Source: an uncultured Candidatus Saccharibacteria bacterium (lineage in GTDB: Bacteria; Patescibacteriota; Dojkabacteria; J137). Taken from it: a stretch of 64,000 nt of DNA. The stretch's first letter is position 1; each line of letters starts with the position of its first letter. Shown one piece after another: positions 1 to 64,000 of this stretch. Both the position numbers and the translations under genes were made by a program. Location: contig CAZUKH010000001.1 in the NCBI GenBank assembly GCA_964620955.1, positions 190,810 through 254,809 on the forward strand. Reading direction: 5' to 3'. Below the pieces are notes generated by a model. The model had not been told where the DNA came from. It searched no databases and saw only the letters and a program-made list of their open reading frames with translations.

Positions 1-846
1 GAGCCTGTTGAACCCCAAGAAGAGGTCAATCCAGTAGAAGAAGGAGAAGAAATAGCTCCAGAGCCAACTATTCCACCAGCTCCTCCTTTTAATCTTGGTT
101 ATGAACCCGAAACAGACCTAACAGAAAGAGAATTTATTCTTTGGGTTTACGATATAGGCACAAGAGAAAAGGTATTCGAATTAAAGGATGGAGATGTTAT
201 AGATATTGCCAACATGTCTTCGAAAGACATTTCAATTGTCGTTGATATTTATCCTGGCACCAAAGGGAGTGTTAAGTTTGAAGACTCTGGAGGTTATTTT
301 TATAAAGAGAACTTCGCACCTTTTTCTATTGATGGCGAGTATCACTGGAATAACCAACTACCGGAACCCTGGGCATACCAGCTAAGGGACTACTCACTTA
401 CAGTTACTGCCTACGCTCTAAAGAATTTGCAAGGTGAAATAATAGGAAGAAAAGATATTAACTTTTCTATTGTAGATACTTCAACAAGGGTTGTTCCTAT
501 TCCAGATAATCAAGAAGAAGATTTAGTTATTGAAGAAAAAAGTGAAACATATGACACTACTTCGGAGTCTTCTGATATTTCGTTTCTTCTCGATTTGGGT
601 ATACAAGCTGGGCAGGAAAACAGTGATGTTTCTGCTCTTAAATCTATACCTTCTGTTTTAGGTGTTGAGACTAGAACAACCCTAGAGTCGCAAGAAACTT
701 TGCCTAATACCGGCATTACGCTTAACGAAACACTTATAATTGGTATGTTAATAGTTCTTTTGGTTTTCGAAATCAATGCACTTGGTGCAGAAAAAAAGTT
801 TTTTACCTGGCTAAAAAAAACTGTAAAACGAAGAAGTATTGATTAA
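1..846 (+). CDS. LPXTG-anchored surface protein, C-terminal part (5' end cut by window start)
   Basis: Frame-1 ORF is open from position 1. The C-terminus carries LPNTG, then a hydrophobic stretch (TLIIGMLIVLLVF), then a basic tail (KKTVKRRS), which is a classic sortase sorting signal. Confidence 0.7.
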   Translation, partial: EPVEPQEEVNPVEEGEEIAPEPTIPPAPPFNLGYEPETDLTEREFILWVYDIGTREKVFELKDGDVIDIANMSSKDISIVVDIYPGTKGSVKFEDSGGYFYKENFAPFSIDGEYHWNNQLPEPWAYQLRDYSLTVTAYALKNLQGEIIGRKDINFSIVDTSTRVVPIPDNQEEDLVIEEKSETYDTTSESSDISFLLDLGIQAGQENSDVSALKSIPSVLGVETRTTLESQETLPNTGITLNETLIIGMLIVLLVFEINALGAEKKFFTWLKKTVKRRSID

Positions 847-1462
847 TCTGATAACATATAATATGTTTGTTAAACTTCTTAAATTATCAAACCTTTTGCT
901 TTCAGCTGCATGTATAATACTTGGGTTTTACATTATTTTATGGCCGTTTACTCCTGAGCTTGAACTGGCTGTTGCCAAAGCTAGTAGTAATGGGATAGTT
1001 TATAAAGGAGAATACGCAACAAGTGCTGAAAATGTTAATGCTGGAGATTTAAAGCCTATTCCTGTTGAAAACACCTTGGTTATTCCGAAAATACTTGTTA
1101 ATGCAGCAATAATAAGCAGCGAAGACAAAGCTGCACTGGACAAGGGTTTATGGCATAGGCCTAACTCCAGTACTCCCAAAAAGGGTGGGAATACAGTTAT
1201 TGCTGCTCACAGATTTTTATATACATCCGGCTCAAATACTTTTTACCACCTTGATAAATTAGAAATCGGGGACGATATCCTAGTGTATTGGGAAGGGAAA
1301 GAGTTTATGTATAAAATTTTTGAGGTGCGAGAAGTTTTACCTACAGAAGTTAGCATTGAAAATAACACAGCTAACTCAATTATTACACTTTACACATGTA
1401 CCCCTTTATGGACAGCAGACAGGAGGCTAGTAGTAAAAGGACAGCTAGTCAACCAAAATTAA
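839..1462 (+). CDS. sortase-family transpeptidase
   Basis: N-terminal TM segment, His motif (VIAAHRF), catalytic TLYTC motif and a conserved Arg near the C-terminus. It overlaps the stop of the upstream LPXTG substrate gene by 8 nt. Confidence 0.75.
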   Translation: MINLITYNMFVKLLKLSNLLLSAACIILGFYIILWPFTPELELAVAKASSNGIVYKGEYATSAENVNAGDLKPIPVENTLVIPKILVNAAIISSEDKAALDKGLWHRPNSSTPKKGGNTVIAAHRFLYTSGSNTFYHLDKLEIGDDILVYWEGKEFMYKIFEVREVLPTEVSIENNTANSIITLYTCTPLWTADRRLVVKGQLVNQN

Positions 1463-1572
1463 GCTTTGAGGTAGCCAAGTTAATAATCTTGTTATTAATT
1501 TTTGGTTTTAGTGTTTGTTACATTTTGTGGCTAAATGGAATGGCAGACTTTCCAGAATTGCTATAATAACAG

Positions 1573-2304
1573 ATGTCGAAATTAATTCTTGTTGGTGTAC
1601 CAATAGGCAACTTAGCAGATATTTCAGTACGGTCGATCAAATCAATATTTGAAAGTACGGTTATAGCTTGCGAAGACACTAGGTCTTTTACTAAGCTTAA
1701 AGGTTTGCTCAAACTTAAATACGCTTTAACTTTTAATGCGTTAGGAGTAACTCCAATCGAAAAAGGTGTCCAAAAAATTATTTCTTACAGAGACCAAAAC
1801 CACATTAGGGTTGTTGATAGTTTGATTAACTATTTAAAAAGTGGGGTAGAAGTGACTTTAGTTTCTGATGCCGGAATGCCTGCAATTTCGGACCCGGGAT
1901 GGAAGCTAATAAATGCAGTCATTACAAATGGATTTGAAATAGATGTTTTTCCTGGCCCTACGGCTGTCACTTCTTCACTTGTTCTATCAGGATTGCCTAC
2001 GGATAGGTACACTTTTTTAGGTTTTTTGCCTCGGAACGAAAATAAAGTTAGAAAACTTGTTTCAAAATTTTGGGATATTTCTACTGTAATTGTATTTGAG
2101 TCTCCTTATAGAGTTAGAAAAACTATTGATTACATTTTGGGTGAAGCTAAAGAAAAACAACAAGAAGTTTCTATTGCTCTTTGTTGTGATATTACAAAAG
2201 CAGGTCAAAAAATTTACCGAGGAACTTCAAATAATATAGTAAATATAATTAAAAACATCCCGCTAAAGGGAGAATGGGTTATTTGCATAAGGGCTGTTAA
2301 GTAG
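1573..2304 (+). CDS. rsmI: 16S rRNA (cytidine1402-2'-O)-methyltransferase RsmI (tetrapyrrole methylase fold)
   Basis: N-terminus LILVGVPIGNLADIS...IACEDTR matches the RsmI signature (PIGNxxDIT...AEDTR); length 243 aa. Confidence 0.8.
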   Translation: MSKLILVGVPIGNLADISVRSIKSIFESTVIACEDTRSFTKLKGLLKLKYALTFNALGVTPIEKGVQKIISYRDQNHIRVVDSLINYLKSGVEVTLVSDAGMPAISDPGWKLINAVITNGFEIDVFPGPTAVTSSLVLSGLPTDRYTFLGFLPRNENKVRKLVSKFWDISTVIVFESPYRVRKTIDYILGEAKEKQQEVSIALCCDITKAGQKIYRGTSNNIVNIIKNIPLKGEWVICIRAVK

Positions 2305-3814
2305 ACTCGACTCTAAAACTAAGCGCCTCCATTATTGTTTCCTCTTCTACTACAATAATATTATTTAAGTCTGCTATTGTTTGGGCTACTTTAAGGATAC
2401 GAAAATAGGAGCGTGCTGATAAGTTCCAGTTTTCGGCTGCTTTTTGCAATGTTAATTTTGCATTAGTTGTAATTTTTATAAACTTTTTAATACCTTCATG
2501 ATCTAAGTCGCTGTTAGACTTGTACACTGTTCCTTTAAACTTTTGTATTTGTATATCTTTAGCAGCTTCAACTCTTTGCCTAACTTTTTCAGAGCTTTCA
2601 CTTTCATTATCTTTAAATAACTCGGCATTTTCTACTTTTGCAACTGGGACTATTAAATCTATTCGGTCAATTATTGGACCGGAAATTCTTTTACGATACT
2701 TTGCAATGTCAAACTCAGTGCAGGTGCATGTTTTTACAGGGTCACCGTGATAGCCACATTTACAAGGGTTCATTGCTGCTACAAGCATAAAGTTTGCAGG
2801 AAAACTTATTGACCCGGATGCCCTCGAAATATTAACAACTTTATCTTCTATTGGCTGCCTTAACGATTCGAGAGTTTGAGCAGAAAACTCAGGAAATTCG
2901 TCTAAAAAAAGTACACCTCTATGAGCTAGTGAGATTTCTCCTGGCCTAATTTTCCCTCCTCCACCGACTAAAGAAACTGTTGAAGCTGTATGATGAGGTG
3001 ATCGGAAAGGCCGAGTGGTAATTAATGGTTTGTTTTTTGATGTAAGCCCAGCAATACTATAGATTTTCGTTACTTCAATACTTTCTTCATAAGTTAACTT
3101 AGGTAAAATCCCTGGAATGCATCTTGATAAAAGAGTTTTTCCCGAACCTGGTACTCCATTAAGTAATAAGTTGTGAGAACCAGCGGCAGCAATCTCCAGG
3201 GCTCTTTTAGCATGAGTTTGTCCGTTAACTTGCTTTAAATCAAAATTATTTTTACTTAAATTAACATAATCATTCCATTTAGCAGGGTGAGAGTAGGGTG
3301 TAGGATTAAACCCAGTCAAATGATTTACAACGGTTCTTAAATCGTCAGCAGCAACTATATTTATTCCGCTAATCAACGTGGCTTCTTTTTCATTCTCTTT
3401 TGGAATAAATACTTCTTTAATACCTTTGCGCTTAGCAGAGTGAACTATGGGTAATATTCCTGAAACCGGTCTTAATCTACCGTCTAAAGCCAACTCACCA
3501 ACAAATAACTTTTCTTTTGTATCAAAGTCTAGCTGGTTAGATGCTGCAAGGTAACCTAAAGCAATGGGGAGGTCATAACTTGGTCCTGATTTTATAAGGT
3601 CAGCTGGGGCAAGATTAACGACTATTCTTACTGGAACAAATTCGAATCCGGAATTTCTTATAGCTGAGGGTATTCTATCTTTGGCTTCTTGTACCGATTT
3701 ATCGGCCATACCTACTATAGAAAAGTACGTATTTGTTCTTCTATAATCTGTTTCAACCTCTACAATAGTGCAATCGAGTCCAACTAATGCAGCACTAAAG
3801 ATTTTTGAGGGCAT
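2297..3814 (-). CDS. comM: YifB/ComM family Mg-chelatase-like AAA+ ATPase
   Basis: 505 aa. N-terminal Lon-protease-like domain, Walker A GVPGSGKT, ChlI-type AAA core and conserved C-terminal domain. Confidence 0.85.
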   Translation of the reverse strand: MPSKIFSAALVGLDCTIVEVETDYRRTNTYFSIVGMADKSVQEAKDRIPSAIRNSGFEFVPVRIVVNLAPADLIKSGPSYDLPIALGYLAASNQLDFDTKEKLFVGELALDGRLRPVSGILPIVHSAKRKGIKEVFIPKENEKEATLISGINIVAADDLRTVVNHLTGFNPTPYSHPAKWNDYVNLSKNNFDLKQVNGQTHAKRALEIAAAGSHNLLLNGVPGSGKTLLSRCIPGILPKLTYEESIEVTKIYSIAGLTSKNKPLITTRPFRSPHHTASTVSLVGGGGKIRPGEISLAHRGVLFLDEFPEFSAQTLESLRQPIEDKVVNISRASGSISFPANFMLVAAMNPCKCGYHGDPVKTCTCTEFDIAKYRKRISGPIIDRIDLIVPVAKVENAELFKDNESESSEKVRQRVEAAKDIQIQKFKGTVYKSNSDLDHEGIKKFIKITTNAKLTLQKAAENWNLSARSYFRILKVAQTIADLNNIIVVEEETIMEALSFRVEST

Positions 3815-3858
3815 ACTGATTTAGTAAATGCAGTATTTTACCACAGTAGTAAGTTACT

Positions 3859-5022
3859 TTACAGGCTTCGTGACGGATCTCTTTCTAATGATTGAATTTG
3901 AATATTCGTTTCTAAGGGTTTTTTATTAATTGCTTTTGAAAAGTTTGAGACCAATCCAATCATTGCTGCATTATCTGTTGTAAGTGTTTGATCGAAAGGT
4001 GATCTCATTGTTATTCCTAGCGGCTTTGTTATTTTTCTAACCATTGACCGAAACCTGACATTTGCAATAACCCCTCCACCTAGCCAAACCTCTTGTGGAT
4101 TGTATTGCTTTAAGGCTTTTAAAAGTTTTACTTCAATTTGCCTAAAAGCAACTTGTTCAAACAAAACAGAAAGGTCTAGTATTTGTTGTTTGTTCAGGTT
4201 CATTGTACCATTTGTTTTATTTACAACTAGCTGTTGAAATGCTGTTTTTAGGCCAGAATAACTAAAGTTTAAATCTTTTGAATAGTACATTGGAATTGGT
4301 AGCTCGTATTTTTCAAGTGTTTTTTTGTTTTGGGCTGTTATTACTACTGATTGACTGCGCTTTTCTTCTTTTAATGTTACTTCTAAGCGATTTTGCGAAG
4401 CAAAATCGCTTAGAACTGGCCCGGCAGGGTAACCTATTCCCATTATGCGGCCACACTTATCAAAAGCCTCCCCACATGAGTCATCTTGCGTTTCTGCAAT
4501 TTTTTTATAAACTCCTGGACTTTGAACTACAATCAACTCTGTATGCCCTCCTGAAACAAGTACCCCAAGTGCAGGATAAATATTAGTGTCAAAAAGGCTA
4601 TTCCAGCTTTCTAAAGCCTTTTGCTGCTTTAATTTAATTTTTGATTTTCTTGCAGCAAAGCCAGAAAGCAGGTGACCCTCCATGTGATTGATTGGAAATA
4701 AAGGTTTTTGATTTTTAATTGAAAGTTCTTTAGCTTTATTTATGCCCACCTCTAAAGCTATAGCTAACCCCGGGCCATAGGTAACCGCAACAAAGTCTAT
4801 TTGCTTTATAGTTTTTCCAGCTCTCTTTAAGGCTAAATCTATAACTCCATTGATTCTTTTTTCATGTTCTAGTTTTGCAAGGGACGGTACAACACCCCCA
4901 AACTCTTTATGCATTTGCATTTGTGAAGGGCGGATATTTGAAAGTACAATATTATTCTCAACTACTGCAGCGGATGTTTCATCACATGAAGTATCTATAG
5001 CTAATGTTATTAGTTTTTGCAT
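3859..5022 (-). CDS. tsaD: tRNA N6-adenosine threonylcarbamoyltransferase TsaD (Kae1/YgjD family)
   Basis: N-terminus LAIDTSCDETSAAV, HxxGH-type metal motif (HMEGHLL) and an ASKHA fold-like C-terminal half. Confidence 0.8.
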   Translation of the reverse strand: MQKLITLAIDTSCDETSAAVVENNIVLSNIRPSQMQMHKEFGGVVPSLAKLEHEKRINGVIDLALKRAGKTIKQIDFVAVTYGPGLAIALEVGINKAKELSIKNQKPLFPINHMEGHLLSGFAARKSKIKLKQQKALESWNSLFDTNIYPALGVLVSGGHTELIVVQSPGVYKKIAETQDDSCGEAFDKCGRIMGIGYPAGPVLSDFASQNRLEVTLKEEKRSQSVVITAQNKKTLEKYELPIPMYYSKDLNFSYSGLKTAFQQLVVNKTNGTMNLNKQQILDLSVLFEQVAFRQIEVKLLKALKQYNPQEVWLGGGVIANVRFRSMVRKITKPLGITMRSPFDQTLTTDNAAMIGLVSNFSKAINKKPLETNIQIQSLERDPSRSL

Positions 5023-5028
5023 TTGTAA

Positions 5029-6084
5029 TTATACCGCAGTAACAGGGGCGTCATTCCCCCTAAGGTCAATAAGTTGAAGTAAAAATGTGAAATCGTCATA
5101 ATGGCCATTATCATTTATTACCAAAGCTTTTCCCAGTACTTTTTTAAGTAGATCATTTTGATCTGAACTTTCTTCCATTGCTGTTTGGATAAATTTAATC
5201 CAGTCATTACGATGTATTTGTCCGGTTATACCATCACTTGCAGTAACAACAAGGTAAATTTTACCAGGTATTAAAGGAACTCTAAGTTTGTGAAAACTTT
5301 CTATATTTCCTGGTGAAAAGGGACTATTTCTACTTAAAGCTCCTACAAGCTCATTAGACCTTTCCTTATATGCGTCTGGATCTAAAGTAATTATTATTTC
5401 TTGAACACCATTGCTAAATATAATTTCAAAAGTTTCTTTTTTATTATCTTCTACATGCTCAAAAAATCTGCATAGCTGGTTATAAACAGCTTCATTGGAA
5501 AGAGAATCTAACAAATCTATATTTGCATCCTGAAATTTGAAATAAATGTAGCCATTCATTAATGGCGTTAAAAGTTTTGAAGTGGAACTCGCTGGGTTTA
5601 CAGGGTCAAACTCTACAAGGTAAATTGGCGAATCTCCTGAATAGTAGGTTTCAACTACTTTTTGATTTCCTACCATAAAGACAAAGCTTATTGCAATGGT
5701 TGTGCTTGTATTGTCTTCCATTCCTTTTACAAATTCGATAATTGATTCAATTACTTCTTTTGGTGAGTTTAAACTTGCAACAGTTTTTTCAAGGTGACTT
5801 CTTATATGCTCGGATGCTACTTGATTTGGGGGATTTAGCGACCTTGGAGTAGGGCTATCTAAAACTACTGCCATATTGCCCCATGAAAATTCGTAAATAA
5901 AGTACCTGTCATAACCTGCTCCTTTTCCAACGTAAACTTCTTTCCTGTTGTTATAACCACCTGCTACGCCTGGAAGTGAAGCATTGGCTGTTTGAACTGT
6001 ACGTATTTGTCCCAAAATTTCGGGGGGTTCTTGAGAACTTCCAGTTATAACCTTTACTTCTTGCGTTTTGAACTCATCTGTCAT
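5029..6084 (-). CDS. PP2C-family Ser/Thr phosphatase-like protein (tentative)
   Basis: C-terminal motifs LVVTASDGI and GHYDDFTFLLQLI resemble the PP2C motifs (ASDG...DDxT). The N-terminal region is divergent. Confidence 0.4.
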   Translation of the reverse strand: MTDEFKTQEVKVITGSSQEPPEILGQIRTVQTANASLPGVAGGYNNRKEVYVGKGAGYDRYFIYEFSWGNMAVVLDSPTPRSLNPPNQVASEHIRSHLEKTVASLNSPKEVIESIIEFVKGMEDNTSTTIAISFVFMVGNQKVVETYYSGDSPIYLVEFDPVNPASSTSKLLTPLMNGYIYFKFQDANIDLLDSLSNEAVYNQLCRFFEHVEDNKKETFEIIFSNGVQEIIITLDPDAYKERSNELVGALSRNSPFSPGNIESFHKLRVPLIPGKIYLVVTASDGITGQIHRNDWIKFIQTAMEESSDQNDLLKKVLGKALVINDNGHYDDFTFLLQLIDLRGNDAPVTAV

Positions 6085-6151
6085 TGCTTACATATTTATA
6101 CGAGGATTATATCACTTAAAAAAGTTTTTAAGACAATATGGCGGGAGGTTA

Positions 6152-6490
6152 CTAAACCCCTATTAGGTAAAGCATTACTACTATAATTAGTGTTATATTA
6201 AAAAATGTTACTACTGTGAAGCCAATAAGGGCACTTAACCTAGCACCTTTCCAGTGTGTATTTTTGTACCAGTATTTACCTTCTGTTGTTCTTATAATTG
6301 GGCTCCAAGGTGCCATTGGACCTATAAGAAAAGCCTTGTAGAGTGGTTTGTTTTTTAGGCTAACAGCTTTTTTGGGTGAGTCAGCTTTTTGCTTAGTAAT
6401 AAAACGGGAAAACGAAACAAACATTGCAATGTAAAAAGTATTTAAAACAAGAATTATTAATAATAAACCAAGCAAAACCCAATACTCCAT
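6152..6490 (-). CDS. small membrane protein, hypothetical
   Basis: 112 aa with two predicted TM helices. No recognisable family. Confidence 0.35.
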   Translation of the reverse strand: MEYWVLLGLLLIILVLNTFYIAMFVSFSRFITKQKADSPKKAVSLKNKPLYKAFLIGPMAPWSPIIRTTEGKYWYKNTHWKGARLSALIGFTVVTFFNITLIIVVMLYLIGV

Positions 6491-6617
6491 TGTAACGAAA
6501 GTTAAACTAAGCTAATAATATACTCTTTCGTATTTGCTTACAAGCCTTTGTTATTGGCTGGGTTATTCTCCATAAAGTGTTGACAAAAAATAATACTGCA
6601 CGGTAGCTTGGTAGGGT

Positions 6618-7304
6618 ATGAGTGATCAAAGCAGCGTAGCTAGTGACCAACAACTCCCAACTCTTTGTGACACCTGTGAACCCTGGGCAGATGAAGATTA
6701 TGGCGAATACGCGCGAACATGGTGCGGACGGATCCATACTTTATTGAATGATGTTGTAAATAATTATACCAAGGGTATTAATTCCAAGTCTCTGACAGCA
6801 AAGTTGAGGAAAGAGGTACTGGAAGCTAATACAGGTATGATTGATGCCCCATGCCTTTTTCACAAGGACCTGATTTTGATTAAAAATTTAATTGGTGCAT
6901 GTAGTAATGCTAAACAGATGTTTTTAGTTGCCCAGTCGCTACAATACTTGACTCGTAGCTTTGACTTTACCAAACCAGGAGAATACAGTGACTGGTCTTT
7001 TTATCTTAATTTGCTGAAAGGTTTCAGTGGACAGAAACTGGTTTCACTTGCTTTTGTTTTAAGAGGCATTGAAGATAAATATACCCCAACCTTTAAATCC
7101 AATGATTTTAAAGGAAAATTTATTGAATATGCAATAATTATAAGAATGGCGGAAAACTCAGCTGAAATGCTATTTAAACTTACAAACGAATTCATGCGGG
7201 AGTGGAACAAAATATCACAACATAGAAAAATTTCTCCACCTTATACCACGAGTAATTTAAATTCACCGGATCAACTTGATCAAAACCCACCTTTAGAGCA
7301 TTAA
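6618..7304 (+). CDS. hypothetical protein (5' region locally GC-elevated)
   Basis: 228-aa ORF whose first ~120 nt are clearly more GC-rich than the surroundings. No recognisable motif. Confidence 0.35.
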   Translation: MSDQSSVASDQQLPTLCDTCEPWADEDYGEYARTWCGRIHTLLNDVVNNYTKGINSKSLTAKLRKEVLEANTGMIDAPCLFHKDLILIKNLIGACSNAKQMFLVAQSLQYLTRSFDFTKPGEYSDWSFYLNLLKGFSGQKLVSLAFVLRGIEDKYTPTFKSNDFKGKFIEYAIIIRMAENSAEMLFKLTNEFMREWNKISQHRKISPPYTTSNLNSPDQLDQNPPLEH

Positions 7305-7807
7305 ATTACTTCTTTAACATCATGTTCATACGGGTAGTCATGGGTTTCAGATTCTTTTACATTCAGGCTAAACTTAACTCCTTTTAAAAGATCTTGCACT
7401 TGTAATGAGCTACCGTGTTTATCGTTTCTATTTTGAATAATGTGAATTTGTCCATTAAAACTCTTTAGTCTTTCGTAATACAACGATTGCTGAGTAAGGT
7501 TTAAGTCGTTAATAGGAATACCAATAAAAATAAGTTTTTTTACCAGCTCACCATAGTCACTCAAAAGCTGGATAGTAATTAAAGTACCTATAGATTTTGC
7601 AACAAAACAAATTTCTGTTTCTTCTAACGGAATATTTTGCTTAATTACTTTTATTTCGTCAGCTGGATTCCACACTGTACTTTTATCTTTCCAATGAGCC
7701 CATTCATGTGCATAAAAACGCTTTTTTTTACTTTGCATAGTGCCTACAAGATTTTGAAGCTCATCAAAGTTTGTAAAGCTAAATCCAGGCAAAAGAACGT
7801 AGAACAT
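7301..7807 (-). CDS. alpha/beta hydrolase, RBBP9/YdeN-like serine hydrolase (paralog 1)
   Basis: About 170 aa with a GxSxG-type nucleophile elbow (KSIGT), an AHEWAHW motif and an alpha/beta-hydrolase length and pattern. Tandem paralog of 7971..8480. Confidence 0.5.
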   Translation of the reverse strand: MFYVLLPGFSFTNFDELQNLVGTMQSKKKRFYAHEWAHWKDKSTVWNPADEIKVIKQNIPLEETEICFVAKSIGTLITIQLLSDYGELVKKLIFIGIPINDLNLTQQSLYYERLKSFNGQIHIIQNRNDKHGSSLQVQDLLKGVKFSLNVKESETHDYPYEHDVKEVI

Positions 7808-7970
7808 AGGAATAAGCTAATTATTTTAGTATAGCAAAATTTAACCATGAAAGATTAACTTTACGCGTCAACAAAGAAATTGCCTCAACTACAATTATAA
7901 AAGAAATGACTTTAGTTACAGAAAACACTTAACACTTTCAAAGCATTGCCAATCTTAAAGTTTTAAAACC

Positions 7971-8480
7971 CTAATTCTTCTTAATTAATTCTTTTACTAA
8001 ATCTGCATACATATAAATGTGGTTTTCTGCAGGCATAATTTTTTCTTTAAAATCTACCCCTTGCATTATATCTCTTACTTTTTCAAGTGGACCATAAGGA
8101 TCATTATCATTTTGTATAAGAATAATCTTTGACTGCACTTTCTTTAAAACCTCTAAGTACCGTTTTGTTTTTTCTTGACCTATGCCAGTTGGGATTCCCA
8201 TTAAAACAACCAATTTAGGGCTTAACCCCAGTTTTTCAATAAGTTCAACAGCAACATAAGTCCCAATTGATTTTCCTAAAACTGAGTACTCTTTTACTTC
8301 TCCAACCGCCGAAAGAATTGTAGAAAGTTCTCTTTCCATGTCAAAACTCAATGCTTCGTCTTTCCAGTGTGCATATTCGTGTGCATAAAAATCTGCGCCT
8401 CGTGCCTTAAACATTTTAGAAAAAGAATCCAACTCTGTTTTATTTATTACTCCGTTTCCTGGAAGATATATGTATTTCAT
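7971..8480 (-). CDS. alpha/beta hydrolase, RBBP9/YdeN-like serine hydrolase (paralog 2)
   Basis: Shares FYAHEYAHWKD, GKSIGT and IGIP/MGIP motifs with 7301..7807. Confidence 0.5.
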   Translation of the reverse strand: MKYIYLPGNGVINKTELDSFSKMFKARGADFYAHEYAHWKDEALSFDMERELSTILSAVGEVKEYSVLGKSIGTYVAVELIEKLGLSPKLVVLMGIPTGIGQEKTKRYLEVLKKVQSKIILIQNDNDPYGPLEKVRDIMQGVDFKEKIMPAENHIYMYADLVKELIKKN

Positions 8481-8527
8481 GATATTAAATTAAAAACTAC
8501 AGACAAAGATTGTCTTCTTTTTCGTTT

Positions 8528-9130
8528 TTACTTTTTACTTATTATCTCTCCTATTTTTTCCCAGTTAATAACATTCCAAAAAGCCTCAACATATTCAGGT
8601 CTTCTATTTTGATATTTTAGATAATATGCGTGTTCCCAAACATCAAGCCCTAAAATTGGCTTGTGTCCGTGCATTAGAGGGCTATCTTGGTTAGGCATTT
8701 GGTGTAAATGTAAGCTGCCATTTTCTTCTAACGCAAGAAAAACCCAGCCAGACCCAAAAAGAGACAACGCTAAGTTGGAAAATTCTTCTTTGAATTTATC
8801 GAACGAGCCAAACTTTTCATTAATCATTTCAAAAAGTTTCCCTTGGGGCTTTTGCCCATTGTTCTTTTTAAGAATCGAAAAGAAAAGATTATGATTTGCA
8901 AAACCCCCACCATTGTTGCGTACTGTTGTTCTTATTTCTTGTGGCAATAAATCCAAAGAAGCTAAAAGCTCTTCTATAGTTTTATGTTCGTATTCAGTTC
9001 CTGCAATTGCATCATTAAGCTTATCTGTATATGCCTGATGGTGTTTCCCGGAATGGATTTCCATCGTTTTTGCATCAATAAAAGGTTCTAAGTCTTCGAA
9101 GCCAGTAAATGTGAATCTTTCAAACACCAT
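8528..9130 (-). CDS. Fe/Mn superoxide dismutase
   Basis: HHxxHH-type N-terminus ([14 protein letters not shown]) and C-terminal [18 protein letters not shown], both diagnostic of Fe/Mn SOD. Confidence 0.9.
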
Positions 9131-9216
9131 AAAGAAATTTTTTAATAACTAAGTTTTGAGGTTAAAATCTGCATGTTATTCTATTATACCAGCCTAAAAA
9201 CTTTAAACAAAAATTT

Positions 9217-10092
9217 ATGAAAGAAATAGAACGTAATAAGAGCTTCATGAATACAGTTATTTCAATAAAAGTTGTTCAAAACGAGGAGCCAACTTACGAT
9301 ATTAATTTGGCAATTGAAGAAGCCTTTGGAGAATTCGATCGAATAGTAAAAAGTTATACACGGTTTAACGAAAACAGTGAGTTATCAAATTTAAATAGAA
9401 ATAATGGAAACTTTGTAAAAGTTACTGAAGAGTTTTTTATGCTAATTGAAAAAATGTTAGACCTTGCTCAAAAAACTGATGGTTGCTTTGACCCAACTGT
9501 TATTGATTTTCTAGAGGTTTACGGGTACGACAAAAACTATGATTTTTCAAAGCTAGATAAGCCCGAACTAAACGATATTGTTAAAAAAACCGCTAATTCA
9601 AGAAAAAGCTATAAAGAAATAAAATTGAATAATGAAACAAAAGAAGTATGCCTTGCGAAAGGGCAGAGAATAGACCTTGGAGGTATTGGTAAAGGATATG
9701 CTATTGATTGCGCTTATGAAAAATTGAGTTTAAAGCTAAAAAACTTTTTAATTGATGCAGGAGGAGATATAAGAGCAAGTGGCAATAACTCAGAAAACCA
9801 ACCTTGGAAAATTGCACTTAAAGCAAGCATTGGAGGCGAACCTATGAATATTGGACAAATGTCTCTTAAAGATAGTGCGCTCGCGAGCTCAGGCTCGTGG
9901 GCTCGAAGAGTTCGTCAGTTTCACCACATAATTAACCCTGTAAGCGGGCAACCTGTAATAGCAAAGTATTCAACTGTTTTTGTTGAGGCCCCTACTGCAT
10001 TAGAAGCTGACGGGTGGGCTACAGCCCTTTTTGTGGGAGGTTCGAGCTTGCAAGAGAAGCTCCCGGACCACCTGAAATGCCTCTTTTTTTAG
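9217..10092 (+). CDS. apbE: FAD:protein FMN transferase (ApbE family)
   Basis: IDLGGIGKGYAID motif and ApbE-like length and pattern. Confidence 0.7.
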   Translation: MKEIERNKSFMNTVISIKVVQNEEPTYDINLAIEEAFGEFDRIVKSYTRFNENSELSNLNRNNGNFVKVTEEFFMLIEKMLDLAQKTDGCFDPTVIDFLEVYGYDKNYDFSKLDKPELNDIVKKTANSRKSYKEIKLNNETKEVCLAKGQRIDLGGIGKGYAIDCAYEKLSLKLKNFLIDAGGDIRASGNNSENQPWKIALKASIGGEPMNIGQMSLKDSALASSGSWARRVRQFHHIINPVSGQPVIAKYSTVFVEAPTALEADGWATALFVGGSSLQEKLPDHLKCLFF

Positions 10093-10573
10093 TACGCCTT
10101 AAAGCTTCGTAAACAAAAACTGCTTCGATTAATAATAGGCTTAATAAAATTACTCCAAGTTCAACTCCTTGTAAGTTAATAAATTTTGCAACAAAAGTAA
10201 TACTTACAGCTATTACAAAAAGTATAGCTCTTCGAAAAGCAGGGATTATGTATGGGGGCTCATAGAATTTTTTAAAAAAAAGTTTATCAATAAACATGTG
10301 TACTCCAGCAATTATAAAAACTACTCCAACCCCTATGAGCCCCCATACGAGATAAAAGTTTCTGCTCACTATGTCAAAAATTAAACCTTTTGTAATTTGA
10401 TCTTGAATGTAATCTTCAAGTAAATTTACTGTATCTTCTGTAATTTGATTTTTAATAATTACGTCATTTATTACATCTTCTTTAAAAGGAGACGATGTAT
10501 ACGAAAGAAAAGCTCCAAATAGCAAAAATACTAACCCAATTATTATAACCAACATTATTTTTCTAATATTCAT
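10019..10573 (-). CDS. hypothetical multi-pass membrane protein
   Basis: 184 aa with 4 to 5 hydrophobic helices. Its 3' end overlaps the apbE 3' end convergently. Confidence 0.35.
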   Translation of the reverse strand: MNIRKIMLVIIIGLVFLLFGAFLSYTSSPFKEDVINDVIIKNQITEDTVNLLEDYIQDQITKGLIFDIVSRNFYLVWGLIGVGVVFIIAGVHMFIDKLFFKKFYEPPYIIPAFRRAILFVIAVSITFVAKFINLQGVELGVILLSLLLIEAVFVYEALRRTKKRGISGGPGASLASSNLPQKGL

Positions 10574-10643
10574 AACTTACATTGTAACAAACGTAAGATT
10601 TGACTGCTGCAGACAGTATTATTGACTAGTATGATGATATACT

Positions 10644-11291
10644 TTGCATATGGAAGTAGAGCAAAAACCAAAAGGACTTTCTTGCCGTAAAGCCGGTTGT
10701 TTTTTTGTTTTTTTTATAGCCGCCTGCTGTATTTTGCTTGCAGGTGTACTAACTTTACGTCCTTCTTTTCTTTGGATTCCTGTCGCAAAAGTATTAAATG
10801 GAAATACCACAATTAACAAAGTTTCCCAGGAAAGCATAGACGAAGCTCGTCAAAATGTAGTAAATCAAATAAAGCCTATTGATAATCTTGTAATCAAGCT
10901 AGATGAACAAACTTTTTCAACGTTAGTATCGGACAAATTCAAAAACCTTGGGAGTGTGAGTGCTTCGTTATCAGAAAATAAAATTGAAATATTTTGGATT
11001 ATTGATCAAACTTTTAGCGAATCACCAATAATAGGCCTTATTTCTTTTGATACTTCTAACCCTAATCTTGTACTAAGTCATTTTGGAACTGCAGGTATAA
11101 ACACACCTACACAGTTATCGTTTCTTTCTAAGCTGATTATTGTTCCTTTGCTTGGGCAAGACTTTGAAATGTTTTCTTCAGCAGAGTTTGTTTTACAGAT
11201 TATTGCACCTAAAGCAGAATTTGAAGCTAAAAGCATAACGGTTAAAGACGATTACTTAGAGCTTATTGTTAATGCCGCACTTTATGATTAA
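10644..11291 (+). CDS. hypothetical membrane-anchored protein
   Basis: N-terminal TM segment followed by a soluble domain. No recognisable family. Confidence 0.35.
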   Translation: MHMEVEQKPKGLSCRKAGCFFVFFIAACCILLAGVLTLRPSFLWIPVAKVLNGNTTINKVSQESIDEARQNVVNQIKPIDNLVIKLDEQTFSTLVSDKFKNLGSVSASLSENKIEIFWIIDQTFSESPIIGLISFDTSNPNLVLSHFGTAGINTPTQLSFLSKLIIVPLLGQDFEMFSSAEFVLQIIAPKAEFEAKSITVKDDYLELIVNAALYD

Positions 11292-12207
11292 ACTTTTTGA
11301 CGGGTCGGACAATTATGAAAGCTATAAAGCATGTAAATCCTACGCCAACGAGATTTCTAAACAAACTTCTCGCACAATAAAAGTTATAAATGCAGATGAA
11401 GTACGTGATATTTCCGAGGTTTTTGCCATATTTGAGGGTTTAAGCCTTTTTGCAGAAGAAAATATCTTATTACTAAAGAGATTATTTTTAAATAAGACTC
11501 TTATAAATCAAGTTACAAATAACTTTGAGTCACTGGATAAAAACCACGTTATTTTGTGGCAAGACAGCAAGGCAGATGGCAAACTCAAACTTGTAAAAAA
11601 ATTGAAAAGTCTCGGACGAATCTCAACATTTGAAGAGCTAAAACCTTGGCAACTCGAAAAGTGGTTAATTAACATAGCTAAAAAAGCAGGTATAGAAGTA
11701 TCTAAAGAAGTTGCTTCTTTTTTGTTTGTTAGTTCATTATCTAATAAAGCTTTACTAGTAAACGAACTAAGTAAATATAAAATACTTCTTGGTAGTTTAG
11801 GCAAAAATAAGCTAGAAAAAGAAGATATTATGCTTTTGTGGGGCGGAAACTTAAATGGAGATATTTGGGAGTTTTTAGATATGTTTGCAGCCCGGGATAA
11901 AAAATGCATATTAGAAATGGAAAAGCTATTAAAAAGTGAAACTTCTATACAATATTTAATAGCCATGGTTGCAAGAGAGTTGTCACTAATTTTACGGATA
12001 AAAGAATACGAAAAAGAAAATGGAGATTTTAAAGACTTAAAGCTACATCCTTTTGTTTTACAAAAGACCATAAAAAAAGCTCAAAACTTTTCTTTCTATG
12101 AAATAGCGGAATTGCTGCAAAAACTTGTTATTACAGATATGTCAATTAAAAAAGGTGAGTTAAAAGATACTACGGCATTTAGAATATATGTTACAACTAG
12201 TTTTTAG
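11266..12207 (+). CDS. holA: DNA polymerase III delta subunit
   Basis: About 310 aa with a HolA-like N-terminal clamp-loader fold pattern (ELKPWQLEKWL...) and C-terminal helical domain. Moderate similarity only. Confidence 0.5.
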   Translation: MLMPHFMIKLFDGSDNYESYKACKSYANEISKQTSRTIKVINADEVRDISEVFAIFEGLSLFAEENILLLKRLFLNKTLINQVTNNFESLDKNHVILWQDSKADGKLKLVKKLKSLGRISTFEELKPWQLEKWLINIAKKAGIEVSKEVASFLFVSSLSNKALLVNELSKYKILLGSLGKNKLEKEDIMLLWGGNLNGDIWEFLDMFAARDKKCILEMEKLLKSETSIQYLIAMVARELSLILRIKEYEKENGDFKDLKLHPFVLQKTIKKAQNFSFYEIAELLQKLVITDMSIKKGELKDTTAFRIYVTTSF

Positions 12208-12227
12208 TATAATAAAAATATTTCAAT

Positions 12228-13466
12228 ATGATCAAGATAACTAACTTTACTACAAAGTTTTTTTTAGGTTTACTATCATGTATAGCCCTATGCCTGTGGC
12301 TTGTGAATGTTGTTAATGCTCAGCAAAACTTGCAGGTAGTAACTCTTAAAGATGCTGGAATAGATGAATCGCTGGCAAGAGAAGATATTAACTATACTCT
12401 ACCTACTGATGTAGTTATTGTTCCTGTTAATTATCCAATTAAGCAAAAAACTTTAAACTCTACAGATCTTTATAGAGGTATTTATTTTTATACAGTTGAG
12501 GTTTTAGGTTTTAATGATATCCCTTTTCACTACCTTGTGGGTGAAGATGGAACAATATTTAAAGGCAACACTGGAGGAGATGAACGGAGAATAAGAATTA
12601 GTGGTGTGGGAGAAAGCATGATTGTTATTGGTTATATTACTGATTCTTCCTCAACAAAATTTAGTTCAAGAGCACAGTTAGCGCTTGTAAAAATTATTTC
12701 AGATGTAGTTAATCGTAATTCAATTAATCCTGACAATATCTTTGTTGATGGGGTTGAATTCGTAAGAAATTTGAGCACCAAAAGTGTTTCATTAGTTCAA
12801 AAAGATATTTTTGGAACATGGGGTACCTCTATTGAAGAGATTAAATCTCAAGTTAAACCACTGTACGCACCTATTGCAAAAAGTTATAAGGCTCAAGTAG
12901 ATAACGTTATTTTACCGACAGACCCTGTTAGTCCAGGCTCTGTAGTTGAAGCCAAAATTAGTATTTCGAATTTAAGTTCCAATGGTATGTACGCTGGCAC
13001 GGATTCTGCTCTTATTTTAAGTAAAATTGACGGTACACCAAGCGCATTCTTTTTGAATAACGAGTGGGCAAGTATTTCGCAGGCAAGTTTAATGGATAAT
13101 GATGAAATACTACTTCCTTTCCAAGAGGGCCAATTTAGTTTTAATATTAAAGTACCTTTGTTTCCAGGAGGTCTTTCCGAACAGTTTGAACTACGGACAT
13201 TAGATGGAAGGAAAGTAGAGTCTAACCCTGTAACTATAGCTTTGAACATTGGCCCTGCATCAAGGCAGATTGTGGAAATAAGAAGTAGTGTTGTAAATGC
13301 AGTAGATGTTAAGTCACAGCCTTCGAGTAGTTCGGCCACTGTAGGGCAGGTTTCGGCAGGACAAAGGTTTTATTATGTTTCAGAACAGGATAATGGATGG
13401 CTACAACTAGAGCTTTCAGATGGTACTCCTGGCTGGATTGCAATATGGTTTGTAAATTTTATTTGA
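12228..13466 (+). CDS. secreted protein with C-terminal SH3b-like domain
   Basis: Signal peptide, and a C-terminus (SATVGQVSAGQRFYYVSEQDNGWLQLELSDGTPGWI) resembling a bacterial SH3 domain. Confidence 0.5.
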   Translation: MIKITNFTTKFFLGLLSCIALCLWLVNVVNAQQNLQVVTLKDAGIDESLAREDINYTLPTDVVIVPVNYPIKQKTLNSTDLYRGIYFYTVEVLGFNDIPFHYLVGEDGTIFKGNTGGDERRIRISGVGESMIVIGYITDSSSTKFSSRAQLALVKIISDVVNRNSINPDNIFVDGVEFVRNLSTKSVSLVQKDIFGTWGTSIEEIKSQVKPLYAPIAKSYKAQVDNVILPTDPVSPGSVVEAKISISNLSSNGMYAGTDSALILSKIDGTPSAFFLNNEWASISQASLMDNDEILLPFQEGQFSFNIKVPLFPGGLSEQFELRTLDGRKVESNPVTIALNIGPASRQIVEIRSSVVNAVDVKSQPSSSSATVGQVSAGQRFYYVSEQDNGWLQLELSDGTPGWIAIWFVNFI

Positions 13467-13472
13467 AACTAA

Positions 13473-14261
13473 ATGAAAAAATTATTTTTTTATGTTCCAA
13501 TACTAGCGATTGTATTTTTACTGGGTCTTTTTTTGTCCATGTACTTTGGTGAGGCAAATGGTGGGGTAAGCAATGTAAGGGTTACTAATTTAACTAGCAA
13601 TTCAGTAACTATAAGCTGGGAAACAAAACAGCCTGGATTTGGTTCAATAGTTTACTCAAAAGAAGATTTCTTTCCTGATTTTATTGGTAAGTACATTGCC
13701 AAGTACCGTGAACATGATGATAGAAATGTTTCGAAAGATTTAGAAGAGAGTGGTAGGGTAAATTTAACAGAAAATTTTGATGAGTCTAAAGCTCAAGAAA
13801 GAAGAATTCATCACGTTACTATAAGCGGTCTTGAAGCCGAAACAACTTACTTTTTTAGAATAGATGGCAATATTAAACTTATTAATCCCGAGGTTAACTC
13901 TTTTACAACTCTTTCACAAAACTTGCTAGCTAATGAACCCGACCCTGTTTACGGTTCGGTAATAAATTACATGGCTAACCAAAAAAATCCAACAGATGGA
14001 ATTGTCTACTATCGGGTAGTGAATAAAAATAATGATCAAATTACTTCACAGTGGTATTCAAGCATAATAAAAAATGAAAATTGGAGCGGCGACTTATCGA
14101 AAATGGTAGATACCCTCGGGCAAGTTGTAAACTGGAACTCTTCTGATTATTTATTAAATGTAGAAGCAAAAACCCCGGAAGGAGAGGGAGGGCAAAACTT
14201 AACGTTAGAAACTTACAAACCAATTGAAACAATTATAGTAAATATTAGATATATACCATAA
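13473..14261 (+). CDS. secreted FN3-like (purple-acid-phosphatase N-terminal type) domain protein
   Basis: Signal/TM, then VRVTNLTSNSVTISW...ETTYFFRI, an FN3-like beta-sandwich signature. 6-nt gap to the upstream gene. Confidence 0.5.
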   Translation: MKKLFFYVPILAIVFLLGLFLSMYFGEANGGVSNVRVTNLTSNSVTISWETKQPGFGSIVYSKEDFFPDFIGKYIAKYREHDDRNVSKDLEESGRVNLTENFDESKAQERRIHHVTISGLEAETTYFFRIDGNIKLINPEVNSFTTLSQNLLANEPDPVYGSVINYMANQKNPTDGIVYYRVVNKNNDQITSQWYSSIIKNENWSGDLSKMVDTLGQVVNWNSSDYLLNVEAKTPEGEGGQNLTLETYKPIETIIVNIRYIP

Positions 14262-14263
14262 AC

Positions 14264-16129
14264 ATGAAAAACTTTATTAAACCATTAGTTTTACTATTTG
14301 TTTTGGGGTTTTTAACTGGCGTTATTTTTACTGGTATAAAATTCTCGATTAATGTAGAGGCTGGCAGTGCAATTGAAAATGGCGTGCCTGTTTGTCTTTC
14401 ACCTTACTCAGAATCTTGTGGAGATGGTTGTAACAGGCAAGTAAATTGTGGTTCCAACAAAGAATTTAGACCAGGTCCTTGCGAGTGTTCTAACCCAACA
14501 CAACCTCAATGCCCAGTAGCAACTATTTGGGATGGTAGTACTTGTAAAGGTACTGCTCAAGGTACTAAAGATGAAACGAAAGACCAGGATCCAGTAAAAG
14601 ATGGTGGAGAAAAAGTTGCACCCAAGGCAGCCAAGCCAGCTGATCCAAAAACGCGCGATGAGGCTAATAAGGTAGTTGCTGGTGGTGGTAGTAGTGCAAC
14701 AGGCAGCCAGGGGCAAGGAGTACCTGCAACACCTGTTACCAACCCAGGAGCTTCATGCCCTAACGGAACCTCTCGTTTTACTACTGATAATATTTGCTTA
14801 ACAGAGTGCCCACAAACAAACTGTTTAGCAGATAGCGCTGGAGAAACAAGGTGCTGCCAGCATAGTTCGGAGCCAGGGGGAGATGCTGAAATATCAACTA
14901 ATGAATTAACAGTCTGTCCTCTTACCTTTCATTGTGACGGAACTATTTTTGCAAATTCAGGAAACAGTAGCACAGGAGGTGCTATAAACATATGTTCATA
15001 CATTTTACCTACTGATTCTAGTAGGTCTTTTGGGGTTACACCACAAGTAATCAACAGCGTACAGACATGTGATGTTTTGATAGACCAAGTTAGTGCAAGT
15101 AGTGGTGGAGAAGCTTCCTTAGGCAGTCAAGAGGTACCTGTTGAAATTGCACAATCAATACTAGAACAAAACTGTGCAAGTAAAGGATATAATATGAGGA
15201 CAGATATCCCAAACTATTGCGAATACGATTGCCCAGTGGATCCATACCGTAATCCTGCATTTGCAACAATTTTAGGTGCCGTTCCATGCATTCCAAATGA
15301 TGCACAGGGACAAAACACAAAGCTACCTAGATTAACCAATTTAATCCCTAAAGTTTCTGCACAGGCAGCACCTCCTTTACCACAAACAATTAATCCAGAA
15401 GATTTAGAAAAAGGAGTTTATGTAATAACTATTCCTGGGTATAAAAATGTTGAAATATCTATACTTTACGGAAACTTAAAACTTAAGTATTTTGTAGATT
15501 CTAATGGTGACGGAGTAAAACAAACCGAAGAAGAGTATCTTGATTTAAGTGATTACGAAGTCAGTGTTGCCAAAACATCCTCTATTAACACTTACCAATT
15601 AGATAAAGGGTGGAACTTAGTTGGTCTTAACTTTGTTTCAGAGGATTTAAGCACAGCATCTAAGCTGCTGCGTGAATTAATACGACAAAATGTAGAATCA
15701 GTTCAACTAACAAAATATGATAGTGGTAATTGGATACACTTTGTAATGCGGATTAGCGACAAAGGTGAAATAATAACCTACGGAAACGACTTTACGCTTG
15801 TACCAGGAGAAGGTTACTTTTTAAGAACTTTAAACGAAGGAGCCGTATCACTTGCTGGAAACAGTTTTACAAGTAATGTTCCTGTAAGCTTTGTGCCAGG
15901 ATGGAATTTAATTTCTATACAAACTATACAACAATATACCGCGCAAAGCTTTTTGGAGTTTTGCAATACCCAATCTTTAAATTGCGAATCAATAAGCAGG
16001 TTTGTGGATGGCTTATACGATACCGTAGTAAAAAAAGAATCAAAATATTTTGGAAATATATTTAACATAGAAGACACTAAAGGATATTTTGTTCTTAATA
16101 ATGAAGGACAAAAAGTAATTACACCATAA
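14264..16129 (+). CDS. large Cys-rich secreted/membrane-anchored protein
   Basis: N-terminal TM, a Cys-dense module (CLSPYSESCGDGCNRQVNCGS...CECSNPTQPQCP), a G/S/T/P linker and a large beta-rich C-terminal region. Confidence 0.5.
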   Translation: MKNFIKPLVLLFVLGFLTGVIFTGIKFSINVEAGSAIENGVPVCLSPYSESCGDGCNRQVNCGSNKEFRPGPCECSNPTQPQCPVATIWDGSTCKGTAQGTKDETKDQDPVKDGGEKVAPKAAKPADPKTRDEANKVVAGGGSSATGSQGQGVPATPVTNPGASCPNGTSRFTTDNICLTECPQTNCLADSAGETRCCQHSSEPGGDAEISTNELTVCPLTFHCDGTIFANSGNSSTGGAINICSYILPTDSSRSFGVTPQVINSVQTCDVLIDQVSASSGGEASLGSQEVPVEIAQSILEQNCASKGYNMRTDIPNYCEYDCPVDPYRNPAFATILGAVPCIPNDAQGQNTKLPRLTNLIPKVSAQAAPPLPQTINPEDLEKGVYVITIPGYKNVEISILYGNLKLKYFVDSNGDGVKQTEEEYLDLSDYEVSVAKTSSINTYQLDKGWNLVGLNFVSEDLSTASKLLRELIRQNVESVQLTKYDSGNWIHFVMRISDKGEIITYGNDFTLVPGEGYFLRTLNEGAVSLAGNSFTSNVPVSFVPGWNLISIQTIQQYTAQSFLEFCNTQSLNCESISRFVDGLYDTVVKKESKYFGNIFNIEDTKGYFVLNNEGQKVITP

Positions 16130-16131
16130 AA

Positions 16132-17154
16132 ATGTCGAATCAACAAAAGAGGACAATCCTTTCGTTTCTTTTTTTAGTGCTTATGGTGCTGGCTATTGCT
16201 GCTTTTGCTGTAGCCGCTTCGTTAAACTCAGATGTGTCTGTAGATTTTGAAGTAGGCATAGCACCTCAAGAATTAGTTATAAGCAACGTTACTCAAAACG
16301 GCTTTACTGTATCTTGGGTGTCGCAGGAAGCAGAGCAAGGGCTTGTTAAATACGGGTTAGAAACAACTTTACTAGCTACAACTGCTATAGACTTTAGAGG
16401 GGAAGAATCTTCAACACTACACTATGTAAGAATAACAGATCTTGACCCTGCTACCACTTACTATTTTGAAATTTACTCGGGCAATACTGTATTTAAAAAT
16501 AATAATCTATACTTTTCGCAATCAACACTTGGAAATGAAGCATCATTGGGAACGCCAGAAAGCATTACACTCACCCTACCAGAAACTTTTACTGAAGGAA
16601 TCATTTACGCATATGCCTCAAATGGAATTCAAACTTCAACAATTGCGTCTTCCATTGCGTCATCAAACTCAGCACTTATTGATGTTTCAACTCTTAGAGA
16701 TCCAACTACGCAGGAGCTTTTTGATTTGACACTGTCACAGGTAAGGATACACGTTACCAGCGATCAACTATTACGCGCAGTAGATACACTAGCAGTAGGT
16801 CAACAAGATTTAACAATAAACGAACTTAGCTCAGAAACCTCAGCGTTTTTAGTTCCCGAAGTATTTGCAGTTGATTTACCAACACCTATTGAAGAGCCAG
16901 AAGAGGAAGAACCTGTAGAAGAAGACATTGTTGAAGAAGATCCACGCGTAATAGAAGAAGAACCAATAGCACAAAACCCAGCTCCAGTAATAATTCCCCA
17001 ACAACTTCCTCCTGCATCTCAACAGCCAGTTGTTGTTGCAAACAGCAGTCCTTTACCTTCAACAGCAATTTCAACAGGCGAACTACTTATTGGACTTAGT
17101 GGGTTGGGACTACTCGTTGTTGGAATAGCCCTTAAAAAGAACTCTAGTCTTTAA
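16132..17154 (+). CDS. FN3-like surface protein with LPSTA-type sorting signal
   Basis: FN3-like N-terminus (FTVSWVS...ATTYYFEI), an acidic E/P linker, and a C-terminal LPSTA + hydrophobic segment + KKN tail. Confidence 0.5.
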   Translation: MSNQQKRTILSFLFLVLMVLAIAAFAVAASLNSDVSVDFEVGIAPQELVISNVTQNGFTVSWVSQEAEQGLVKYGLETTLLATTAIDFRGEESSTLHYVRITDLDPATTYYFEIYSGNTVFKNNNLYFSQSTLGNEASLGTPESITLTLPETFTEGIIYAYASNGIQTSTIASSIASSNSALIDVSTLRDPTTQELFDLTLSQVRIHVTSDQLLRAVDTLAVGQQDLTINELSSETSAFLVPEVFAVDLPTPIEEPEEEEPVEEDIVEEDPRVIEEEPIAQNPAPVIIPQQLPPASQQPVVVANSSPLPSTAISTGELLIGLSGLGLLVVGIALKKNSSL

Positions 17155-18448
17155 TAACATTTTTAATAGCTTTACAAAGCTCTTCTGCCCTTTTTTCACT
17201 TATATTGATGCTCGTAGGCAAATTTAATACAACTTTACAGTGATTTATTGTATTTGGAGTTAATGCTGGAATATAACAAAGTCGTTGATAAGTTGTATCG
17301 TTAACTGTAGAACCATAAAGTGGAATCGCAAACCAGTTACCAAGGGTAACCCTTTCTTTTCTCGCAATATTCCAGACTGCCAGCCTTTCCTCTGCATTCT
17401 TTAAAAGCACAGGATATCTTAAATAAACTCTGTTTGAATCTGTATCTGCATGGTCAGAATACTCTATTAAATACTTGTCATAAATAGAAGCTATTTTACT
17501 TCTATGTTCATTATACTTTACTAGTTTAGTAAGCTGCTTAATGCCTAGTCTGGAAAGAGCGGGAGACATTTTTGCAGGAAACCAGTCCGGTTTTATTGCC
17601 ATATTTTCAACTTTTTCAACCATTATCCCTAAAAACCCCATTTTCCTCCAAACATACCTTATTGCTGCACCAATTGTAAATCTCCCGACTCCAACAGAAT
17701 GAAGAGGTATAGCTACCCACCAAAAAACAGGGTTTAGAAGTGATATAAAAGTTTTAATAAAAGGAAAGTTCGGAAGAGTATTTATAAAAGGAGAAATCTT
17801 AAAATAAACTTCATCTGAATTAGTAATTATTGCCCCTCCGCGCACTGAAGAAATAACCTTTTCAATACCAAAAGTTAAAAAGCCTGCATCTCCCCTTACT
17901 TGAATATTGCTTTCTATTAAATGGGCAAAATCTTCTAGGATAAAAATATCTTCCCTCCCAATGAGCGAAAGCTTTTGCTTAATAGCATCTACATCTACTA
18001 GCTTTCCAAAAGTATGTTGAACCACAATTGCCCTTGTTTTAAAGTTAATTGCTTTTTCCAGTTGAGAGTAATCAGGGTTAAGATCACTTTTATTTGAATC
18101 AAGGTAAACTGGGGTTGCACCTGTCCAACTTATTGAATTTGCAACTACAACACATGTAAATGAGGGTGCTATTACTTCGTCACCTTCTTTTAAACCTAAA
18201 GATTTTAATAATACATACAATGCCGACCTTCCAGAATCAACCAGCTTAACATGACCAACATTAAGGATTTTTTTTAAACTTTCTTCAAATTGAATATTAA
18301 AGGTTTCTAATGCCCATGTCCATGGAGTAAACAAAACTTTTAATGCAAGTAATACATCACCCAACTGCGTGTTTGGAGAAGCTGCAGTAAAAATAGATTT
18401 TTTTAATTTCATAAAACAAATATAACATCGATTGAATAACTCATCCAA
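17144..18448 (-). CDS. DegT/DnrJ/EryC1/StrS family PLP-dependent aminotransferase
   Basis: FILEDFAH segment and the SF..GxEKxxxxxxGGAIITNSDE Lys-motif characteristic of the DegT family. Confidence 0.65.
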   Translation of the reverse strand: MDELFNRCYICFMKLKKSIFTAASPNTQLGDVLLALKVLFTPWTWALETFNIQFEESLKKILNVGHVKLVDSGRSALYVLLKSLGLKEGDEVIAPSFTCVVVANSISWTGATPVYLDSNKSDLNPDYSQLEKAINFKTRAIVVQHTFGKLVDVDAIKQKLSLIGREDIFILEDFAHLIESNIQVRGDAGFLTFGIEKVISSVRGGAIITNSDEVYFKISPFINTLPNFPFIKTFISLLNPVFWWVAIPLHSVGVGRFTIGAAIRYVWRKMGFLGIMVEKVENMAIKPDWFPAKMSPALSRLGIKQLTKLVKYNEHRSKIASIYDKYLIEYSDHADTDSNRVYLRYPVLLKNAEERLAVWNIARKERVTLGNWFAIPLYGSTVNDTTYQRLCYIPALTPNTINHCKVVLNLPTSINISEKRAEELCKAIKNVIKD

Positions 18449-18459
18449 AATTTATACAT

Positions 18460-19392
18460 TTACCTTTTAAAATAACTGGCAAACTTAAAAAGTAAGTATT
18501 TAAACTTGTTTGAAACAATGTCTATCGAATCCAGGTACTCAATAGGAATGCCTCCAAACCCAAGTTTGTACCTTGAATAACCTGTTTCTTTATCTTTTGT
18601 TAAACCCCAAAAGTCAAAGACTTTACAATTATTTTCTTTTGCCCAAAGCATAGATTTCCAGGCATGAAGGTAAGAAGCTTTTAAACCATTCCCTTTTTCA
18701 ATTGATCCACCATAAATTGCATAAAATACGTTTTTATAAATTACACTAAACCAGGCTACAATTGGTTTACCTTCAAAAACCGAAGTAACAATCACTGGTA
18801 TTGCTTGGTCATCTTTTTTTAGTGTTTTCCATACTTTTTTAAGATACGTTGTAGATCTCCCTGTAAATCCGTATCTCTTTTGTATAGTAGAGTATATTTG
18901 TAGAAAGTTGTTAAAAGAAGAATCTTTTGAGTCAAAATTTACTGTAACTCCTTTTTTTTCAGCTCTTCGAAAATACTGCCTGTGAGGAGGACGAACATCG
19001 TTGTAAAGCTCTTCTACACTTTTTGTCAAATCAAATAAAAGGGTTTCTTTGGGGTGAATGTTTTTTGCAGGAAAAAAGTTAGAAGGCTGTTTAAATTTAA
19101 CCTCTTCAAAAAAGCAGTTTAAGGGATCAACTCTTACTGCAAAACATCCGCTATTATTTACAGCATTTTGTGCATCTTGGGTGCTAAACCTTGTCCAATC
19201 CAGCTTTGGTACATACCCAAATTTACCCAACAAAGGAACTTTATTAATCTGGATCCAAAATCCTTTTGCTTCATAAATATCATTACCTTGTACTTTCCTT
19301 ACTTCTTTCCAGGCATCAGACTGTAAAAAATGATTTTTTGTATTTTCAATTATATTTTTAATATCTTTCTTTTCTATAGATGTAGTTGTCAT
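18460..19392 (-). CDS. FemAB-family peptidyltransferase (peptidoglycan bridge formation)
   Basis: N-terminal FLQSDAWKEVRKVQG matches the FemABX signature (FLQSxxW...K..G). Confidence 0.6.
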   Translation of the reverse strand: MTTTSIEKKDIKNIIENTKNHFLQSDAWKEVRKVQGNDIYEAKGFWIQINKVPLLGKFGYVPKLDWTRFSTQDAQNAVNNSGCFAVRVDPLNCFFEEVKFKQPSNFFPAKNIHPKETLLFDLTKSVEELYNDVRPPHRQYFRRAEKKGVTVNFDSKDSSFNNFLQIYSTIQKRYGFTGRSTTYLKKVWKTLKKDDQAIPVIVTSVFEGKPIVAWFSVIYKNVFYAIYGGSIEKGNGLKASYLHAWKSMLWAKENNCKVFDFWGLTKDKETGYSRYKLGFGGIPIEYLDSIDIVSNKFKYLLFKFASYFKR

Positions 19393-20443
19393 AAAGTCTG
19401 TTTAGTTTAAACTTTAAAAAGTTTGAAGAAGTTTCATAAGTACCTAAATAAGATACCATTTTTCCTTTAAACTTCATTTTAAAATCCGCAACACCTCTCC
19501 ATGGGTGATTAATCCCTTTTGGAATTACGCCCCAAAAATTATAGTTTTTAAAACCCTCTTGAATAGCCTTAGCAGCAATAGAGTAGTGTAAAAAATATGG
19601 GGAAGCAATTTTTGAAAGAGCAACATCAGAGGTAGATGCACCATGGGAATAATTTACTGTATCTTTATAATAATTTATTAAAGCTGCCGAAACTGGTTTA
19701 TCTTCATAATAAGCAATCCAAATTCTTGTTAAAGGATCTTTCATTGCTTTTGGCCCGAGATGTTTCCATTGTGCAACATAGTAAGAATCGTGAAAGTTTT
19801 CGAACTTTTGCCTTATCTTTGTTTGACGTGTAAGCTCAATAAAGGCAAATAGGTCTTTTTCTTGCATTGCTTCTTTTACCTGAATACCAATTTTTTTTCC
19901 TCTTTTTATGTAATACCTTGTTTCTTTGGGTTGCATTTGAAGAAGCTCTTTGTCCGATTTTGGAAGTTCCATAATCCAAGTGTGCTTGGCTTGGCCTAGA
20001 GCATTAGACTTTTTCCAACCACTTCTTTCTATTTCAAAAAAAAACTTTTTATCAACAGGCGGATCTATTCTAAATAAATTTAGTGGGTTGAGTCTACAAT
20101 ACTCATCGGCAAAGAGTTTAAGTTTTTTATAAAACTTTTCATAAATTTCTGCATTATTTACTTCCTTGGAGATTTCCTTAATTTTACTAATATCCAATAC
20201 AGGTCCATAAGGAAGATAAGCATATTTTGAAATTTTTCTTTTAAATATTTCTAAATAAAGATTTCCAACGGGTTGATTGTTCAAATATACCAAAAAAGTA
20301 TCGATTTTTTTATTAATGCTTTTTTGAAAATTAATCCAGTGCCAGGAAGTTAAAAAAGTACTGGAAAAAGCGTTTGTGTTCACCTCTTCCCAAAGAGGAA
20401 ACTGTTCATCCAACAATGGTACTATATCGAAATCCAAATACAT
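19358..20443 (-). CDS. FemAB-family peptidyltransferase (paralog)
   Basis: FLTSWHWINFQKS and YLPYGP motifs of the FemABX family. Overlaps the downstream paralog by 35 nt. Confidence 0.6.
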   Translation of the reverse strand: MYLDFDIVPLLDEQFPLWEEVNTNAFSSTFLTSWHWINFQKSINKKIDTFLVYLNNQPVGNLYLEIFKRKISKYAYLPYGPVLDISKIKEISKEVNNAEIYEKFYKKLKLFADEYCRLNPLNLFRIDPPVDKKFFFEIERSGWKKSNALGQAKHTWIMELPKSDKELLQMQPKETRYYIKRGKKIGIQVKEAMQEKDLFAFIELTRQTKIRQKFENFHDSYYVAQWKHLGPKAMKDPLTRIWIAYYEDKPVSAALINYYKDTVNYSHGASTSDVALSKIASPYFLHYSIAAKAIQEGFKNYNFWGVIPKGINHPWRGVADFKMKFKGKMVSYLGTYETSSNFLKFKLNRLYDNYIYRKERY

Positions 20444-20459
20444 AATTTTTCTTAATCTG

Positions 20460-21611
20460 CTATGAATCTCTTCTCATTGGCATCACTAGGTGAACAAACT
20501 GTGGATCATCATTGTCTTTGAAAACCGATGCAGCTAATGGACCTTTGCTTTCAAAAATAATTTTGTCTCCCTCCAAGTGATTAACCACATCTTGAAGATA
20601 TCTCAAAGTATACGCTGTATTAAGATCTGTGTCAGCAGAAGCGTTTGTTACAGCAATATGAGTACTACCTTCACCTACATCCGTTACTACTGAGCTTAGT
20701 GTAATCTTTGATTGCTCTACATCAAAATCAAACAAAGTTTTATTTCCTAAATTACCTCTTGCGAATGTATTAACAATTTTTATCGCATTTTCTATTTCTT
20801 TCTTTTTTATTTCAAATGTAAAAGAATAATCATTAGGCATTATTCTTTTGTAATCTGGGTAAGGTCCTTCGAGCAAGCGCACGCTAAATTCGGTATCCTC
20901 AAATTTAAAAACTAGTTGTGAGTTAGTTTCGCTTAAATATACTTCAAGATTTTCTATATTTGGGTAGTCTGCCAATATTTTTACAAGCTCCATAAGGTAC
21001 CTGGCGGGCACAATTATTTCAGATTTATCTTTTGAAGTAGCTGCTTCTTTAACCTGAGAAATTCTTTTAGAAAGCCTAAACCCATCCAGCCCTACAAAGT
21101 TAACTTCAGATTTTTCTTGCGAAATTTCGAACAAAACTCCAGATTGTTGAATTCTACCTGAAGAAAGATCGGTAGAACAGGCAAAAAGCGTTTTATTCAT
21201 GCTTTTAATAAACTCAATACATGCAATTTTAAAAAGTAGTGTTTTTGCAGTTGGTAATACTGGGTACTCTTCTGCAGGCATTGTAGAAAATGTGCCTTTT
21301 GATGAGGCAGTAATTACATTAACACTATTTTCTTTTAATGATAGTGTAAGGCTTTCTCCATTTTCACTGCTTGCACTTACAAAGTCAGATATGTACTTTG
21401 CATTTACAGTAGTGCTTCCTGCAGTTTCTACCTTGCCAGGTATCCACATGTGAATCCCCATGTCCAGGTTTGTAGCAGATATCTCAACTGAAGACTTATC
21501 TACTTTTAGCATTACATTTGAAAGTATAGGAATATTTGGTTTTTGACTAACAGCTCTACTTGCGTATGTTAGTGCTTTAGATAATACTTTATGATTAATT
21601 TGTATTTCCAT
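20460..21611 (-). CDS. dnaN: DNA polymerase III beta sliding clamp
   Basis: 383 aa with a three-domain clamp pattern. The N-terminus (KALTYASRAVSQKPNIPILSNVMLKV) is typical of DnaN. Confidence 0.9.
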   Translation of the reverse strand: MEIQINHKVLSKALTYASRAVSQKPNIPILSNVMLKVDKSSVEISATNLDMGIHMWIPGKVETAGSTTVNAKYISDFVSASSENGESLTLSLKENSVNVITASSKGTFSTMPAEEYPVLPTAKTLLFKIACIEFIKSMNKTLFACSTDLSSGRIQQSGVLFEISQEKSEVNFVGLDGFRLSKRISQVKEAATSKDKSEIIVPARYLMELVKILADYPNIENLEVYLSETNSQLVFKFEDTEFSVRLLEGPYPDYKRIMPNDYSFTFEIKKKEIENAIKIVNTFARGNLGNKTLFDFDVEQSKITLSSVVTDVGEGSTHIAVTNASADTDLNTAYTLRYLQDVVNHLEGDKIIFESKGPLAASVFKDNDDPQFVHLVMPMRRDS

Positions 21612-22022
21612 ATCTATATATTTATTTAAATAGAAGTTAATAGTATTTAGGCAATGTATTTATGTGAGTAAATATTTGCTTTTCTTGATTATACCAGCTA
21701 AACAGTTATTGTACAGTTGTGGAAAACAGGGTGGAGTAAATATCTTTTGTTTTTGGTTATAGCCATATACACTATTGTATTTTTACAAAAACAGAGTGGA
21801 AAGTTTTTTGCTAAGTTTTGAATAACTTAATTAAGGTAAGTTTTTTAGAAAAACTTCCTATTATAGAACTTTCAACAATAAAAAATTTGTACGTTATTCC
21901 TAAGTAAAAGTATGTATCTAATCCTTTTTTTACTTACCCACATGTACACATAAGAGGTAATTAAATTTGACTAATATAAATAAGTTAGCTATATTTTTAC
22001 TATAAATATTATTTACAAAAGT

Positions 22023-22295
22023 ATGGCAATTGATGTTGAAAGTTTTTCTCCAAACGATCCTTCCAGTGTGAGTTCGCATGCATATAATCCACTTGAAACC
22101 GTTCCAGTATCACCTTATTCATATGAAGGCACTCCTGATAACCTAACAGACGTTGATGATGTTCTGAGAGGTGTTACTTCTTTGCAAGCAATAATAATGA
22201 TGAGAATAATGATTACTACAGGTACTTTTAACTCCACAGAACCGTATTGTCAAAGAATTCTAGAAATTGCACAGGGAGCAGTTTTAGAACAATAA
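22023..22295 (+). CDS. small acidic hypothetical protein (Lys-free)
   Basis: 90-aa ORF in the dnaA-dnaN spacer, on the opposite strand to its neighbours, locally higher GC, with no Lys in an otherwise Lys-rich proteome. Ends in LEQ. Confidence 0.25.
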   Translation: MAIDVESFSPNDPSSVSSHAYNPLETVPVSPYSYEGTPDNLTDVDDVLRGVTSLQAIIMMRIMITTGTFNSTEPYCQRILEIAQGAVLEQ

Positions 22296-22375
22296 GAATC
22301 CCTTGCCTGCCGCCAGTCTAAAGTCAAGGAGATTAAGATCAGTTTTTAATAAATTTTAATTATTATTTTCTCATT

Positions 22376-22588
22376 ATGGACAACAGTACAGCATTAAATT
22401 CTTACCAAAATCCTTTAGTATATTGTGTCAAGCCAATAGAACCAGGTACGGACTACTCCAATCAAGAAGCTGCTTTGAAACATTTCATTCGAACCCCAGA
22501 AGGCATTAAGTTCATGCAACTTTACCCTGAATTTTTAGATAGCTTCAGACTTTTTAATATAGAACTCCCAGCCAGGTTAGAGCAGTAA
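22376..22588 (+). CDS. small hypothetical protein
   Basis: 70-aa ORF immediately downstream of the previous one. Also ends in LEQ. Confidence 0.25.
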   Translation: MDNSTALNSYQNPLVYCVKPIEPGTDYSNQEAALKHFIRTPEGIKFMQLYPEFLDSFRLFNIELPARLEQ

Positions 22589-22617
22589 TTCCTGCTACCA
22601 TGTATAACTTTACTTTG

Positions 22618-24021
22618 TTACTCAATATCTTCTGTAACAAGTGCGCTTTCATTAATTGCATTAATGATGCCTGTAATTTGAAGGTTAAACTCATCTTGCA
22701 GCATCATTTTGCTTTTAATTTTATCAATAGCATGCAGTACTGTTGTATGATCTTTTCTATTTAAAAAATTAGCAACCTCTTCCAGCTTATAGTTAAACTC
22801 TTCACGTAAAATATACATAGCAACTTGTCTTGCAAGTGCAAGCTCTTTCGTTCTTCTTGGACCCTTAATGTCTTTAACAGGAACATTAAAAGATTTAGCT
22901 ACCTCTCTTATTACTTTAGGAATTTTAATTTGTTCTCTTTTAGTTGCAGAGTCTTTACCAATCATGTGAGCAACTTCTTCTAAAGTTAGGTCTCCATTCG
23001 GTTTCATTTGGTTAAACAAAGAAACTTTTTGTAATGCACCTTCAATTTCTCTAACATTGTCACTTACTGCCCTGGCAATAAATTCTAGGATTTTTGGCTG
23101 TAAATCTACTGCCATTTCATCTGCTTTTTTTTGAACGATAGCAAGCCTCATTTCATAATCAGGCTGCGATATATCTACAACCATTCCTCCCAACATTCTG
23201 CTTTTTAGTCTTTTTTCAATACTTTTTATATCTTCAGGCCTTCTATCGGCAATTATAATTATTTGTTTTCCTGCGTTGTAAAGCTCGTTGAATGTATTAA
23301 AAAATTCATCTTGCGTTTGTACCCATTTAGAAATTAGCTGCATATCGTCAATTATTAAAATATCTACAGCTCTGTACTTTTTTCTAAATAAATCCATTTT
23401 GCTGGATTTTATACCGCGGACCATTTCGTTGAGGAAATTTTCGGAAGTGGTGTAAACAATTTTTTTAGTGAGATTTCTTTCTAAAACACCTCTTCCAATT
23501 GCCTGTGCCAAGTGAGTTTTGCCAACGCCAGTTTTACCATGGATAAACAAGGGGTTATATACTGTACCTGGTTTTTCGATAACTGCCAGAGCAGCCGCAT
23601 GGGCCAGCCTATTTGCGTTACCCACAATAAAGTTGCCTAAAGAGTATTTAGTGTTTAGTCCCGATTCTTCAATAGATTGAATTAAAGACCCCATTATTCC
23701 ATTTTCCATGTCAAAAAGTGGGTCTTTGTTAGAGTTTAAAGAAGAATCATTTGAGTGTGTTTCAACGTTACTCACTTTAAACTCGGGGGTAAGATTTTGG
23801 CCGTAAACATAAGAAATTGTTTCTTTAATTAATTTCTCATGTCTCATTTTTAGCCAGTCTGCTGTGTATGGGTTTGGAACAGCTATGACTGCCTTTTTGC
23901 CATCAAGCTGAATAAGTCTGGTATCTGCAAAAAATGTTTGAAACTGTGCAGGTGCGTCAAGTTTTACTTCAATTTGAGCTAGTGCTGTTTTCCAAAGTTT
24001 TTCCGGCTCTTTAATATTCAT
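22618..24021 (-). CDS. dnaA: chromosomal replication initiator DnaA
   Basis: AAA+ Walker A GKTGVGKTHL, sensor motifs and a C-terminal DNA-binding domain (HTTVLHAIDKI). Confidence 0.95.
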   Translation of the reverse strand: MNIKEPEKLWKTALAQIEVKLDAPAQFQTFFADTRLIQLDGKKAVIAVPNPYTADWLKMRHEKLIKETISYVYGQNLTPEFKVSNVETHSNDSSLNSNKDPLFDMENGIMGSLIQSIEESGLNTKYSLGNFIVGNANRLAHAAALAVIEKPGTVYNPLFIHGKTGVGKTHLAQAIGRGVLERNLTKKIVYTTSENFLNEMVRGIKSSKMDLFRKKYRAVDILIIDDMQLISKWVQTQDEFFNTFNELYNAGKQIIIIADRRPEDIKSIEKRLKSRMLGGMVVDISQPDYEMRLAIVQKKADEMAVDLQPKILEFIARAVSDNVREIEGALQKVSLFNQMKPNGDLTLEEVAHMIGKDSATKREQIKIPKVIREVAKSFNVPVKDIKGPRRTKELALARQVAMYILREEFNYKLEEVANFLNRKDHTTVLHAIDKIKSKMMLQDEFNLQITGIINAINESALVTEDIE

Positions 24022-24414
24022 TTTTAAAAAGTAATAAAATAAAGTATTAAGCTACATGCTTTTATGTCACTTTGTAAACTGCGATTTCGTAAGCCGAGTA
24101 GAGGAGCTCATTAAGACCTCATGCAAATAAAATCCGGCTAAACGGGAAATCAAGTTTTTTTGTATTTAACAATATATATCCACGTGGATAAATTTGTAAA
24201 GAGAAATTTTTTGTAAAAAACTTTTTTAAAGGCTAATCTCCATCTCCTTAGGTAAAGTTAAGGTTTTTACAATCATTTGCTAATAAATTAGATCGGCCAC
24301 ATAGCTTTTATTAGCAATAATAGAATGAATACTTTTTGATAAAATGATTGAAGTGCCAAAATCTGTTAAAATTGTGCATATATTTAACACACAACTTTTT
24401 ACGATTAATTTTCA
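24022..24414. promoter_or_regulatory. candidate oriC / dnaA promoter region with palindromic DnaA-box pair
   Basis: AT-rich divergent intergenic region between dnaA(-) and yidD(+). The perfect palindrome TATCCACGTGGATA (24177..24190) holds two inverted near-consensus DnaA boxes (TTATCCACG, read on the opposite strand). Confidence 0.4.
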
Positions 24415-24699
24415 TTGAATAATTTAATATTGATTCCTAAAAATATAGCTAAGTTATTAATTCGCTTTTATCAAAAATTTTTATCTATTGATCAATCATT
24501 TTGGGGTAAAAGAACAGGTATAAAGGTATGTATACACGAGCCATATTGTTCCGAATATACTTACCAAGCTATAGATAAATATGGATTAATTAAAGGTAGT
24601 TGGATGGGGTTTTTAAGAATCCTCAGGTGTAACCCCTTAAGCAAAGGAGGGTATGACCCCGTACCCGATTTCCCACTTCGTTCTTCCCCTAAACCTTAA
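24415..24699 (+). CDS. yidD: membrane protein insertion efficiency factor YidD
   Basis: LIRFYQKF...C..EPYCSEY...G..KG...LRILRCNP...GGYDPVP, the YidD signature. Confidence 0.8.
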
Positions 24700-24799
24700 C
24701 CTGTATTCTAAGAATCAAGCTTAAGAATTAAGAACATATAGCATTAAGAGTTAAAAAATTTGATAAACTGTTTTTAGTAACTATTTTTTACATATTCGT

Positions 24800-26638
24800 A
24801 TGAAAATCACGAGATTAAGGCCAGTTGTGGTTGTTGGTTTAGTTATTTTATTAATTTTAGGTTCCACAATAGGACTGGTAGCTTTAACTTCTCCGACAAT
24901 TACAGATAATGGTGATGGAACAAGTACTTTTTCAAGCTGTTTTGATTTAACTAATTATATTTCTGAAAATAGAAGTTATTATGGAGGATATCCAGCCCCT
25001 TTGTCAGATTCGATTACCTCAAATAGTAAAGAGATTGCCGAGTCATCAGGTGCTGGTTCTTCTGACTATTCAACTACTAATATTCAAGTCGAAGGTGTTG
25101 ATGAATCTGATATTGTTAAAAATGATGGCAATTCACTCTTTGTGTTTGCTTCTGAAAATAAATACATTGATGTTTTTGATTTAACAGATCCCTCAAATCC
25201 AAAGAAAGCCTCAGAAATTGAGCTAGAGTTTTATGGTCAGTCTATGTATCTTGTTAATGAAACTTTGGTAGTAATAAGCAGTGAGTACTCTTATCAACCC
25301 TTAAAGGTTTCGGCTAATTTCTGGAATCAATACTCAATTGCTCAAATATTCGACGTTTCAAATTTAGAAAGCCCCCAATTGGAAAGTACATATTACTTAG
25401 ATGGATATTATGTTAACTCGAGATTAACTGATAACACTTTGTATTTAATTTCATCAGCTAATGTAGGTGAAATAGACTTATTGAGCGGAGTAGAAGGAAA
25501 CATCCCTAGAATTTCTATAGCGGATGGATTAAGTGAAAATCTTCAAACTAAAAGAGCTTCGGAATGTTCCGAAGTCACCCCTATGGGAGATTCAGCTTAT
25601 AGTTTTCTTACAGTTGCAGCAATTCCACTTGATGGTTCTGAGTTTAGTTCTAGAGTGATTTTAGGAGATTCTTCAAACATGTATGTTTCAAGGAATAACA
25701 TTTACCTTACTACTCAAGTGCTTCCTTATGAAAATGCAGCCAATCCTGATATTCCAATACCTGTTCCTTCCTATGACTGGGAGCCAAAAACAGAAATATT
25801 TAAGATTTCAATGGATGGTACAAAAATTTACTTTAAAGCAAAAGGTCAGGTTGATGGTACAGTTTTAAATCAGTTTTCAATGGATGAATACTACGGGTAC
25901 TTTAGAATAGCAACAACTAAAGGTACTACAACAAGAGACTTTTCGAGCTCTTTATATGTCTTTGACGAGCAAATGAATTTAACAGGGCAAGTTAATGGAC
26001 TTGGTAAAACTGAGCAAATTTATTCAGTAAGATTTATGGGTGAAAAAGCCTATGTTGTTACTTTTAAACAAACTGACCCACTTTATGTTTTAGATCTTGT
26101 TGATCCTTCAAACCCTAAAGTCGCAGGGGAACTTAAAATACCAGGTTTTTCAAGATACCTTCATCCATTTGATTCTAATCACTTGATTGGAGTGGGCAAT
26201 GATGCCGACGAAAACACAGGAACGACTTCTGGGGTTAAAGTTACTCTTTTTGATGTAACTGATATTGCTGATCCAAAAGTTAAAAGCGAACTTATATTTG
26301 GTGGAAGATTATCGGATACTCCTGTTTCATGGGATCACAAGGCGTTTCTTTTTGACAAGCAAAAAGAGCTACTTGTATTACCAGTAAATATTTATAATGA
26401 AAGTGAAGCATACTATTATCAACCTGATTTTGAAGGTTTTATAGTAATGAGTGCAAACCTTGCAGAGGGGTTAGTCGAAAAGAAACGCATAGATTTCAGT
26501 GAAGATACTTCTTACTACTCCAATACGCCAAGGTCGTTATACATAGGAGATTATTTATACTTGATATTTAATAATGAAATAAAAGTAGTTGATTTGAAAA
26601 ACTACTCAGTGGTTAAAGAGATTTCTGCTTTTGTTTAG
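24800..26638 (+). CDS. secreted beta-propeller domain protein
   Basis: Signal anchor, then a long beta-rich region with the YSVRFMGEKAYVVTF...DPLYVLDL motif typical of the secreted 'beta propeller' family found in archaea and CPR. Confidence 0.5.
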   Translation: MKITRLRPVVVVGLVILLILGSTIGLVALTSPTITDNGDGTSTFSSCFDLTNYISENRSYYGGYPAPLSDSITSNSKEIAESSGAGSSDYSTTNIQVEGVDESDIVKNDGNSLFVFASENKYIDVFDLTDPSNPKKASEIELEFYGQSMYLVNETLVVISSEYSYQPLKVSANFWNQYSIAQIFDVSNLESPQLESTYYLDGYYVNSRLTDNTLYLISSANVGEIDLLSGVEGNIPRISIADGLSENLQTKRASECSEVTPMGDSAYSFLTVAAIPLDGSEFSSRVILGDSSNMYVSRNNIYLTTQVLPYENAANPDIPIPVPSYDWEPKTEIFKISMDGTKIYFKAKGQVDGTVLNQFSMDEYYGYFRIATTKGTTTRDFSSSLYVFDEQMNLTGQVNGLGKTEQIYSVRFMGEKAYVVTFKQTDPLYVLDLVDPSNPKVAGELKIPGFSRYLHPFDSNHLIGVGNDADENTGTTSGVKVTLFDVTDIADPKVKSELIFGGRLSDTPVSWDHKAFLFDKQKELLVLPVNIYNESEAYYYQPDFEGFIVMSANLAEGLVEKKRIDFSEDTSYYSNTPRSLYIGDYLYLIFNNEIKVVDLKNYSVVKEISAFV

Positions 26639-27392
26639 AAAAAAGAGGTTCGAAATGATGAGGTAAGTCATCTTTATCTACACAAATAAATTGCAGGTTT
26701 TTTTCGTGAGCAAAACTCTTAAACTCACTATACATTGTAAGGTCTTTAAGGCGTTCCATAATTATTTTGCTTTCAATTGCGTTGTTAGATTTAATTAGAG
26801 CAAACTTCCATTCAAAAACTTTATCTAGTGTTGCAAACCGCACGGTTTCTTTTTTTTGGGTTTTATAGGCTTCATTAAAGTGTAGTGTATAAGTAAGATC
26901 TTCAATAGTTTTTTTAAAGGTTAAATCGTTTTCTATTTCAAAATCAACATTCCATTTCCTGCCTTGATTTGCTCTATAAATATTATTGGTAGCAATAAGA
27001 AAGCCTTTGCATTTGTTGTTTTCTAGCATTTCAAAAACTGAATCAACTACAAAAGCTTCTATTAAAGTATGAGAGTTAAAAAAAACTTTTGATTTTTTAA
27101 CTACATCGGTATTGTCAAAGTCATAAATTTTTTTAGCAGATTTTCCATTTATCGATTCGTTTTCAATTGAAAAAGGAGAAATTTTGTTTTTAGAACTTAA
27201 CTTAATATTTAGTTTTAAATAAAAAGCAAATTCTTTACTTAAAAAGATAGCAGACCCTGGTGGTGTGTCATTGAGAATATATGCAGAAGAGTGATGAATT
27301 GAATGATTAAAATCATACTTAATAAACTGAATCATTTTGTAAATTGAGTTAAGGGTTTCCTCAGGTATTTTTGAATCACTAAAAATGACCAA
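26613..27392 (-). CDS. hypothetical protein
   Basis: 259-aa ORF (apparent TTG start). No recognisable motif. Confidence 0.35.
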   Translation of the reverse strand: MVIFSDSKIPEETLNSIYKMIQFIKYDFNHSIHHSSAYILNDTPPGSAIFLSKEFAFYLKLNIKLSSKNKISPFSIENESINGKSAKKIYDFDNTDVVKKSKVFFNSHTLIEAFVVDSVFEMLENNKCKGFLIATNNIYRANQGRKWNVDFEIENDLTFKKTIEDLTYTLHFNEAYKTQKKETVRFATLDKVFEWKFALIKSNNAIESKIIMERLKDLTMYSEFKSFAHEKNLQFICVDKDDLPHHFEPLFSKQKQKSL

Positions 27393-27520
27393 AGGAGTAG
27401 TACCAAAATCAAAAGTATGTTTTTGCTTTTTTTGAAGTTAACCTTGACACTTCATTGTACTCTAAATTTACAACAATGATTAGGCTTTACAAAGCTCATG
27501 CAACTGATTAGACTAAAGAT

Positions 27521-28111
27521 ATGAGTAATAAGAACGTAACGGCAAGAACATTCAATCTTATTAAACCAGTAGAGCCACCTAAAAGTTACTGGGATAAAGT
27601 TTATGAGTGGGTAGTCTCAAGAGCAAAAGTTATTTTTATTGTTTGCGAAGTATTAATAGTTACAGCATTTGCTTTAAAAGTGGTTGTTGATAATTCGGCA
27701 AATTCACGAAAAGAAGTTTTTCAGGAGCTGAAAAACCAATCAGCATTTTATGAAGCTCAATATGAACAGGAAATAAGGAGGACACAAAGCAAAAGTTTTG
27801 AGTATTTAAAATTATGGAATGGCTCTTCTCAAATGGCAGAAATATTACAAGAGGTTTATGGTTACTTGCCAGCAAGTTCCAACGAAATTACAGTAAAGAT
27901 TGATAAAGATAGGTTACAAATTTATGGTACAGACGATCTTGAAGCGCTTAGGATTCTTGAGCAATCTTTAAAAAACTCAAGTACCTTTACTACAGCAGCA
28001 GTAGATACTTTAAGCCTTGAACAACAAGATTCACTTGAGGGCAGAGGCAGATACGTTTTAACGGCAATTATTTCAGAAAATAATTTAACAAGAAGTGATT
28101 TAGAATTATGA
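27521..28111 (+). CDS. PilN-like bitopic membrane protein (tentative)
   Basis: Short cytoplasmic N-terminus, a single TM, a coiled-coil, then a periplasmic domain. Translationally coupled to the next gene. Confidence 0.3.
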   Translation: MSNKNVTARTFNLIKPVEPPKSYWDKVYEWVVSRAKVIFIVCEVLIVTAFALKVVVDNSANSRKEVFQELKNQSAFYEAQYEQEIRRTQSKSFEYLKLWNGSSQMAEILQEVYGYLPASSNEITVKIDKDRLQIYGTDDLEALRILEQSLKNSSTFTTAAVDTLSLEQQDSLEGRGRYVLTAIISENNLTRSDLEL

Positions 28112-28779
28112 GTGACGAACAACGAATTAAAATTGGCACAGTAAAAAAATCAAGAAGCTTAAGGCTTAACGAATATTTGGATAATGCCAGAAACAAAAGT
28201 ATTTTTGTAATCGCTGTATCGATCCTTTTTACGATATTTTTTTTGGTTGTAGGTGTTATTCCAGCATTTCAATCGGTTTTTGACCAATCTGCTGAGAATC
28301 AAAAAATAGAAGAAGCAATAACAAAAATGCAAAAGAGAGTAGATGATATTAAAGTCCTTATAGATCAAATTAATTCAGATGCAAATGTGCTAGATTATTT
28401 TAATAAAGTCTTTCCTGGTCAAAGTGATCAAGAAGAAATTATGAAAGAGATGTTTGAACTTGCAGAGGAGAAAGGAGTTTTTATTAATAGTGTTACTTTT
28501 TCGGAGAACGAGAGAGCGGAGCCTTTAGTTATACAGTTTGGTACAGTACCACAAGTAATCTCTAAGCAAATTACGGTCAGCTTTGAGTCAAACAGGGTAA
28601 AGGCATTGGATTTTTTAAAATCTATAGAAAACAGTAGAAAAATTTTTAATGTAACAGATGTGACTTTAAGCCGAAAACTAGGAGAGTTACTTGAGAAAGC
28701 CGGCCCAGATAAAGAGTACGATTCAACTCTTGTAATTGAATATTTTTATTGGAGCGATGTAATTGAAGTAGTTGAATAA
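28108..28779 (+). CDS. PilO-like bitopic membrane protein (tentative)
   Basis: Same architecture as the upstream gene; 4-nt overlap with it. Confidence 0.3.
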   Translation: MSDEQRIKIGTVKKSRSLRLNEYLDNARNKSIFVIAVSILFTIFFLVVGVIPAFQSVFDQSAENQKIEEAITKMQKRVDDIKVLIDQINSDANVLDYFNKVFPGQSDQEEIMKEMFELAEEKGVFINSVTFSENERAEPLVIQFGTVPQVISKQITVSFESNRVKALDFLKSIENSRKIFNVTDVTLSRKLGELLEKAGPDKEYDSTLVIEYFYWSDVIEVVE

Positions 28780-28817
28780 AGTTTTGAGTAATGTAAAAAA
28801 ACTTTTAAAAATTTTAT

Positions 28818-29015
28818 ATGAATAATTTAAATAAAGCCTGGTCAATACTTATAATTGCTGGTGTAGTTTTTTTAATAGGTTTTGTGTTGTATTCACTGTG
28901 GCAGAGTTCTGTAAAAACGGGTTTTAACGAGGTAATAAATAATTTTGATACAAATCAACTTATAAACCAGCTTGTCGAAAATCATTTAAGAAGTGACCCA
29001 AATTTTTTAGAGTAG
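28818..29015 (+). CDS. small single-TM protein
   Basis: 65 aa with one hydrophobic helix. Confidence 0.25.
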   Translation: MNNLNKAWSILIIAGVVFLIGFVLYSLWQSSVKTGFNEVINNFDTNQLINQLVENHLRSDPNFLE

Positions 29016-29024
29016 TATTTAAAT

Positions 29025-31286
29025 TTAGTTACCTCTAAGTTTTGTGATATAAGAATCAGCGTCGTCTATAAGCACTTCCCTGGGTTTACTTCCATTTGCT
29101 GGTCCCACAACCCCTGCCTCTTCAAGCTCTTCTAGTAGTCTTGCGGCTCTGTTAAAACCTATACTTAACCTTCTTTGCAAGTATGATGAAGATGCTTTAC
29201 GAGCTTGTACAACAAGGTATATAGCCTGTTCCACCAAATCATCACCAGATATTTCTCCAAGTGCTTCCGCTGTCATTTCTTCAGGTGAGCGTATTTCGTT
29301 TCTAATTTGATCGATTGTTAAGTATTCGAGAGCATCTTCGGGTACCTGAGCCTTAATGAACTCAACAATGCTTGTAACTTCGCTTTGTTCTATAAATGCA
29401 CACTGAAGTCTTTCTGCTTTAGTTTTATCAGGTGCTTTATAAAGCAGATCCCCTGACCCCATAAGACTTTCGGCGCCTATTCGATCTAATATTACTCTGG
29501 AATCCGTTGAGCTTGTTACGCTCATTCCAACTCTGCCAGGAATATTAGCTTTAATTATGCCTGTAATAACATTAACAGAGGGTCTTTGAGTTGCGAGAAT
29601 AAGGTGTATTCCAACTGCTCTTGCCTTTTGGGCGAGCCTTACAATAGCGTTTTCTGCTTCTACTCGTCCTGCTGTCATCATCATATCTGCCATTTCATCA
29701 ATTACAACAACTATGTAAGGCATTGCTGCAAAACCTTTTTTACTATTGTAGCCTTCAATATTTCTTACCTGTTCTTTAGCAAGAATCGAATATCTTGTTT
29801 CCATTTCTTTTACAGTCCATTTTAACCAGTCGACAACTTGTTCCATTTGGGTAATTACCGGAGTAATAAGGTGGGGAATTCCGTTGTAATCCATAAGTTC
29901 TACCTGCTTAGGGTCTACAAGAATTAACTTTAGTTCGTCTGGTGTTTTCTTCATTATTAATGAAGTTATAAAAGTGTTTGTAAGTACAGATTTTCCAGAA
30001 CCTGTAGCCCCTGCAATAAGCAAATGTGGCATTTTGTAAATATTACCTATTACTGCTTCTCCATGTATATTTTTTCCAATAGGAACAGGAAGTACATAGT
30101 CTGTATTTCGCATTTTTTCTGAAGTCATTAACTCTTTAATTCGCACTAAATCTCTACTAGATCTTGGGATTTCAACACCTAGGTAAGAGGTTTCAGGTAT
30201 TGTTTCGACTCTTACGGCTTTCGAATCAACTCCTAAAGCAAGAGCGATATTTTCGTTTAAATTTGCTACTTTAGAAACCTTTATTCCTAAAGGTATGCTT
30301 AATGCGTATTGAATAACCGAAGGGCCAACAAAAGCTTGTTCTACTTTTGCATCTATGTCAAAGCTCAAAAGGATTTCTTCGATTATTCCTGCTTTTTCTT
30401 TTATATCTGTTTCTTTTGTGCTTGGCTTTTCGGGAGGTAATAAAAGACTTGCTGGTGGAAGTGTCCAGCCAGGGAACTTTAGTGTTTCCTGGCTAAGTCC
30501 ATCATCTCCTAAATCAACGTGTTTGTAGTTAATGCTCATTTGTTCTGCTGGTTTAATAATTTTTAGGGGAGATTCTGGGTATTGTCTTTCCAATGTATCA
30601 TCAGCTGACTTGGTTTGCATTGCGAGTTTTTCGGCTTCTCGTTTTTTTATTAAGTCATTAAAATCTCCAAAACGTGATCTTGGTTGTTTAAACTCATCTA
30701 TCTCTTCAGATTGTTCACCGGTAAGCTGATCTATTGGAGTAAATAGTGCTTTTACAATTTTGAATACTTTGTTAATAAATTTTCCTGCAAGCTGTGTAAG
30801 TGAAGAAAGAGAAACTGAAAGTGCAATTGGCGTTAGTATAAGTATAGACAACAAAAGAATAATTTGAGTTGCTGGCTGGGTTGGTATTTTATCGCCTAGC
30901 AGGTCAACTACAATGTAATATCCAACGCGACCTCCAGCAGCGCTTATAGGGTCTGCCTTTAAAATAGTCCATTGATCTGTATTAAGAGTAGAAATAAATG
31001 CAGGTACAAGAAAGGTTAGTGCTGTAAGTGAAATGATATTGGGTAGTTTTAAAAACCTACTTTCTGCACCTAGTAATTTTATGCCAATAACTCCAAGTGT
31101 TATTGCTGTTAATAATGTAGAATTGTTAAAAAGACTTCGTGCTTGGCTAAATATGTTTTGATCGTTTGGGTTTACACTTAAATAGGCAATTGCAAAAAAG
31201 ATTGAAAAAAGCAGGCAAAGTAACCCAAAGAATGTTGAAGTTTCTTTGCTATCGTAAGTAATTTTTTTTCTTTTTCTCCTTCCCAT
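29025..31286 (-). CDS. ftsK: DNA translocase FtsK/SpoIIIE
   Basis: N-terminal TM domain, Walker A GATGSGKSV, ATQRPS motif and C-terminal gamma (winged-helix) domain. Confidence 0.9.
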   Translation of the reverse strand: MGRRKRKKITYDSKETSTFFGLLCLLFSIFFAIAYLSVNPNDQNIFSQARSLFNNSTLLTAITLGVIGIKLLGAESRFLKLPNIISLTALTFLVPAFISTLNTDQWTILKADPISAAGGRVGYYIVVDLLGDKIPTQPATQIILLLSILILTPIALSVSLSSLTQLAGKFINKVFKIVKALFTPIDQLTGEQSEEIDEFKQPRSRFGDFNDLIKKREAEKLAMQTKSADDTLERQYPESPLKIIKPAEQMSINYKHVDLGDDGLSQETLKFPGWTLPPASLLLPPEKPSTKETDIKEKAGIIEEILLSFDIDAKVEQAFVGPSVIQYALSIPLGIKVSKVANLNENIALALGVDSKAVRVETIPETSYLGVEIPRSSRDLVRIKELMTSEKMRNTDYVLPVPIGKNIHGEAVIGNIYKMPHLLIAGATGSGKSVLTNTFITSLIMKKTPDELKLILVDPKQVELMDYNGIPHLITPVITQMEQVVDWLKWTVKEMETRYSILAKEQVRNIEGYNSKKGFAAMPYIVVVIDEMADMMMTAGRVEAENAIVRLAQKARAVGIHLILATQRPSVNVITGIIKANIPGRVGMSVTSSTDSRVILDRIGAESLMGSGDLLYKAPDKTKAERLQCAFIEQSEVTSIVEFIKAQVPEDALEYLTIDQIRNEIRSPEEMTAEALGEISGDDLVEQAIYLVVQARKASSSYLQRRLSIGFNRAARLLEELEEAGVVGPANGSKPREVLIDDADSYITKLRGN

Positions 31287-31346
31287 ATATTTAATGATAT
31301 TATTCTAATGCAACAAAGCGATTAAAACAAATATTAATACACGATT

Positions 31347-32123
31347 ATGAAGGTTTTAGATGAAGCAACCAAGTTTGCTCATTTAGGTAAGCCAGGTACA
31401 GCTTTTAGTAAGGGTTTTGAAAGAAGGTTGAAGAAGGTTGAAAGATTGGTAAATTTAAAAGATGCGGTTATTCTTGATCAAGGTGCAGGAGAGGGTGTTT
31501 GGATGAATGAGTTTACTAATTACACAAGCCCTTCAAAGATTTTTGGATTTGACATTGATAAAGAAAATTTTGAGAAGTTTCAAGAACTGCAAACAGGTGT
31601 TGATATAAATAAAAAAATTCCATTGCAAAACTTTAAAATCTGCCCCGCAGAAAAACTCGATTTTGACAGTAACTTTTTTGATGTTGTGTTTAGTAACGAA
31701 GTGCTTGAGCATGTCCAAGATGATAATAAATCTGTAAAAGAAGTTATAAGGGTACTAAAACCTGGTGGATATTTTGTTATTTTTACCCCAAATAGAGGAT
31801 GGCCATTTGAAACTCATGGCATGTTTTTTAGAGGGAAATATTATTGGGGAAATATTCCTTTTTTACCTTGGCTACCAAAGTTTGTTTCGAAAAGGTTTGC
31901 TAGTCACGTAAGAAATTATTCTAACAAAGATATAAAAAGGTTGTTTAGCAACATTGATGCAAAGATTATTTATCATTCTCATGTTTTCCCTGGTTTTGAC
32001 AAACTTTCTAAAAAGAGGGGCTTAGTTGGAAAGTTAGTGCAAAAGTTTTTTCACGCTATTGAAAAGACTCCACTAAACTATTTTGGCATAAGTCATTTTT
32101 TAATAGTAAAAAAGTCGAAATAA
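31347..32123 (+). CDS. class I SAM-dependent methyltransferase
   Basis: Motif I ILDQGAGEG and motif II/III (VLKPGGYFVIF). Confidence 0.7.
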   Translation: MKVLDEATKFAHLGKPGTAFSKGFERRLKKVERLVNLKDAVILDQGAGEGVWMNEFTNYTSPSKIFGFDIDKENFEKFQELQTGVDINKKIPLQNFKICPAEKLDFDSNFFDVVFSNEVLEHVQDDNKSVKEVIRVLKPGGYFVIFTPNRGWPFETHGMFFRGKYYWGNIPFLPWLPKFVSKRFASHVRNYSNKDIKRLFSNIDAKIIYHSHVFPGFDKLSKKRGLVGKLVQKFFHAIEKTPLNYFGISHFLIVKKSK

Positions 32124-32128
32124 GAGCT

Positions 32129-32875
32129 TTACCATTTTCCATAACCACCAATAGAGTCGGATAGCTGTTTAGAAATTTTGCTTGCATTTTTAGGAAATTT
32201 TCTTAATACATTACTTTTGGTATAAGTTGCTGCAACTTTAAAATAGCCAAATGCTTCGTATCTTCTTGGAGAAACGCGAATAGGGTTCAAAATAACCCTA
32301 AATTTTGCGTTATTCTTTATTGCTTGGTCTGTAAGAATTTGATCCTCAGCCATATAAAGATTGGATTTATAACCACCAGTTTTAATAAATAAAGAGTGCT
32401 TTATAAGCAAACATTGACTTAGCCCCATAGGTTTAGGGGTAAGAGTACTTCCAAGCTGCAAAATATTCCACCATATACTGTAAACAGTGTAAAACGGTTT
32501 TTGTAACCATAAATCATACAAAAAGTTGGCCATATCAAGATTACGCTTGTTAAAAGAGGAAAGAGCTTTTTTTAAAAAATTCTTGCTAAAGGTTACATCC
32601 GCATCAACAAACATTAATAATTTACCTTTTGCTACTCTTGCTCCATTATTTCTTCCTTCACCGGGCAAACCACCTTTTACAACCTTTGCCTTAAAACTTT
32701 CGGCAACTAACCTTGTGTTATCTTTAGAGCCTGCATCGGCAACAATAACTTCAAAGTCTTGAAAGGTTTGGGTTTTGAGGCATTCTAAAAGAACACGCAA
32801 GTAATCTTCTTCGTTAAGTGTAGGAATTATTATTGATAGGTAAGGATTATTCAAAACTTTCATGTGTACTTGCAA
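32129..32875 (-). CDS. glycosyltransferase family 2
   Basis: LSIIIPTLNEE...VIVADAGSKD...VDAD motifs of the GT-A fold. Confidence 0.75.
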   Translation of the reverse strand: MQVHMKVLNNPYLSIIIPTLNEEDYLRVLLECLKTQTFQDFEVIVADAGSKDNTRLVAESFKAKVVKGGLPGEGRNNGARVAKGKLLMFVDADVTFSKNFLKKALSSFNKRNLDMANFLYDLWLQKPFYTVYSIWWNILQLGSTLTPKPMGLSQCLLIKHSLFIKTGGYKSNLYMAEDQILTDQAIKNNAKFRVILNPIRVSPRRYEAFGYFKVAATYTKSNVLRKFPKNASKISKQLSDSIGGYGKW

Positions 32876-32963
32876 ACAGTTTTAATTTTAATTAAATTTA
32901 ATTGATTTGTCATTACAAAAATGACTTCATATGGCATTAAAAATTTGGTAGTCTATCTTAAAT

Positions 32964-35168
32964 ATGAGTGAAAATAAACACAAAGTCATTGTTTTCTTGC
33001 TATCTTTATTCCTAGTTTTAGTTATAGGTTCTGTAGTTATTGGTGGATATATTGCCTTAAAAAATGCTTCAGATAACTCAGAACAGTCTGATTTTAGCGT
33101 TGCTGGTGTTAATGACATTTTTAATATTCGAAGCTTTGGGGCTACCCCTAACGATGGGACTGAAGATACTAATGCAATACAATCAGCAGTTAATGCAGCT
33201 GTAGCCGTAGGGGGTTCTGTTTATGTGCCGGCAGGGATTTATAGAAGTGGAACTATAGATATTGACGATAATATAACGATATATGGAGATCCAAACTATG
33301 TGAGTATAATTGAGATGAAAGATAATAATGGAGGACCTGCAAGCTCCCCTCAATCTGCAAGATATTTGATTAGACCAAAAAAATACCTCACTAGGTGGGT
33401 TTATCAAAACAACCAAGAGCTCCCTAACTACACTAAAAATGTGGTAATTCGAGACCTTAAACTTGTTGGAAGAAGTGCAAACCAATGGGATGGCGGGCCA
33501 TTACCCGAAGGAAGCTCTTCTATGCATGGTATCGGAATGATAGCAGCGTACAATTGGAAACTAGAAAGAGTATGGGCAGAAGACTTTGATGGAGATGGAT
33601 TTTATATTGCAGGTCGTGACTTAGGACCAGGGTCTTTTTACAACGAACTTTTAGACTGTGTTGCAACAAAAAACTTGCGTAACGGAATAACTATAATCCA
33701 TGGTGACTACAACTTAATTAGAGGTTGTAAGGTATATGAAAACCAGCAAGGAATTTTGCCTGGTCCTAAGTATTCTCCAAATATGTATAAGGCAGCAGAA
33801 ATAGATTTTGAGCCTAATAGAGTAGAGCAAACTGTTAATTACAATGTTGTTGAAAACAACGAACTTGGTCCTGGACCAGGTGACGGATTTGGTATGACAC
33901 GTCCAGGTCCGCAACAAAAAGGGAATGTTATAAGAAATAATACTTTTAAAGATTTCAAACGCTACCAGTTTGCAACATGGGTTGAAGAAATTGATTCAAA
34001 TAGAATTCAGGGAAATACCTTTATCGCTACTACTTCTGACTCAGTAGCAACACATATGGTAATTGGGGATGCGAAAAACACTTGTGTTATTGGCAATACT
34101 TTTACCGGTAATACTTCACAAAATGGCTTGCTTGTAAGGTCCGATGCAGTAAACACATCGTTTGTTAAAAACACATTTAATTTAAGCGGCACTTCTGATG
34201 GAGCAGCAATAAGAATTAACGTTGATACCTCTGGTACTCCTGTAGGGACACAATTTTTTCAAAACTCGGGTACATTAAGAATTATTGGTAATGGAACTTC
34301 CGCCCAATCACAAACACAACCAGCAAATTGCCCTGATGTGTATACTGTACCTGATGCGGGTAATATTGGAGATACTTCAACCCCACCAACAGAAGACCCA
34401 CCCGCAGAGGATCCCGTAACACCAGAAGATCCTGTTGTTGAAGATCCTGTCGATCCTCCTCCAGCTACAACTGTCCCACAAGCACCTTACAATAATGCTT
34501 CGGCATTTCAGCTACCTGGTAAAATTGAAGCTGAGGATTATGACGTTGGAGGCGAAGGAGTTTCTTACTCAGATAAAACCACGGGAAATGATTGGTCTGC
34601 TTACCGATCTGACGGAGTTGATATCATATCTAATACACCTGCAAGCAATCAAAACATGGTAATTTTGTTTCAAAGGACTGAATGGATTGAATACACAGTA
34701 ACTTCTACTGCTACAACTACCTATGACTTTAAAGCAAAACTAGGTACTGTCGGAACAAGTTCAGGTAAGTTAAAGGTCTATGTAAATGATCAAATTGCGG
34801 GCACTTTAGATGTGCCCCAAATGACAAATTGGCGGCAAGTAGTCTTAGCAAATCCAATAAGTCTTCAGCTCCCGGCTGGGCAGAGTGTAATACGGCTTGA
34901 GGCAGATGCATCAAACTTTATAGATTTGGACTATATTGAGTTTACAACAAAAACAACAACATCAAACCCAGAGGCTGCTCTGCAGTGTAAAGCTGATATC
35001 AATAAAGATAATTCTGTAAACCTTCAGGACTTTGCATTATTCGCAGCTTCTTGGAATAAAAATTTAGCTGATTGCTCTAAAGATATATCGGGCGAAGATT
35101 GTAAGTATAATCTTCAAGATTTTGCAATATTTGCCTCTGCTTATGGAAAGCAAGGTGTATGTAATTAA
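32964..35168 (+). CDS. secreted right-handed beta-helix (pectate-lyase-superfamily) enzyme with CBM6-like module and C-terminal dockerin-like repeats
   Basis: Signal anchor. N-terminal FGATPNDGTEDTNAIQSAVNAA...GGSVYVPAGIY (pectate lyase superfamily). A P/T/E/D linker. A CBM6-like module (IEAEDYDVGGEGVSYSD...). A C-terminal pair of Ca-binding-type loops (DINKDNSVNLQD...FALFA and DISGEDCKYNLQD...FAIFA), as in dockerin type I. Confidence 0.6.
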   Translation: MSENKHKVIVFLLSLFLVLVIGSVVIGGYIALKNASDNSEQSDFSVAGVNDIFNIRSFGATPNDGTEDTNAIQSAVNAAVAVGGSVYVPAGIYRSGTIDIDDNITIYGDPNYVSIIEMKDNNGGPASSPQSARYLIRPKKYLTRWVYQNNQELPNYTKNVVIRDLKLVGRSANQWDGGPLPEGSSSMHGIGMIAAYNWKLERVWAEDFDGDGFYIAGRDLGPGSFYNELLDCVATKNLRNGITIIHGDYNLIRGCKVYENQQGILPGPKYSPNMYKAAEIDFEPNRVEQTVNYNVVENNELGPGPGDGFGMTRPGPQQKGNVIRNNTFKDFKRYQFATWVEEIDSNRIQGNTFIATTSDSVATHMVIGDAKNTCVIGNTFTGNTSQNGLLVRSDAVNTSFVKNTFNLSGTSDGAAIRINVDTSGTPVGTQFFQNSGTLRIIGNGTSAQSQTQPANCPDVYTVPDAGNIGDTSTPPTEDPPAEDPVTPEDPVVEDPVDPPPATTVPQAPYNNASAFQLPGKIEAEDYDVGGEGVSYSDKTTGNDWSAYRSDGVDIISNTPASNQNMVILFQRTEWIEYTVTSTATTTYDFKAKLGTVGTSSGKLKVYVNDQIAGTLDVPQMTNWRQVVLANPISLQLPAGQSVIRLEADASNFIDLDYIEFTTKTTTSNPEAALQCKADINKDNSVNLQDFALFAASWNKNLADCSKDISGEDCKYNLQDFAIFASAYGKQGVCN

Positions 35169-35181
35169 TTTATAAAAAACT

Positions 35182-37818
35182 ATGAGAAAAGTAAAAAAAA
35201 TAGGTTTCCAGTCTTTAGTTATTTATAATGTAATAGCCTTAATGTTCTTTGCTTCAGGGCTTCTTTCGCTTGTAAGCTATTTGCCAGGGTCTCAAGAGTC
35301 TAAAGATGTACAGGTGAGTGGGGAGCTTTCAAGTGTTGGGACAGCAAAGCCAATTGCCAGTAATGCTCACCCAAACCTCTATTTTAACCAGGCTGAACTT
35401 GAAGCAATAAGAAAAGCAGTATTAGTGGATAAATATCCCCAGTATGCTGTCAATACTTTTAATGCAATAAAAGGAGTTCAACCAGTTAATAAGCCTAGCA
35501 CGGTTGAAACAACTAACTTCGAACCTAATAAAAACTACCATTACAATATTATTGTAGGACTAACAAGACAAAATTTTCAAGCAACATGGAGTTACGCTAT
35601 TGAACCGACACAAGCAAAGGGTCAAAAGCTTAAAGAGTCTTTGCTTAGCTGGACTTCAAGAATGCCAGGAACGACGTATAATGCACTAAATCTTTGGATG
35701 TATGATGTTCATCAAGGAGCATTTATGCACTTTGCACTTGCTTGGATGTATGATCTGTTGTACCCAACTGGGTTGTTAACTGATACGGAAAAACAAAGGT
35801 TAGATCAATGGTTTTCTGAAGTCGCAATTTTAGCTCAAAGTGATTGGGATAAGTTTGTATCTCATAGAAACGATTATCCAGATTTATATGCCGTAACATA
35901 TGAAGGATCACGAAGAGAATCGTATTTCAATAAATCAGCTTTTGACATGGGAGGGGCTGTAGTTTGCGCTTTAGTTTCGCACAACCAGGCAGCTGTAAAT
36001 AGTACAATACAAAGTGGTATTTCCGATAACAACTTTTTAATTACTACAAGTAGCAATCAGTATAGAGACCTCAAGAATTATATAGCTGGTTCTATTTTTT
36101 CTGACGGGTATACTTATGACGGGTTTCACAGATACTATGGATTTGACCCAGTAGCCGGTTATAAAGGTGAAAATGCGGGCCAAGGTCAACAATATCATTT
36201 TTTTATGTTAATGCCTTTAGCGTTAGCTGCCGAGGCAGCAACTCATAATGGATTTAATGCATGGGAATACAAAGATAAAGCTTTGCTTAAAGCTTATGTA
36301 AAAGGCTATCCTTGGGCAGGAAGTGCCTGGAGAGATAGTAAATCTGGGTCTGCAGACTATAATCATCTTCCTTTTTACTGGCTTTTATACAGAAGGTTCC
36401 CAACTAACAGTACAATTAAATCGGCAGTTCAACAATCAGGAGCTACATCTGACTCTTACCCCTATGCTATAACTAACACTGAAGAGCTATGGGGCGTACT
36501 TGGAGATTTAACTGTATCTGGTACTACACCTCCACCAACACAAGATCCACCAACACAAGATCCTCCACCAGTTCAAGATCCAGTAACACCACCAACTCAA
36601 GATCCACCACCTGCGACGGTGCCACAGGCACCGTACAATAGGAGCACACCATGGGAAGTGCCAGGAAAAGTTGAAGCTGAAGATTATGACTTAGGAGGCC
36701 AGGGTATTTCTTATTCAGATAAGTCCACCGACAACGAATGGGATGCCTACAGGGCCGATGGGGTGGATATTATTTCGAATGCATCCGCCAGCAATCAAAA
36801 CATGGTAATACTGTTCCAGAGAACAGAGTGGATGGAGTACACAGTTACATCGACTACTGCAGCCAGCTATAACTTAAAGGCTAAGCTTGGTACAGTTGCA
36901 ACTACAGGGCTTGTAAAAGTTTATATAAATGATCAACTAGTTGGAACACTCCAGGTTCCTCAGATGGCTGGATGGAGGCAAGTAGTTATAACAGACCCTC
37001 TAACCATACAATTACCGCAAGGTCAAAGTGTTATAAAAATTGAAGCAGATGCATCAAATTTTATAGATTTTGATTATTTTGAAATTACATCAAACCAGGT
37101 AACTACACCTCCGCCCGCTGCTATTACTCAATCGGCGTATAACCGGACTTCTTCTTGGCCAATTGGAGAGATTGAAGCTGAGAATTTTGATGAGGGAGGG
37201 CAGGACGTTGCTTACTCAGATGCAGATAATGTAAACCAATATGGGCAAATTTATAGAACAGAAGGTGTTGATGTACGCCAGTTAAACTCCGGCTACGTTG
37301 TAGGATATATACAACCCGGAGAGTGGCTTGAGTATACTGTAAATGTACCTAGTGACGGTAACTATAGGTTTTTTACCGATGCTGCAACGACATACTCAAA
37401 CAGGTCGTTTAGCATACTACTAAACGGAACGGTAAAAGGCAATATACAGGTGCCAGTGACTGGAAGCTGGAATACTTTTGAAAGAGCTTACTCACAGTAC
37501 ACGAATCTTACTGCTGGTGATTATGTTTTAAGAATACAAACAGATTCTGCAGAAGCGTGGTTTGACCTTGATAAAATTGGAATTGAAAAACAAGCGACCT
37601 CAACACCTGTTACTTCAGAAGCATGTAAAGCAGATATAAATAAAGATGGGAATGTAAATCTTGTAGATTTCGCACTTTTTGCAACGTATTGGAACAAACA
37701 ACTTCCAGACTGCTCTATGGACATAGCACCAAGCCTTAAATCTTGCTGGATAGACCTTGCAGACTTTGCAGTTTTTGCGAAACATTACGGAAAACAGAAT
37801 GTATGCCAGTCTAATTAA
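35182..37818 (+). CDS. secreted (alpha/alpha)-toroid polysaccharide-lyase-like enzyme with two CBM6-like modules and C-terminal dockerin-like repeats
   Basis: N-terminal domain resembles alginate-lyase / heparinase II/III type (tentative). PT linker. Two AEDYD/AENFD...GG...YSD CBM6-like modules. C-terminal DINKDGNVNLVDFALFA plus a second repeat. Confidence 0.5.
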   Translation: MRKVKKIGFQSLVIYNVIALMFFASGLLSLVSYLPGSQESKDVQVSGELSSVGTAKPIASNAHPNLYFNQAELEAIRKAVLVDKYPQYAVNTFNAIKGVQPVNKPSTVETTNFEPNKNYHYNIIVGLTRQNFQATWSYAIEPTQAKGQKLKESLLSWTSRMPGTTYNALNLWMYDVHQGAFMHFALAWMYDLLYPTGLLTDTEKQRLDQWFSEVAILAQSDWDKFVSHRNDYPDLYAVTYEGSRRESYFNKSAFDMGGAVVCALVSHNQAAVNSTIQSGISDNNFLITTSSNQYRDLKNYIAGSIFSDGYTYDGFHRYYGFDPVAGYKGENAGQGQQYHFFMLMPLALAAEAATHNGFNAWEYKDKALLKAYVKGYPWAGSAWRDSKSGSADYNHLPFYWLLYRRFPTNSTIKSAVQQSGATSDSYPYAITNTEELWGVLGDLTVSGTTPPPTQDPPTQDPPPVQDPVTPPTQDPPPATVPQAPYNRSTPWEVPGKVEAEDYDLGGQGISYSDKSTDNEWDAYRADGVDIISNASASNQNMVILFQRTEWMEYTVTSTTAASYNLKAKLGTVATTGLVKVYINDQLVGTLQVPQMAGWRQVVITDPLTIQLPQGQSVIKIEADASNFIDFDYFEITSNQVTTPPPAAITQSAYNRTSSWPIGEIEAENFDEGGQDVAYSDADNVNQYGQIYRTEGVDVRQLNSGYVVGYIQPGEWLEYTVNVPSDGNYRFFTDAATTYSNRSFSILLNGTVKGNIQVPVTGSWNTFERAYSQYTNLTAGDYVLRIQTDSAEAWFDLDKIGIEKQATSTPVTSEACKADINKDGNVNLVDFALFATYWNKQLPDCSMDIAPSLKSCWIDLADFAVFAKHYGKQNVCQSN

Positions 37819-37845
37819 TAATTTTTAAAATAAGATAAAAATACA

Positions 37846-38433
37846 ATGAAAAATTCAGTAAGGTTTTTAATCATAAGTGCAGTATTTTTAACTGTAGCAG
37901 GCTTGGTTGTTTGGGTTTCTGCAATTAGTAATAAAAGCAGTGCAGAAGGTTTTAAAGACGCATCAGTCTCAGATTTTTTTGATTCTCAAAGTGTATTAAG
38001 TATTTTTGAAAACGAAGTAGACGAAGGCGAGATTTTTTCACAAAAAACGTTTATAGATTTTGCACTTGAGGGTAATACTTTGGAAGTTAGAGCCAGGAGC
38101 GGGGATAATAAATTGCGTGCAGTTGAATTAAAAATACAATTTGATCCTATAGTTGTTTTGCCGGGTCAAATTGAAACAGGCAATGCATTTGATCTTTATC
38201 TTAACCCTGAAGTTGATTTGGAAAATGGAGTTATAAAGATAGTGGCTGCTTTACCAAACGATCTTAGTGCAGAGGGCAGGCTCGTCGCAAAGGTACCACT
38301 TACAAAGCTTACTTCCGATACAAGCGTGATTAGGTTGCTTTCGAGTGAAGATTTGGGTAAAGAAAATGTTTCTAAAATAGTTTTGGATTCTTCTACACAA
38401 CTTTCTCTTTACCCCGCGGTGGTTGAGTTTTAG
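37846..38433 (+). CDS. small secreted cohesin-like domain protein (tentative)
   Basis: Signal anchor plus a ~150-aa beta-rich domain. AVELKIQFDPIVV and GVIKIVAAL...EGRLVAKVPLTKL resemble the cohesin core patterns (fel.YDpnvLe, g.i.f.f). Lies directly downstream of two dockerin-bearing genes. Confidence 0.4.
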   Translation: MKNSVRFLIISAVFLTVAGLVVWVSAISNKSSAEGFKDASVSDFFDSQSVLSIFENEVDEGEIFSQKTFIDFALEGNTLEVRARSGDNKLRAVELKIQFDPIVVLPGQIETGNAFDLYLNPEVDLENGVIKIVAALPNDLSAEGRLVAKVPLTKLTSDTSVIRLLSSEDLGKENVSKIVLDSSTQLSLYPAVVEF

Positions 38434-38470
38434 CAATTAACCCTCAAAATTTTACGACATAATTTTAAGG

Positions 38471-38499
38471 TTGACACAAATTTTTGCTTCTTTTATTCT
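38471..38499 (+). promoter_or_regulatory. putative sigma70-type promoter
   Basis: TTGACA-N17-TATTCT about 20 nt upstream of the 38521 start codon. Confidence 0.25.
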
Positions 38500-38520
38500 G
38501 TTCTAACACAAAATCTTTTT

Positions 38521-38745
38521 ATGCCAAAATTTCTTAAAAACTATTTTTGGGATGTAGAATTCTCTTTAATGAATAAGGATAGAGATAGAATTTTTATTGC
38601 CGAAAGGATATTAAACCTTGGTAGAATTGAAGGCTTTTCCTGGCTGGTTAATAACTACGGTATTGAAGAACTGCTCAACATTACTAAGATAAACCCGAAT
38701 ATTAGCAATACCGCTAAGTCATTACTTAAGGCTTTGATTAGCTGA
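38521..38745 (+). CDS. small conserved partner protein of AbiEii-family nucleotidyltransferase (putative antitoxin-like)
   Basis: 74 aa with YFWDVEF...IAERILNLGRIEGFSWLVNNYGIEEL. 11-nt gap to the downstream AbiEii-like gene. Confidence 0.35.
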   Translation: MPKFLKNYFWDVEFSLMNKDRDRIFIAERILNLGRIEGFSWLVNNYGIEELLNITKINPNISNTAKSLLKALIS

Positions 38746-38756
38746 TATAATCACGA

Positions 38757-39389
38757 ATGTATTTTCCTAATGTTCTCCCAAGCTACTCGCATAAGGTACT
38801 TGATTTTATTATGCTAAATGAACATTTTTCAAGCTTTTACCTAGCAGGTGGAACTGCATTGGCTTTACAAATTGGCCACAGAGAATCTATAGATTTAGAT
38901 TTTTTTACTCAAGAAAATTTTAATGCAAACATTATATCTTCTTTTACTAAATTCCCTTTTGTTGCAAATACCTTGCAAAACAATAATATTAGCTTAATTG
39001 CAAACGATACTAAAGTTACCTTTTTATACTGGCCTTTTCCTAAGCTTAAAAATTTAGTTACGATTGGGAATGTGAGGCTTTTAAATCCACAAGATATTGG
39101 GTTATTAAAGCTATTGGCTCTTCAAGGCAGGCATACACGAAAGGACATAATTGACCTGTATTTTATAGATAAAGAGGTAATAACTTTTGAATCACTTTTT
39201 GAATTATTTGAGAAATATTACCCTAAGGAGAGTTTTAATATTTTTGGGAGTGTAAAAGAGTTATTTGATGACTCACTTTTACAAAAGCAACCAATGCCAA
39301 AGATGTTTAAAGAAGTAGAGTTCGAACTGTGTTTAGATTATGTTCAAAAAAAAGTTGCCGCGTGCTTAAAAGGGCTTATTAAATTGTAA
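38757..39389 (+). CDS. nucleotidyltransferase, AbiEii/AbiGii toxin family
   Basis: FYLAGGTALALQIGHRESIDLDFF is the AbiEii family signature. 210 aa. Confidence 0.6.
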   Translation: MYFPNVLPSYSHKVLDFIMLNEHFSSFYLAGGTALALQIGHRESIDLDFFTQENFNANIISSFTKFPFVANTLQNNNISLIANDTKVTFLYWPFPKLKNLVTIGNVRLLNPQDIGLLKLLALQGRHTRKDIIDLYFIDKEVITFESLFELFEKYYPKESFNIFGSVKELFDDSLLQKQPMPKMFKEVEFELCLDYVQKKVAACLKGLIKL

Positions 39390-39433
39390 ATTTCTTTGAC
39401 CAAAGGCAGAGTTTTATTATCAGTTCCTAATAT

Positions 39434-40627
39434 TTATTGCTCGTTATGTTGTTTACTAGTACTTTTAAGTATTTCCTCTAAAAACAAAAGAAGATTAAAT
39501 CCATCTTCTATGCTTCCAATCTCCAAGTCTGAATGTCTTCCTCTCCCATAACGATTTTCAGCGAATGAAACAATATGTGTGTGTGGTACTCCTGCTAAAG
39601 TAAGTAATGTAGCAAAGTTATGCCCAAGTCCTCCTAAGTAACTTTCACCATCGGGATAAAATAGAGTTAGGACATCTGGACCATAAAAGATGGGATTAGG
39701 CAAAGCTTTCAATAGAGAAGTAATTGCTATTGAGTTTGGATCAGAATTGCGATTTGCATTGTATCCATTGTTATAAGTAAACCCACGCGCTCTTGGATTT
39801 GACTTAGAAAGTTCTGCTAAAGCTAGTTGAATTTGCGCACCTTTTAGTGATTGACTTAAAATAATTGAATGATTTGGCTCTCCATCAGCATTGGTATAGT
39901 GTACTTGAGCCTGGTATTGTAACAATATATCTGGAATAATAAGTTCTTGGAGCGGTACTATAGCCCTTATGCAAGGCAGAATACTTGTTGCGATTATTCC
40001 TGATGCGTTCCCTGTTGGTTCTAGGTCTAGCGCTAACAACTGAGCACGGACTTGCCTAGCATATAGTATGCTACCAAGTCCGGCTACCTCTTCATCGGTA
40101 GAAACTATAAAAGTAAAGTCAGTTTGAGAGTTTAAATAAGCAATTTCATGCATAAATAAAATAATTGTTGAAAGTTGCAGTTTCATATCAATTACCCCTC
40201 TAGCAATAATTTGATCTCCATTTGTATAAACTAAATTAGTAGAAAGATTTGAGGTAAAACCTACAGTATCTAAATGTGCATGTATAAGAATATCAGTTTG
40301 ATAGTTGCCGCGGGTAAATTCCTGTGGATTAATATTGTTATGGTCGGTTAATCGACTTCGAATGTTTGAAACTAAATAAAGTGGAGATTGTTTTGGTCCT
40401 TTTTTAGAATAAATAAAATCCCGAGGTATTGAATTTTCAAAAAAAGCTAATGCGTCGGGCCAGTCCTTACCCTGATTTACTCTTGTGTCCATAGAGAGAA
40501 TCAACTTACATGTGTCTAGTAAAAGTTGCCTTTTTAGATCAGGATCATTTATCCATTGTTCTGTATTGGTAAGCCGTAAGACTAATTGGTCAGGGTCAAT
40601 ACTTCGTGGATCGTGTTTTTCGATCAT
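39434..40627 (-). CDS. M20-family metallopeptidase/deacylase-like protein
   Basis: HAHLDTVGF (HxDxV), RGVIDMK (GxxDxK) and STDEEVAG (DEE) metal-ligand motifs. Confidence 0.5.
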   Translation of the reverse strand: MIEKHDPRSIDPDQLVLRLTNTEQWINDPDLKRQLLLDTCKLILSMDTRVNQGKDWPDALAFFENSIPRDFIYSKKGPKQSPLYLVSNIRSRLTDHNNINPQEFTRGNYQTDILIHAHLDTVGFTSNLSTNLVYTNGDQIIARGVIDMKLQLSTIILFMHEIAYLNSQTDFTFIVSTDEEVAGLGSILYARQVRAQLLALDLEPTGNASGIIATSILPCIRAIVPLQELIIPDILLQYQAQVHYTNADGEPNHSIILSQSLKGAQIQLALAELSKSNPRARGFTYNNGYNANRNSDPNSIAITSLLKALPNPIFYGPDVLTLFYPDGESYLGGLGHNFATLLTLAGVPHTHIVSFAENRYGRGRHSDLEIGSIEDGFNLLLFLEEILKSTSKQHNEQ

Positions 40628-40754
40628 AATTATTAAAAACTTTTCGAGTGGATTTTAGCATCATTATTAATTACTTAGAGAAATTTATTAGACTTAAAAA
40701 AAGTTTTTACATTACTAACAAAAAAGCACGGACTTTAGCTCGTGAAATTTTTAT

Positions 40755-41882
40755 TTACTTAGCAAGCTTTTCGTACACAATCAAGTGATCAAACTGGCCA
40801 AACTCACTTAAAAGTCCAGTTTCGTTTTCAATTTTCCACGGATCTCTAATAATATAATCATTTTCAATCTTTTTAGTAACAACCACCCAGTGAGGTATTT
40901 GGGTAAATGATACTGAGTTATAGCCAGCAATTACAGCATTTCCATTACTAAGTTCATAGTCTAATCGTTCAAAACTTTTTTCGTTAAAGTATGCAGATTT
41001 AAGAGTTAAGTCGGTTGCGATGTTCGGTATAATATTCCACCGAACATCGCAACCTTCCAAGTAGCCAAGGTTATCTTTGTTTTTAAGTTGTGTGTTTAGC
41101 TGCAATGGGTCTATTTCGGTTCCATATGAGTTAATCATCATAGATAAAGCAGAAATAGCACAGCCAGCACTACTTATTGTATTGTCTATACATGCTCCAA
41201 GTATTTGGCTACCCCACAAAGGGTTTCGCTGGCTTTGTTGAACAATGTTGTTGAAGTCAGCAGCAGCAGTAGAATAGTCTTTAAGCTTTTCTTTTGCAAT
41301 TTCTTTTGTATTTAGATCTAAAGAGTATATTTCTGGTTTAATTGGTTTGTTATTTTCAAAATATAATTTATTAAAAAAATCCCATTCTAAATATGTTTTT
41401 CCTCCATAGCCTAGTGAAGGATTTAATATGTTGTCTGTTTCATGCTCTTTTTCGGAATAAATTAACTCCTTAATGTTTGACTGTAGGTTATATGTCCAAA
41501 GCTCAAAAGGATATATTTGAATAAATGCAAAAGAATTGCTGTCGGGTGCCCAAACGGGGGAGGTAATATATCTAAGGCTTTCTTCAATTACCCTTGGCTG
41601 AAGGTTAGAACCATTAATGTTTACAGTCCATAAAGTCGTTTTGCGCATACCTAAGTCTGGACTTGTTAAGAAAACATACTTTGTTTTGTCAGGAGAGAGT
41701 ACTACCTGGTTTTCAAAAACTAGTTCTTCACTTGGAATAATTGAATTTAGCTCTGTTATACTTACAAACTTTGTATGTGTATATAATTGGTCGTTATTGT
41801 ATACCCAAAGCCCAATCCCGGCTGCTGTGAGTAGCATAAATACGTAAATCAAATATCTTATCTTCATATTTAATTTTAGCAC
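40755..41882 (-). CDS. secreted protein with PD40/TolB-like beta-propeller repeats and C-terminal C39-like cysteine peptidase domain
   Basis: Signal anchor, WAPDSNSFAF-type PD40 repeats, and GCAISALSMMINSYG matching the C39-like catalytic Cys region. Confidence 0.45.
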   Translation of the reverse strand: MLKLNMKIRYLIYVFMLLTAAGIGLWVYNNDQLYTHTKFVSITELNSIIPSEELVFENQVVLSPDKTKYVFLTSPDLGMRKTTLWTVNINGSNLQPRVIEESLRYITSPVWAPDSNSFAFIQIYPFELWTYNLQSNIKELIYSEKEHETDNILNPSLGYGGKTYLEWDFFNKLYFENNKPIKPEIYSLDLNTKEIAKEKLKDYSTAAADFNNIVQQSQRNPLWGSQILGACIDNTISSAGCAISALSMMINSYGTEIDPLQLNTQLKNKDNLGYLEGCDVRWNIIPNIATDLTLKSAYFNEKSFERLDYELSNGNAVIAGYNSVSFTQIPHWVVVTKKIENDYIIRDPWKIENETGLLSEFGQFDHLIVYEKLAK

Positions 41883-41899
41883 TCATTCTAGTAAAAAAT

Positions 41900-42496
41900 T
41901 TGATGTTAAAATTAGGTATGTATGACACACCGAATGACACAAATGATGATAGTTTTTCATTTACAGTACTTTACGAAAAAAAGGTCACCGATAGAGATGA
42001 GGTTGTTAGCAAACTTAAGAAGCAATTTGGAGAGCAATTAGTATCTCTGGGTAATCAAAGCTTCGAAGAATGGAGAATTAAGGAATTCGGTTTTCTGCGT
42101 TTATTAGGCCAACTTGAACAAGGTTCTTTATCGATTGATAAAATATTCAGTTCTATGAATAGTAATGAGATTGAAGTTTACATGCAAATAAGAATGCAAG
42201 AAGTATTAGGACAGAAAAAACAGGGAGATATTGTTGAATTTACCATTATGGATAAGAGCTTAATTAAAAGCTGGGTAACAAGTCGGCCTTTATCAAAACA
42301 TAACTATACTATTATGGGTGCTAAGGTTTACGCTACTTTGGGAGATGATGGTTTAAAGTATCTTCTAAAACAATCTACTGAAGTCCACTTAAAAAATTGG
42401 CCTCCTGTTTTACGAAAGCTTAGAGCTATGGGGATATACAATACTATTAAGTTTTTATTTGAACGAACCAGTTTTGGAAAGTTTTTCGAATCATAA
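41900..42496 (+). CDS. hypothetical protein
   Basis: 198-aa ORF. No recognisable motif. Confidence 0.35.
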   Translation: MMLKLGMYDTPNDTNDDSFSFTVLYEKKVTDRDEVVSKLKKQFGEQLVSLGNQSFEEWRIKEFGFLRLLGQLEQGSLSIDKIFSSMNSNEIEVYMQIRMQEVLGQKKQGDIVEFTIMDKSLIKSWVTSRPLSKHNYTIMGAKVYATLGDDGLKYLLKQSTEVHLKNWPPVLRKLRAMGIYNTIKFLFERTSFGKFFES

Positions 42497-42563
42497 GACT
42501 TTCTAAGTTACTTTTAATAGCGGCGGATTTAGCATGATATAATTTTGAGTGCTAAAATAGCCT

Positions 42564-43676
42564 ATGTCAAAACGTGATTATTATGAAGTACTTGGAGTTA
42601 GTAAAAGTGCTTCAAAACAAGAAATAAAAAAATCTTATCGAAAACTTGCAAAGGAGTATCATCCTGATCGAAACAAGGCAACAGACGCAGAAGAGAAATT
42701 TCGGGAGGTGCAAGAGGCATACGATGTATTATCTGATGATCAAAAGCGGCAAGCCTATGACCAGTATGGATTTGCTGGGACTCAAGGTTTTGGGGGTGCA
42801 TCTGGAAACTTCGGAGGTTTTGGTGATTTTGGAGATTTATTTGGGGGCATGCAAGGGTCTTCAAGTTTTGGTGGGTTAGGTGATTTACTAGGTAGTTTTT
42901 TTGGCGATAGTTTTGCAGGTTTTTCAAGCTCTTCATCTCGTTCACAAGGTTCTAATGGTTCGGATATTTCTGTTAGCCTCAAATTAAAATTTGAAGAAGC
43001 AGTTTTTGGTGTCGAAAAAAATATTAAATACAGTCGTTTTGATACATGCGAAAGTTGTAAAGGTACTGGGGCAGAAGGGGGTAAAACTAAAACCTGCCCT
43101 ACATGTGAAGGCCGGGGACAGGTTGTAACTACTCAAAGAACAATTCTTGGAACTATGCAAATTGCACAACCATGTCCCACTTGCAGAGGTGCCGGGAGTG
43201 TGGCTGATTCTAGCTGCAAAATTTGTGGTGGTTCTGGACGAGTTAGAAAAGAAGAAGATTTAAAAATAAAAATACCAGCAGGTATTCCTGACGGTGTAAG
43301 TATGAGGTTTCAATCCAAAGGGCATGCTGGTGAAAACGGAGGGCGGGCAGGGGATTTATTTCTTAATGTGGAAGTAGAGCCACACCCACTTCTTGAAAGA
43401 CGAGGTGACGATATTTATATGGATAAGCATATTAGTGTTACGGATGCAGTTTTGGGTTCTGAAGTAAATGTAACTACAGTACATGGCCAGGTAAAAATGA
43501 AAGTCCCTCCTGGCACTCAGTCAGAAAGGGTTATTCGTTTATCCGGAAAGGGTGGTCCACGGTTTCGTAGAGGAAGCAACGGCGATCAGTATGTAAGAAT
43601 TATTGTAGATATTCCGATGAAAGTTGACAGAACGGAACGAATGTTATGGGAACAGTTACGTAAAGTTGCCAGATAG
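42564..43676 (+). CDS. dnaJ: molecular chaperone DnaJ
   Basis: J-domain with HPD (YHPDRNK), a G/F-rich region, four CxxCxGxG zinc-finger repeats and a C-terminal domain. Confidence 0.9.
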
Positions 43677-43791
43677 TGTTAACTGGCAAGGAAACCTTTG
43701 TGTACAGTAATCTTCCGAAAAAATTTGACAAAACTTAAATTTCAGCCTTATTATAAGTAAGTAAAAGATAGCTAATTTAGACAAACAAACT

Positions 43792-44553
43792 ATGATAGAT
43801 CTTTCTTCAATTTGCGGTTTGCCTATTCAGCTTAATGAAGAGACAGGAGAAATAACAGTAGAAGGTGATTCAAATTTCGAAAAAGAAATCGAAGTAGCTC
43901 TCAATGAAATTATACCGGTTTTACTTAACAAGTTTTTGCGTTACCCCGAAAAAGTTTACAAAATGCACAGCAAAGTATTTAGATCTCAAGGTGCATCGGA
44001 CCTGGAGTACAGTCTCATACAAATTCCTTATGGACTTCTTGGTATTGAGTTTATTAAAACGCATATATTTTACAGCGATTTTGATAGTGAAAAAGTATCT
44101 AGTTTTGTAGAAGTAGTTAGTGGAGAAATAACTCTAATAATTCAACGTAACAAAGAGTCACAAGACGAATATGCCTACACACGTGAGGTCGATAACGTTG
44201 ATATTATTAAGCTTTCCAAAGGGGATAGGATAGCTATTCCTGCAGGAGTGTATTTTACTTTTGTAAATACTGGCTCACAACAGTGCCTCATAGCGGTTGT
44301 TACATCAAGTAAAGTAAGGAAAGTCGATTACTCGAATTTTCAGCGCGAGAGGGGTCTTGCTTACTTTATAATTTCCAAGAATGCGAGACTCGAAATTGTT
44401 GCAAATCCTCGTTACAAAGTGGCTTGTAAGGCTTGTCAAACTCCTTTTAAAAAGCTTAAACAAAAATATACTCACGATTTAATCAAAGAAAAGCAGCCAC
44501 TATATTCTATGTTAAGTTCTAGGCTGGAAGAATTAGTAAATGTTTTTGTTTAA
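43792..44553 (+). CDS. hypothetical protein (possible cupin-like fold)
   Basis: 253 aa. IAIPAGVYFTFVNTG segment is cupin-like. No confident family. Confidence 0.3.
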   Translation: MIDLSSICGLPIQLNEETGEITVEGDSNFEKEIEVALNEIIPVLLNKFLRYPEKVYKMHSKVFRSQGASDLEYSLIQIPYGLLGIEFIKTHIFYSDFDSEKVSSFVEVVSGEITLIIQRNKESQDEYAYTREVDNVDIIKLSKGDRIAIPAGVYFTFVNTGSQQCLIAVVTSSKVRKVDYSNFQRERGLAYFIISKNARLEIVANPRYKVACKACQTPFKKLKQKYTHDLIKEKQPLYSMLSSRLEELVNVFV

Positions 44554-44599
44554 GGTTAGTTTTCTTTGTGATATAGTAACATCCTGCTAAAATAAGGGT

Positions 44600-45319
44600 A
44601 TGAATTTTTCTTTTCGTCTTAACTTATCTTGGTTTGGATTGCTTATTGGAGTTAATGCCCTTGTTTTTGTTCTGTTTACACTTTCTGCCTCAGGAGAAGG
44701 AATATTAAGAAAAGATGCAATAATAGTGTTTGGTGAACTGTTTACTCCTTTTGTTGTCGATGGAATGTTTTGGCTTTTAATTACTTCGACTTTTCTGCAC
44801 TACGATCCGCTACACTTTTTATTAAATATGGTTGCCTTGTGGCAAATTGGGAAGATAGTAGAAATATTGTATAGTGGTAAAAAACTATTTACAACATATA
44901 TTTTAAGTGGGGTTGGTGGTAGCGTTGCAACGTTACTGTTGTCAGTTTTTAATGCATATCCAATTGCCTCTGTTGGGGCATCGGGGGCAATATTTGGTTT
45001 ACTAGGATTGTTTATAGGAGGAATGTTAAGAAAAAATAGATATGGAATAGATTTACCAATAACGAAAGAGTCTTTGTATCCTACTATTGTTCTTGCTATA
45101 GCTATGAGCTTTTTACCAAATATAAACTGGGTTGCCCATGTTGGAGGGCTTGGAGTTGGGGTCGTTTTAGGTCTAATATTTGAAAATTCTTTAACACCTT
45201 CGCAGTCACCTAGAGATGCTTTTATTGAAAAGCTTTTAATCAGCCTGTCTTTAACAATACTTGTTTTTAGTTATTTGCTTTTAATTGGCAATCTTTTTTT
45301 TAATTTTTTTAATATATGA
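44600..45319 (+). CDS. rhomboid family intramembrane serine protease
   Basis: Six TM helices, catalytic GASGAIFGLLG (GxSG) and a downstream AHVGGLGVG His. Confidence 0.7.
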   Translation: MNFSFRLNLSWFGLLIGVNALVFVLFTLSASGEGILRKDAIIVFGELFTPFVVDGMFWLLITSTFLHYDPLHFLLNMVALWQIGKIVEILYSGKKLFTTYILSGVGGSVATLLLSVFNAYPIASVGASGAIFGLLGLFIGGMLRKNRYGIDLPITKESLYPTIVLAIAMSFLPNINWVAHVGGLGVGVVLGLIFENSLTPSQSPRDAFIEKLLISLSLTILVFSYLLLIGNLFFNFFNI

Positions 45320-45867
45320 ATATCTTATTAATTGGTCCATCAGGAAGCGGTAAGGATACACAGGCAGATTTTCTTGTTAAAGAAAATAACTTTTATAACC
45401 TGTCAACAGGAGAGTTGTTTAGAGAAGTTAGTAACCAAAATACACCTGAAGCTTTAGAGATAAAGAAGCACATACAGCAGGGTTTGTGGGTTCCAGATCA
45501 TCTTGTTTTTAAATTGCTTGAACAAAAACTTAAAAAACTTTCATATGAGAATATAATATTTAATGGGGCAATTAGAAAAACAACTCAAATACAGTTAATG
45601 GATAATTTACTTAATAAACTTGGAAAAAAGCTAGATGCTGTTGTTTATTTGGATTTGTCGGAGGAATCAGCAATCAAAAGGCTAATGCTTAGAGGCAGAG
45701 AAGATGACAAGCCAGAAATAATTAAAAATAGGCTAAATGAGTTTAAGACAAGTGTAGCTGAAATACTTGCTGTGTACGAAAGTAGAGGTATACTACACAG
45801 AGTAGATGCTTCGCCTTCTATCGAAGAAATAAGATTAAAAATTAAGCAGGCACTCAATTTATTATAA
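45316..45867 (+). CDS. adk: adenylate kinase (short form)
   Basis: P-loop GPSGSGKDTQA, NMP-binding region and 183 aa length. Overlaps the upstream stop by 4 nt. Confidence 0.7.
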   Translation: MNILLIGPSGSGKDTQADFLVKENNFYNLSTGELFREVSNQNTPEALEIKKHIQQGLWVPDHLVFKLLEQKLKKLSYENIIFNGAIRKTTQIQLMDNLLNKLGKKLDAVVYLDLSEESAIKRLMLRGREDDKPEIIKNRLNEFKTSVAEILAVYESRGILHRVDASPSIEEIRLKIKQALNLL

Positions 45868-45932
45868 ACTGATTGTAAAATCATTGACTTTAGTCCCACC
45901 TGCCAGGCGACAGACAGGGGAATTTTATAAAT

Positions 45933-47288
45933 ATGAATAAAGAAAACGTAAGAGGGATTTTTCCCGAAAGTATAAAGAGGAATCTAAGAATTTTGCGATC
46001 ATTAGTAGGCATGGTTTATTACCGTTTTCCTGCTCGGAGTCTTAAACTTATAGGAGTAACAGGAACATCAGGAAAATCTACAACTGCCAATATGATCTAT
46101 CATATTTTAGAGCAAAGTGGTTTTAGTGTTGGTGTAATTTCAACAATTAACGCAAAAGCAGGGAGAAAATCTTTAGATACAGGGTTTCATGTTACAACTC
46201 CAGAACCAATACAATTTCAAAAGCTTTTAAGGTTTATGGCAAAAAGAAAAGTCGAGTACGTTGTTGTTGAGGCTTCTTCTCATGCACTTGCCCAGGGAAG
46301 ACTAGGAATAACCAAGTTTGAGTATTCGGTGTTTACTAATATTAAAAGAGATCATCTCGACTGGCATAAAACATGGGAAAACTATGCAGCATCCAAGGCA
46401 ATATTGGCTAATAAAACACGTAAGAAAATACTAGTAAATCGCGATGATAAAGATATGTATAACTTTTTATCAAACTTTCTTGGTGAAAGAACGGAAAGAG
46501 ATGTAATTACCTACTCAATGAAAGAGCCTACTAATACAGAAGAAACTGCTGTAGGTACAAAGTTTGTATTAAATGGGGTAGAGTACCAGTTACCTGTTTT
46601 AGGAATTTATAATGTTGAAAATGCTCTTGCCGCGATTAATATTTGTAAACTGCTAGGACTTTCGGATATTACTATCGCAGCGTCGCTCAAGTCATTTATA
46701 GGGTTGGAAGGGAGAATGCAGGTAATGCAGGCCAGACCTTTTCTTGTAATTGTAGATTTTGCCCACAATACAGATTCATTAATAAAATCTTTACTTACTG
46801 CTCAAAAGCTTAAATCAATTGGAGGAAAAGTTATTGTTGTTTTTGGATCTGCGGGCTTACGAGATAAGGAAAAAAGGTTTACAATGGGTGAGGCAGCAGC
46901 TCAGTACGCCGATGTTGTAGTTATAACAGCCGAAGACCCAAGAACAGAAAGTTTATTTGATATTAATAATGAAATAATTCAGGGAGCTGTAAAAGGAGGG
47001 GGTAAGCTTGAAAAAAGGTTTGCAAATTCTTCTGAATTTAATATTTTTGATGCGGAGCATTTAGTTTTAGAAAAAGGAATGATTTTTGCATTTGATGAAG
47101 AAAATGTAAACAGCAGGTATGATGCAATAGAATTTGCAGTAAGAGCTGCAAAAGAAGGAGATGTTGTTATTACCGAGGGTAAAGGTCATGAAAAAAGTTT
47201 GTGCTTTGGTACAACCGAGTACGATTTTACAGATCAAAAAGCTGTAGAAAGAGCTATTCATGGAGAAAATATAAATTTTTCTGACTAA
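45933..47288 (+). CDS. Mur ligase family protein (MurE-like UDP-MurNAc-tripeptide synthetase)
   Basis: P-loop GVTGTSGKSTT, Mur ligase middle domain and C-terminal domain. Substrate specificity not determinable. Confidence 0.55.
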   Translation: MNKENVRGIFPESIKRNLRILRSLVGMVYYRFPARSLKLIGVTGTSGKSTTANMIYHILEQSGFSVGVISTINAKAGRKSLDTGFHVTTPEPIQFQKLLRFMAKRKVEYVVVEASSHALAQGRLGITKFEYSVFTNIKRDHLDWHKTWENYAASKAILANKTRKKILVNRDDKDMYNFLSNFLGERTERDVITYSMKEPTNTEETAVGTKFVLNGVEYQLPVLGIYNVENALAAINICKLLGLSDITIAASLKSFIGLEGRMQVMQARPFLVIVDFAHNTDSLIKSLLTAQKLKSIGGKVIVVFGSAGLRDKEKRFTMGEAAAQYADVVVITAEDPRTESLFDINNEIIQGAVKGGGKLEKRFANSSEFNIFDAEHLVLEKGMIFAFDEENVNSRYDAIEFAVRAAKEGDVVITEGKGHEKSLCFGTTEYDFTDQKAVERAIHGENINFSD

Positions 47289-47316
47289 TATAAGAGAAGT
47301 TTGGAGTAATTTTAAT

Positions 47317-47805
47317 ATGAAAGTTGAGCCAACATGCATACATACAGCTACGGCAGCGCTCGAACTATTAACTATTCTTTCTTCAAAAGAACCAAACTAC
47401 CTTGCACAAAGAGAATTATTACATTTCGAAACAGGTATTGGCTTCCCAATTTGGAAAGATGATGTTTTAGCAGCATATTCTCACTTACTTCCTTACTGTA
47501 CAGATAACCAAGGGAATATAACAAACTCCGGGTGTAATATGATTGTTGAACTTTGTAGTGTTATGGTTCACCCTAATTTCCAAGGACAAGGACTAGGTAA
47601 AGAAGTAGTGGCTAAAGCTCTAGAAAAAGTCCCTCAATTCATTAATAAAGGATACCTGGCTATAGCAGTTGTACACATAAGCAACTTACCTTCAAAACAT
47701 ATATTTCAAAGTCTCGGATTTACCCAACAGCCTCTTCAACCGCAAGTTCCAAGTTTTCTTAAGGCAGGAGCAGATCAAAAAGTTATGTATGTGCTAAATG
47801 CCTAG
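47317..47805 (+). CDS. GNAT family N-acetyltransferase
   Basis: Acetyl-CoA binding motif VHPNFQGQGLGKEVV. Confidence 0.7.
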   Translation: MKVEPTCIHTATAALELLTILSSKEPNYLAQRELLHFETGIGFPIWKDDVLAAYSHLLPYCTDNQGNITNSGCNMIVELCSVMVHPNFQGQGLGKEVVAKALEKVPQFINKGYLAIAVVHISNLPSKHIFQSLGFTQQPLQPQVPSFLKAGADQKVMYVLNA

Positions 47806-47890
47806 CTTTTATACTGTGTGGCAGGTAAAATTTTGTATTTGTTTTGGGGTATAATTGTATATGAATAAACATATTCGAGTGTCAGAAATT

Positions 47891-48007
47891 ATGAAAAAAG
47901 ATAATCTTGTCTATGTTGACTATCTGTTAGAGTCAATAGAATTAATATTGGATTACCATAGGGAATACGATAAACTCCACAAGCTTATTGAACACAAGGC
48001 CGCATGA
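47891..48007 (+). pseudogene. HepT/DUF86 (HEPN toxin)-like N-terminal fragment
   Basis: 38 codons (MKKDNLVYVDYLLESIELILDYHREY...) resembling the N-terminus of DUF86 proteins, but truncated. Its stop overlaps the argS start. Confidence 0.25.
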
Positions 48008-49782
48008 ACACGATTTCACAACATTTACAAAGTATTTTAAAAGATATTGTTTTAAAGGAGTTTGGTGTACATGTTGAACCATCGTTAGAAAAGCCAAGGG
48101 ATCAAGCTTATGGTGATCTTTCTACTAATGTAGCAATGCAGATTGTAAAGAAGGTTAATGAAAAGGCAGAAGTGAAGATGAGTCCTCTAAAAATTGCTGA
48201 GAAGATTAAAGATGCTGTGAGTAAAAAGCTAGCAGAAGGCGACTCGAACATTGCCGCTGATGTAACAGTTGTGGCCCCTGGGTTTATAAACTTTAAGCTA
48301 GATGAATCAGTTTTTTCGGGAGTTTTAGAGGAGGTTTTGGAAAAAGGCGACAAGTTCGGGGCAGGAGAGGAATTAAAAGGCAAGAAAATTATGGTGGAGT
48401 TTGCTCACCCAAACCCTTTCAAAAGTTTTCATATTGGTCATTTACGAAATATCATTTTAGGAGAGTCCCTGGTCAGACTTATAGAATCTCAAGGAGCAGA
48501 AGTAATAAGAGTAAATTACCAAGGTGATGTTGGAATGCATATCGCAAAGTGTATTTGGGCCTTTAGAGCCATCTCTCCCGATTTATATCCAGTTACAGCA
48601 GATGAGAAGGTTAAACTTCTTGGAGAATCTTATACCAAAGGGGCTGCAGCATACGAAGAAAGTGAACTGGCTAAGTTGGAGATAAGAGAAATTAATAAAA
48701 AAATCTACTCAAGAGAAGACGAGGAGATCAACAAGCTCTGGAAAATAGGAAGGAGATGGAGTTTAGAGAAATTTCATGAAATATACAAACGTGTGGATTC
48801 AACCTTCCATAGAGAATACATGGAAACAGAAGTGATGGAGCTTGGGGTAAAAAAAGTTGCCGAAGCGAAAGAAAAGGGTGTTTTAAAAGAGAGTGAAGGA
48901 GCAATAATTTTTGATGGAAAGGGTTACGGATTAGATACAAGAGTTTTTTTAAATCGTGAGGGTTTGCCAACTTATGAAGGAAAAGAGCTAGGACTTGCTT
49001 TTATGGAGTTTACAGATTTTGGTGAAATAGATTTGTGTATTCATAACGTGGCAGTCGAACAAATAAGTTTTTTTAAAGTTACATTCAAAGTTCAGGAATT
49101 ATTAAATCCAGGCTTATTTAAGGGTAAGCAATATCACAATGCATATGAATTTGTAGGCTTGAAATCAGGTAAGATGTCTTCTCGAAGGGGAAATGTGGTC
49201 TTGGGCAATGATATTTTAAATGAGGCTAGAGACAAGATAAAAAAAGAGAGGGTTGTCTCTGAAGAGATTGCTGAAAAAGTTGGATTGGCAGCTGTTAAAT
49301 ACTCATTTTTGAGAGTTAGTCCTAAAACTTATTTGGCTTTTTCTATGGAAGAAAGTTTGAATTTCGAAGGCGATTCCGGGCCATATATTCTATACACATA
49401 CGCAAGGGCTATGTCTGTTATTAATAAGAAAGCAGCAAGCAGCTGGCAGCAGTCAGAAGGCAGCAAAAAGCAAGTAGATGGTAAAAACTCGAAGTTAGAA
49501 ATTCGAATAGAGAAGGCACATGAAGAGCTTGAAGTACTTAAAAAGATTTCAGAATTTCCTGAAGTAGTTAAGAAAGCTGCAACCGACTACGCACCTAACT
49601 ATGTATGTGCATATGTGTACGAATTGTGTCAAAAATTTAATCACTTTTATAACAGCATTTCTATTCTTAATGGTGAAGATGATAATACTAAGTACTTTAG
49701 AGTGGCATTAACGAGGGCAACAGCGCAGGTAATAAAAAATGCTCTAAGATTACTTGGTATTAATACTGTTGAAAAAATGTAA
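48004..49782 (+). CDS. argS: arginine--tRNA ligase
   Basis: HIGH-type motif PNPFKSFHIGHLRN, KMSS-like KMSSRRG and DALR anticodon-binding C-terminus. 592 aa. Confidence 0.9.
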   Translation: MNTISQHLQSILKDIVLKEFGVHVEPSLEKPRDQAYGDLSTNVAMQIVKKVNEKAEVKMSPLKIAEKIKDAVSKKLAEGDSNIAADVTVVAPGFINFKLDESVFSGVLEEVLEKGDKFGAGEELKGKKIMVEFAHPNPFKSFHIGHLRNIILGESLVRLIESQGAEVIRVNYQGDVGMHIAKCIWAFRAISPDLYPVTADEKVKLLGESYTKGAAAYEESELAKLEIREINKKIYSREDEEINKLWKIGRRWSLEKFHEIYKRVDSTFHREYMETEVMELGVKKVAEAKEKGVLKESEGAIIFDGKGYGLDTRVFLNREGLPTYEGKELGLAFMEFTDFGEIDLCIHNVAVEQISFFKVTFKVQELLNPGLFKGKQYHNAYEFVGLKSGKMSSRRGNVVLGNDILNEARDKIKKERVVSEEIAEKVGLAAVKYSFLRVSPKTYLAFSMEESLNFEGDSGPYILYTYARAMSVINKKAASSWQQSEGSKKQVDGKNSKLEIRIEKAHEELEVLKKISEFPEVVKKAATDYAPNYVCAYVYELCQKFNHFYNSISILNGEDDNTKYFRVALTRATAQVIKNALRLLGINTVEKM

Positions 49783-49787
49783 TAGCT

Positions 49788-50348
49788 TTACAAGTAAGTT
49801 CGTGGAGTTATTGCAATTGCAACAATACTTATAAAACATAAAAGGGCCATTACAAAAAACAACAAATCAAAGCCCGATGTTACAACTAAAGCTCCACCAA
49901 TTAGTGCCCCTATAGCTGATACTAAGTAATTCATTGTTTCCCAAGTGCCCCAGGCAGTACCTTCATGGCCTTTCTTAACATGATGAGAGTAGAGTGCATC
50001 ATGAGCGGGAAGGGAAACTGCATCTCCAAAACCTAAAATAATTTGAATTAATATTACCTCTTCTGTCGTTTTTGCAAATACTAGCAAAATATAGCCGAAG
50101 AAGATCATAAAGTAGCCTAGTAATAAAACGTATTCTTGCTCTTTAATTTTATCGGTAATTTTCCCGGTTATAAAGCTTGTTACTGCTGCTACTGTTGCAA
50201 ATACAGCAAACGTAACGCTTGCATCAAACAAGTTTCCGCCTTTGTCTTCAACAAAAATCGCAAATATTGGTCCAAGCATTGCTGCACAAAGCATTACAAG
50301 CCCTTGGGCTGAGAGTAAAAGTGTTAGCGGTGATAAAAATGATTTCAA
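49788..50348 (-). CDS. MFS-like six-TM membrane protein (half-size; possible fragment)
   Basis: 186 aa with 6 TM helices resembling one half of an MFS transporter. Abuts tRNA-Ser. Confidence 0.35.
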   Translation of the reverse strand: MKSFLSPLTLLLSAQGLVMLCAAMLGPIFAIFVEDKGGNLFDASVTFAVFATVAAVTSFITGKITDKIKEQEYVLLLGYFMIFFGYILLVFAKTTEEVILIQIILGFGDAVSLPAHDALYSHHVKKGHEGTAWGTWETMNYLVSAIGALIGGALVVTSGFDLLFFVMALLCFISIVAIAITPRTYL

Positions 50349-50406
50349 CTTAGATTTATGTTACCTAAACAAGATAAGCTAAATCTTAAATGATTTCAAA
50401 GGGGCT

Positions 50407-50494
50407 CGGAGAGTGAGGGGTTCGAACCCTCGTGACGCTTGCGCATCCAGCCGTTTTCGAGACGGAGCCGTTATGACCGCTTCGGTAACTCTCC
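50407..50494 (-). tRNA. tRNA-Ser (anticodon CGA)
   Basis: Manual fold: acceptor GGAGAGT/ACTCTCC, T-arm GAGGG-TTCGAAC-CCCTC, anticodon loop CTCGAAA, long variable arm. No encoded CCA. Confidence 0.75.
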
Positions 50495-50767
50495 ATTTAT
50501 AGTATCGAACATGTTCTTTAGTAAGAACTGTATTCGTTCACGACCCTTTCCAGCTTTCAGGAAGCTTTCTTCCTTTTGAGCATCAAGTTTAACAACAAAG
50601 CCTCGTATATAGACCACTCCATATGGTAAACCCTTGGCGGTAAATGGAACAAGGCCTGAGCTGTGTTGAGACAGCCTTCTTTTAAAATTTACCGTAAGAA
50701 CAGTATAAAACGTTTTTAATTTATGATTATATAAAATATATGCATACTCCTTAAGAGATTTTAACAT
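50471..50767 (-). CDS. GIY-YIG nuclease-domain small protein
   Basis: YAYILYN...KTFYTVLTVNFKRRLSQHSSG matches GIY...YIG..R. Its 3' end overlaps the tRNA-Ser 5' end by 24 nt. Confidence 0.6.
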   Translation of the reverse strand: MLKSLKEYAYILYNHKLKTFYTVLTVNFKRRLSQHSSGLVPFTAKGLPYGVVYIRGFVVKLDAQKEESFLKAGKGRERIQFLLKNMFDTINGELPKRS

Positions 50768-50952
50768 GTGGTTTATATGGTAATGAAAAACTGAGCTTTA
50801 ACCACAAGGTTTATAACCCCATATGATAATAAAGGACATAACTCAAGCTACCCTACAAGTAAGTATTAAAACTTGCGGTTGGTATTTTTGTATCATTAAC
50901 TATACAATTTTAACCTAGTTTCGTTTATTCAAATTTGCAAAAGGACTGCATT

Positions 50953-51630
50953 TTATTTATCCTCGCACAAATTAATTAAGTTGTTTATAAATTCATTTAT
51001 ATTTTTTCTTTCAGTAAAGAGTTTTTTTGCTTTCGGAATAAGCTTTTGGTGATCTTTATATGGAATTTCTCCAACATGACTCTGTAAAGGAAGAAATACA
51101 CCTTGAGATAAAACAACATTATTAAAGACCTCGGATGCACTCCAGTAGGGTTCTAAGTCAATACTATTGATATTAAGATTTAAGCTTATATACTCGCTGA
51201 AGTAAAAATGCATAATTTCGTGCATATACATGCTTTCGACATTTTTTTCATTAATGTATGGGTTGAAAGTTTTTGATTTTATGTTTCTTGGATTTAGTTC
51301 AACTAAAGAAGGGAAAGATGTAATCATAAAGTCATTAAATTCGTATTTAAATAATTTTCTTACTGCATCGATAAAACTGTTTTCCACCAGTCCCCATACT
51401 ATAGATGCTTTATTAGAATACTCTTTCAAATTTTCTAAATTGGACTTAAAAGCTTCTTCAGTAGCATTTAGTATTTCTTCCCAGCCTGAGTCACTTCGAA
51501 GATTAGCATATGTCTTAGTTATTCTTGATGCAAACTCATTACCACCCTTTAAGGTATCAAACTTTAAAAAACCATATATCATTACGGCTTCATCATATAC
51601 AGATATTTTATGTTTCAGGTTAATCTTCAT
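50953..51630 (-). CDS. hypothetical protein with HEXXH motif (possible metallopeptidase-like)
   Basis: HEIMH motif. No further family assignment. Confidence 0.35.
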   Translation of the reverse strand: MKINLKHKISVYDEAVMIYGFLKFDTLKGGNEFASRITKTYANLRSDSGWEEILNATEEAFKSNLENLKEYSNKASIVWGLVENSFIDAVRKLFKYEFNDFMITSFPSLVELNPRNIKSKTFNPYINEKNVESMYMHEIMHFYFSEYISLNLNINSIDLEPYWSASEVFNNVVLSQGVFLPLQSHVGEIPYKDHQKLIPKAKKLFTERKNINEFINNLINLCEDK

Positions 51631-51683
51631 ATTTAAATTTTAAAAGTTTACGTACTACAGCTTTGATTATTTGTAAACTCTAC

Positions 51684-51757
51684 TACGCTAGAGAGGACTC
51701 GAACCTCTAACCGCTTCCTCCGCAAGGAAGTGCTCTATCCAATTGAGCTACTAGCGC
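51684..51757 (-). tRNA. tRNA-Arg (anticodon read as GCG)
   Basis: Manual fold: acceptor GCGCTAG/CTAGCGT, D-arm GCTC-AATTGGATA-GAGC (A20 present), anticodon stem CTTCC/GGAAG with loop TTGCGGA, T-arm AGAGG-TTCGAGT-CCTCT. Confidence 0.7.
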
Positions 51758-51804
51758 TAGTTAATTGCGGTAATTATACCGCAGGTAGGAGTATTTAAGA
51801 TAAC

Positions 51805-52392
51805 TTAAATCTTTTTCTTTTCTTTCACATACTCCTCTTGGCTGGGAGTTTCATCCGGCAAAAAATATGAAATATCTATATATCTACCCCTTGTAAACCT
51901 AGCGAATATATTAAATCCAATTTCTGTCTTATCTCCGTAGTCTACATGCGGTATTAGTACAAAAAATATCTTTTCAAAATCTTCATTGGAACAAATGAGA
52001 GATAAAGACTGTGTTTTAGTTTGAGAGAGTTTTTTATTAATTACTTCAAGATTTAAATAAGTAATACCGGCATTATGTGAAAACCAGTAGTGTTTTATAT
52101 CTTTCCACTTATATAGTTTGTCGTATGCTTTAACCCCAATAGAAGTTATTTGAATGTCCATAACTTCGGGGGGCCTTACTGCCTGTACAAACCATAAAAA
52201 GGCAAAGGCTATAACAGCCATAATAAGCATAAACTCTGAAAGTATTGCCAGTATAAAAATAATTACTAAGAAAAATAACGAAAAGGTTACAAACCAAGCT
52301 TTTTCGCGCTTAATCCAGTATCGCTCGGGGGTTTCCCATTCGTACAAAACTTCAAAAGTTGAATCTATTTTCGTAAATAGTTTTTTTGGCAT
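51805..52392 (-). CDS. hypothetical membrane protein
   Basis: 195 aa with two central TM helices. Confidence 0.35.
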   Translation of the reverse strand: MPKKLFTKIDSTFEVLYEWETPERYWIKREKAWFVTFSLFFLVIIFILAILSEFMLIMAVIAFAFLWFVQAVRPPEVMDIQITSIGVKAYDKLYKWKDIKHYWFSHNAGITYLNLEVINKKLSQTKTQSLSLICSNEDFEKIFFVLIPHVDYGDKTEIGFNIFARFTRGRYIDISYFLPDETPSQEEYVKEKKKI

Positions 52393-52410
52393 ATGTTAAG
52401 TATACCTGAA

Positions 52411-54297
52411 TCATTTCTTAATATGTAACCTTCTTGCCCGACTAACTATTACTAGTGCTATGACTATCAAAAGAGGTAGCATCAAAATAATATTTCTCGT
52501 AATTTGGGATTCAACCCCAAAATTTATAAGTAATGTGTTTACTCCAGTTACCACAGCCGTAAGGTAAATACCTAGAGTCTTTATAACAAGCTGAACCCCT
52601 TTTGGGTCTTGGTAATTGCTAAGTACCTGTTCTTGAGTTTGCCCAGTAGATAAACCCTCAAGGCTACCTATAATGCTTATATCCATTCTTCTGTCTATTT
52701 GCCCTTGTAATTCGCCCACATAAGAAAGCTGGCTGGTACTTGGGGTATTTGGGTCTAATGACGCAACATGGGTTAGAAAGTGGTTTAAATCTCCCCCGAG
52801 TATTTCGTTGCCAAAATCTCCCCAGGTGGTATCAATTGATACCCATCTGTTTTGAGCAGGGTAGTAAACTTCTGCCCACTGATGATTAATATCGTTAGTT
52901 TCATTTACAATAAAGTCAAGAGATCCATACCCAAAACCGAATGCTGCCCGTGCTGGAATGCCTTGTGCTCTCAACAGGGCGATAAAAAGGTCTGAGTACT
53001 CCATACATACTGCCGCACTTCCTTTTAAAGTTGCCAACGCCCCCTGGCGTTCGTTAAGCCCGAATTTCTTTACAAAACTATAGTCTATTTTTTTAATAAC
53101 AAAGTCGTATGTGCTTTGAACAATTTCGAATATGTTTGTTTTATTGGCTTTGAGTAATTCGGCTTGTTTAAGCAATTCTAGGTTGTCGGATTCCCAGTAA
53201 ATAGCAGGCTGTAGGTAGTCACTCATTTGGCTAGGTATTATGTCAATATCACCCGAGTTTTTAATATCAAAAGTTAAATCACTTTCCAAAACTGCATAAC
53301 CTTCGATTAAAATTTTTTGATTAGCTGATGCAGAGTATCGATATTCAAACATGAGATTATTGTCTTTATCTGTGAAAACTTTAAATGGGGCTGGGCTAAT
53401 GTTTGTGAAATAAACTTTTTGGGTAATTCCACCAGTTTGTGTATCTCTTGGTACTGGAAGCACGGAGCTGTTGATTGCAGCAAAAAAACTTGAAGTAGAA
53501 GGAAGGTTTTTTTCTATTTTAAACTTAAAATATTGCTTTGTTCCAATTTGAACCCATGTGCTTTTACCTGAAAAACTTTCTTGTGAGATATCGAATTTAT
53601 AAAAAGTATCTAATTCTTCGTAGGTGTTTTTGGGTTGTGTAAAATTGATTGAGCCAAGGCTTTTGGGTATGTTTAAAACTGTTTTAACTATTTTTTGTGT
53701 AGTACTTGAATCTTCTAAATATCCTTCAGGAAATCCAGGAATATAAACATCTTTTACTGCTCCGGCTGTTTGCATCAACCCATAAGAGTTATATTGTAAG
53801 TTAAAGGTCTCACTTGTTTGGCTTGTTATTGTTTGTGGAATTATAATTTTTAGAATTTCATTGGAATTATCTGTTGGCTCAACTTTAAACGCTACGGGGT
53901 TACCTGACTTGTCTGTTAAAACAATTGATTCAATAGTTTTTTTCTTTTTTGTTTCATAACTGGGGTCTTCTTTTGCAGGGTGAAATATAGTGAATGATTC
54001 TTCAGCTCCTGCCGGCACTTGGAAAAGAGGGCTAATTATTGAAGTTGTTTTTGATTCTGTAACTTTTACAAAATCTTCCGAAACCTCGAAATTTCTGTTG
54101 TGCTCGGAAAGGATTATTGCGGCACTAACGGTTGTTTTTAACTTTATTAATAACAATGCTATAAGCGCTAATATTAAAATGCTAATCTTTAGTTTTAGCA
54201 ATAATCCAGTCACGTTATGGTTGAAGATTAGTTTATTTAGTCTTGGCTCTTGTTTATAGGCTTGTGGGGTTTGACAACGCAACAATAAATTATACAT
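52411..54297 (-). CDS. transglutaminase-like superfamily membrane protein
   Basis: N- and C-terminal TM segments. Core AAVCMEYSDLFIALLRAQGIPAR (catalytic Cys context of transglutaminase-like cysteine proteases) plus downstream His/Asp. Confidence 0.6.
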   Translation of the reverse strand: MYNLLLRCQTPQAYKQEPRLNKLIFNHNVTGLLLKLKISILILALIALLLIKLKTTVSAAIILSEHNRNFEVSEDFVKVTESKTTSIISPLFQVPAGAEESFTIFHPAKEDPSYETKKKKTIESIVLTDKSGNPVAFKVEPTDNSNEILKIIIPQTITSQTSETFNLQYNSYGLMQTAGAVKDVYIPGFPEGYLEDSSTTQKIVKTVLNIPKSLGSINFTQPKNTYEELDTFYKFDISQESFSGKSTWVQIGTKQYFKFKIEKNLPSTSSFFAAINSSVLPVPRDTQTGGITQKVYFTNISPAPFKVFTDKDNNLMFEYRYSASANQKILIEGYAVLESDLTFDIKNSGDIDIIPSQMSDYLQPAIYWESDNLELLKQAELLKANKTNIFEIVQSTYDFVIKKIDYSFVKKFGLNERQGALATLKGSAAVCMEYSDLFIALLRAQGIPARAAFGFGYGSLDFIVNETNDINHQWAEVYYPAQNRWVSIDTTWGDFGNEILGGDLNHFLTHVASLDPNTPSTSQLSYVGELQGQIDRRMDISIIGSLEGLSTGQTQEQVLSNYQDPKGVQLVIKTLGIYLTAVVTGVNTLLINFGVESQITRNIILMLPLLIVIALVIVSRARRLHIKK

Positions 54298-54347
54298 AAC
54301 ATGATTTTAGCAGATGAATAATTAAAAATATTATTTGTTTTTTAAAC

Positions 54348-54728
54348 TTGCGTAAACTTAATTTAATGAGCTATACTCCTTGCGTGAGCGAACAAACTAC
54401 TGCAATTGTAATGCCGGAAATTGACGCAGGTGGCAACCACAAAATTGAAACGGTGCAAGGATGCCCTCCAGGCTGTCCCTTCCTTCAACATCATCCTTAC
54501 CATGGAGGGCTTTGTAAAGCTTCGGAACTTTTAAATAATGGACCAACTAAAGCTTCAAACGGATCAGGTGAAACTACACTTGATATTTTAAAAACATTTG
54601 CATTAACTAATGAGTGTCCAATGGGATTACGGGTTATGCCTGAAGGTAAGAGTTTTTTGAAAGTAAATTTTGGTGGTGAAACTTACCACCTCGGATTGCT
54701 AAAGCAGCGAGACCATTTAGAGTTTTAA
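54348..54728 (+). CDS. small Cys4 protein (paralog A), unknown function
   Basis: 126 aa with GCPPGCPFLQ plus two further Cys (..GGLC.., ..NECP..). Locally GC-elevated. Confidence 0.4.
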   Translation: MRKLNLMSYTPCVSEQTTAIVMPEIDAGGNHKIETVQGCPPGCPFLQHHPYHGGLCKASELLNNGPTKASNGSGETTLDILKTFALTNECPMGLRVMPEGKSFLKVNFGGETYHLGLLKQRDHLEF

Positions 54729-54736
54729 TAAATACT

Positions 54737-55207
54737 ATGGCTAATCAAGATGATCCATTAATTGTTGACGCCGTACTTAACTATGTACCTAGTGGTTTCA
54801 AATTACAAGAAACCATCACTTACTACCCACATGGTTGCTTGAATTGTCCTTTTCACCAAATAAGAGCTGAAATTGATAATTTTGCTGGACACCCTATATA
54901 TGTGATTTCAGCTTGCACTCTTGGTGAAGCAATAGAACAATCTGCAACAAGACATCAAGGCGACTTTAACCCTGGAGAAGATGTCGAAATAATTCTGCTT
55001 GCTATTGCCGATCTTCTTGGCAGCCCAGGGAAGCTTGTAGTTTTGGAGCAATGCCCTTCAGAGATATCAATGTTGCGTGCATATCACCCAGTAAAATTTG
55101 GAAACCAGCACCTTTTTATATTATTCCCGGTTTCAGCCGACGCCGGTGCCGAGTTTTCAAAAACCCCTCACTTAGTTTTTGCTTTTGAGCTTCCAAGCGA
55201 GAGCTAA
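54737..55207 (+). CDS. small Cys4 protein (paralog B), unknown function
   Basis: 156 aa with GCLNCPFHQ plus ..SAC.. and ..EQCP... Same Cys pattern as the upstream gene; 8-nt gap to it. Confidence 0.4.
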   Translation: MANQDDPLIVDAVLNYVPSGFKLQETITYYPHGCLNCPFHQIRAEIDNFAGHPIYVISACTLGEAIEQSATRHQGDFNPGEDVEIILLAIADLLGSPGKLVVLEQCPSEISMLRAYHPVKFGNQHLFILFPVSADAGAEFSKTPHLVFAFELPSES

Positions 55208-55239
55208 TAGTTAAAGATATTAGATAATCTAATATCTTT

Positions 55240-57462
55240 TTGCTTTTAGTTTTCCCTTTTTACTTTCTTCCTCTTTTAGTAACCTTTAAAAGTATTCATG
55301 TTAAACTGTTTAATATGTTAAATCTTACAGACTTTAACCCACAACAAAAGGAAGCAATCGAAACAACCGAAGGGCCTTTGCTTGTGCTGGCAGGGGCTGG
55401 TTCAGGAAAAACTCGCGTTTTAACTCATAGAATAGCTTATATTTTAGATACTGGACTCGCTAACCCTGAAAATATACTTGCAGTTACATTTACCAATAAA
55501 GCTGCAGGTGAAATGAAACAAAGAATAGCAACCATTTTGACAAGCCAACAAAGTGAAGTTAGAACAAATAAGTATAAGTTACAAGTTCCTAGCTGGGTAG
55601 GAACATTTCACTCAATAGGAGTAAGAATTCTAAAGCTTTATGGAGAGCAAGTAGGGGTTGGCACTAACTTTTCAATTTATGATTCCTCTGATCAAACAAT
55701 GCTGGTTAAAGAGTCAATGAAAGATTTAGATATTTCTACAAAAGAAGTCAACCCCAATGCTGTTCATCACTATATTTCTTCGGCAAAAAATGAGCTAATT
55801 AGCCCGTTGGACTATCAATCTTATGCCCAGGGCTATTTTCAACAAATTGTTGCAGATGTTTACGCAGTATATGAAAAAAAACTTAGAGAAAATAACGCTG
55901 TTGACTTTGATGATTTAATATTATTAATGATTAAACTTTTTGAACAAAACTCTGTAGTACTCTCAAACTTTCAGGAGCAATTTTTATATATACTTGTTGA
56001 TGAGTATCAAGATACCAACCATGCACAATATCAGCTAATCAAGATGTTGTCTCAAAAACATAAAAATATTTGTGCTGTAGGAGATGATGATCAAAGCATT
56101 TATTCATTTAGAGGTGCAAATATAAAAAATATTTTAAATTTTGAAAGAGGTTACCCAAATTGCACAATTATTAAACTTGAGCAAAACTATCGCTCTACCA
56201 AAACGATTCTTGAGGCTTCTTACAATGTAATTAGCAAAAATAAACAAAGAAAAGATAAAAAGCTTTGGACAAATAATACCTCTGGGTCAAAAATATTAGT
56301 TTATACAGCAAGAGATGAAAAAGATGAGGGCAGATGGGTAGTCGATAAAATAAAAGAAGAGCAGAGTAAAGGTGTAAGCTTTAATGATTTTGCGGTGCTT
56401 TATCGAACAAATGCTCAATCGAGAGCGCTTGAAGAAGCTTTTATTAACTCAGCAACTCCATACAATATTGTTGGTGGTGTTAGATTTTATGAAAGAAAGG
56501 AAATTAAAGATGTACTTGCATACCTTAAGTTGCTTGTAAATGGGAAAGATAGAACAAGCTTTGAAAGAGTAATAAACGTTCCAAGGCGTGGCATTGGGCC
56601 GAAAGCTGTAGAAGAAATATATGTGGTAGCTAAAAGAAATGGCATAAACCCTGTGGAAGTTATTAAAGAAGGAAAAATGCATGACATAACTAATGCAAAA
56701 GTTATTCAATTTGGAGAATTACTTACCAGGCTTGTTAATAAGATGGATAGTATGAATCTTATCGAATTTATAAATTACCTGTTGGAATCAACAGGTTATA
56801 TAAAAATGCTTGAAGATGGTTCAGCTGAAAATGAAGCTAGAATTGAAAATATTAAGGAGCTTATAACCGTTGCCTCTAAGTTTGCTGACTTAGAAATTAA
56901 AGAAGCCTTAGAGTTATTTTTAGAGGAAGTATCGTTACTAGAGGGCGCAGTTGAAAACGTGAACCAAAACGAAAAAGTTACACTTATGACAATTCACGCT
57001 GCAAAAGGGTTGGAATTTCCGCACGTTTTTGTGGTTGGCGTTGAAGAAAACCTTTTCCCACATGCAAATTCTGCGGTTGATGAAAAAGAACTTGAAGAAG
57101 AAAGAAGGCTTGCCTATGTTGCAATAACAAGGGCCAAGCAAAACCTTTACCTTACGCATGCAGCAAATAGAATGTATTTCGGAAAACCATCTGCAAACAG
57201 GGCTTCACGATTTCTTGAAGATATAAGTACAGATTTGATTCAAGTTGAAGGGGTTGTTGATTCTGCATTCAACTTTAATCATTTTGATATAGAAGAGAGT
57301 GATTACCATATAGATTTGAAACCTGGTGACAGGGTTAAACATGAGTATTTTGGACAAGGAGTAGTCAAATCCATTGATGACGAGGTAATCATAGTAGATT
57401 TCGGAGCATCTTATGGCCTAAAAGAACTTATGATTGAGTATGCGAAGCTAAGTAAAAACTAA
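55240..57462 (+). CDS. uvrD: ATP-dependent DNA helicase UvrD/PcrA
   Basis: Helicase motifs I (AGAGSGKT), II (DEYQDTN) and others through VI. The likely true start is the internal Met at about 55315 (MLNLTDFNPQQ...). Confidence 0.9.
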   Translation: MLLVFPFYFLPLLVTFKSIHVKLFNMLNLTDFNPQQKEAIETTEGPLLVLAGAGSGKTRVLTHRIAYILDTGLANPENILAVTFTNKAAGEMKQRIATILTSQQSEVRTNKYKLQVPSWVGTFHSIGVRILKLYGEQVGVGTNFSIYDSSDQTMLVKESMKDLDISTKEVNPNAVHHYISSAKNELISPLDYQSYAQGYFQQIVADVYAVYEKKLRENNAVDFDDLILLMIKLFEQNSVVLSNFQEQFLYILVDEYQDTNHAQYQLIKMLSQKHKNICAVGDDDQSIYSFRGANIKNILNFERGYPNCTIIKLEQNYRSTKTILEASYNVISKNKQRKDKKLWTNNTSGSKILVYTARDEKDEGRWVVDKIKEEQSKGVSFNDFAVLYRTNAQSRALEEAFINSATPYNIVGGVRFYERKEIKDVLAYLKLLVNGKDRTSFERVINVPRRGIGPKAVEEIYVVAKRNGINPVEVIKEGKMHDITNAKVIQFGELLTRLVNKMDSMNLIEFINYLLESTGYIKMLEDGSAENEARIENIKELITVASKFADLEIKEALELFLEEVSLLEGAVENVNQNEKVTLMTIHAAKGLEFPHVFVVGVEENLFPHANSAVDEKELEEERRLAYVAITRAKQNLYLTHAANRMYFGKPSANRASRFLEDISTDLIQVEGVVDSAFNFNHFDIEESDYHIDLKPGDRVKHEYFGQGVVKSIDDEVIIVDFGASYGLKELMIEYAKLSKN

Positions 57463-57512
57463 TAACTAAAAACAAAAAACTTTAGAAGCCAGAAAGTATG
57501 CTAAAATAGTAA

Positions 57513-57863
57513 GTGGCACAAAGTTTGCTTAGAATAAAATCTTACAACTTCGCTTTAAAAGTAGTTGGGTTATACGAGGAGCTACGTATGTCAAAAGAAT
57601 ATGATTTGGCGCGGCAATTACTAAAAAGCGGGACATCTATAGGAGCTAATATTGAAGAAGCTTTCGGTTCCCAGTCTAAGAAAGAGTTCTCTTCAAAGCT
57701 GTCAATCTCGTATAAGGAGTGTTTAGAAACAAAGTACTGGTTAAATTTGCTTGTAGATAGTGATAAAATTGAAGCTAATAAGGGGGAAGAGCTCATACAG
57801 AACCTAACTGAGATAGCCAAGATGTTAGCTAGCTCAAGAATTACCGTGATGAAGAGTTTATAG
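57513..57863 (+). CDS. four-helix-bundle protein (23S rRNA intervening-sequence protein family)
   Basis: 116 aa. SYNFALKVV...LARQLLKSGTSIGANIEEA...KYWLNLL pattern of the TIGR02436-type family. Confidence 0.7.
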   Translation: MAQSLLRIKSYNFALKVVGLYEELRMSKEYDLARQLLKSGTSIGANIEEAFGSQSKKEFSSKLSISYKECLETKYWLNLLVDSDKIEANKGEELIQNLTEIAKMLASSRITVMKSL

Positions 57864-57890
57864 CTTTTAGTTTATACCTTTTCGTTCTAT

Positions 57891-58553
57891 ATGTTTTTTC
57901 ATATTATCACTGCTTTTCCGAATGCGTTTTCGTATTTAAATGAAAGTATGCTAAGAAAAGCGCAGTTAAAAAAGCTTATACAATTAAGCATTATTGATTT
58001 AAGAGAATTTGGAATTGGTAAACGTAAAAAAATTGACGACAGACCCTTCGGCGGAGGAGCAGGTATGCTTTTGCAAGTCGATCCTGTTTATAAGGCACTA
58101 AAAAGCTTAGGTGTTTATCCAAACCGTAAGAAAAATACCAAAATAATTCTTACTTCACCCCGTGGCACGTTATGGAACCAGTCAATAGCTAACCAGTTTT
58201 CTCAATCTATAAAGCATGTTGTAATAATTTGCGGCCATTATGAAGGAGTCGATGAAAGGATTTCGCAAAATCTTGTGGATGAGGAGGTAAGCATAGGAAA
58301 TTACATTCTTTCGGGAGGGGAACTTGCATCAATGATAATCGTAGATTCTATTTCGCGTTTAATTCCTGGAGTTTTAGGAAACGAAAATTCTCCATTAAAT
58401 GAAACTTCTTTTGATTATGGTCAGGTTTCGCCAGAGCATCCTCAGTACACCAGGCCAGAGATTTATAAAACTGAAGAAGGACAGGAATGGAAAGTACCAC
58501 AGATTCTACTCTCCGGAAATCATGCAGCAATAAAACAATGGCAAAATCAGTAA
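57891..58553 (+). CDS. trmD: tRNA (guanine37-N1)-methyltransferase
   Basis: SPOUT-fold motifs IDDRPFGGGAGML and GHYEGVDER. Confidence 0.9.
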   Translation: MFFHIITAFPNAFSYLNESMLRKAQLKKLIQLSIIDLREFGIGKRKKIDDRPFGGGAGMLLQVDPVYKALKSLGVYPNRKKNTKIILTSPRGTLWNQSIANQFSQSIKHVVIICGHYEGVDERISQNLVDEEVSIGNYILSGGELASMIIVDSISRLIPGVLGNENSPLNETSFDYGQVSPEHPQYTRPEIYKTEEGQEWKVPQILLSGNHAAIKQWQNQ

Positions 58554-58588
58554 ATAGGCAGAAAGCTTGGTGAGGTTACAATCAATTT

Positions 58589-60445
58589 GTGCTAAAATGC
58601 ATTTCATTCCACTTCAATAAGGTTTTCATGAAAAAGTCTAAAAAAAATGTAAAATTTCGTGATCTTGTTGGGGCTTATTTGCGTTTACTGGGTTACGGTT
58701 ATAAATCTAATAAGATTATTTTCCCTTTAGTTTTTATCTTAATTTTTATAGTTTCTATCGTTCCGTTTTTTAATACTTTTGTAGATAGTAAAATTGTAGA
58801 CCAAATTGTCAGTCTTTTAAATATTTCTGCTGAAAGTAGAAACCTTGACCAGCTTTTTATCTTTATCGGAATTGCCATAGCTCTCTCATTTTCAGAAAAA
58901 ATTTTATGGGCATGCATAACCTATTTCGAAAAAGTCACATATTTTGCTTCTGCAAGATTGTTTGCAAAGCAATTTACAGATAAATGCGCCAATCTTGATT
59001 TATACCACTTTGAGAATAATGAGACTAATTTAATGATAGAAAAAGCCAAATCCGCTTATGATTGGAAAACACGGGATTCATTAAATAGAATGATTTGGCT
59101 AACTGCAGACCTTGTTAGGATTGTTTCGAGCGTACTAATAGTTTTAAACTTTTCAATTATTGCTTTTTTAATAGTCCTTATAGCAACTCTTCCCTCGTTA
59201 ATAGCTAACACTAAAATGGGTAGAGATACATGGGGAATATGGGACGCAGATACAAAAACAAGAAAGCTTTATTGGTGGACTCGTGATTATCTTACCCGAG
59301 AGGATTACCTTAAAGAATTAAGAATTTTAGGAGCAACTGATTTTTTGGCAAATTTTGTTGAAAACGTTTACGACAAATTTATGAATAAGGCTAAAAAAGA
59401 CCAGCTTAAAAGGACTCTTATAGATTCAATTTTAGGAAATATTTCCACTCTTGGAATACTTGGCTTTTGGATATTTTCAATATTTGCTACTTTAAATGGG
59501 CAAATAACAGTAGGATTGCTCACATTTTACGTGAGCTCGATGTACCGATTCTCGGACGCACTTTCTGGTTTTTTTAGACGAATTGGCCAGCAGTACGAAG
59601 ATGGACTTTATATTATTGACTATATTAAGTTTCTTGACTTAAAGCCAACGCTTAAGCCAGGCCATTTAAAACTTATCCAAAAAGCTTCACCACCACAAAT
59701 AGAGTTTAAGAATGTTAGTTTTTTTTACCCGGATACACAAAGGCTAGTATTAGATAATCTCAGCTTTACAATAAGTCCTGGAGAGAAGGTAGCCTTGGTT
59801 GGTGTAAACGGATCTGGAAAAAGTACTATAATTAAACTTTTATGTAGATTTTACGACGTTACATCTGGAGAGATTCTTATAGATGGGATAAATATAAAAG
59901 ACTTAGATCTTCAAACGTATTATAAACTTATTGGAGCTCTATTCCAGGATTTTAACCGTTATGGGCAGTTTAGTGTCAGTGAGAATGTTAGTATCGGAGA
60001 TGTCAGTAAAGGCTCAAGTGAAAAAGAGATAATGGCCGCTATTAATAAGGCAGATGCGGATAAGTTTATAAGAGATTATAAAGATGGCATTAAGCAATTG
60101 TTAGACAAAAGCTTTGAGGGTGGGATAGATCCTTCAGTAGGTCAGTGGCAAAAAATAGCATTAGCAAGAATCTTCTTTAGAGATCCAAAAGTTTTGATTC
60201 TTGACGAACCAACGAGTGCAATTGATGCAAAGGCAGAGGCTGAAATATTTGACAGACTTTATGAGTTCACCAGAGAAAAGACTGTAATAATTATTTCACA
60301 TAGATTTTCAACTGTACGTAAAGCCGACAGGATAATGGTTATTGATGATGGGAAGCTACAAGAACAAGGAAGTCATAACCAGCTTTTAAAGAACAATGGC
60401 AAATACGCGGAGGCATTTTTAATACAAGCAAAAGGATACAAGTAA
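58589..60445 (+). CDS. ABC transporter permease/ATP-binding protein (exporter type)
   Basis: Six-TM N-terminal domain. Walker A GVNGSGKST, signature-like VGQWQKIALAR, Walker B ILILDEPTSAID. Confidence 0.85.
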   Translation: MLKCISFHFNKVFMKKSKKNVKFRDLVGAYLRLLGYGYKSNKIIFPLVFILIFIVSIVPFFNTFVDSKIVDQIVSLLNISAESRNLDQLFIFIGIAIALSFSEKILWACITYFEKVTYFASARLFAKQFTDKCANLDLYHFENNETNLMIEKAKSAYDWKTRDSLNRMIWLTADLVRIVSSVLIVLNFSIIAFLIVLIATLPSLIANTKMGRDTWGIWDADTKTRKLYWWTRDYLTREDYLKELRILGATDFLANFVENVYDKFMNKAKKDQLKRTLIDSILGNISTLGILGFWIFSIFATLNGQITVGLLTFYVSSMYRFSDALSGFFRRIGQQYEDGLYIIDYIKFLDLKPTLKPGHLKLIQKASPPQIEFKNVSFFYPDTQRLVLDNLSFTISPGEKVALVGVNGSGKSTIIKLLCRFYDVTSGEILIDGINIKDLDLQTYYKLIGALFQDFNRYGQFSVSENVSIGDVSKGSSEKEIMAAINKADADKFIRDYKDGIKQLLDKSFEGGIDPSVGQWQKIALARIFFRDPKVLILDEPTSAIDAKAEAEIFDRLYEFTREKTVIIISHRFSTVRKADRIMVIDDGKLQEQGSHNQLLKNNGKYAEAFLIQAKGYK

Positions 60446-60494
60446 AAAAATTAAGTACTCCTTCATTGCATAATTAGCTAAACTTATTTAGTAT

Positions 60495-62003
60495 TTGATT
60501 AAAGCTCTGGCTAAGATTATGTTAGGAAAATTAATAACAGTGTGTTGGACTTGCATTTTTTGCACAGCCATAACAATTTCATTCGCAGTCGTTAAGGCTC
60601 ACGCCAATGTTGAAAAAGAAAACTTATTCCCATTTGTAAGGTTTGAGTCAAATAATTACTATCCTCAGCAAGGAGAGTCAGTAACTCTTACATGGACTTC
60701 AAAAGGATTTTCAGAAGTTTCGCTAACATCTTCCTTAGGAGAAAGTGAAAAGGTCAGTTTAAGCGGTAAAAAAAACATATTGTTTGTTGAGCCTTTAGCG
60801 TATGTTCTTAAAGCTCAAAATACGAGTGGAGAGTCGCTGGAAGTTCAAATTTTCTTAGGAGAAAAAGATAATCAGTTAGCAGGATTGGCTGATGCTGCCC
60901 CTAAAATTCAAAGCTTTAATATTAGCTTTGAGCCTGGGATTACAAAAACGAAGGCTATGATTTCTTGGTCTACCGAAAATGCAGAGTCCGTAATACTAAA
61001 TATATTAGAATATGATATTGGTCCAAAGGGTTACCTAGAGCTTTATATAGAGCATGACACTATATTTGAGTTGATAGCCACTAATGGTAGTGGTAAATCT
61101 GATTCTGAGTATAGTTTTGTAAGGAACGAGAGTTTGATATATAGAGTAGATTTATTTGTTCCGTTTTTATTAGGTACTACTATTTATCTTCTAGGCATAA
61201 TATTTTTTGTAGCGAATCCACTTAATCCGGTTGTAACTTTATTAAGGATTATTACAGCGTTCAAAAAGCACAATAACTATCTGAGTTTTGGTTATGTGTA
61301 CGATCAAAGTCGTTTAAAGCCAATACCTTTCGCAACTATAGACTTTATTAAACAGGATAAACTAGTATCTTCCCAAATTGCAGATACTTATGGACTTTTC
61401 CGTATTCCTCAAACGCAAATAGATGTTTTAAAAATTAAAGCCTTTGGGTTTGAGGAGCTAGTGATGGATTTAGCCATAAAGCCTAATTCACAATCACAAG
61501 TTGCTGTTATTGCCGAGCTTGTTAGTAAACCTCAAACAGTAGGCAAATTGGCTAAATGGCGATTTATTAATAGAGTGGTGGGTTTTAGCTTGTTTAGAAA
61601 CATTGCCAGGTTTTTTTTTATTTTGGGTTTTGCATACTCACTTTTTTGGTTAGCTTTATATCCTAATCTACAGTTCTTAATTACATTCATTGTATACATG
61701 TGCATATCGCTTTATGGCTATACTCGAATAAGAAAGTCTTTTTACATAAAGACTGGAAGGGTTGTGGACAGCAGAAAAAGGCCTGAGTCTTTTACTAGTG
61801 TTGCATTTTTTAAAGGCGATGAATTAAAAAGAGTTTTTACTACCAATTTATTTGGTGTCTTTGAAGGGTACCTTGATAAAGGCTTATATACAGTAATGCT
61901 TTTTAGAAAAGGAGTTAATTATTACAACTATAACAACATATCAAGGTCATTAGCTGTAGGTAATAGCAGATACTTTGAAAAAGATTTTATCAATAAAAAC
62001 TGA
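60495..62003 (+). CDS. hypothetical membrane protein with extracellular Ig-like repeats
   Basis: Signal anchor, two repeats (ESVTLTWTSKGF / KTKAMISWSTENAESV), then several TM helices. Confidence 0.4.
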   Translation: MIKALAKIMLGKLITVCWTCIFCTAITISFAVVKAHANVEKENLFPFVRFESNNYYPQQGESVTLTWTSKGFSEVSLTSSLGESEKVSLSGKKNILFVEPLAYVLKAQNTSGESLEVQIFLGEKDNQLAGLADAAPKIQSFNISFEPGITKTKAMISWSTENAESVILNILEYDIGPKGYLELYIEHDTIFELIATNGSGKSDSEYSFVRNESLIYRVDLFVPFLLGTTIYLLGIIFFVANPLNPVVTLLRIITAFKKHNNYLSFGYVYDQSRLKPIPFATIDFIKQDKLVSSQIADTYGLFRIPQTQIDVLKIKAFGFEELVMDLAIKPNSQSQVAVIAELVSKPQTVGKLAKWRFINRVVGFSLFRNIARFFFILGFAYSLFWLALYPNLQFLITFIVYMCISLYGYTRIRKSFYIKTGRVVDSRKRPESFTSVAFFKGDELKRVFTTNLFGVFEGYLDKGLYTVMLFRKGVNYYNYNNISRSLAVGNSRYFEKDFINKN

Positions 62004-62011
62004 AACGAGAG

Positions 62012-62473
62012 TTAGAAGCTGGATGCCCATTTAGACGCCTCTTCAATAGAGCCTTCTTTGAGAGGACCTTCTTTACCAGTAACCCAAAATGTTTGTGATT
62101 CAATTTTCACGCCTCCCCTTTTCACTAAAGCATTTAGTAACCTTGGTGCAGCGTTTCCAAAAACTTTTATAAGCCTTTTGGTTATAAATCCGTGTCCTTC
62201 CTGGGGGATGCTTGTGTCAAAAGTGGCAACGCGTATTTCTTTGAAAGATTTCTTATTAGTATTTTTTAAAAAGTTTTTGATATTATCTGTGAACCAGCCA
62301 CCGTGTGTTGGTGTTCCAAAAACTAACAGTTCAATACTTTTTAAATCCTCAAGGGTGAGATCTGAAACTTTTTTAATTTTTGTTGAGTACTTTGTGGAAA
62401 GTTGATCATAAATTGCAGTTGCTAGCTTTTCGGTATTTCCAAATAGTGAGTCGTATGCGACAAGTGCATTCAT
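62012..62473 (-). CDS. flavodoxin-like protein
   Basis: N-terminal LVAYDSLFGNTEKLA (flavodoxin FMN-phosphate loop) and LLVFGTPTHGG. Confidence 0.6.
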   Translation of the reverse strand: MNALVAYDSLFGNTEKLATAIYDQLSTKYSTKIKKVSDLTLEDLKSIELLVFGTPTHGGWFTDNIKNFLKNTNKKSFKEIRVATFDTSIPQEGHGFITKRLIKVFGNAAPRLLNALVKRGGVKIESQTFWVTGKEGPLKEGSIEEASKWASSF

Positions 62474-62572
62474 AAAAAAATATAAAAGTTATTTTAAATA
62501 TTATTGCATGTTTCGGCACTAGGTTAAAAATAAAAATCTCCTGCCGCCAGGCACGATAGTTGAAGTTTCGTA

Positions 62573-62830
62573 TTAAGTACTAGGAGAGTGGGCAATTTCA
62601 TAGATTTGTCTCCGATGTTTTTTGGTACTTTTCAAAAAGTACTCGTAAACAAGTGCTTCGCTTTTGGTAGAGAAATTTTTTTTATAGATAATTACCCAGT
62701 CGGAAGTCATTCTTGTGTATTTTGCCCCCTTACCAGTATTGTGTTTATGCAAACGAGCATTTAAGTCATTTGTATATCCAACATAATGTTTATTTTTGTT
62801 TGAGGAGTAGAGTAGGTATACAAACCACAT
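62573..62830 (-). CDS. GIY-YIG nuclease-domain small protein
   Basis: MWFVYLLYS...HYVGYTNDLNARLHKHNTG is a clear GIY-YIG motif. 85 aa. 15 nt from the tRNA-Pro-like sequence. Confidence 0.65.
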   Translation of the reverse strand: MWFVYLLYSSNKNKHYVGYTNDLNARLHKHNTGKGAKYTRMTSDWVIIYKKNFSTKSEALVYEYFLKSTKKHRRQIYEIAHSPST

Positions 62831-62844
62831 AGTAAAAAAATGAA

Positions 62845-62910
62845 TCGGGGAGACAGGACTCGAACCTGCAACCCCACGCTCCCAAAGCGTGTATTCTAGC
62901 CAATTGAATA
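62845..62910 (-). tRNA. tRNA-Pro(GGG)-like sequence lacking a canonical 5' acceptor strand (possible 3' tRNA fragment/pseudo-tRNA)
   Basis: D-loop, anticodon arm (ACGCT-TTGGGAG-AGCGT), T-arm (GCAGG-TTCGAGT-CCTGT) and 3' acceptor strand CTCCCCG-A are present. No complementary CGGGGAG is found upstream. Confidence 0.4.
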
Positions 62911-63220
62911 TTATAAAAACTTTTTAGATAAATTCATTCCAGATTTTAATATTTTTAATCAAATAATGGTAGAAAGTAGTCAAAAAATCTTAGAAAGACC
63001 TAATCTCTCCCTCGACAATTGAAAAGTGTTTCAATAGTCGTTTCGGTTCGTAAACGGATAATAAGTATATTATTTAGAGTGAGGTAATTATTTTGCTAGG
63101 TTAGCTCTGTTATTTAAGAGAGTGATAGGGGTCCTAGATCATTGAGTTTATCATTAGTAGTATTGGTTATTGGAAATATGGTGTAGTTTTAGGTCTATCA
63201 AAATTTCGAAATTAGGTCTG

Positions 63221-64000
63221 TCAAGCTTTGGTTATATCAAGTAATCTATCTGCAATTTCTTTTTCATCCGGTAGATATTTTGCATATTCAGCAGGGAGTT
63301 CATTATGACTCTTGTAAGTTGCAATTGCCATGGGTTTATTAACGTCTGCTAAAGTATATTCAACAAGTGTTCTGTCTTTCTCTTTACATATAATTATTCC
63401 AATAGATCTATTTTCATCTTCAGTTTTAACTTGTCTATCAAGAGCTGTGAGATAAAATGACATTTTGCCTGCATACTCAGGCTTGAAGTTACCGATTTTC
63501 AATTCAATAGCTACAAAAGATTTAAGTGGGCGATGATATAAAAGTAAGTCTATGAAGTATTCTTCTTTGCTAACTTCAATTTTGTATTGCCTTCCCACAA
63601 ATAGAAAATTGTGGTTCATTTCAATCAAGAATTTCTCAATATTCTGAATAATTGAATCTTCAAGTTCTCTTTCGGAGTGTTCTTCACCAAGTTCGAGAAA
63701 ATCAAAGATGTATTCATCCTTTACTGCGAGCTTTGCCTGATCTCGATATTTTTCATCTATTGCAACATCAAAGTTATTTTGACTATTGATAGATCTTTCA
63801 TAATCTTTAAAAGCGATTTTATTCATTAGTACACGATGAGACCAGCCATTTTTAATGCTCAATTGCATATAGTATTCTCTTTCTGCATTATCTTTACACC
63901 GTTCCAGAACTAAGACATTGTGCGACCAGCTAATTTGTCCAGACAGTGTCTGGATTTTTTTATCTTCCTTATATGTTTCATAAAATCTAACCATATTGAA
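63221..64000 (-). CDS. DUF1016/YhcG-family PDDEXK nuclease (N-terminus runs off window end)
   Basis: FIDLLLYHRPLKSFVAIELKIGNFKPEYAGKMSFYL...DENRSIGIIICKEKD matches the YhcG/DUF1016 restriction-endonuclease-fold signature. The ORF is open to position 64000. Confidence 0.6.
   Translation of the reverse strand, partial: FNMVRFYETYKEDKKIQTLSGQISWSHNVLVLERCKDNAEREYYMQLSIKNGWSHRVLMNKIAFKDYERSINSQNNFDVAIDEKYRDQAKLAVKDEYIFDFLELGEEHSERELEDSIIQNIEKFLIEMNHNFLFVGRQYKIEVSKEEYFIDLLLYHRPLKSFVAIELKIGNFKPEYAGKMSFYLTALDRQVKTEDENRSIGIIICKEKDRTLVEYTLADVNKPMAIATYKSHNELPAEYAKYLPDEKEIADRLLDITKA

Follow-up and report, generated by a model that had tools for sequence, protein, structure and literature searches.

The question raised by this locus is whether four closely spaced genes for secreted proteins in an uncultured Candidatus Saccharibacteria bacterium (Patescibacteriota; Dojkabacteria) together build one surface structure. 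The genes lie in a 64,000-nt stretch of contig CAZUKH010000001.1 that was analyzed as a whole (the window), and a first-pass annotation had regarded them as a single functional unit that specifies a sortase-assembled surface structure, either an adhesin complex or pilus-like. All four open reading frames, P1 (12228..13466, 412 aa), P2 (13473..14261, 262 aa), P3 (14264..16129, 621 aa) and P4 (16132..17154, 340 aa), are located on the plus strand with gaps of 6, 2 and 2 nt, just as tightly packed as described. An N-terminal hydrophobic export segment is common to all four products and supports their exported or surface nature. P1–P4 are real genes and not chance open reading frames, since other metagenome-assembled genomes contain intact homologues of all four with 30–50% identity and unchanged order. 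The co-directional run begins upstream of P1 with the gene of a 215-aa transmembrane (TM) protein followed by holA (together 10644..12207, plus strand), which encodes DNA polymerase III δ (Pfam DNA_pol3_delta_C, 3.5e-13) and ends 20 nt ahead of P1. On the other side, a convergent gene for a DegT-family aminotransferase (17144..18448, minus strand; Pfam match) overlaps the 3′ end of P4 by 11 nt. Beyond it, Pfam and synteny place two FemAB genes, dnaN and dnaA.

P1 consists of a signal peptide (putative cleavage point between …VVNA and QQ), a PGRP/Amidase_2-like domain without zinc ligands (aa ~40–175; Pfam Amidase_2, 0.006), a β-rich middle domain (aa ~215–345) and an SH3b domain (aa 358–405). 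The latter matched Pfam SH3_3 at 6e-8 with 33.2 bits, above the cutoff of 27, in agreement with the earlier description of a signal-peptide protein with an SH3b-like tail. Searches of the PDB with the P1 family profile retrieved PGRP-SD (3e-6), PGRP-Iα (9e-6) and the SH3b domain of 4krt (5e-8). Because the Pfam gathering score for Amidase_2 (PF01510) remained below the cutoff (17.3 versus 26 bits) and yet the family profile reached PGRP structures at 3e-6, the N-terminal domain appears to have a PGRP-related fold without being a curated Amidase_2 member. The statement that none of the four proteins has an assignable function was thus too strong for P1. Alignment of the P1 family (13 proteins found) revealed none of the zinc ligands His, His and Cys/Asp of Amidase_2/PGRP amidases. 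A near-invariant Pro66 occupies the position of the first ligand His, the sole invariant His is H101 at the non-ligand 'HY' position, and no Cys is conserved. P1 comes after holA in 10/10 genome loci and in every Dojkabacteria relative found, and the synteny of the upstream genes is kept in all relatives. The sequence data are best explained by P1 being a lineage-wide secreted peptidoglycan-binding protein, which has lost its zinc site and is not specific to the P2-P3-P4 cassette.

The cassette itself occupies a variable spot between P1 and the DegT gene. It is carried by about five lineages (the window, L001/L005, L002, L008 and L012) and absent in at least six (L003/4/9, L006/7, L010, L013, L016 and L017), one of which, L006/7, is the closest relative by P1 identity (50%). 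Its presence or absence varies independently of P1, which always follows holA. Judged by this distribution, P2-P3-P4 are an accessory, dispensable surface-protein cassette separate from P1, and the proposed four-gene unit resolves into a conserved core gene coupled to holA and a dispensable set of three. P4-like genes adjoin P3-family members in 6–7 independent loci. In one of them, the distant locus L019, fused paralogues stand three in tandem, and the P4-like protein has LPSTA at its end. Many family members, in L018, L021 and L023, have no P4-like neighbour.

P2 comprises an N-terminal hydrophobic anchor or signal of 22 aa, an FN3 domain with a large insert (aa 32–146) and a second β-domain (aa ~150–262). 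The FN3-like character noticed earlier was confirmed by Pfam (Pur_ac_phosph_N/fn3, 3.7e-11; 43.9 bits versus a cutoff of 30). We refer to this architecture of N-terminal anchor, FN3 and β-domain, the N-terminal half of a split gene, as module A; its profile reached FN3 structures at 1e-10. In L008, the counterpart of P2 and P3 is one 1184-aa open reading frame. Furthermore, among the 150 best proteins with the P3 C-terminal domain, 102 align at their N-terminus with the whole of P2, and an N-terminal TM segment and FN3 are visible in fused members of the P3 family. These alignments indicate that a single ancestral gene has been split into P2 and P3.

P3 starts with a signal peptide (14264..14368, plus strand; …SINVEA followed by GSA), which forms its single N-terminal hydrophobic segment (aa 3–31) and is kept in the split forms of L005 and L002. 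This signal peptide was acquired by the split form, and the split arrangement that includes it is conserved in three species. An N-terminal Cys-rich domain and a Lys/Pro-rich segment follow (14369..14671, plus strand). Eight Cys of this domain (C44, C52, C56, C62, C73, C75, C83 and C94) are invariant in the alignment, and tblastn with P3 aa 3–136 produced matches in L001/L005 and L002 only and none in the fused L008, restricting the domain to split forms. The adjacent Gly/Ser/Thr- and Cys-rich middle region (14672..15325, plus strand) is hypervariable in length and aligned mostly as gaps; whole proteins range from 621 to 941 aa. The 621-aa protein contains 24 Cys and was rightly called Cys-rich, and members of the family have a Cys content of 2–6%. 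P3 displayed no match to Pfam or NCBIfam.

The conserved part of P3 is its C-terminal domain (15326..16129, plus strand; aa 355–621). It is composed of a small β-subdomain with a calcium-loop-like motif (DxNGDGxKQxxE) and two tandem repeats of ~80–95 aa with the signature 'GWNL…FGNDF.L.PGEGYF', whose internal similarity was supported by hhalign (99.6%, E 4.5e-24). The AF2 model showed a confident fold (pLDDT 91.8, pTM 0.85), in which the repeats have a predicted β-α-β4-5 topology that is not visibly SH3-like. No Pfam family was found for the domain, SdrD_B being weakly matched by 5/44 members, and Pfam GW had no match in P3 or the 44 family members. Sequence search of the PDB with the domain gave no match, and Foldseek comparison of the model with the PDB (E<0.01) and BFVD gave no neighbour. 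With exhaustive HMMER searches, no fewer than 1377 clusters (50% identity) were retrieved at E≤1e-3, of which 223 reached E≤1e-30, and the domain ended within 12 aa of the protein C-terminus in 149 of 150 matches. The C-terminal domain defines a very large un-annotated surface-protein family, for which no Pfam, NCBIfam or PDB counterpart was found. The family architecture runs from an N-terminal membrane anchor through FN3 and a β-domain to a hypervariable disulfide-rich middle, and closes with the conserved C-terminal domain of ~265 aa.

P4 begins with a module A paralogue (16132..16851, plus strand; fn3 2.4e-6, Pur_ac_phosph_N 1.4e-8), whose two Pfam matches scored above cutoff (35.6 versus 30 bits for one, 28.1 versus 25 bits for the other). 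A predicted export signal (aa 5–37; AVA followed by AS), the sole N-terminal hydrophobic segment of P4, precedes FN3 (aa 44–120) and a second β-domain (aa ~130–240). In P2 and P4, the hydrophobic segment at the N-terminus has a length of ~21 aa and often lacks an AxA site. An HMM of the P2 module aligned with P4 over positions 5–220 (E 1.3e-21) and with P4 homologues down to 3.5e-43, so that the similarity (E 1e-20 to 1e-43) spans the TM segment, FN3 and the second domain. P4 is, by this alignment, a paralogue of the P2 module with an added stalk and sorting signal. The first-pass annotation had overlooked this paralogy as well as the common origin of P2 and P3 and the size of the P3 C-terminal family.

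The acidic, Pro-rich stalk of P4 (16852..17052, plus strand; aa 241–307, read from the sequence) is followed by the C-terminal region 17053..17154 (plus strand). The protein ends in ...EPEEEEPVEEDIVEEDPRVIEEEP...SSP-LPSTA-ISTGE-LLIGLSGLGLLVVGIAL-KKNSSL, with LPSTA at aa 308 (17053–17067), the ISTGE spacer, a hydrophobic stretch of 17 aa (17083–17133; hydrophobic segment placed at aa 312–336 by a motif scan) and the basic tail ahead of the stop codon. This matches the first-pass description of an FN3-like last protein with acidic stalk, LPSTA, hydrophobic segment and KKN tail. In six P4 homologues, a [L/I/V]PxT[A/S/D] motif lies 0–5 aa ahead of the TM segment, and the layout of motif, hydrophobic stretch and basic tail is kept. 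The stalks of homologues instead consist of Pro/Thr or PV repeats and are unalignable. LPSTA was found twice (one copy in L019), besides LPSTS (L002), LPSTD (L020), IPDTA (L008) and VPKTA (L005), giving an exact LPST in 4/6; a composition-based estimate put the probability of such conservation by chance at about 6e-16. Conservation of the motif where its flanks are not conserved suggests that it is under selection. The fifth residue is never Gly among the homologues, so that the canonical LPXTG pentapeptide is not present, and TIGR01167 (LPXTG_anchor) had no match at E≤1 in P4 or four homologues. One P4 homologue (L020, 304 aa) has neither stalk nor sorting signal. P4 also lacks the GG motif of rhombosortase/GlyGly-CTERM substrates, and a rhomboid encoded in the window (44600–45319) scored 37 bits on TIGR03902 versus a cutoff of 84. 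The motif of P4 resembles a variant known for class D sortases of Bacillus, whose signals include LPxTA and LPDTS (PMC8225981). The LPSTA tail looks like a genuine tripartite sorting signal and the reading as a variant sortase signal is supported; linkage to the wall is putative.

The candidate enzyme for P4 is a sortase (839..1462, plus strand; Pfam Sortase 2.3e-27) with the His (AAHR), Cys (TLYTC) and Arg residues. It is located 11 kb from the cassette next to its own substrate (1..846, plus strand), which ends in LPNTG-ITLNE-TM-KK; the sortase/LPNTG pair noted earlier is thus real. The open reading frame of the substrate is open to the first base of the window and therefore truncated by it. 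Its spacer (ITLNE) resembles that of P4 (ISTGE). The sortase passed the generic model TIGR01076 (72.8 bits, cutoff 39.35) and scored below every class cutoff (class C 77/160, E 68/160, D 59/165). Its best PDB matches were class C enzymes (1e-13) and C. perfringens SrtD (3e-10). Neither a DP[WFY] lid motif nor a C-terminal TM segment was seen on reading its sequence. No second sortase is encoded within the window, and no relative has a sortase within 10 kb of the cassette. For bacteria of the candidate phyla radiation (CPR), to which Dojkabacteria belong, an enrichment of sortases has been reported (PMC6744442).

How P4 is held, and whether the proteins are polymerized, was assessed against these data. 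A mere transmembrane tail anchor, with LPSTA incidental or otherwise used and no sortase action, is unlikely. It would agree with the missing Gly and the missing TIGR01167 match, with a sole visible sortase that pairs with an LPNTG substrate, and with homologues that bear VPKTA or lack the whole tail. However, the position of the motif next to the TM segment in six homologues, the exact LPST in four of them and the low chance estimate argue against it, as do the complete tripartite layout and the proven or accepted use of LPxTA and LPDTS by Bacillus sortases (PMC8225981). A pilus with P2–P4 as pilins, which a pilin-specific sortase would link head-to-tail, is the least probable of all readings considered. 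The best PDB and NCBIfam matches of the sortase are to class C, albeit weak and below cutoff, and pilin signals, like IPDTA and VPKTA, can start with a residue other than Leu. Yet only P4 bears a sorting signal, and the sortase shows no lid or C-terminal TM segment on reading and has no equivalent close to the cassette in relatives. The proposed search for pilin motif and E-box was carried out on P1–P4 and largely refuted this reading. A regex scan found no W…YPK[N] motif with its linking Lys and no E-box (YxLxETxAPxGY), and Pfam found no CnaA, CnaB, SpaA or FctA domain. The 'pilus-like' part of the original proposal is not supported.

It is also highly improbable that P1 is an active peptidoglycan amidase, which opens the wall for insertion of the other three proteins as parts of one machine. 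The P1-P2 gap of just 6 nt and the weak Amidase_2 match would fit, but the zinc-binding His/His/Cys triad is missing from the P1 family, at least six lineages including L006/7 have P1 without P2–P4, and the small P1 family (13 proteins) is set against a huge P3 family. A more serious alternative, which we regard as possible although doubtful, assigns the P3 C-terminal domain to retention on the own envelope (peptidoglycan, S-layer or a secondary polymer) in the manner of GW, SLH or CWB2 modules, leaving the variable Cys-rich middle as the exposed functional part. The strictly C-terminal position in 149/150 proteins, the tandem Gly-Trp repeats, the conservation of the domain next to a hypervariable passenger region and the lack of another visible anchor in split P3 are in line with it. 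In contrast, the domain has no sequence or Foldseek likeness to GW, SH3b, SLH or PDB wall-binding modules, an N-terminal TM anchor is already present in most of the family, and split forms gained a conserved N-terminal domain that may dock to P2.

The best reading of the cassette is a wall-tethered adhesin module, its function being deduced from architecture; P2-P3-P4 probably serve for attachment rather than as a pilus. In the split form, P2 would keep module A at the membrane, while P3, exported by its own signal peptide, would re-associate with P2 via the new conserved Cys-rich N-terminal domain. P4 would be cut after Thr by the sortase of the genome and covalently linked to peptidoglycan like Bacillus class D LPxTA/S substrates, although the adjacent substrate of the window's sortase uses LPNTG and not LPSTA. 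Pairing of module A of P4 with that of P2 would give the adhesin a wall-bound footing. The P3 C-terminal domain would most likely be the working end and bind a ligand that is conserved on partner cells. Retention on the own envelope has nearly the same likelihood, and the strict placement of a conserved domain at the C-terminus fits it equally well. We hold the explanation as a whole, a separate P1 unit plus a dispensable cassette with a split adhesin and a sortase-linked P4, with moderate confidence. A more far-reaching version, in our view quite unlikely, makes the P3 family the principal adhesin by which episymbiotic CPR bacteria attach to their hosts, its C-terminal domain being a new fold that recognizes some conserved trait of the partner envelope. 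P4 would then be a doubly anchored tether, held by an uncleaved N-terminal membrane anchor and a sortase-made peptidoglycan bond, and pairing of the paralogous modules would let it couple the adhesin base mechanically to the wall.

Comparison with known systems revealed partial likenesses. Bacillus class D substrates (B. anthracis BasH/BasI, LPNTA; B. subtilis YfkN, LPDTA, and YhcR, LPDTS; PMC8225981) share with P4 a pentapeptide that has Ala or Ser in place of the final Gly, the hydrophobic stretch and basic tail behind it, and a single housekeeping-type sortase encoded elsewhere in the genome. The differences are that the window's sortase reaches 59 of the 165 bits of the class D model, that the organism is a CPR bacterium and that the passenger domains are unrelated. 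The cassette resembles MSCRAMM/Sdr adhesins in its signal peptide, Ig/FN3-like β-domains, low-complexity stalk and C-terminal sorting signal, and in the weak SdrD_B-like calcium-loop motif of the P3 C-terminal domain. In contrast to these adhesins, the large candidate for ligand binding (P2+P3) itself lacks a sorting signal, the anchored P4 is small, Cna or SdrG-type domains are absent and the system is split among paralogous and split genes. SpaA-type pili likewise carry a sortase signal on a small β-domain protein and show first-position variants (I/V-PxT), whereas the P2–P4 locus lacks a pilin Lys motif, E-box, CnaA/B and a dedicated lid-bearing sortase. The N-terminal domain of P1 aligns with the non-catalytic PGRP-SD, PGRP-SA and PGRP-Iα (E 3e-6 to 1e-5) and is devoid of amidase zinc ligands, but P1 is bacterial, fused to a β-domain and SH3b, and has lost all three ligand positions and not the Cys only. 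The tandem ~80-aa Gly-Trp repeats of P3 recall the GW modules of Listeria InlB/Ami and a possible non-covalent hold on the surface, but are β-α-β4-5 in topology with no Pfam GW or Foldseek PDB match. Large, signal-bearing, Cys-rich and strain-variable extracellular proteins with a proposed role in attachment were described in Peribacteria and other CPR bacteria (PMC4736985). The P3 family is likewise large, exported, Cys-rich and variable, a likeness by description only; those proteins were described without a domain family.

A life in attachment to other cells is generally assumed for CPR bacteria, and to our knowledge almost nothing is known of the means of attachment besides type IV pili. 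The locus links a surface-protein family of very large size, which neither Pfam nor NCBIfam contains and whose C-terminal domain lacks a PDB neighbour, to a conserved non-canonical LPST[A/S/D] signal in a phylum in which sortases are enriched and their substrates uncharacterized. Moreover, the pattern of splitting, fusion and paralogy predicts which proteins touch. The specificity of the sortase, what the C-terminal domain binds and the pairing of the modules are testable targets that follow from the locus. Should the system serve no more than ordinary wall-anchored adhesion, it would be of value mainly for annotation, by adding a domain family and revising the gene model so that P2 and P3 are one split gene and P1 a separate unit.

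Four consecutive open reading frames on the + strand of the window, P1 (12228-13466, 412 aa), P2 (13473-14261, 262 aa), P3 (14264-16129, 621 aa) and P4 (16132-17154, 340 aa), are separated by 6, 2 and 2 nt. All four products carry one hydrophobic segment at the N-terminus, to which P4 adds another at aa 312-336. Pfam searches assigned an SH3b tail to P1 (6e-8) and FN3/Pur_ac_phosph_N domains to P2 and P4. P3, which contains 24 cysteines, matched neither Pfam nor NCBIfam. Positions, gaps, SH3b and FN3 domains, the Cys-rich P3 and the LPSTA end of P4 were all as described in the first-pass annotation, which had interpreted the genes as a secreted operon encoding a sortase-assembled adhesin complex or pilus-like structure. 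The sortase-linked surface proteins were retained from this interpretation; the pilus was rejected, every defining motif being absent (no pilin motif, E-box or Cna-type domain in P1-P4). Purple acid phosphatase identity of P2 and P4 was also dismissed, since only the FN3-like N-domain matches and the metallophosphatase domain is missing. The 20-nt holA-P1 spacer (12205-12227) contains a perfect TATAAT some 14 nt before the P1 ATG, and no Shine-Dalgarno-like sequence precedes P1, P2, P3 or P4. Transcription of P1-P4 may start at a promoter of their own or include holA.

Loci used for comparison are numbered with the prefix L; the related loci belong to metagenome-assembled genomes that bear the label Candidatus Dojkabacteria (WS6, candidate phyla radiation, CPR). 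The G+C content of the window is about 0.34. All relatives retrieved displayed the same gene order: a TM-protein gene, holA and P1 on the + strand, a variable stretch, and convergent DegT, FemAB, FemAB and dnaN genes on the - strand. In the window, one - strand run (17144-24021) comprises the genes for the DegT aminotransferase and for two FemAB-family peptidyl transferases together with dnaN and dnaA, which places P2-P4 near the replication origin and beside enzymes that probably assemble the cross-bridge of the peptidoglycan. A sortase would be expected to use this bridge as its acceptor. The gene at 24800-26638 encodes a secreted β-propeller protein of 612 aa (Pfam Beta_propel, 8e-147), and its homologue is similarly placed near yidD and dnaA in L006/L007. 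Pectate-lyase-like β-helix, alginate-lyase-like and CBM6/CBM35 domains occur in two large adjacent proteins of 734 and 878 aa (32964-37818, +), which resemble secreted enzymes of polysaccharide breakdown. An AbiEii-type nucleotidyltransferase toxin fragment (38757-39389) and a YhcG/DUF1016 PDDEXK nuclease (63221-63994) may be remnants of defence systems or mobile elements.

P1 is a separate, conserved unit. Its 12 relatives, each of about 400 aa, share 25-50% identity (41-50% for all but one), and P1 immediately follows holA in every locus with a recovered upstream flank. The P1 family profile matched non-catalytic peptidoglycan-recognition proteins (PGRPs) in the N-terminal domain (PGRP-SD, 3e-6; PGRP-Iα, 9e-6) and SH3b domains in the tail (4krt, 5e-8). 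A near-invariant proline occupies the position of the first zinc-ligand histidine of PGRPs, the sole invariant histidine is the non-ligand residue of the DIPFHY motif, and the family alignment contains no conserved cysteine. Because the zinc-ligand positions are lost, an amidase was ruled out, and P1 is best read as a wall-binding protein; the binding is what we infer from these profiles.

P2-P4, located between P1 and DegT, are an accessory cassette. It is present in the window, L001/L005, L002, L008 and L012. The stretch is empty in L006/L007, the relative whose P1 is most similar (50% identity), and it is occupied by a 117-aa gene in L003, L004 and L009 and by unrelated genes in L010 and L013. 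In L016 and L017 the cassette is absent and FemAB comes next. A 401-aa gene with neither an export signal nor a Pfam match lies between the P3 and P4 homologues of L005 (15115-16320); Band_7 and further genes come after it, ahead of DegT. The spot accumulates unrelated cargo. In the L012 cassette (11206-14409), the P2 part and the Cys-rich part are frameshifted, the C-terminal domain contains two in-frame TGA codons, one of them aligned to a conserved glycine, and the P4 homologue has an early TAA stop; the neighbouring holA and P1 are intact. Recoding of the TGA codons by genetic code 25 was set aside in view of the frameshifts and premature TAA stops at the same locus. Either the L012 copy is decaying into pseudogenes, or its co-assembly was poor.

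P2 and P3 derive from a single gene that has split. L008 contains a single 1184-aa ORF that comprises a P2-type N-terminus (TM, FN3), a Cys-rich region and a P3-type C-terminal domain. A word-indexed protein search yielded only two relatives for P3 and none for P4, and an exhaustive profile search was used instead. With P3 aa 355-621 as query it returned 1377 clusters (50% identity) at E≤1e-3; when the threshold was tightened to E≤1e-10, 805 clusters remained, and E≤1e-30 left 223. Among the 150 best matches, the P3-type domain ended within 12 residues of the C-terminus in 149, and a complete P2 module (P2 positions about 2-257 aligned) was N-terminal in 102, so that the fused form is the common architecture. 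The split form was found in the window, L005 and L002. There, P3 carries a signal peptide of its own and has gained a conserved N-terminal domain with eight invariant cysteines, which makes the split a stable derived condition rather than a sequencing artefact. In another lineage the family has expanded locally: the distant locus L019 (NPID01000369.1, 3987-16222) has three tandem fused paralogues of 1076, 1041 and 914 aa, followed by a P4-like gene; L021 likewise has three tandem copies. An attachment role has been proposed for large Cys-rich extracellular proteins observed in CPR bacteria (PMC4736985); no description of the P3-type family in these bacteria was found in the literature searched.

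For the P3 C-terminal domain, AF2 modelling from an alignment of 44 sequences reached a pLDDT of 91.8 and a pTM of 0.85. The full-length model, calculated with a 3-sequence alignment, had a pLDDT of 35.7 and was discarded. The domain consists of a small β-subdomain followed by two tandem repeats. Each repeat extends from GWNL to FGNDF.L.PGEGYF, and an hhalign comparison shows the two to be homologues (99.6%, E 4.5e-24). The β-subdomain carries a DxNGDGxKQxxE motif whose D…E pair is invariant. This motif resembles calcium loops, and 5 of the 44 family members weakly matched Pfam SdrD_B. The domain had no PDB sequence match, and Foldseek searches against PDB and BFVD returned nothing below E 0.01 (TM-scores ≤0.19). 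A relationship to GW modules was rejected, as neither sequence nor fold matched.

Comparison of P2 with P4 by BLASTP was marginal (8e-4, FN3 only). An HMM of the P2 module (module A: N-terminal TM/signal, FN3, second β-domain) aligned to P4 and its homologues over the TM segment, the FN3 domain and the second domain, with E values of 1e-20 to 4e-43. By this alignment, P4 is a P2-module paralogue with an added sorting signal. Module A harbors a conserved 'DDRD … HHVT' signature within a large FN3 insertion (P2, 13473-14261; module alignment A8). D82 and H113 do not vary among P2-type and P4-type modules, and the signature may bind a metal or a ligand. P4-like genes adjoin members of the P3-type family in the window, L005, L002, L008, L012 (start only), L019 and L020, and are absent beside those of L018, L021 and L023. 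The L019 protein (619 aa, convergent) has two copies of module A and an LPSTA signal.

At the P4 C-terminus, an acidic stalk precedes LPSTA-ISTGE, a hydrophobic stretch of 17 residues and KKNSSL. The stalks cannot be aligned: that of the window is acidic, and those of the homologues are Pro/Thr-rich or composed of PV repeats. The motif preceding the TM segment is nevertheless conserved, as LPSTA in the window and L019, LPSTS in L002, LPSTD in a convergent partial ORF of L020, IPDTA in L008 and VPKTA in L005. The joint chance of its arising from stalk composition alone is about 6e-16, a rough value because the sequences were treated as independent. A 304-aa P4 homologue of L020 has neither stalk nor signal. 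The curated LPXTG_anchor model matched neither P4 nor its homologues, and the literature searched contained no description of an LPST[A/S/D] signal in CPR bacteria. A rhombosortase/GlyGly-CTERM system was ruled out for P4; the rhomboid-family intramembrane protease of the window (44600-45319, Pfam 3e-29) is not a rhombosortase (NCBIfam model, 37 bits against a cutoff of 84).

The window contains one genuine sortase (839-1462, Pfam 2.3e-27) and only two sorting-signal candidates, P4 and the product of the ORF preceding the sortase (1-846), which ends in LPNTG-ITLNE-TM-KK. Since that ORF is still open where the window begins, a 210-aa version starting from the ATG at 214 is probably truncated. 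The spacers following the two motifs, ITLNE and ISTGE, are alike. LPSTA is like the class D sortase signal LPxTA, known from B. anthracis SrtC (LPNTA) and from B. subtilis YfkN (LPDTA) and YhcR (LPDTS) (PMC8225981). The window sortase passed the generic sortase model only, scored far below every class-specific cutoff and lay at about the same distance from structures of classes C, D and E. Direct reading of its sequence located the catalytic His, Cys and Arg and neither a DP[WFY] lid nor a C-terminal TM.

CPR bacteria are enriched in sortases (PMC6744442). The first-pass interpretation is partly supported, and P2-P4 are best read as sortase-linked surface proteins of a CPR lineage made of un-annotated domains. 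Surface display of P2, P3 and P4 is very probable. P2 would keep module A on the outer face of the membrane, and P3 would be secreted and then rejoin P2, a re-association that we consider somewhat favored. Processing of P4 by a sortase is likely; cleavage would occur after Thr311 and join the protein to peptidoglycan. Pairing of the paralogous modules of P2 and P4, which would result in an adhesin with a covalent footing in the wall, appears doubtful. The P3 C-terminal domain might serve to retain the protein at the cell's own envelope, a possible function, only slightly less probable than the following one. We tentatively regard it as the distal, ligand-binding end, where this conserved domain would bind a conserved ligand.

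Follow-up and report, generated by a model that had tools for sequence, protein, structure and literature searches.

Three consecutive open reading frames on the + strand of the stretch of DNA analysed here (64 kb, hereafter the window) encode two large multidomain proteins that each end in a dockerin-like module (P1 and P2) and a small membrane-anchored protein with a single cohesin (P3). The intergenic gaps are 13 and 27 nt, and the coordinates given for all three genes in the first-pass annotation of this DNA were exact. No terminator-like site was found between the genes, which are probably co-transcribed; promoter and terminator scans returned nothing that exceeds shuffled expectation. 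P3 is the sole cohesin, and the P1 and P2 tails are the sole two dockerin-like modules, in the 64-kb window. The features discussed below are as follows.

27521..29015, + strand: conserved three-gene operon of g1 (196 aa), g2 (223 aa, PilO-like) and g3 (65 aa, transmembrane protein)
32964..35168, + strand: P1, 734 aa; N-terminal hydrophobic segment, right-handed beta-helix, Pro/Asp/Glu-rich linker, CBM6, dockerin-like tail
32985..33059, + strand: P1 N-terminal hydrophobic segment, aa 8-32 (Kyte-Doolittle 19-residue mean 3.2)
33117..34313, + strand: P1 beta-helix catalytic-type region, aa ~52-450, from Pfam stretches
34608..34946, + strand: P1 CBM6, aa 549-661 (Pfam CBM_6 PF03422, 8e-11)
34986..35165, + strand: P1 dockerin-like module, aa 675-734; loop 1 at 34995-35030, degenerate loop 2 at 35082-35120
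35182..37818, + strand: P2, 878 aa; N-terminal hydrophobic segment, orphan domain of ~400 aa, Pro-rich linker, two CBM6, dockerin-like tail
35314..36531, + strand: P2 N-terminal domain, aa ~45-450, with a borderline PF05426 match only
36694..37101, + strand: P2 CBM6-1, ~aa 505-640 (boundaries approximate), the second CBM_6 stretch, paralogous to the P1 CBM6
37261..37590, + strand: P2 CBM6-2, aa 694-803, the best Pfam CBM_6 stretch
37624..37806, + strand: P2 dockerin-like module, aa 815-875; loop 1 at 37633-37668, degenerate loop 2 at 37720-37764
37846..38433, + strand: P3, 195 aa, membrane-anchored single cohesin
37849..37929, + strand: P3 N-terminal transmembrane helix, aa 2-28 (AF2 helix; hydropathy 2.5)
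37930..38043, + strand: P3 low-complexity stalk, aa 29-66, predicted disordered (pLDDT <50 over residues 30-66)
38044..38430, + strand: P3 cohesin domain, aa 67-195, nine beta-strands in the model

The N-terminal hydrophobic segments of P1 and P2 are 24-25 residues long; that of P1, the sole such stretch in the protein (Kyte-Doolittle), may be either an export signal or a signal-anchor. The region that follows in P1 matches Pect-lyase_RHGA_epim (PF12708; residues 52-162, 8.1e-14), Beta_helix (PF13229; 189-329, 4.7e-9) and NosD (318-406), and its N-terminal cap finds GH87 alpha-1,3-glucanase, pectate lyase, AlgE4 epimerase, exopolygalacturonase and iota-carrageenase in the PDB at E-values of 3e-5 to 2e-3. 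These matches point to a beta-helix protein of the pectate-lyase superfamily, of glycosidase or lyase type, in agreement with the first-pass annotation. Its placing of CBM6 modules in both proteins likewise holds, with CBM_6 scores above the cutoff of 28.9 bits in P1 (42.8 bits) and in P2 (108.7 bits across two stretches, 3.1e-31), where the CBM6-2 region also has overlapping CBM_35 and CBM_35_2 matches. Residues 488-677 of P1 and 465-652 of P2 are 65% identical over 190 aa including the linker (BLASTP, E=4e-80). The N-terminal domain of P2 had been described as an alpha/alpha-toroid lyase, a description that we do not uphold: its sole basis is the borderline Alginate_lyase match (PF05426; aa 301-373, 7.5e-5, 22.8 bits against a cutoff of 22.2), and phmmer against the PDB returned no meaningful relative by sequence. 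The domain is possibly polysaccharide-lyase-like, no relatives of P2 were found in the genome and metagenome contigs scanned, and no cellulase family was detected in P1 or P2 with Pfam, NCBIfam or the PDB.

The genome had been called CPR-like, and the nearest relatives of the window's FtsK are Candidatus Dojkabacteria. Since an Rfam gathering-threshold scan found no ribosomal RNA gene in the window, this taxonomy rests on FtsK similarity and synteny. The GC3 of the cassette (0.25-0.29) equals the window background (0.26 +/- 0.03), and recent horizontal transfer or assembly chimerism was rejected on this ground; the value speaks for a cassette native to the Ca. Dojkabacteria genome.

The C-terminal modules of P1 and P2 and the P3 domain

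Type I dockerins consist of two repeats of ~22 residues, each made of a 12-residue Ca2+ loop (ligands at positions 1, 3, 5, 9 and 12) and a helix. P1 and P2 end in homologous modules of ~60 aa with 63% identity, in both of which the first loop reads D-I-N-K-D-(N/G)-x-V-N-L-x-D-F-A-L-F-A and is canonical, with D-N-D-N-D at the five ligand positions; like the dockerin F-hand, it shows the pattern D-x-N-x-D-x-x-V-N-x-x-D followed by a helix, with no helix before it. The first-pass annotation had described a duplicated Ca-binding-loop module, which is correct for the first loop and the duplication of the helix; the second loop, however, is no copy of the first, having 13 residues in P1 (DISGEDCKYNLQD) and 15 in P2 (DIAPSLKSCWIDLAD) instead of 12, with most of the acidic ligand positions missing and one Cys inside. 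The helix of the second repeat, DFAxFA, is kept in both tails, so that in effect each has one and a half repeats. Four cysteines lie at residues 675, 704, 713 and 733 of P1 and 815, 844, 855 and 875 of P2. Flanking cysteines had been counted as a type I match; to our knowledge they are no trait of classical type I dockerins, and we treat them here as a variant trait.

The search with Pfam Dockerin_1 (PF00404) that the first-pass annotation had proposed as a check fell short of the cutoff of 22.9 bits, P2 scoring 18.0 bits (0.0034) over repeat 1 only (817-838) and P1 giving no match at E<=1. The NCBIfam "GC-type dockerin domain" (dockerin_GC, NF041540) aligns with both tails over model positions 1-63 of 67, at 22.5 bits (1.1e-4) for P1 and 20.9 bits (3.5e-4) for P2 against a cutoff of 29. 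The best phmmer match of the P1 tail in the PDB is the dockerin 2y3n_B (E=0.007), and a tail profile (A4) spans both repeats of 4wi0_B (1.6e-4; profile positions 7-58 of 62) and 2y3n_B (6.2e-4; positions 2-58), with further matches to 2b59, 4u3s, 5nrm, 5nrk, 3kcp and others; dockerin-bearing chains make up 15 of the 24 PDB matches listed. The nearest metagenomic relative of the first tail repeat, L086, passes Dockerin_1 (27.7 vs 22.9 bits). A word-index homologue search with the dockerin alignment found nothing. Given the profile matches to solved dockerins over both repeats and the transitive link to a Pfam-passing metagenomic module, the P1 and P2 tails are, on sequence grounds, probably divergent dockerins.

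P3 had been described as a secreted domain of ~150 aa; it is in fact longer, and its hydrophobic N-terminal membrane-anchor helix has an equivalent in all aligned members of the family, across which the stalk region varies in length and sequence. P3 is held in the cytoplasmic membrane through this helix, and a disordered stalk of ~40 residues presents its single cohesin. As with the tails, the proposed check against the curated model (Pfam Cohesin, PF00963) left P3 below the cutoff (15.0 vs 24.1 bits, E=0.029, residues 85-153). Five relatives, linked to P3 by phmmer at E=1e-7 to 4e-4, exceed it (P0005 28.7, P0007 28.1, P0008 27.0, the L007 copy 25.8 and P0006 24.6 bits), with alignments over most of the model, and the membership of P3 is thus transitive. 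Ten of the 12 PDB matches of the P3-family profile are cohesins. The modelled domain is the nine-stranded beta-sandwich (jelly-roll) expected of a cohesin and is superimposable on solved cohesins. By two independent methods its top fold matches are exclusively cohesins, and other beta-sandwiches follow only after a clear drop. This fold evidence and the Pfam-passing relatives together make a strong case for the first-pass call of P3 as a cohesin. The family comprises about six clusters at 50% identity in a set of 1.84 billion representatives; word-index homologue searches returned P3 itself only with the protein and five proteins only with its domain profile (A3).

It remains a fact against any anchoring system that no window protein attains a curated Dockerin or Cohesin cutoff. 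The likeness could on this account be superficial, the tails being generic EF-hand or disulfide-stabilised peptides and P3 a generic beta-sandwich, with no cohesin-dockerin system at all. Generic EF-hand proteins do score like dockerins with the tail profile (e.g., sarcoplasmic Ca-binding protein, 2.2e-4), and a low-confidence AF2 model of the P2 tail (pLDDT 50.8, from a 2-sequence alignment) has its best Foldseek matches, insignificant at E 0.29, among calmodulin-type EF-hands, with no dockerins. The element order in that model (loop-helix, short helix, loop-helix) is nevertheless compatible with a dockerin, the loop lacks the preceding helix of true EF-hands, and the tails occupy the typical dockerin place at the C-terminus of CBM-bearing enzymes. 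With these points added to the fold matches and Pfam-passing relatives of P3 and to the tail alignments with solved dockerins, we regard a merely superficial likeness as very improbable.

Related loci and the possible partners of P3

The P3 gene lies ~9 kb from the retained g1-g3 operon, between GT2 and g370, in a variable slot of a conserved backbone that also houses a toxin-antitoxin pair. In the window, g1-g2-g3 abuts the 3' end of FtsK, exactly where five relatives carry a P3-family cohesin gene. These five (L002, L007, L008, L009 and L092, of eight informative genomes) have that gene directly after g1-g2(PilO-like)-g3, usually with a large CarboxypepD_reg surface protein downstream and with no detectable dockerin nearby; in L002, the g2 orthologue has a match to Pfam PilO (2.2e-6). 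The proteins encoded directly downstream have 2141 aa in L002, 2221 aa in L007 and 814 aa in L092. As candidate dockerin carriers the giant proteins of L002 and L007 were rejected, giving no regex, HMM or Pfam match. This arrangement suggests that the modules may be true homologues yet not partners: P3 would belong to a surface apparatus with g1, the PilO-like g2, g3 and the large CarboxypepD_reg protein, from which a rearrangement would have split it and set it down after P1-P2 by chance. The closest relative of P3, P0005, sits in the g1-g2-g3 context, as this reading would have it. The slot is rearrangement-prone and homologues of P1 and P2 are missing from all 45 related loci, so that the adjacency could indeed be accidental.

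Several observations weigh on the other side. In about 17 related Dojkabacteria loci, g1-g2(-g3) lies against FtsK and the cohesin gene is missing at that place; the cohesin is thus no obligatory member of that operon, and we know of no function that links cohesins with PilO-like proteins. In two other low-GC genomes, L001 and L004, the PilO-like operon is absent from the cohesin locus and a gene with a tail-like C-terminal module lies 31 and 46 nt upstream of the P3-family gene; this module aligns with the window tail by hhalign (probability 94.7%, E=5.6e-8), and the L004 tail aligns with essentially the full dockerin_GC model at 18.3 bits, again below the cutoff of 29 (the P1, P2 and L004 alignments cover positions 1-63 or 1-65). 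The order of dockerin-like-module gene and then cohesin gene is thereby found in three of the eight informative genomes, and its recurrence supports a functional link. A rough, post hoc estimate of the chance that P3 would land on the same strand right after the only two dockerin-like genes among ~65 genes is a few percent at most. We consider non-partnership a possible but somewhat unlikely reading. The upstream proteins of L001 and L004 are membrane proteins of ~300 aa; the idea that they combine a cohesin with a dockerin found support for the C-terminal tail only, their N-terminal domain showing no significant likeness to cohesins (hhalign probability 5%; E=0.008 with Pfam; nothing in the PDB), and the third gene of L001 was rejected as another cohesin (hhalign probability 7%).

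The tails could instead be functional docking or adhesion modules whose partner is not P3, whether a cohesin elsewhere in the 255-kb contig or the genome, a surface component of a host or partner cell, or the organism's own envelope. Our view of the genome spans 64 kb, and one gene of L006, the closest relative by FtsK, has this Cys-rich tail at its end. Related dockerins (VNLxDFALFA..W) occur on CAZyme-type proteins at six metagenomic loci, whose organisms have a GC content of 49-55%. A cohesin HMM showed no cohesin-like gene close to them, but it is narrow and would miss other types, which makes this absence weak evidence. In a further CPR class, the cultivated Saccharibacterium Southlakia epibionticum has an essential cell-envelope protein with a dockerin domain, SEML1_0315, for which the authors speculate that host-cell glycans are the target, and for which the account mentions neither a cohesin partner nor a cohesin gene next to it (PMC10633639); the resemblance is drawn here by description only. 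Against a partner other than P3 stand the cohesin gene 27 nt downstream and the recurrence of the same order in L001 and L004, and we judge this alternative unlikely.

Known systems and a candidate anchoring role

Taking these lines of evidence together, we give roughly even odds (about 0.5) to the reading that the three proteins make up an anchoring system of cohesin-dockerin type that is minimal, monovalent and native to a Ca. Dojkabacteria genome. P1 and P2 would be exported via their N-terminal hydrophobic segments, and the intact first Ca2+ loop-helix of each tail would bind the P3 cohesin. Two Cys pairs may stand in for the second Ca2+ site that has been lost, with one pair holding the N-terminus to the C-terminus and the other closing loop 2, and a tail stapled in this way would be biased towards one binding mode, in contrast to the dual mode of symmetric dockerins. 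Because P3 has a single cohesin, it would hold one enzyme at a time, placing one CBM6-targeted enzyme per P3 molecule at the cell surface, where the products of polysaccharide breakdown would be kept near a cell of very limited metabolism. If the hydrophobic segments of P1 and P2 are uncleaved anchors, the cohesin tether would be redundant. The first-pass annotation had called the cassette mini-cellulosome-like. Its observations are confirmed in part and its module assignments stand, but this part of its interpretation is overstated: a single-cohesin P3 would be an anchor rather than an enzyme-clustering scaffoldin, the 64-kb window holds no multi-cohesin scaffoldin, and neither P1 nor P2 is a dockerin-bearing cellulase or hemicellulase of a recognised GH family.

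Single-cohesin surface anchors that bind individual dockerin-bearing enzymes are known from Clostridium (Acetivibrio) thermocellum, namely OlpA (Cthe_3080) and OlpC (Cthe_0452), which are SLH-attached to a Gram-positive wall and serve within an extensive cellulosome network that has dozens of dockerin enzymes. P3 differs in having an N-terminal membrane helix, two visible candidate ligands and 9-14% sequence identity only with their cohesins, and the tails of its candidate ligands differ as well, with four Cys and a second Ca loop that is degenerate. Non-cellulosomal cohesin-dockerin modules occur in the glycoside-hydrolase toxin complexes of Clostridium perfringens (2vo8, 2jh2, 2w1n), and a non-cellulosomal cohesin in Archaeoglobus fulgidus (2xdh). 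The C. perfringens cohesins are internal modules of large multidomain enzymes, unlike a small dedicated membrane anchor such as P3, and none of these non-cellulosomal systems is known to us from CPR. As a precedent for a "mini" system, very reduced and with one cohesin, that of Cellulosilyticum lentocellum comes nearest; in it the adjacent single-cohesin and single-dockerin genes of ClcC/ClcD (Clole_2599/Clole_2598) encode proteins that form a complex in vitro and enhance cellulase activity (PMC13487519). Its host is a cellulolytic Firmicute and its proteins are annotated by standard models, whereas the candidate cassette of the window has a CPR host, modules below curated cutoffs and enzymes that are not cellulases. 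Since dockerin domains in CPR (PMC10633639) and minimal or non-cellulosomal pairs (PMC13487519) are already known, the principle is not new.

More tentatively, and in our view rather unlikely as a general statement, Dojkabacteria and related CPR may own a divergent cohesin-dockerin system in which membrane-anchored single cohesins act as general surface sockets and a disulfide-stapled dockerin with one Ca2+ site plugs in varied cargo. The cargo may be the two CBM6-bearing polysaccharide-degrading enzymes here and the ~300-aa membrane protein in L001 and L004. If so, an episymbiont of minimal metabolism would have a dedicated means of keeping glycan-attacking enzymes where it touches a host or partner cell or the exopolysaccharide of that cell.

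Much of bacterial diversity belongs to the CPR/Patescibacteria, whose genomes are tiny and most of which grow attached to other cells, and little is known of how their surfaces are organised. The cassette has the look of a much reduced relative of the docking machinery of cellulosomes. If the pairing is not functional, it would be one more case of the widespread non-cellulosomal cohesin-like and dockerin-like modules. If it is functional, P1, P2 and P3 would be three concrete proteins for expression and testing, a Cys-stapled dockerin with one intact Ca2+ loop would serve as a natural experiment on how little of a dockerin binding requires and may yield a compact new affinity pair, P1 and P2 would indicate which polysaccharides a Dojkabacterium feeds on or attacks, and the cohesin-dockerin principle would work in CPR in a highly reduced, membrane-anchored and monovalent form.

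The cassette and its genomic slot

We read P1, P2 and P3 as a monovalent anchoring system in which two CBM6-bearing enzyme-type proteins with dockerin-like C-terminal tails (P1 and P2) would be held by the cohesin protein encoded next downstream (P3), a reading to which we assign a probability of about 0.5. The three ORFs lie exactly where the first-pass annotation had placed them, all on the + strand:

32964-35168, + strand: P1, ORF of 734 aa
35182-37818, + strand: P2, ORF of 878 aa
37846-38433, + strand: P3, ORF of 195 aa

Because the intergenic gaps measure 13 nt (P1-P2) and 27 nt (P2-P3) on the same strand and no terminator-like site lies between the genes, co-transcription is plausible; a promoter/terminator scan gave no signal above shuffled expectation. 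At 0.25-0.29, the GC3 of P1, P2 and P3 is the same as the background of the window (0.26 +/- 0.03), so that by its composition the cassette is native to the genome, neither recently imported nor chimeric.

The genome had been suspected to be CPR-like, and its FtsK (29025-31286) is indeed 55-66% identical over the full length to proteins from Candidatus Dojkabacteria (WS6) MAGs, several of which carry the label “uncultured Saccharibacteria” in TPA assemblies. About 25 related loci keep a backbone of the form DnaA ... g1-g2(PilO-like)-g3-[+/- cohesin, +/- large surface protein]-FtsK-MTase-(GT2)-[variable slot]-g370-g253-g239, where g1-g3 form a three-gene operon and g370, g253 and g239 are backbone genes of these loci. 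The variable slot of the window holds the cassette together with a DUF6922/AbiEii toxin-antitoxin pair and two peptidases, neither of which is matched at this position in most relatives:

38521-39389, directly 3' of P3: DUF6922 (74 aa, 9.2e-11) and AbiEii nucleotidyltransferase toxin (210 aa, 1.9e-13), a type IV toxin-antitoxin-like pair
39434-40627, - strand: M20-family peptidase
40755-41882, - strand: membrane-anchored C39-like peptidase, 375 aa (Peptidase_C39_2, 2.1e-11)

Elsewhere in the window, ARAGORN calls a 90-nt tRNA-Ser(CGA) at 50406-50495 (- strand) that Rfam does not report at gathering score, and the partial tRNA match given by Rfam at 62853-62909 (- strand; model positions 10-63, 36 bits) has no counterpart among the ARAGORN calls. 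For the ORFs at 14264-16129 (+ strand, 621 aa) and 60495-62003 (+ strand, 502 aa), Pfam gave nothing at E<=1e-5.

Enzyme parts and tails of P1 and P2

The earlier description of P1 as a pectate-lyase-superfamily beta-helix agrees with its Pfam matches to the pectate-lyase/rhamnogalacturonase-type group (PF12708, 8.1e-14; Beta_helix, 4.7e-9; NosD), which accompany one CBM6 (8e-11). Among solved structures, its beta-helix cap resembles GH87 alpha-1,3-glucanase, pectate lyase, AlgE4 epimerase, exopolygalacturonase and iota-carrageenase, which are polysaccharide-active beta-helix proteins unrelated to one another. P2 does carry the two CBM6 modules ascribed to it (Pfam, 3.1e-31), and “alpha/alpha-toroid lyase” is a putative label only for its N-terminal domain of about 400 aa, which has no PDB relative by sequence; the sole enzyme match is a borderline one to Alginate_lyase (22.8 bits, Pfam cutoff 22.2). 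The catalytic regions of P1 and P2 are unrelated; what the two proteins have in common is a stretch in which a Pro-rich linker, a CBM6 and the C-terminal tail are joined, with about 65% identity (E=4e-80), which indicates module duplication or shuffling between the neighboring genes. No homolog of P1 or P2 was found in any of 45 related loci, nor a close relative in the two large collections scanned.

The tails (P1 aa 675-734 and P2 aa 815-875) share 63% identity, and the 64-kb window has no further module of this kind. The first-pass annotation had described a duplicated Ca-binding loop, and half of this description stands: in both tails loop 1 is canonical, D-I-N-K-D-(N/G)-x-V-N-L-x-D followed by the helix F-A-L-F-A, and the helix of repeat 2 is kept (DFA[IV]FA), but loop 2 has 13 or 15 residues, lacks most acidic ligand positions and contains one Cys. 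The helix ahead of loop 1 is absent in both, as in the dockerin “F-hand” arrangement. Four Cys are conserved in the tails, where four of the five cysteines of P2 fall; one disulfide may clasp the tail ends and a second may close loop 2.

The Pfam search put forward as a check on the tails stayed below threshold, with Dockerin_1 matching repeat 1 of P2 only, at 18.0 bits against a cutoff of 22.9, and NCBIfam dockerin_GC covered its whole model at 22.5 and 20.9 bits (cutoff 29). A single tail sequence searched against the PDB matched mostly dockerins (best E=0.007), and a profile of three tail sequences, including a fragment from the closest relative L006, aligned with solved dockerins across both repeats (best 4wi0_B, 1.6e-4; 2y3n_B, 6.2e-4); dockerin-bearing chains made up 15 of the 24 matches listed, the remainder being mostly generic EF-hand proteins. 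The nearest metagenomic relative of repeat 1, on contig L086, passes Dockerin_1 at 27.7 bits, and modules related to the tails are borne on beta-helix, GH88 and CBM35/CBM96 proteins in metagenomic loci. Because the AF2 model of the tail is poor (pLDDT 50.8) and its fold search returned only insignificant calmodulin-type matches, the assignment of the tails as dockerins draws on sequence and is probable.

Dockerins with the same VNLxDFALFA..W signature occur on metagenome contigs of 49-55% GC (L086-L091), from organisms of much higher GC, and are N-terminal in GH88-type proteins (L088-L090) but C-terminal in a beta-helix protein (L087) and in a 1426-aa M12-peptidase/CBM35/CBM96 protein (L091); their occurrence there shows a subtype that, judged by this signature, is widespread outside Firmicutes cellulosomes. 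L006, the closest relative by FtsK (66%), has a gene convergent with FtsK and truncated at the contig end (11281-11445, - strand), whose product closes with a Cys-rich dockerin of the type seen in P1 and P2 (…CGPKDYNKDGRLNLSDFANFASKYNKANCN), except that here it is loop 2 that is canonical.

The P3 cohesin and its neighborhoods

The small cohesin-like protein proposed after the two enzymes holds up through its family rather than its own sequence: P3 itself scores only 15.0 bits against Pfam Cohesin (cutoff 24.1), so that the check suggested earlier fails on P3 itself, and its single-sequence search of the PDB gave no match. When 1.84 billion representatives were scanned exhaustively with HMMER, only six clusters reached E<=1e-3, and P0009 among them is spurious. 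The true relatives, 170-200 aa long, share a layout in which a hydrophobic helix at the N-terminus is followed by a low-complexity stalk that varies among them and by a beta domain of about 120-130 aa. Since five relatives pass the Pfam Cohesin cutoff (24.6-28.7 bits, over most of the model) and 10 of the 12 PDB matches of the family profile are cohesins, P3 is a genuine cohesin, though a divergent one, tethered to the membrane; with a single cohesin domain, it is an anchor rather than a scaffoldin. That the cohesin and dockerin resemblances are superficial would fit the subthreshold scores of P3 and of the tails, and is made highly improbable by the profile matches of both.

The cohesin gene directly follows g1-g2-g3 in five loci (L002, L007, L008, L009 and L092, including P0005, the closest to P3), where the next gene usually encodes a large CarboxypepD_reg surface/membrane protein (814-2221 aa) and no dockerin is detectable near the cohesin gene. 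The window keeps g1-g3, but they adjoin the FtsK 3' end, and the cohesin gene lies 9 kb off, after P1-P2.

Operons of the g1-g3 type and associated giant proteins
27521-28111, window: g1
28108-28779, window: g2
28818-29015, window: g3
8529-9988, L002: operon
20571-22045, L007: operon
13477-14916, L008: operon
6386-7983, L092: operon
10625-17050, + strand, L002: giant protein, 2141 aa, N-terminal TM segment
13259-19924, - strand, L007: giant protein, 2221 aa, N-terminal TM segment

This three-gene operon, conserved near dnaA across Ca. Dojkabacteria, encodes a ~195-aa, a ~215-aa PilO-like and a 65-127-aa TM protein, followed in some genomes by the cohesin gene and an 814-2221-aa CarboxypepD_reg protein; in the segments inspected, none of its neighbors codes for a pilus ATPase or a pilin. 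By Pfam, the L002 giant protein has CarboxypepD_reg domains, weak phage tail-tip-like FNIII/Ig matches and a further match near the C-terminus; that of L007 has several hydrophobic segments near the C-terminus and a run of X that marks an assembly gap.

These neighborhoods favor the main rival, that P3 belongs with the apparatus of g1-g3 and the large protein and was moved to where it now lies by a rearrangement. In many further relatives g1-g2(-g3) occurs without any cohesin gene, so the cohesin gene is an accessory neighbor of the operon, and two more low-GC contigs of unassigned taxonomy, L001 and L004, have the gene for a membrane-anchored protein of about 300 aa lying 31 and 46 nt, respectively, upstream of a P3-family cohesin gene. 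The C-terminal module of these upstream proteins is homologous to the window tail (hhalign probability 94.7%, E=5.6e-8; dockerin_GC 0.0023 for L004). A tail-bearing gene thus precedes the cohesin gene in three of eight informative genomes, and of the comparative evidence this recurrent order argues most strongly for a functional link; with it, we consider the rearrangement scenario doubtful. The same order counts against a partner other than P3 for the P1 and P2 tails, which we hold to be improbable. The upstream proteins themselves (L001 9112-9969; L004 9034-9954) are 31% identical, have a dockerin-like C-terminus, and share the YRAM(E/V)L.IQ motif and a pair of conserved Cys in a central domain that is rich in beta structure and resembles cohesins only weakly (Pfam E=0.008; hhalign probability 5%).

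A putative anchoring system in Dojkabacteria

Non-cellulosomal cohesin and dockerin modules are already widespread, and adjacent minimal pairs have been documented experimentally in C. lentocellum ClcC/ClcD (PMC13487519); the single-cohesin anchors OlpA and OlpC are structural neighbors of P3. The cassette differs from known systems in its lineage, in the N-terminal membrane anchor of P3, in its rare and divergent cohesin family and in a Cys-rich tail with one canonical Ca loop only. The first-pass view that such systems are not described in this kind of genome agrees with the literature searched, in which no paired cohesin-dockerin cassette in CPR was found. A cultivated Saccharibacterium is reported to have an essential envelope protein with a dockerin domain (PMC10633639), and Dojkabacteria were named in one study as probable degraders of carbohydrates (PMC7038595). 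The analysis shows the gene order, its recurrence, the native composition and, with the tails as probable dockerins, the domain identities. In the anchoring system that we propose, P3 would be fixed in the membrane, with its single cohesin held out on a flexible stalk; P1 and P2 would be exported and then captured via their tails in a Ca2+-dependent way, chiefly by the first loop-helix, whose Ca2+ site is intact, while their CBM6 modules would target polysaccharide.

Follow-up and report, generated by a model that had tools for sequence, protein, structure and literature searches.

In a candidate-phyla-radiation genome that appears to be Dojkabacteria-like, two small open reading frames lie side by side between the genes for a transglutaminase-like protein and the UvrD helicase, and the locus raises the question of whether they are real genes, how they came to be there and what their short, cysteine-rich products might do. 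Analysis of the window, the whole 64-kb stretch of DNA that contains them, together with related loci and large sequence collections, leads us to favor, at a probability of roughly 40%, the reading that they are a real orphan two-gene unit inserted in a Dojkabacteria-like lineage, that the two genes are probably duplicates, and that their products may be small metal- or cofactor-binding proteins.

A two-gene unit closed off ahead of uvrD

ORF1 lies on the + strand at 54366..54728 and encodes 120 aa from an ATG at 54366, the form in which an NCBI-derived collection carries it; a mechanical start at TTG 54348 gives 126 aa (54348..54728). ORF2 (54737..55207, + strand, 156 aa) follows after 8 nt. 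These coordinates agree with the initial description, in a sequence-only reading of the DNA, of two adjacent same-strand ORFs of 126 and 156 aa with an 8-nt gap. A single gene split in two was discounted, since the ORFs occupy different frames, ORF1 closes with two stop codons in succession, TAATAA, and no full-length homolog was found.

Upstream of ORF1, within the 68-bp divergent spacer that it shares with the transglutaminase-like gene, a promoter-like site, TTAGCA-16-TATTAT (54307..54334, + strand), matches the consensus at 9 of 12 positions. The region holds six such sites compared to 4.0 ± 1.9 in shuffled sequences, which is no excess, and the site may, on weak evidence, be a promoter. 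Directly 3′ of the ORF2 stop codon, inverted repeats and folding energy revealed an intrinsic-terminator-like hairpin with a T-rich tail (55201..55262, + strand), built on a perfect 13+13-nt palindrome (55213-55239) with 100% complementary arms. None of 200 shuffles was as stable as this hairpin (−19.6 kcal/mol, z −6.1), which is unique within the 64-kb window. A consensus terminator scan missed it because its stem has fewer than three G-C pairs, and an Rfam scan of the region returned nothing beyond sub-threshold miRNA noise over the hairpin. ORF1 and ORF2 make up a unit of two genes that has a terminator of its own and is closed off ahead of uvrD. Only 1 of 48 genes has a Shine-Dalgarno site, making its absence before ORF1 and ORF2 normal for this genome, and the 8-nt spacing in a genome without such sites makes joint production and use of the two proteins likely.

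Insertion between conserved neighbors

Both flanking genes lie outside the pair. To the left, and divergent from ORF1, is the gene for a transglutaminase-like protein of 628 aa (52411..54297, − strand; PF01841, E 1.8e-18), whose homologs are mostly named Candidatus Dojkabacteria, with the best non-self matches 46-49% identical. To the right is the gene for a UvrD/PcrA helicase (55315..57462, + strand; PF00580 and PF13361), whose true start is most likely ATG 55315 rather than TTG 55240, the orthologous protein of one related genome (L001) beginning at the equivalent MIDLSHLNPQQK.

In six of nine related genomes (L001, L084, L087, L088, L089 and L090), these two genes are direct divergent neighbors only 60-239 bp apart, compared to a spacer of 1017 bp in the window. 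In two other genomes something else has been inserted there: a single 23S-rRNA-IVP gene in L081 and four genes in L083. The ORF1-ORF2 pair was absent beside uvrD in all nine. Because the flanking genes are direct neighbors in six of the nine relatives, the pair is an insertion specific to this lineage and unconnected with uvrD; as the earlier suggestion of foreign origin implied, it is not ancestral here. The unit entered, in this lineage only, the short divergent spacer between the transglutaminase-like gene and uvrD. An accompanying query was whether the pair always stands next to uvrD. It does not: uvrD is present in relatives that lack the pair, and the terminator hairpin lies between ORF2 and uvrD. 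With no conserved co-occurrence and with that hairpin in between, a uvrD-associated accessory factor was rejected, and no feature of the locus links ORF1 or ORF2 functionally to uvrD. Candidate terminal inverted repeats at 54314-54333 and 55280-55299 (75% over 20 nt) were also rejected, being at chance level with 53 such pairs in 2 kb.

Coding character and base composition

Codon statistics indicate that ORF1 and ORF2 are probably genuine protein-coding genes. Their log-odds per codon (0.205 and 0.274) lie within the span seen for real genes (0.27 ± 0.05 for all, 0.255 ± 0.084 for small ones), and both exceed all 16 spurious ORFs (−0.047 ± 0.155, maximum 0.133). The five alternative frames over ORF1 scored −0.2 to −0.9 and contained 5-12 stops, and those over ORF2 had negative scores and 8-11 stops. 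As in host genes, GC3 is lower than GC1 in both ORFs.

The two ORFs have a GC content of 41.4% and 41.7%, compared to 34.8% for the window and 35.8 ± 2.2% for its genes, and other patches of the window attain 40-43%. The local value had previously been put at about 45%, which is too high (measured, 41.5%), and had been taken to suggest foreign origin. The excess resides in codon positions 1 and 2 (GC1 0.52 and 0.57 versus 0.46), while GC3 (0.29 and 0.31 versus 0.26 ± 0.03) and synonymous codon usage (z −0.7) are host-like. The raised GC content is thus attributable to amino-acid composition, namely Gly, Pro, Ala, Cys and His, and on the same evidence the argument from GC content to foreign origin was rejected.

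Two cysteine-proline cores and the relationship between the proteins

The composition of the two proteins is distinctive. Cys makes up 4.2% of ORF1 and 2.6% of ORF2 compared to 0.7% in window genes (about 6-fold and 3.7-fold enrichment), and His 5.0% and 4.5% compared to 1.4% (about 3.5-fold). Pro follows five of the nine Cys of the pair, as against 6.3% of Cys in window genes, an excess with P 1e-4, or 4e-3 when aligned positions are counted once. ORF1 (pI 6.0) has Cys at residues 6, 33, 37, 50 and 84 and His at 25, 42, 43, 46, 108 and 117; ORF2 has Cys at 34, 37, 60 and 106 and His at 32, 40, 52, 73, 117, 125 and 145. A signal peptide is visible in neither.

Sequence reading and a motif scan both placed a core motif in each protein: G-C-P-P-G-C-P-F-L-Q in ORF1 (54459..54488, + strand), followed by HHPYH, and G-C-L-N-C-P-F-H-Q in ORF2 (54833..54859, + strand). 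In the six frames of the 64-kb window, C-x(2,3)-C-P-F matched ORF1 and ORF2 only. The ORF1 core is a CX3C with two Cys-Pro dipeptides; the ORF2 core reads locally as H-x-C-x2-C-x2-H and is preceded by a hydrophobic stretch, ETITYY, and followed by an amphipathic one (F39, I42, I46, F49). Each protein has one Cys knuckle plus isolated Cys (6, 50 and 84 in ORF1; 60 and 106 in ORF2). The sequence-only reading had named both cores, which are present, and also a further pair of Cys positions, GGLC/SAC and NECP/EQCP, which exist and are aligned in the second BLASTP HSP. Its assignment of a CxxC to both proteins holds for ORF2 (CX2C), but ORF1 has C-P-P-G-C, a CX3C.

The same reading had called the proteins paralogous, and here the evidence is divided. 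Similarity between them is weakly significant in part: shuffle tests gave z 2.2-3.0 (p 0.015-0.04) with standard gap costs and, for a collinear alignment with cheap gaps, z 4.2-4.3 (p about 0.001-0.002), and length-corrected z values against 57 real window proteins were 3.5 and 2.2. Against paralogy, BLASTP of ORF1 with ORF2 was not significant (E 0.03 and 0.29), hhalign gave E 0.13, and two rival registers compete over the N-terminal halves, with MAFFT and the best BLAST HSP pairing EIDAGGNHKIETVQGC with EIDNFAGHPIYVISAC rather than the CPF cores. Because of these rival registers, the claim of four Cys at conserved positions hinges on the register chosen, and the knuckle spacing is unequal between the proteins (CX3C versus CX2C). 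The more probable but unproven reading is that ORF1 and ORF2 arose long ago by tandem duplication of a single module. The proposed module would consist of a strand, G-C-x2-3-C-P-F-x-Q and a Cys, then a GE..(I/L)L helix, (E/Q)-C-P, V-x-F-G and H-L-x-x-L. No further paralog appeared in tblastn, motif or blastn scans of the window and some 90 fetched loci.

Searches for relatives

ORF1 and ORF2 are orphans, with no detectable relative in the libraries and collections searched. Neither protein matched a family in Pfam, NCBIfam, PHROGs or PADLOC at E up to 10, although in the Pfam and NCBIfam scans the HMMER filters let little through above about 0.1. The sole listing in these libraries was one PHROG (E 1.2 over 8 residues), and no metal-binding or redox family of Pfam matched even at permissive E. 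Searches of PDB sequences with each protein, a two-sequence profile and the N-terminal modules gave chance matches only (E ≥ 0.014 and lacking a qualifying stretch, or about 0.7-1). In a word index of 5.8 billion proteins, each ORF retrieved only itself, ORF1 with a single candidate; this index was the protein-collection search for ORF1, and ORF2 was also run by exhaustive phmmer against 1.84 billion representatives, where it likewise retrieved itself and no real homolog. Three eukaryotic tandem-repeat proteins offered as ORF2 homologs were rejected as artefacts of summed weak repeat matches. Viral contigs and JGI metagenome contigs yielded no match to either ORF, nor did the JGI contigs match the transglutaminase-like anchor protein. 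Tblastn and blastn of phages and plasmids produced no accepted match, two matches at E about 0.5 being rejected as antisense to other genes. A look-up of ORF2 among contigs by exact sequence had no record, and its cluster entry supplied neither accession nor name. The initial statement that no family could be assigned was thus upheld.

The closest relative sampled shares only 46-63% identity in its conserved proteins, so that homology of small proteins would be expected to go undetected even if the genes are real. In having no homolog, in being small and in sitting at an indel between conserved syntenic genes of a poorly sampled lineage (relatives 46-49% identical in the transglutaminase-like protein and 63% in UvrD), the pair resembles the orphan, taxonomically restricted hypothetical genes of candidate-phyla-radiation genomes. 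Unlike most such orphans, it shares a Cys-Pro-rich core and is 4-6-fold enriched in Cys and 3.5-fold in His, features that yield a concrete, testable biochemical hypothesis.

Among the alternatives, an unlikely one but the best to survive is that the unit is a mobile accessory cassette in a variable spot, such as a toxin-antitoxin-like system, a defense or anti-defense gene pair or a phage "moron", in which the Cys are structural and the function is not metal chemistry. A lineage-specific insertion where other relatives hold different inserts would suit such a cassette, and so would the layout of the unit (two short genes in one orientation, an 8-nt gap and a dedicated terminator), the acidity of ORF2 (pI 4.7, net charge −12) and tRNA genes 2.6-4 kb away. 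However, no toxin, antitoxin or defense profile in PADLOC, Pfam, NCBIfam or PHROGs matches either component, phages, plasmids and viral contigs are equally without a match, and a shared core motif would be unusual between a toxin and its antitoxin. Nor was there an integrase or a significant flanking repeat, the 54314/55280 inverted repeat being at chance level for AT-rich DNA, and synonymous codon usage is that of the host.

Possible ligands and known systems

The enrichment in Cys, His and Cys-Pro fits a thiolate/imidazole ligand site for a metal or cofactor, and a metal-binding role for the pair is our guess as to function. Under the favored reading of a real orphan unit, both products would be small cytoplasmic proteins holding a metal ion or metal cofactor, with ligands drawn from the thiolates of the C-x2-3-C-P knuckle, the two distal Cys and the flanking His, and with Zn2+ or an Fe-S cluster as the likeliest occupant. 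The sequence-only reading had taken the duplicated module as suggestive of a heterodimeric Zn/Fe-binding factor; Zn/Fe binding and a heteromer of the two proteins may likewise be proposed. Zinc ribbons and rubredoxin-like proteins offer a partial parallel, being small proteins with at least four Cys and a Pro-containing Cys knuckle. They need two CxxC or CPxC knuckles, however, whereas each member of the pair has one, followed by Cys 13-23 and 34-46 residues further on; with a single knuckle per protein, the pair is not a classical zinc ribbon.

Another parallel may lie in beta-loop(CxxC)-alpha metal or redox modules, which include glutaredoxin/thioredoxin, heavy-metal-associated (HMA) domains, the Nfu/NifU C-terminal domain and DUF59/SufT with its "T-x-x-G-C-P", and in which thiolates at a strand-helix junction are the general logic. 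Nfu shares a cluster between two subunits. ORF2 is reminiscent of these modules in the order of its segments, a hydrophobic strand-like stretch and G-C-x-x-C-P being followed by an amphipathic part that resembles a helix and by more hydrophobic residues, and a two-subunit cluster of the Nfu kind would suit a two-protein unit; both likenesses are leads only. Differences are that hmmscan against Pfam-A, including PF01106, PF01883 and PF00403 (Nfu/NifU, DUF59/SufT and HMA), found no family for either protein, that PDB sequence searches gave nothing significant, that the CX3C of ORF1 has no helix-like stretch after it, and that the pair is longer (120 and 156 aa), with extra C-terminal strands. 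A bolder and unlikely version of the metal-site idea is that the pair founds an unseen thiolate-ligand family, its two diverged subunits assembling as a heteromer around a shared metal center or cofactor, and that a single deep Dojkabacteria-like lineage gained this family from a source not yet sampled. The shared center might then be an inter-subunit, Nfu-like Fe-S cluster or heme on the C-P-F-H/L-Q cores.

The same strand-CxxC-helix order could instead mark thiol-disulfide redox proteins, with ORF2 carrying a glutaredoxin/thioredoxin-like CxxC at a helix N-terminus after a beta-strand and ORF1 a degenerate partner, an explanation that we regard as quite unlikely. By sequence reading, ORF2 runs from the strand ETITYY through PHG-CLNC-PF and the amphipathic HQIRAEIDNF to the hydrophobic PIYVISA, a possible beta1-CxxC-alpha1-beta2, and HMMER weakly set "lnCPF-hqiRaeidnf" on prostaglandin E synthase 2 (PDB 1z9h), at the CPFC active-site segment of its glutaredoxin-like domain. 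That match has E 0.8, however, with the CPFC segment contributing −2.1 bits and most of the score coming from an unrelated N-terminal stretch. The glutaredoxin and thioredoxin families of Pfam and NCBIfam did not match, and the N-terminal module alone found nothing in the PDB. The strand-CxxC-helix order is visible in ORF2 only, a cis-Pro loop is not identifiable, and the CX3C of ORF1 precedes a Pro/Gly-rich coil rather than a helix. AlphaFold2 single-sequence models were unusable (pLDDT 42.8 and 37.3); the low-confidence model of ORF2 places a strand at residues 22-29 and has no thioredoxin-type fold. No PDB entry reached E ≤ 0.001 in a Foldseek comparison with the models, and hits to MITD1, sliding clamps and PH domains are meaningless at such model confidence.

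That the pair is non-functional, either because the ORFs arose by chance or because they are the decaying remains of an insertion, with no useful protein expressed, is in our view very unlikely. Singletons with no relative among 5.8 billion proteins and with low AlphaFold confidence are in keeping with this explanation, and constraint is not demonstrable without homologs. Yet both ORFs are gene-like in one frame only and run along the same strand with 8 nt between them, taking up the 1-kb spacer and ending at a terminator; joint enrichment in Cys, His and Cys-Pro with a common motif is unexpected in random ORFs; and the distance to the nearest sampled relative (46-63% identity in conserved proteins) is itself reason to expect undetectable homology.

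Finally, the C-P-F core has been compared with CP-type heme-regulatory motifs, which would imply transient binding of heme or a metalloporphyrin through a Cys thiolate and a nearby His. The heme-binding IRP2 peptide is TPILCPFHLQPV, and binding persists in its variant TPILCPFLQHPV (PMC10377097 Table 1). The short cores are nearly identical, C-P-F-H-Q in ORF2 and G-C-P-F-L-Q-H in ORF1 against C-P-F-H-L-Q in IRP2 and G-C-P-W-H-D in Bradyrhizobium Irr: in each, an aromatic residue comes directly after Cys-Pro and a His stands within 2-5 residues, as seen in N-C-P-F-H-Q of ORF2 and in G-C-P-F-L-Q-H-H of ORF1, where the core lies in predicted coil, and Cys-Pro dipeptides are enriched in the pair. 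The agreement with IRP2 (TPILCPFHLQPV) and Irr is that of a linear motif only, shared with unrelated proteins and not a homologous domain. Candidate-phyla-radiation bacteria of this type live by fermentation and are not known to have cytochromes or to make heme. We consider heme binding the least probable of the explanations, since a motif of 4-6 residues is easily matched by chance, the annotated window genes include none related to heme metabolism, bacteria of the host's type generally lack heme biosynthesis, and the extra Cys 2-3 residues upstream in the knuckle falls outside any heme-regulatory motif.

Implications

In modest terms, this is an ordinary orphan pair, and as such, in a single genome, it has no bearing yet on wider questions. 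It is chiefly of use as a small, inexpensive target (120 and 156 aa) for synthesis and metal/heme analysis. If the favored reading of an inserted unit encoding metal- or cofactor-binding proteins is true, ORF1 and ORF2 would offer a clean case in which genes were gained at a defined indel with conserved neighbors on either side. They would also establish a new sequence family whose small Cys/His members bind a metal or cofactor, and would do so in a candidate-phyla-radiation bacterium, from a group in which metal and redox biology has hardly been explored.

Two adjacent genes with Cys-Pro-rich cores

Two small Cys/His-rich ORFs lie on the + strand between a transglutaminase-like gene (52411..54297, −) and uvrD (55315..57462, +). 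ORF1 (54348..54728) encodes 126 aa if TTG 54348 is the start codon and 120 aa if ATG 54366 is, the shorter form being the one carried by an NCBI-derived protein collection, and ends in a double stop, TAATAA; ORF2 (54737..55207, 156 aa) follows after 8 nt in a different reading frame. This same-strand arrangement and the cores GCPPGCPFLQ (ORF1) and GCLNCPFHQ (ORF2) were found as an earlier, sequence-only reading had described them, and a six-frame motif scan of the 64-kb window for C-x(2,3)-C-P-F matched only these two ORFs. The CxxC motif claimed for both proteins is present in ORF2, within the local pattern H-x-C-x2-C-x2-H, but the ORF1 knuckle is CX3C, within C-x3-C-x4-H-H-x2-H.

Under a codon model trained on 31 long window genes, ORF1 and ORF2 scored 0.205 and 0.274 log-odds per codon, compared with 0.27 ± 0.05 for the training genes, 0.255 ± 0.084 for small genes outside training (n = 15) and −0.047 ± 0.155 (maximum 0.133, n = 16) for spurious overlapping ORFs, while the five alternative frames of each ORF gave strongly negative scores and many stops. 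By these sequence statistics, both ORFs are genes. Their lack of a Shine-Dalgarno site is no objection, since only 1/48 window genes has one. A perfect 13+13-nt palindrome (55213-55239), found once in the window, immediately follows the ORF2 stop, and the hairpin around it (−19.6 kcal/mol, z −6.1, equally stable shuffles 0/200) is followed by a T-rich run; the pair is therefore a separate unit that ends ahead of uvrD. For uvrD itself, the orthologue in L001 (CAZWRA010000017.1), a related locus, points to ATG 55315 as the most likely start.

The GC content of ORF1 (41.4%) and ORF2 (41.7%) exceeded that of the window (34.8%), so that the pair does form a GC-elevated patch, but below the roughly 45% proposed earlier. 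The excess lay at codon positions 1 and 2 (GC1 of 0.52 and 0.57 versus 0.458 ± 0.039; GC3 of 0.29 and 0.31 versus 0.259 ± 0.026), and a score of synonymous codon choice only placed both ORFs within the host distribution (z = −0.7 each). The elevated GC therefore reflects amino-acid composition, which is high in Gly, Pro, Ala, Cys and His and low in Lys, and gives no support to a foreign origin.

Relationship between ORF1 and ORF2

ORF1 and ORF2 are possibly paralogous, with a probability of roughly 60% from sequence comparison. BLASTP gave two weak HSPs (E 0.03 and 0.29) and hhalign of the single sequences gave E 0.13. In shuffle tests the similarity reached z 2.2-3.0 under standard gap costs and 4.2-4.3 (p 0.001-0.002) when gaps were made cheap, and length-corrected z values against 57 real window proteins were 3.5 and 2.2. 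The cheap-gap alignment was collinear, joining GC..CPF.Q, the next Cys, GE..IL..A, (E/Q)CP, V.FG and HL..L. The N-terminal register was ambiguous, however, with MAFFT and the best BLAST HSP pairing EIDAGGNHKIETVQGC of ORF1 with EIDNFAGHPIYVISAC of ORF2 rather than the CPF cores. The similarity is weak, and paralogy was put too firmly before; the four conserved-position cysteines are aligned in only one of the two registers.

Consistent with the earlier view that no family could be assigned, neither protein matched Pfam, NCBIfam, PHROGs or PADLOC, PDB sequences gave chance matches only, and viral contigs, JGI contigs, phages and plasmids gave no real match. Among 5.8 billion proteins, a word-index search recovered only the query itself in each case. 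An exhaustive phmmer run with ORF2 on 1.84 billion cluster representatives matched the protein itself and three eukaryotic tandem-repeat proteins; the latter are not real matches, their scores summing many weak repeats. Single-sequence AlphaFold2 models were too low in confidence to be informative (pLDDT 42.8 and 37.3) and gave no Foldseek match at E ≤ 0.001. Undetectable homology is unremarkable for small, fast-evolving proteins here because the nearest sampled genomes are very distant.

A lineage-specific insertion beside uvrD

The neighboring 628-aa protein has a transglutaminase core (PF01841), and most of its homologues carry the name Candidatus Dojkabacteria (the former WS6 division). 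Its best non-self matches were only 46-49% identical, and UvrD reached 63% identity to its top match among GTDB species representatives, a MAG labelled Saccharibacteria, indicating that the window comes from a poorly sampled candidate-phyla-radiation lineage. Within the GTDB set the nearest genome is L001, which bears the label 'uncultured Candidatus Saccharibacteria'; this label may be imprecise, since its transglutaminase-like protein has homologues that otherwise carry the name Candidatus Dojkabacteria.

Comparison of nine related loci revealed a conserved wider block, trmD - uvrD | transglutaminase-like - ~190-aa protein ... argS. The transglutaminase-like gene and uvrD were direct divergent neighbors, 60-239 bp apart, in six of the nine (L001, L084, L087, L088, L089 and L090), whereas the window spacer at the same spot is 1017 bp, comprising ORF1, ORF2 and the terminator. 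Other loci carried a gene for a 23S-rRNA-intervening-sequence protein (PF05635; L081, 2703-2972) or four unrelated genes (L083) between the two, and L082 was rearranged. This comparison makes the pair a lineage-specific gain at a spot that has taken up other inserts, which agrees with the earlier view that it is not ancestral here; it has no conserved association with uvrD, and the suggested link to that gene fell away in this comparison. No integrase, significant flanking repeat or DNA similarity elsewhere was found for the pair.

A 20-nt inverted repeat, 75% complementary (ATGAATA...TATTCAT; 54314-54333 and 55280-55299), lies almost precisely around the insert of ORF1, ORF2 and terminator, with one arm 17 nt from the start of the transglutaminase-like gene and the other 15 nt from that of uvrD. 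Chance is its probable origin, since 2 kb of this AT-rich DNA contain 53 pairs of the kind, but its position hints at insert ends. PF05635 genes also recur near uvrD, being downstream of it in the window (57513-57863, +) and in L001 (10213-10452), and ~1.1 kb downstream of the transglutaminase-like gene in L082 (7885-8250).

Possible function of the pair

The earlier interpretation is partly supported, in that the composition suits a ligand site. Cys makes up 4.2% of ORF1 and 2.6% of ORF2 versus 0.7% in window genes, and His 5.0% and 4.5% versus 1.4%; 5/9 Cys of the pair precede Pro versus 6.3% elsewhere (P 1e-4, or 4e-3 counting aligned positions once). No signal peptide or membrane segment is visible in either protein, which would place the cysteines in the reducing cytoplasm. 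In ORF2 a strand-like stretch leads into the knuckle and an amphipathic stretch comes after it, as at the thiolate sites of many redox and metal-binding folds, families whose profiles matched neither protein. Read most economically, the pair would carry a site for a metal or metal cofactor, either Zn or Fe-S; the Zn/Fe-binding heterodimer proposed earlier is putative.

A second lead is that the CPF cores are nearly identical to CP-type heme-regulatory motifs, such as TPILCPFHLQPV of IRP2, whose variant TPILCPFLQHPV still binds, and GCPWHD of Irr (PMC10377097, PMC11442138). Such short motifs are easily produced by chance, and no heme-related genes were seen among the annotated window genes.

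Other features of the window

A Shine-Dalgarno core of at least 4 nt at −20 to −4 precedes just one of the 48 gene starts, and TATAAT-like boxes lie 6-10 nt before the ATG of several genes (e.g. 1573, 3859..5022 (−) and 38757), which suggests SD-independent, partly leaderless translation initiation in the host genome. A 621-aa protein (14264-16129, +) with 3.9% Cys (~24 Cys, five Cys-Pro) and no Pfam match is flanked by purple-acid-phosphatase-N/fn3-like and SH3 domain proteins (12228-13466, 13473-14261 and 16132-17154), probably forming a secreted or surface protein cluster. A half-length MFS transporter ORF (49788-50348, −; 186 aa, TTG start) covers positions 2-170 of the 347-position MFS_1 profile and represents a truncated gene or else a transporter that is split. 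tRNA-Ser(CGA) (50406-50495, −) shares 25 nt with the 3′ end of a 98-aa GIY-YIG-domain ORF (50471-50767, −); between it and tRNA-Arg(GCG) (51684-51757) lies a 225-aa ORF with no Pfam match and an H-E-x-x-H string (MHEIMH).

In sum, the observation on the pair is real but was overstated in GC, in CxxC for both proteins and in the firmness of paralogy. ORF1 and ORF2 make up an orphan insertion of two genes in a lineage that is sparsely sampled, an ordinary situation in such genomes; the pair is of modest interest, and its distinctive Cys-Pro-rich core makes it a cheap biochemical target.
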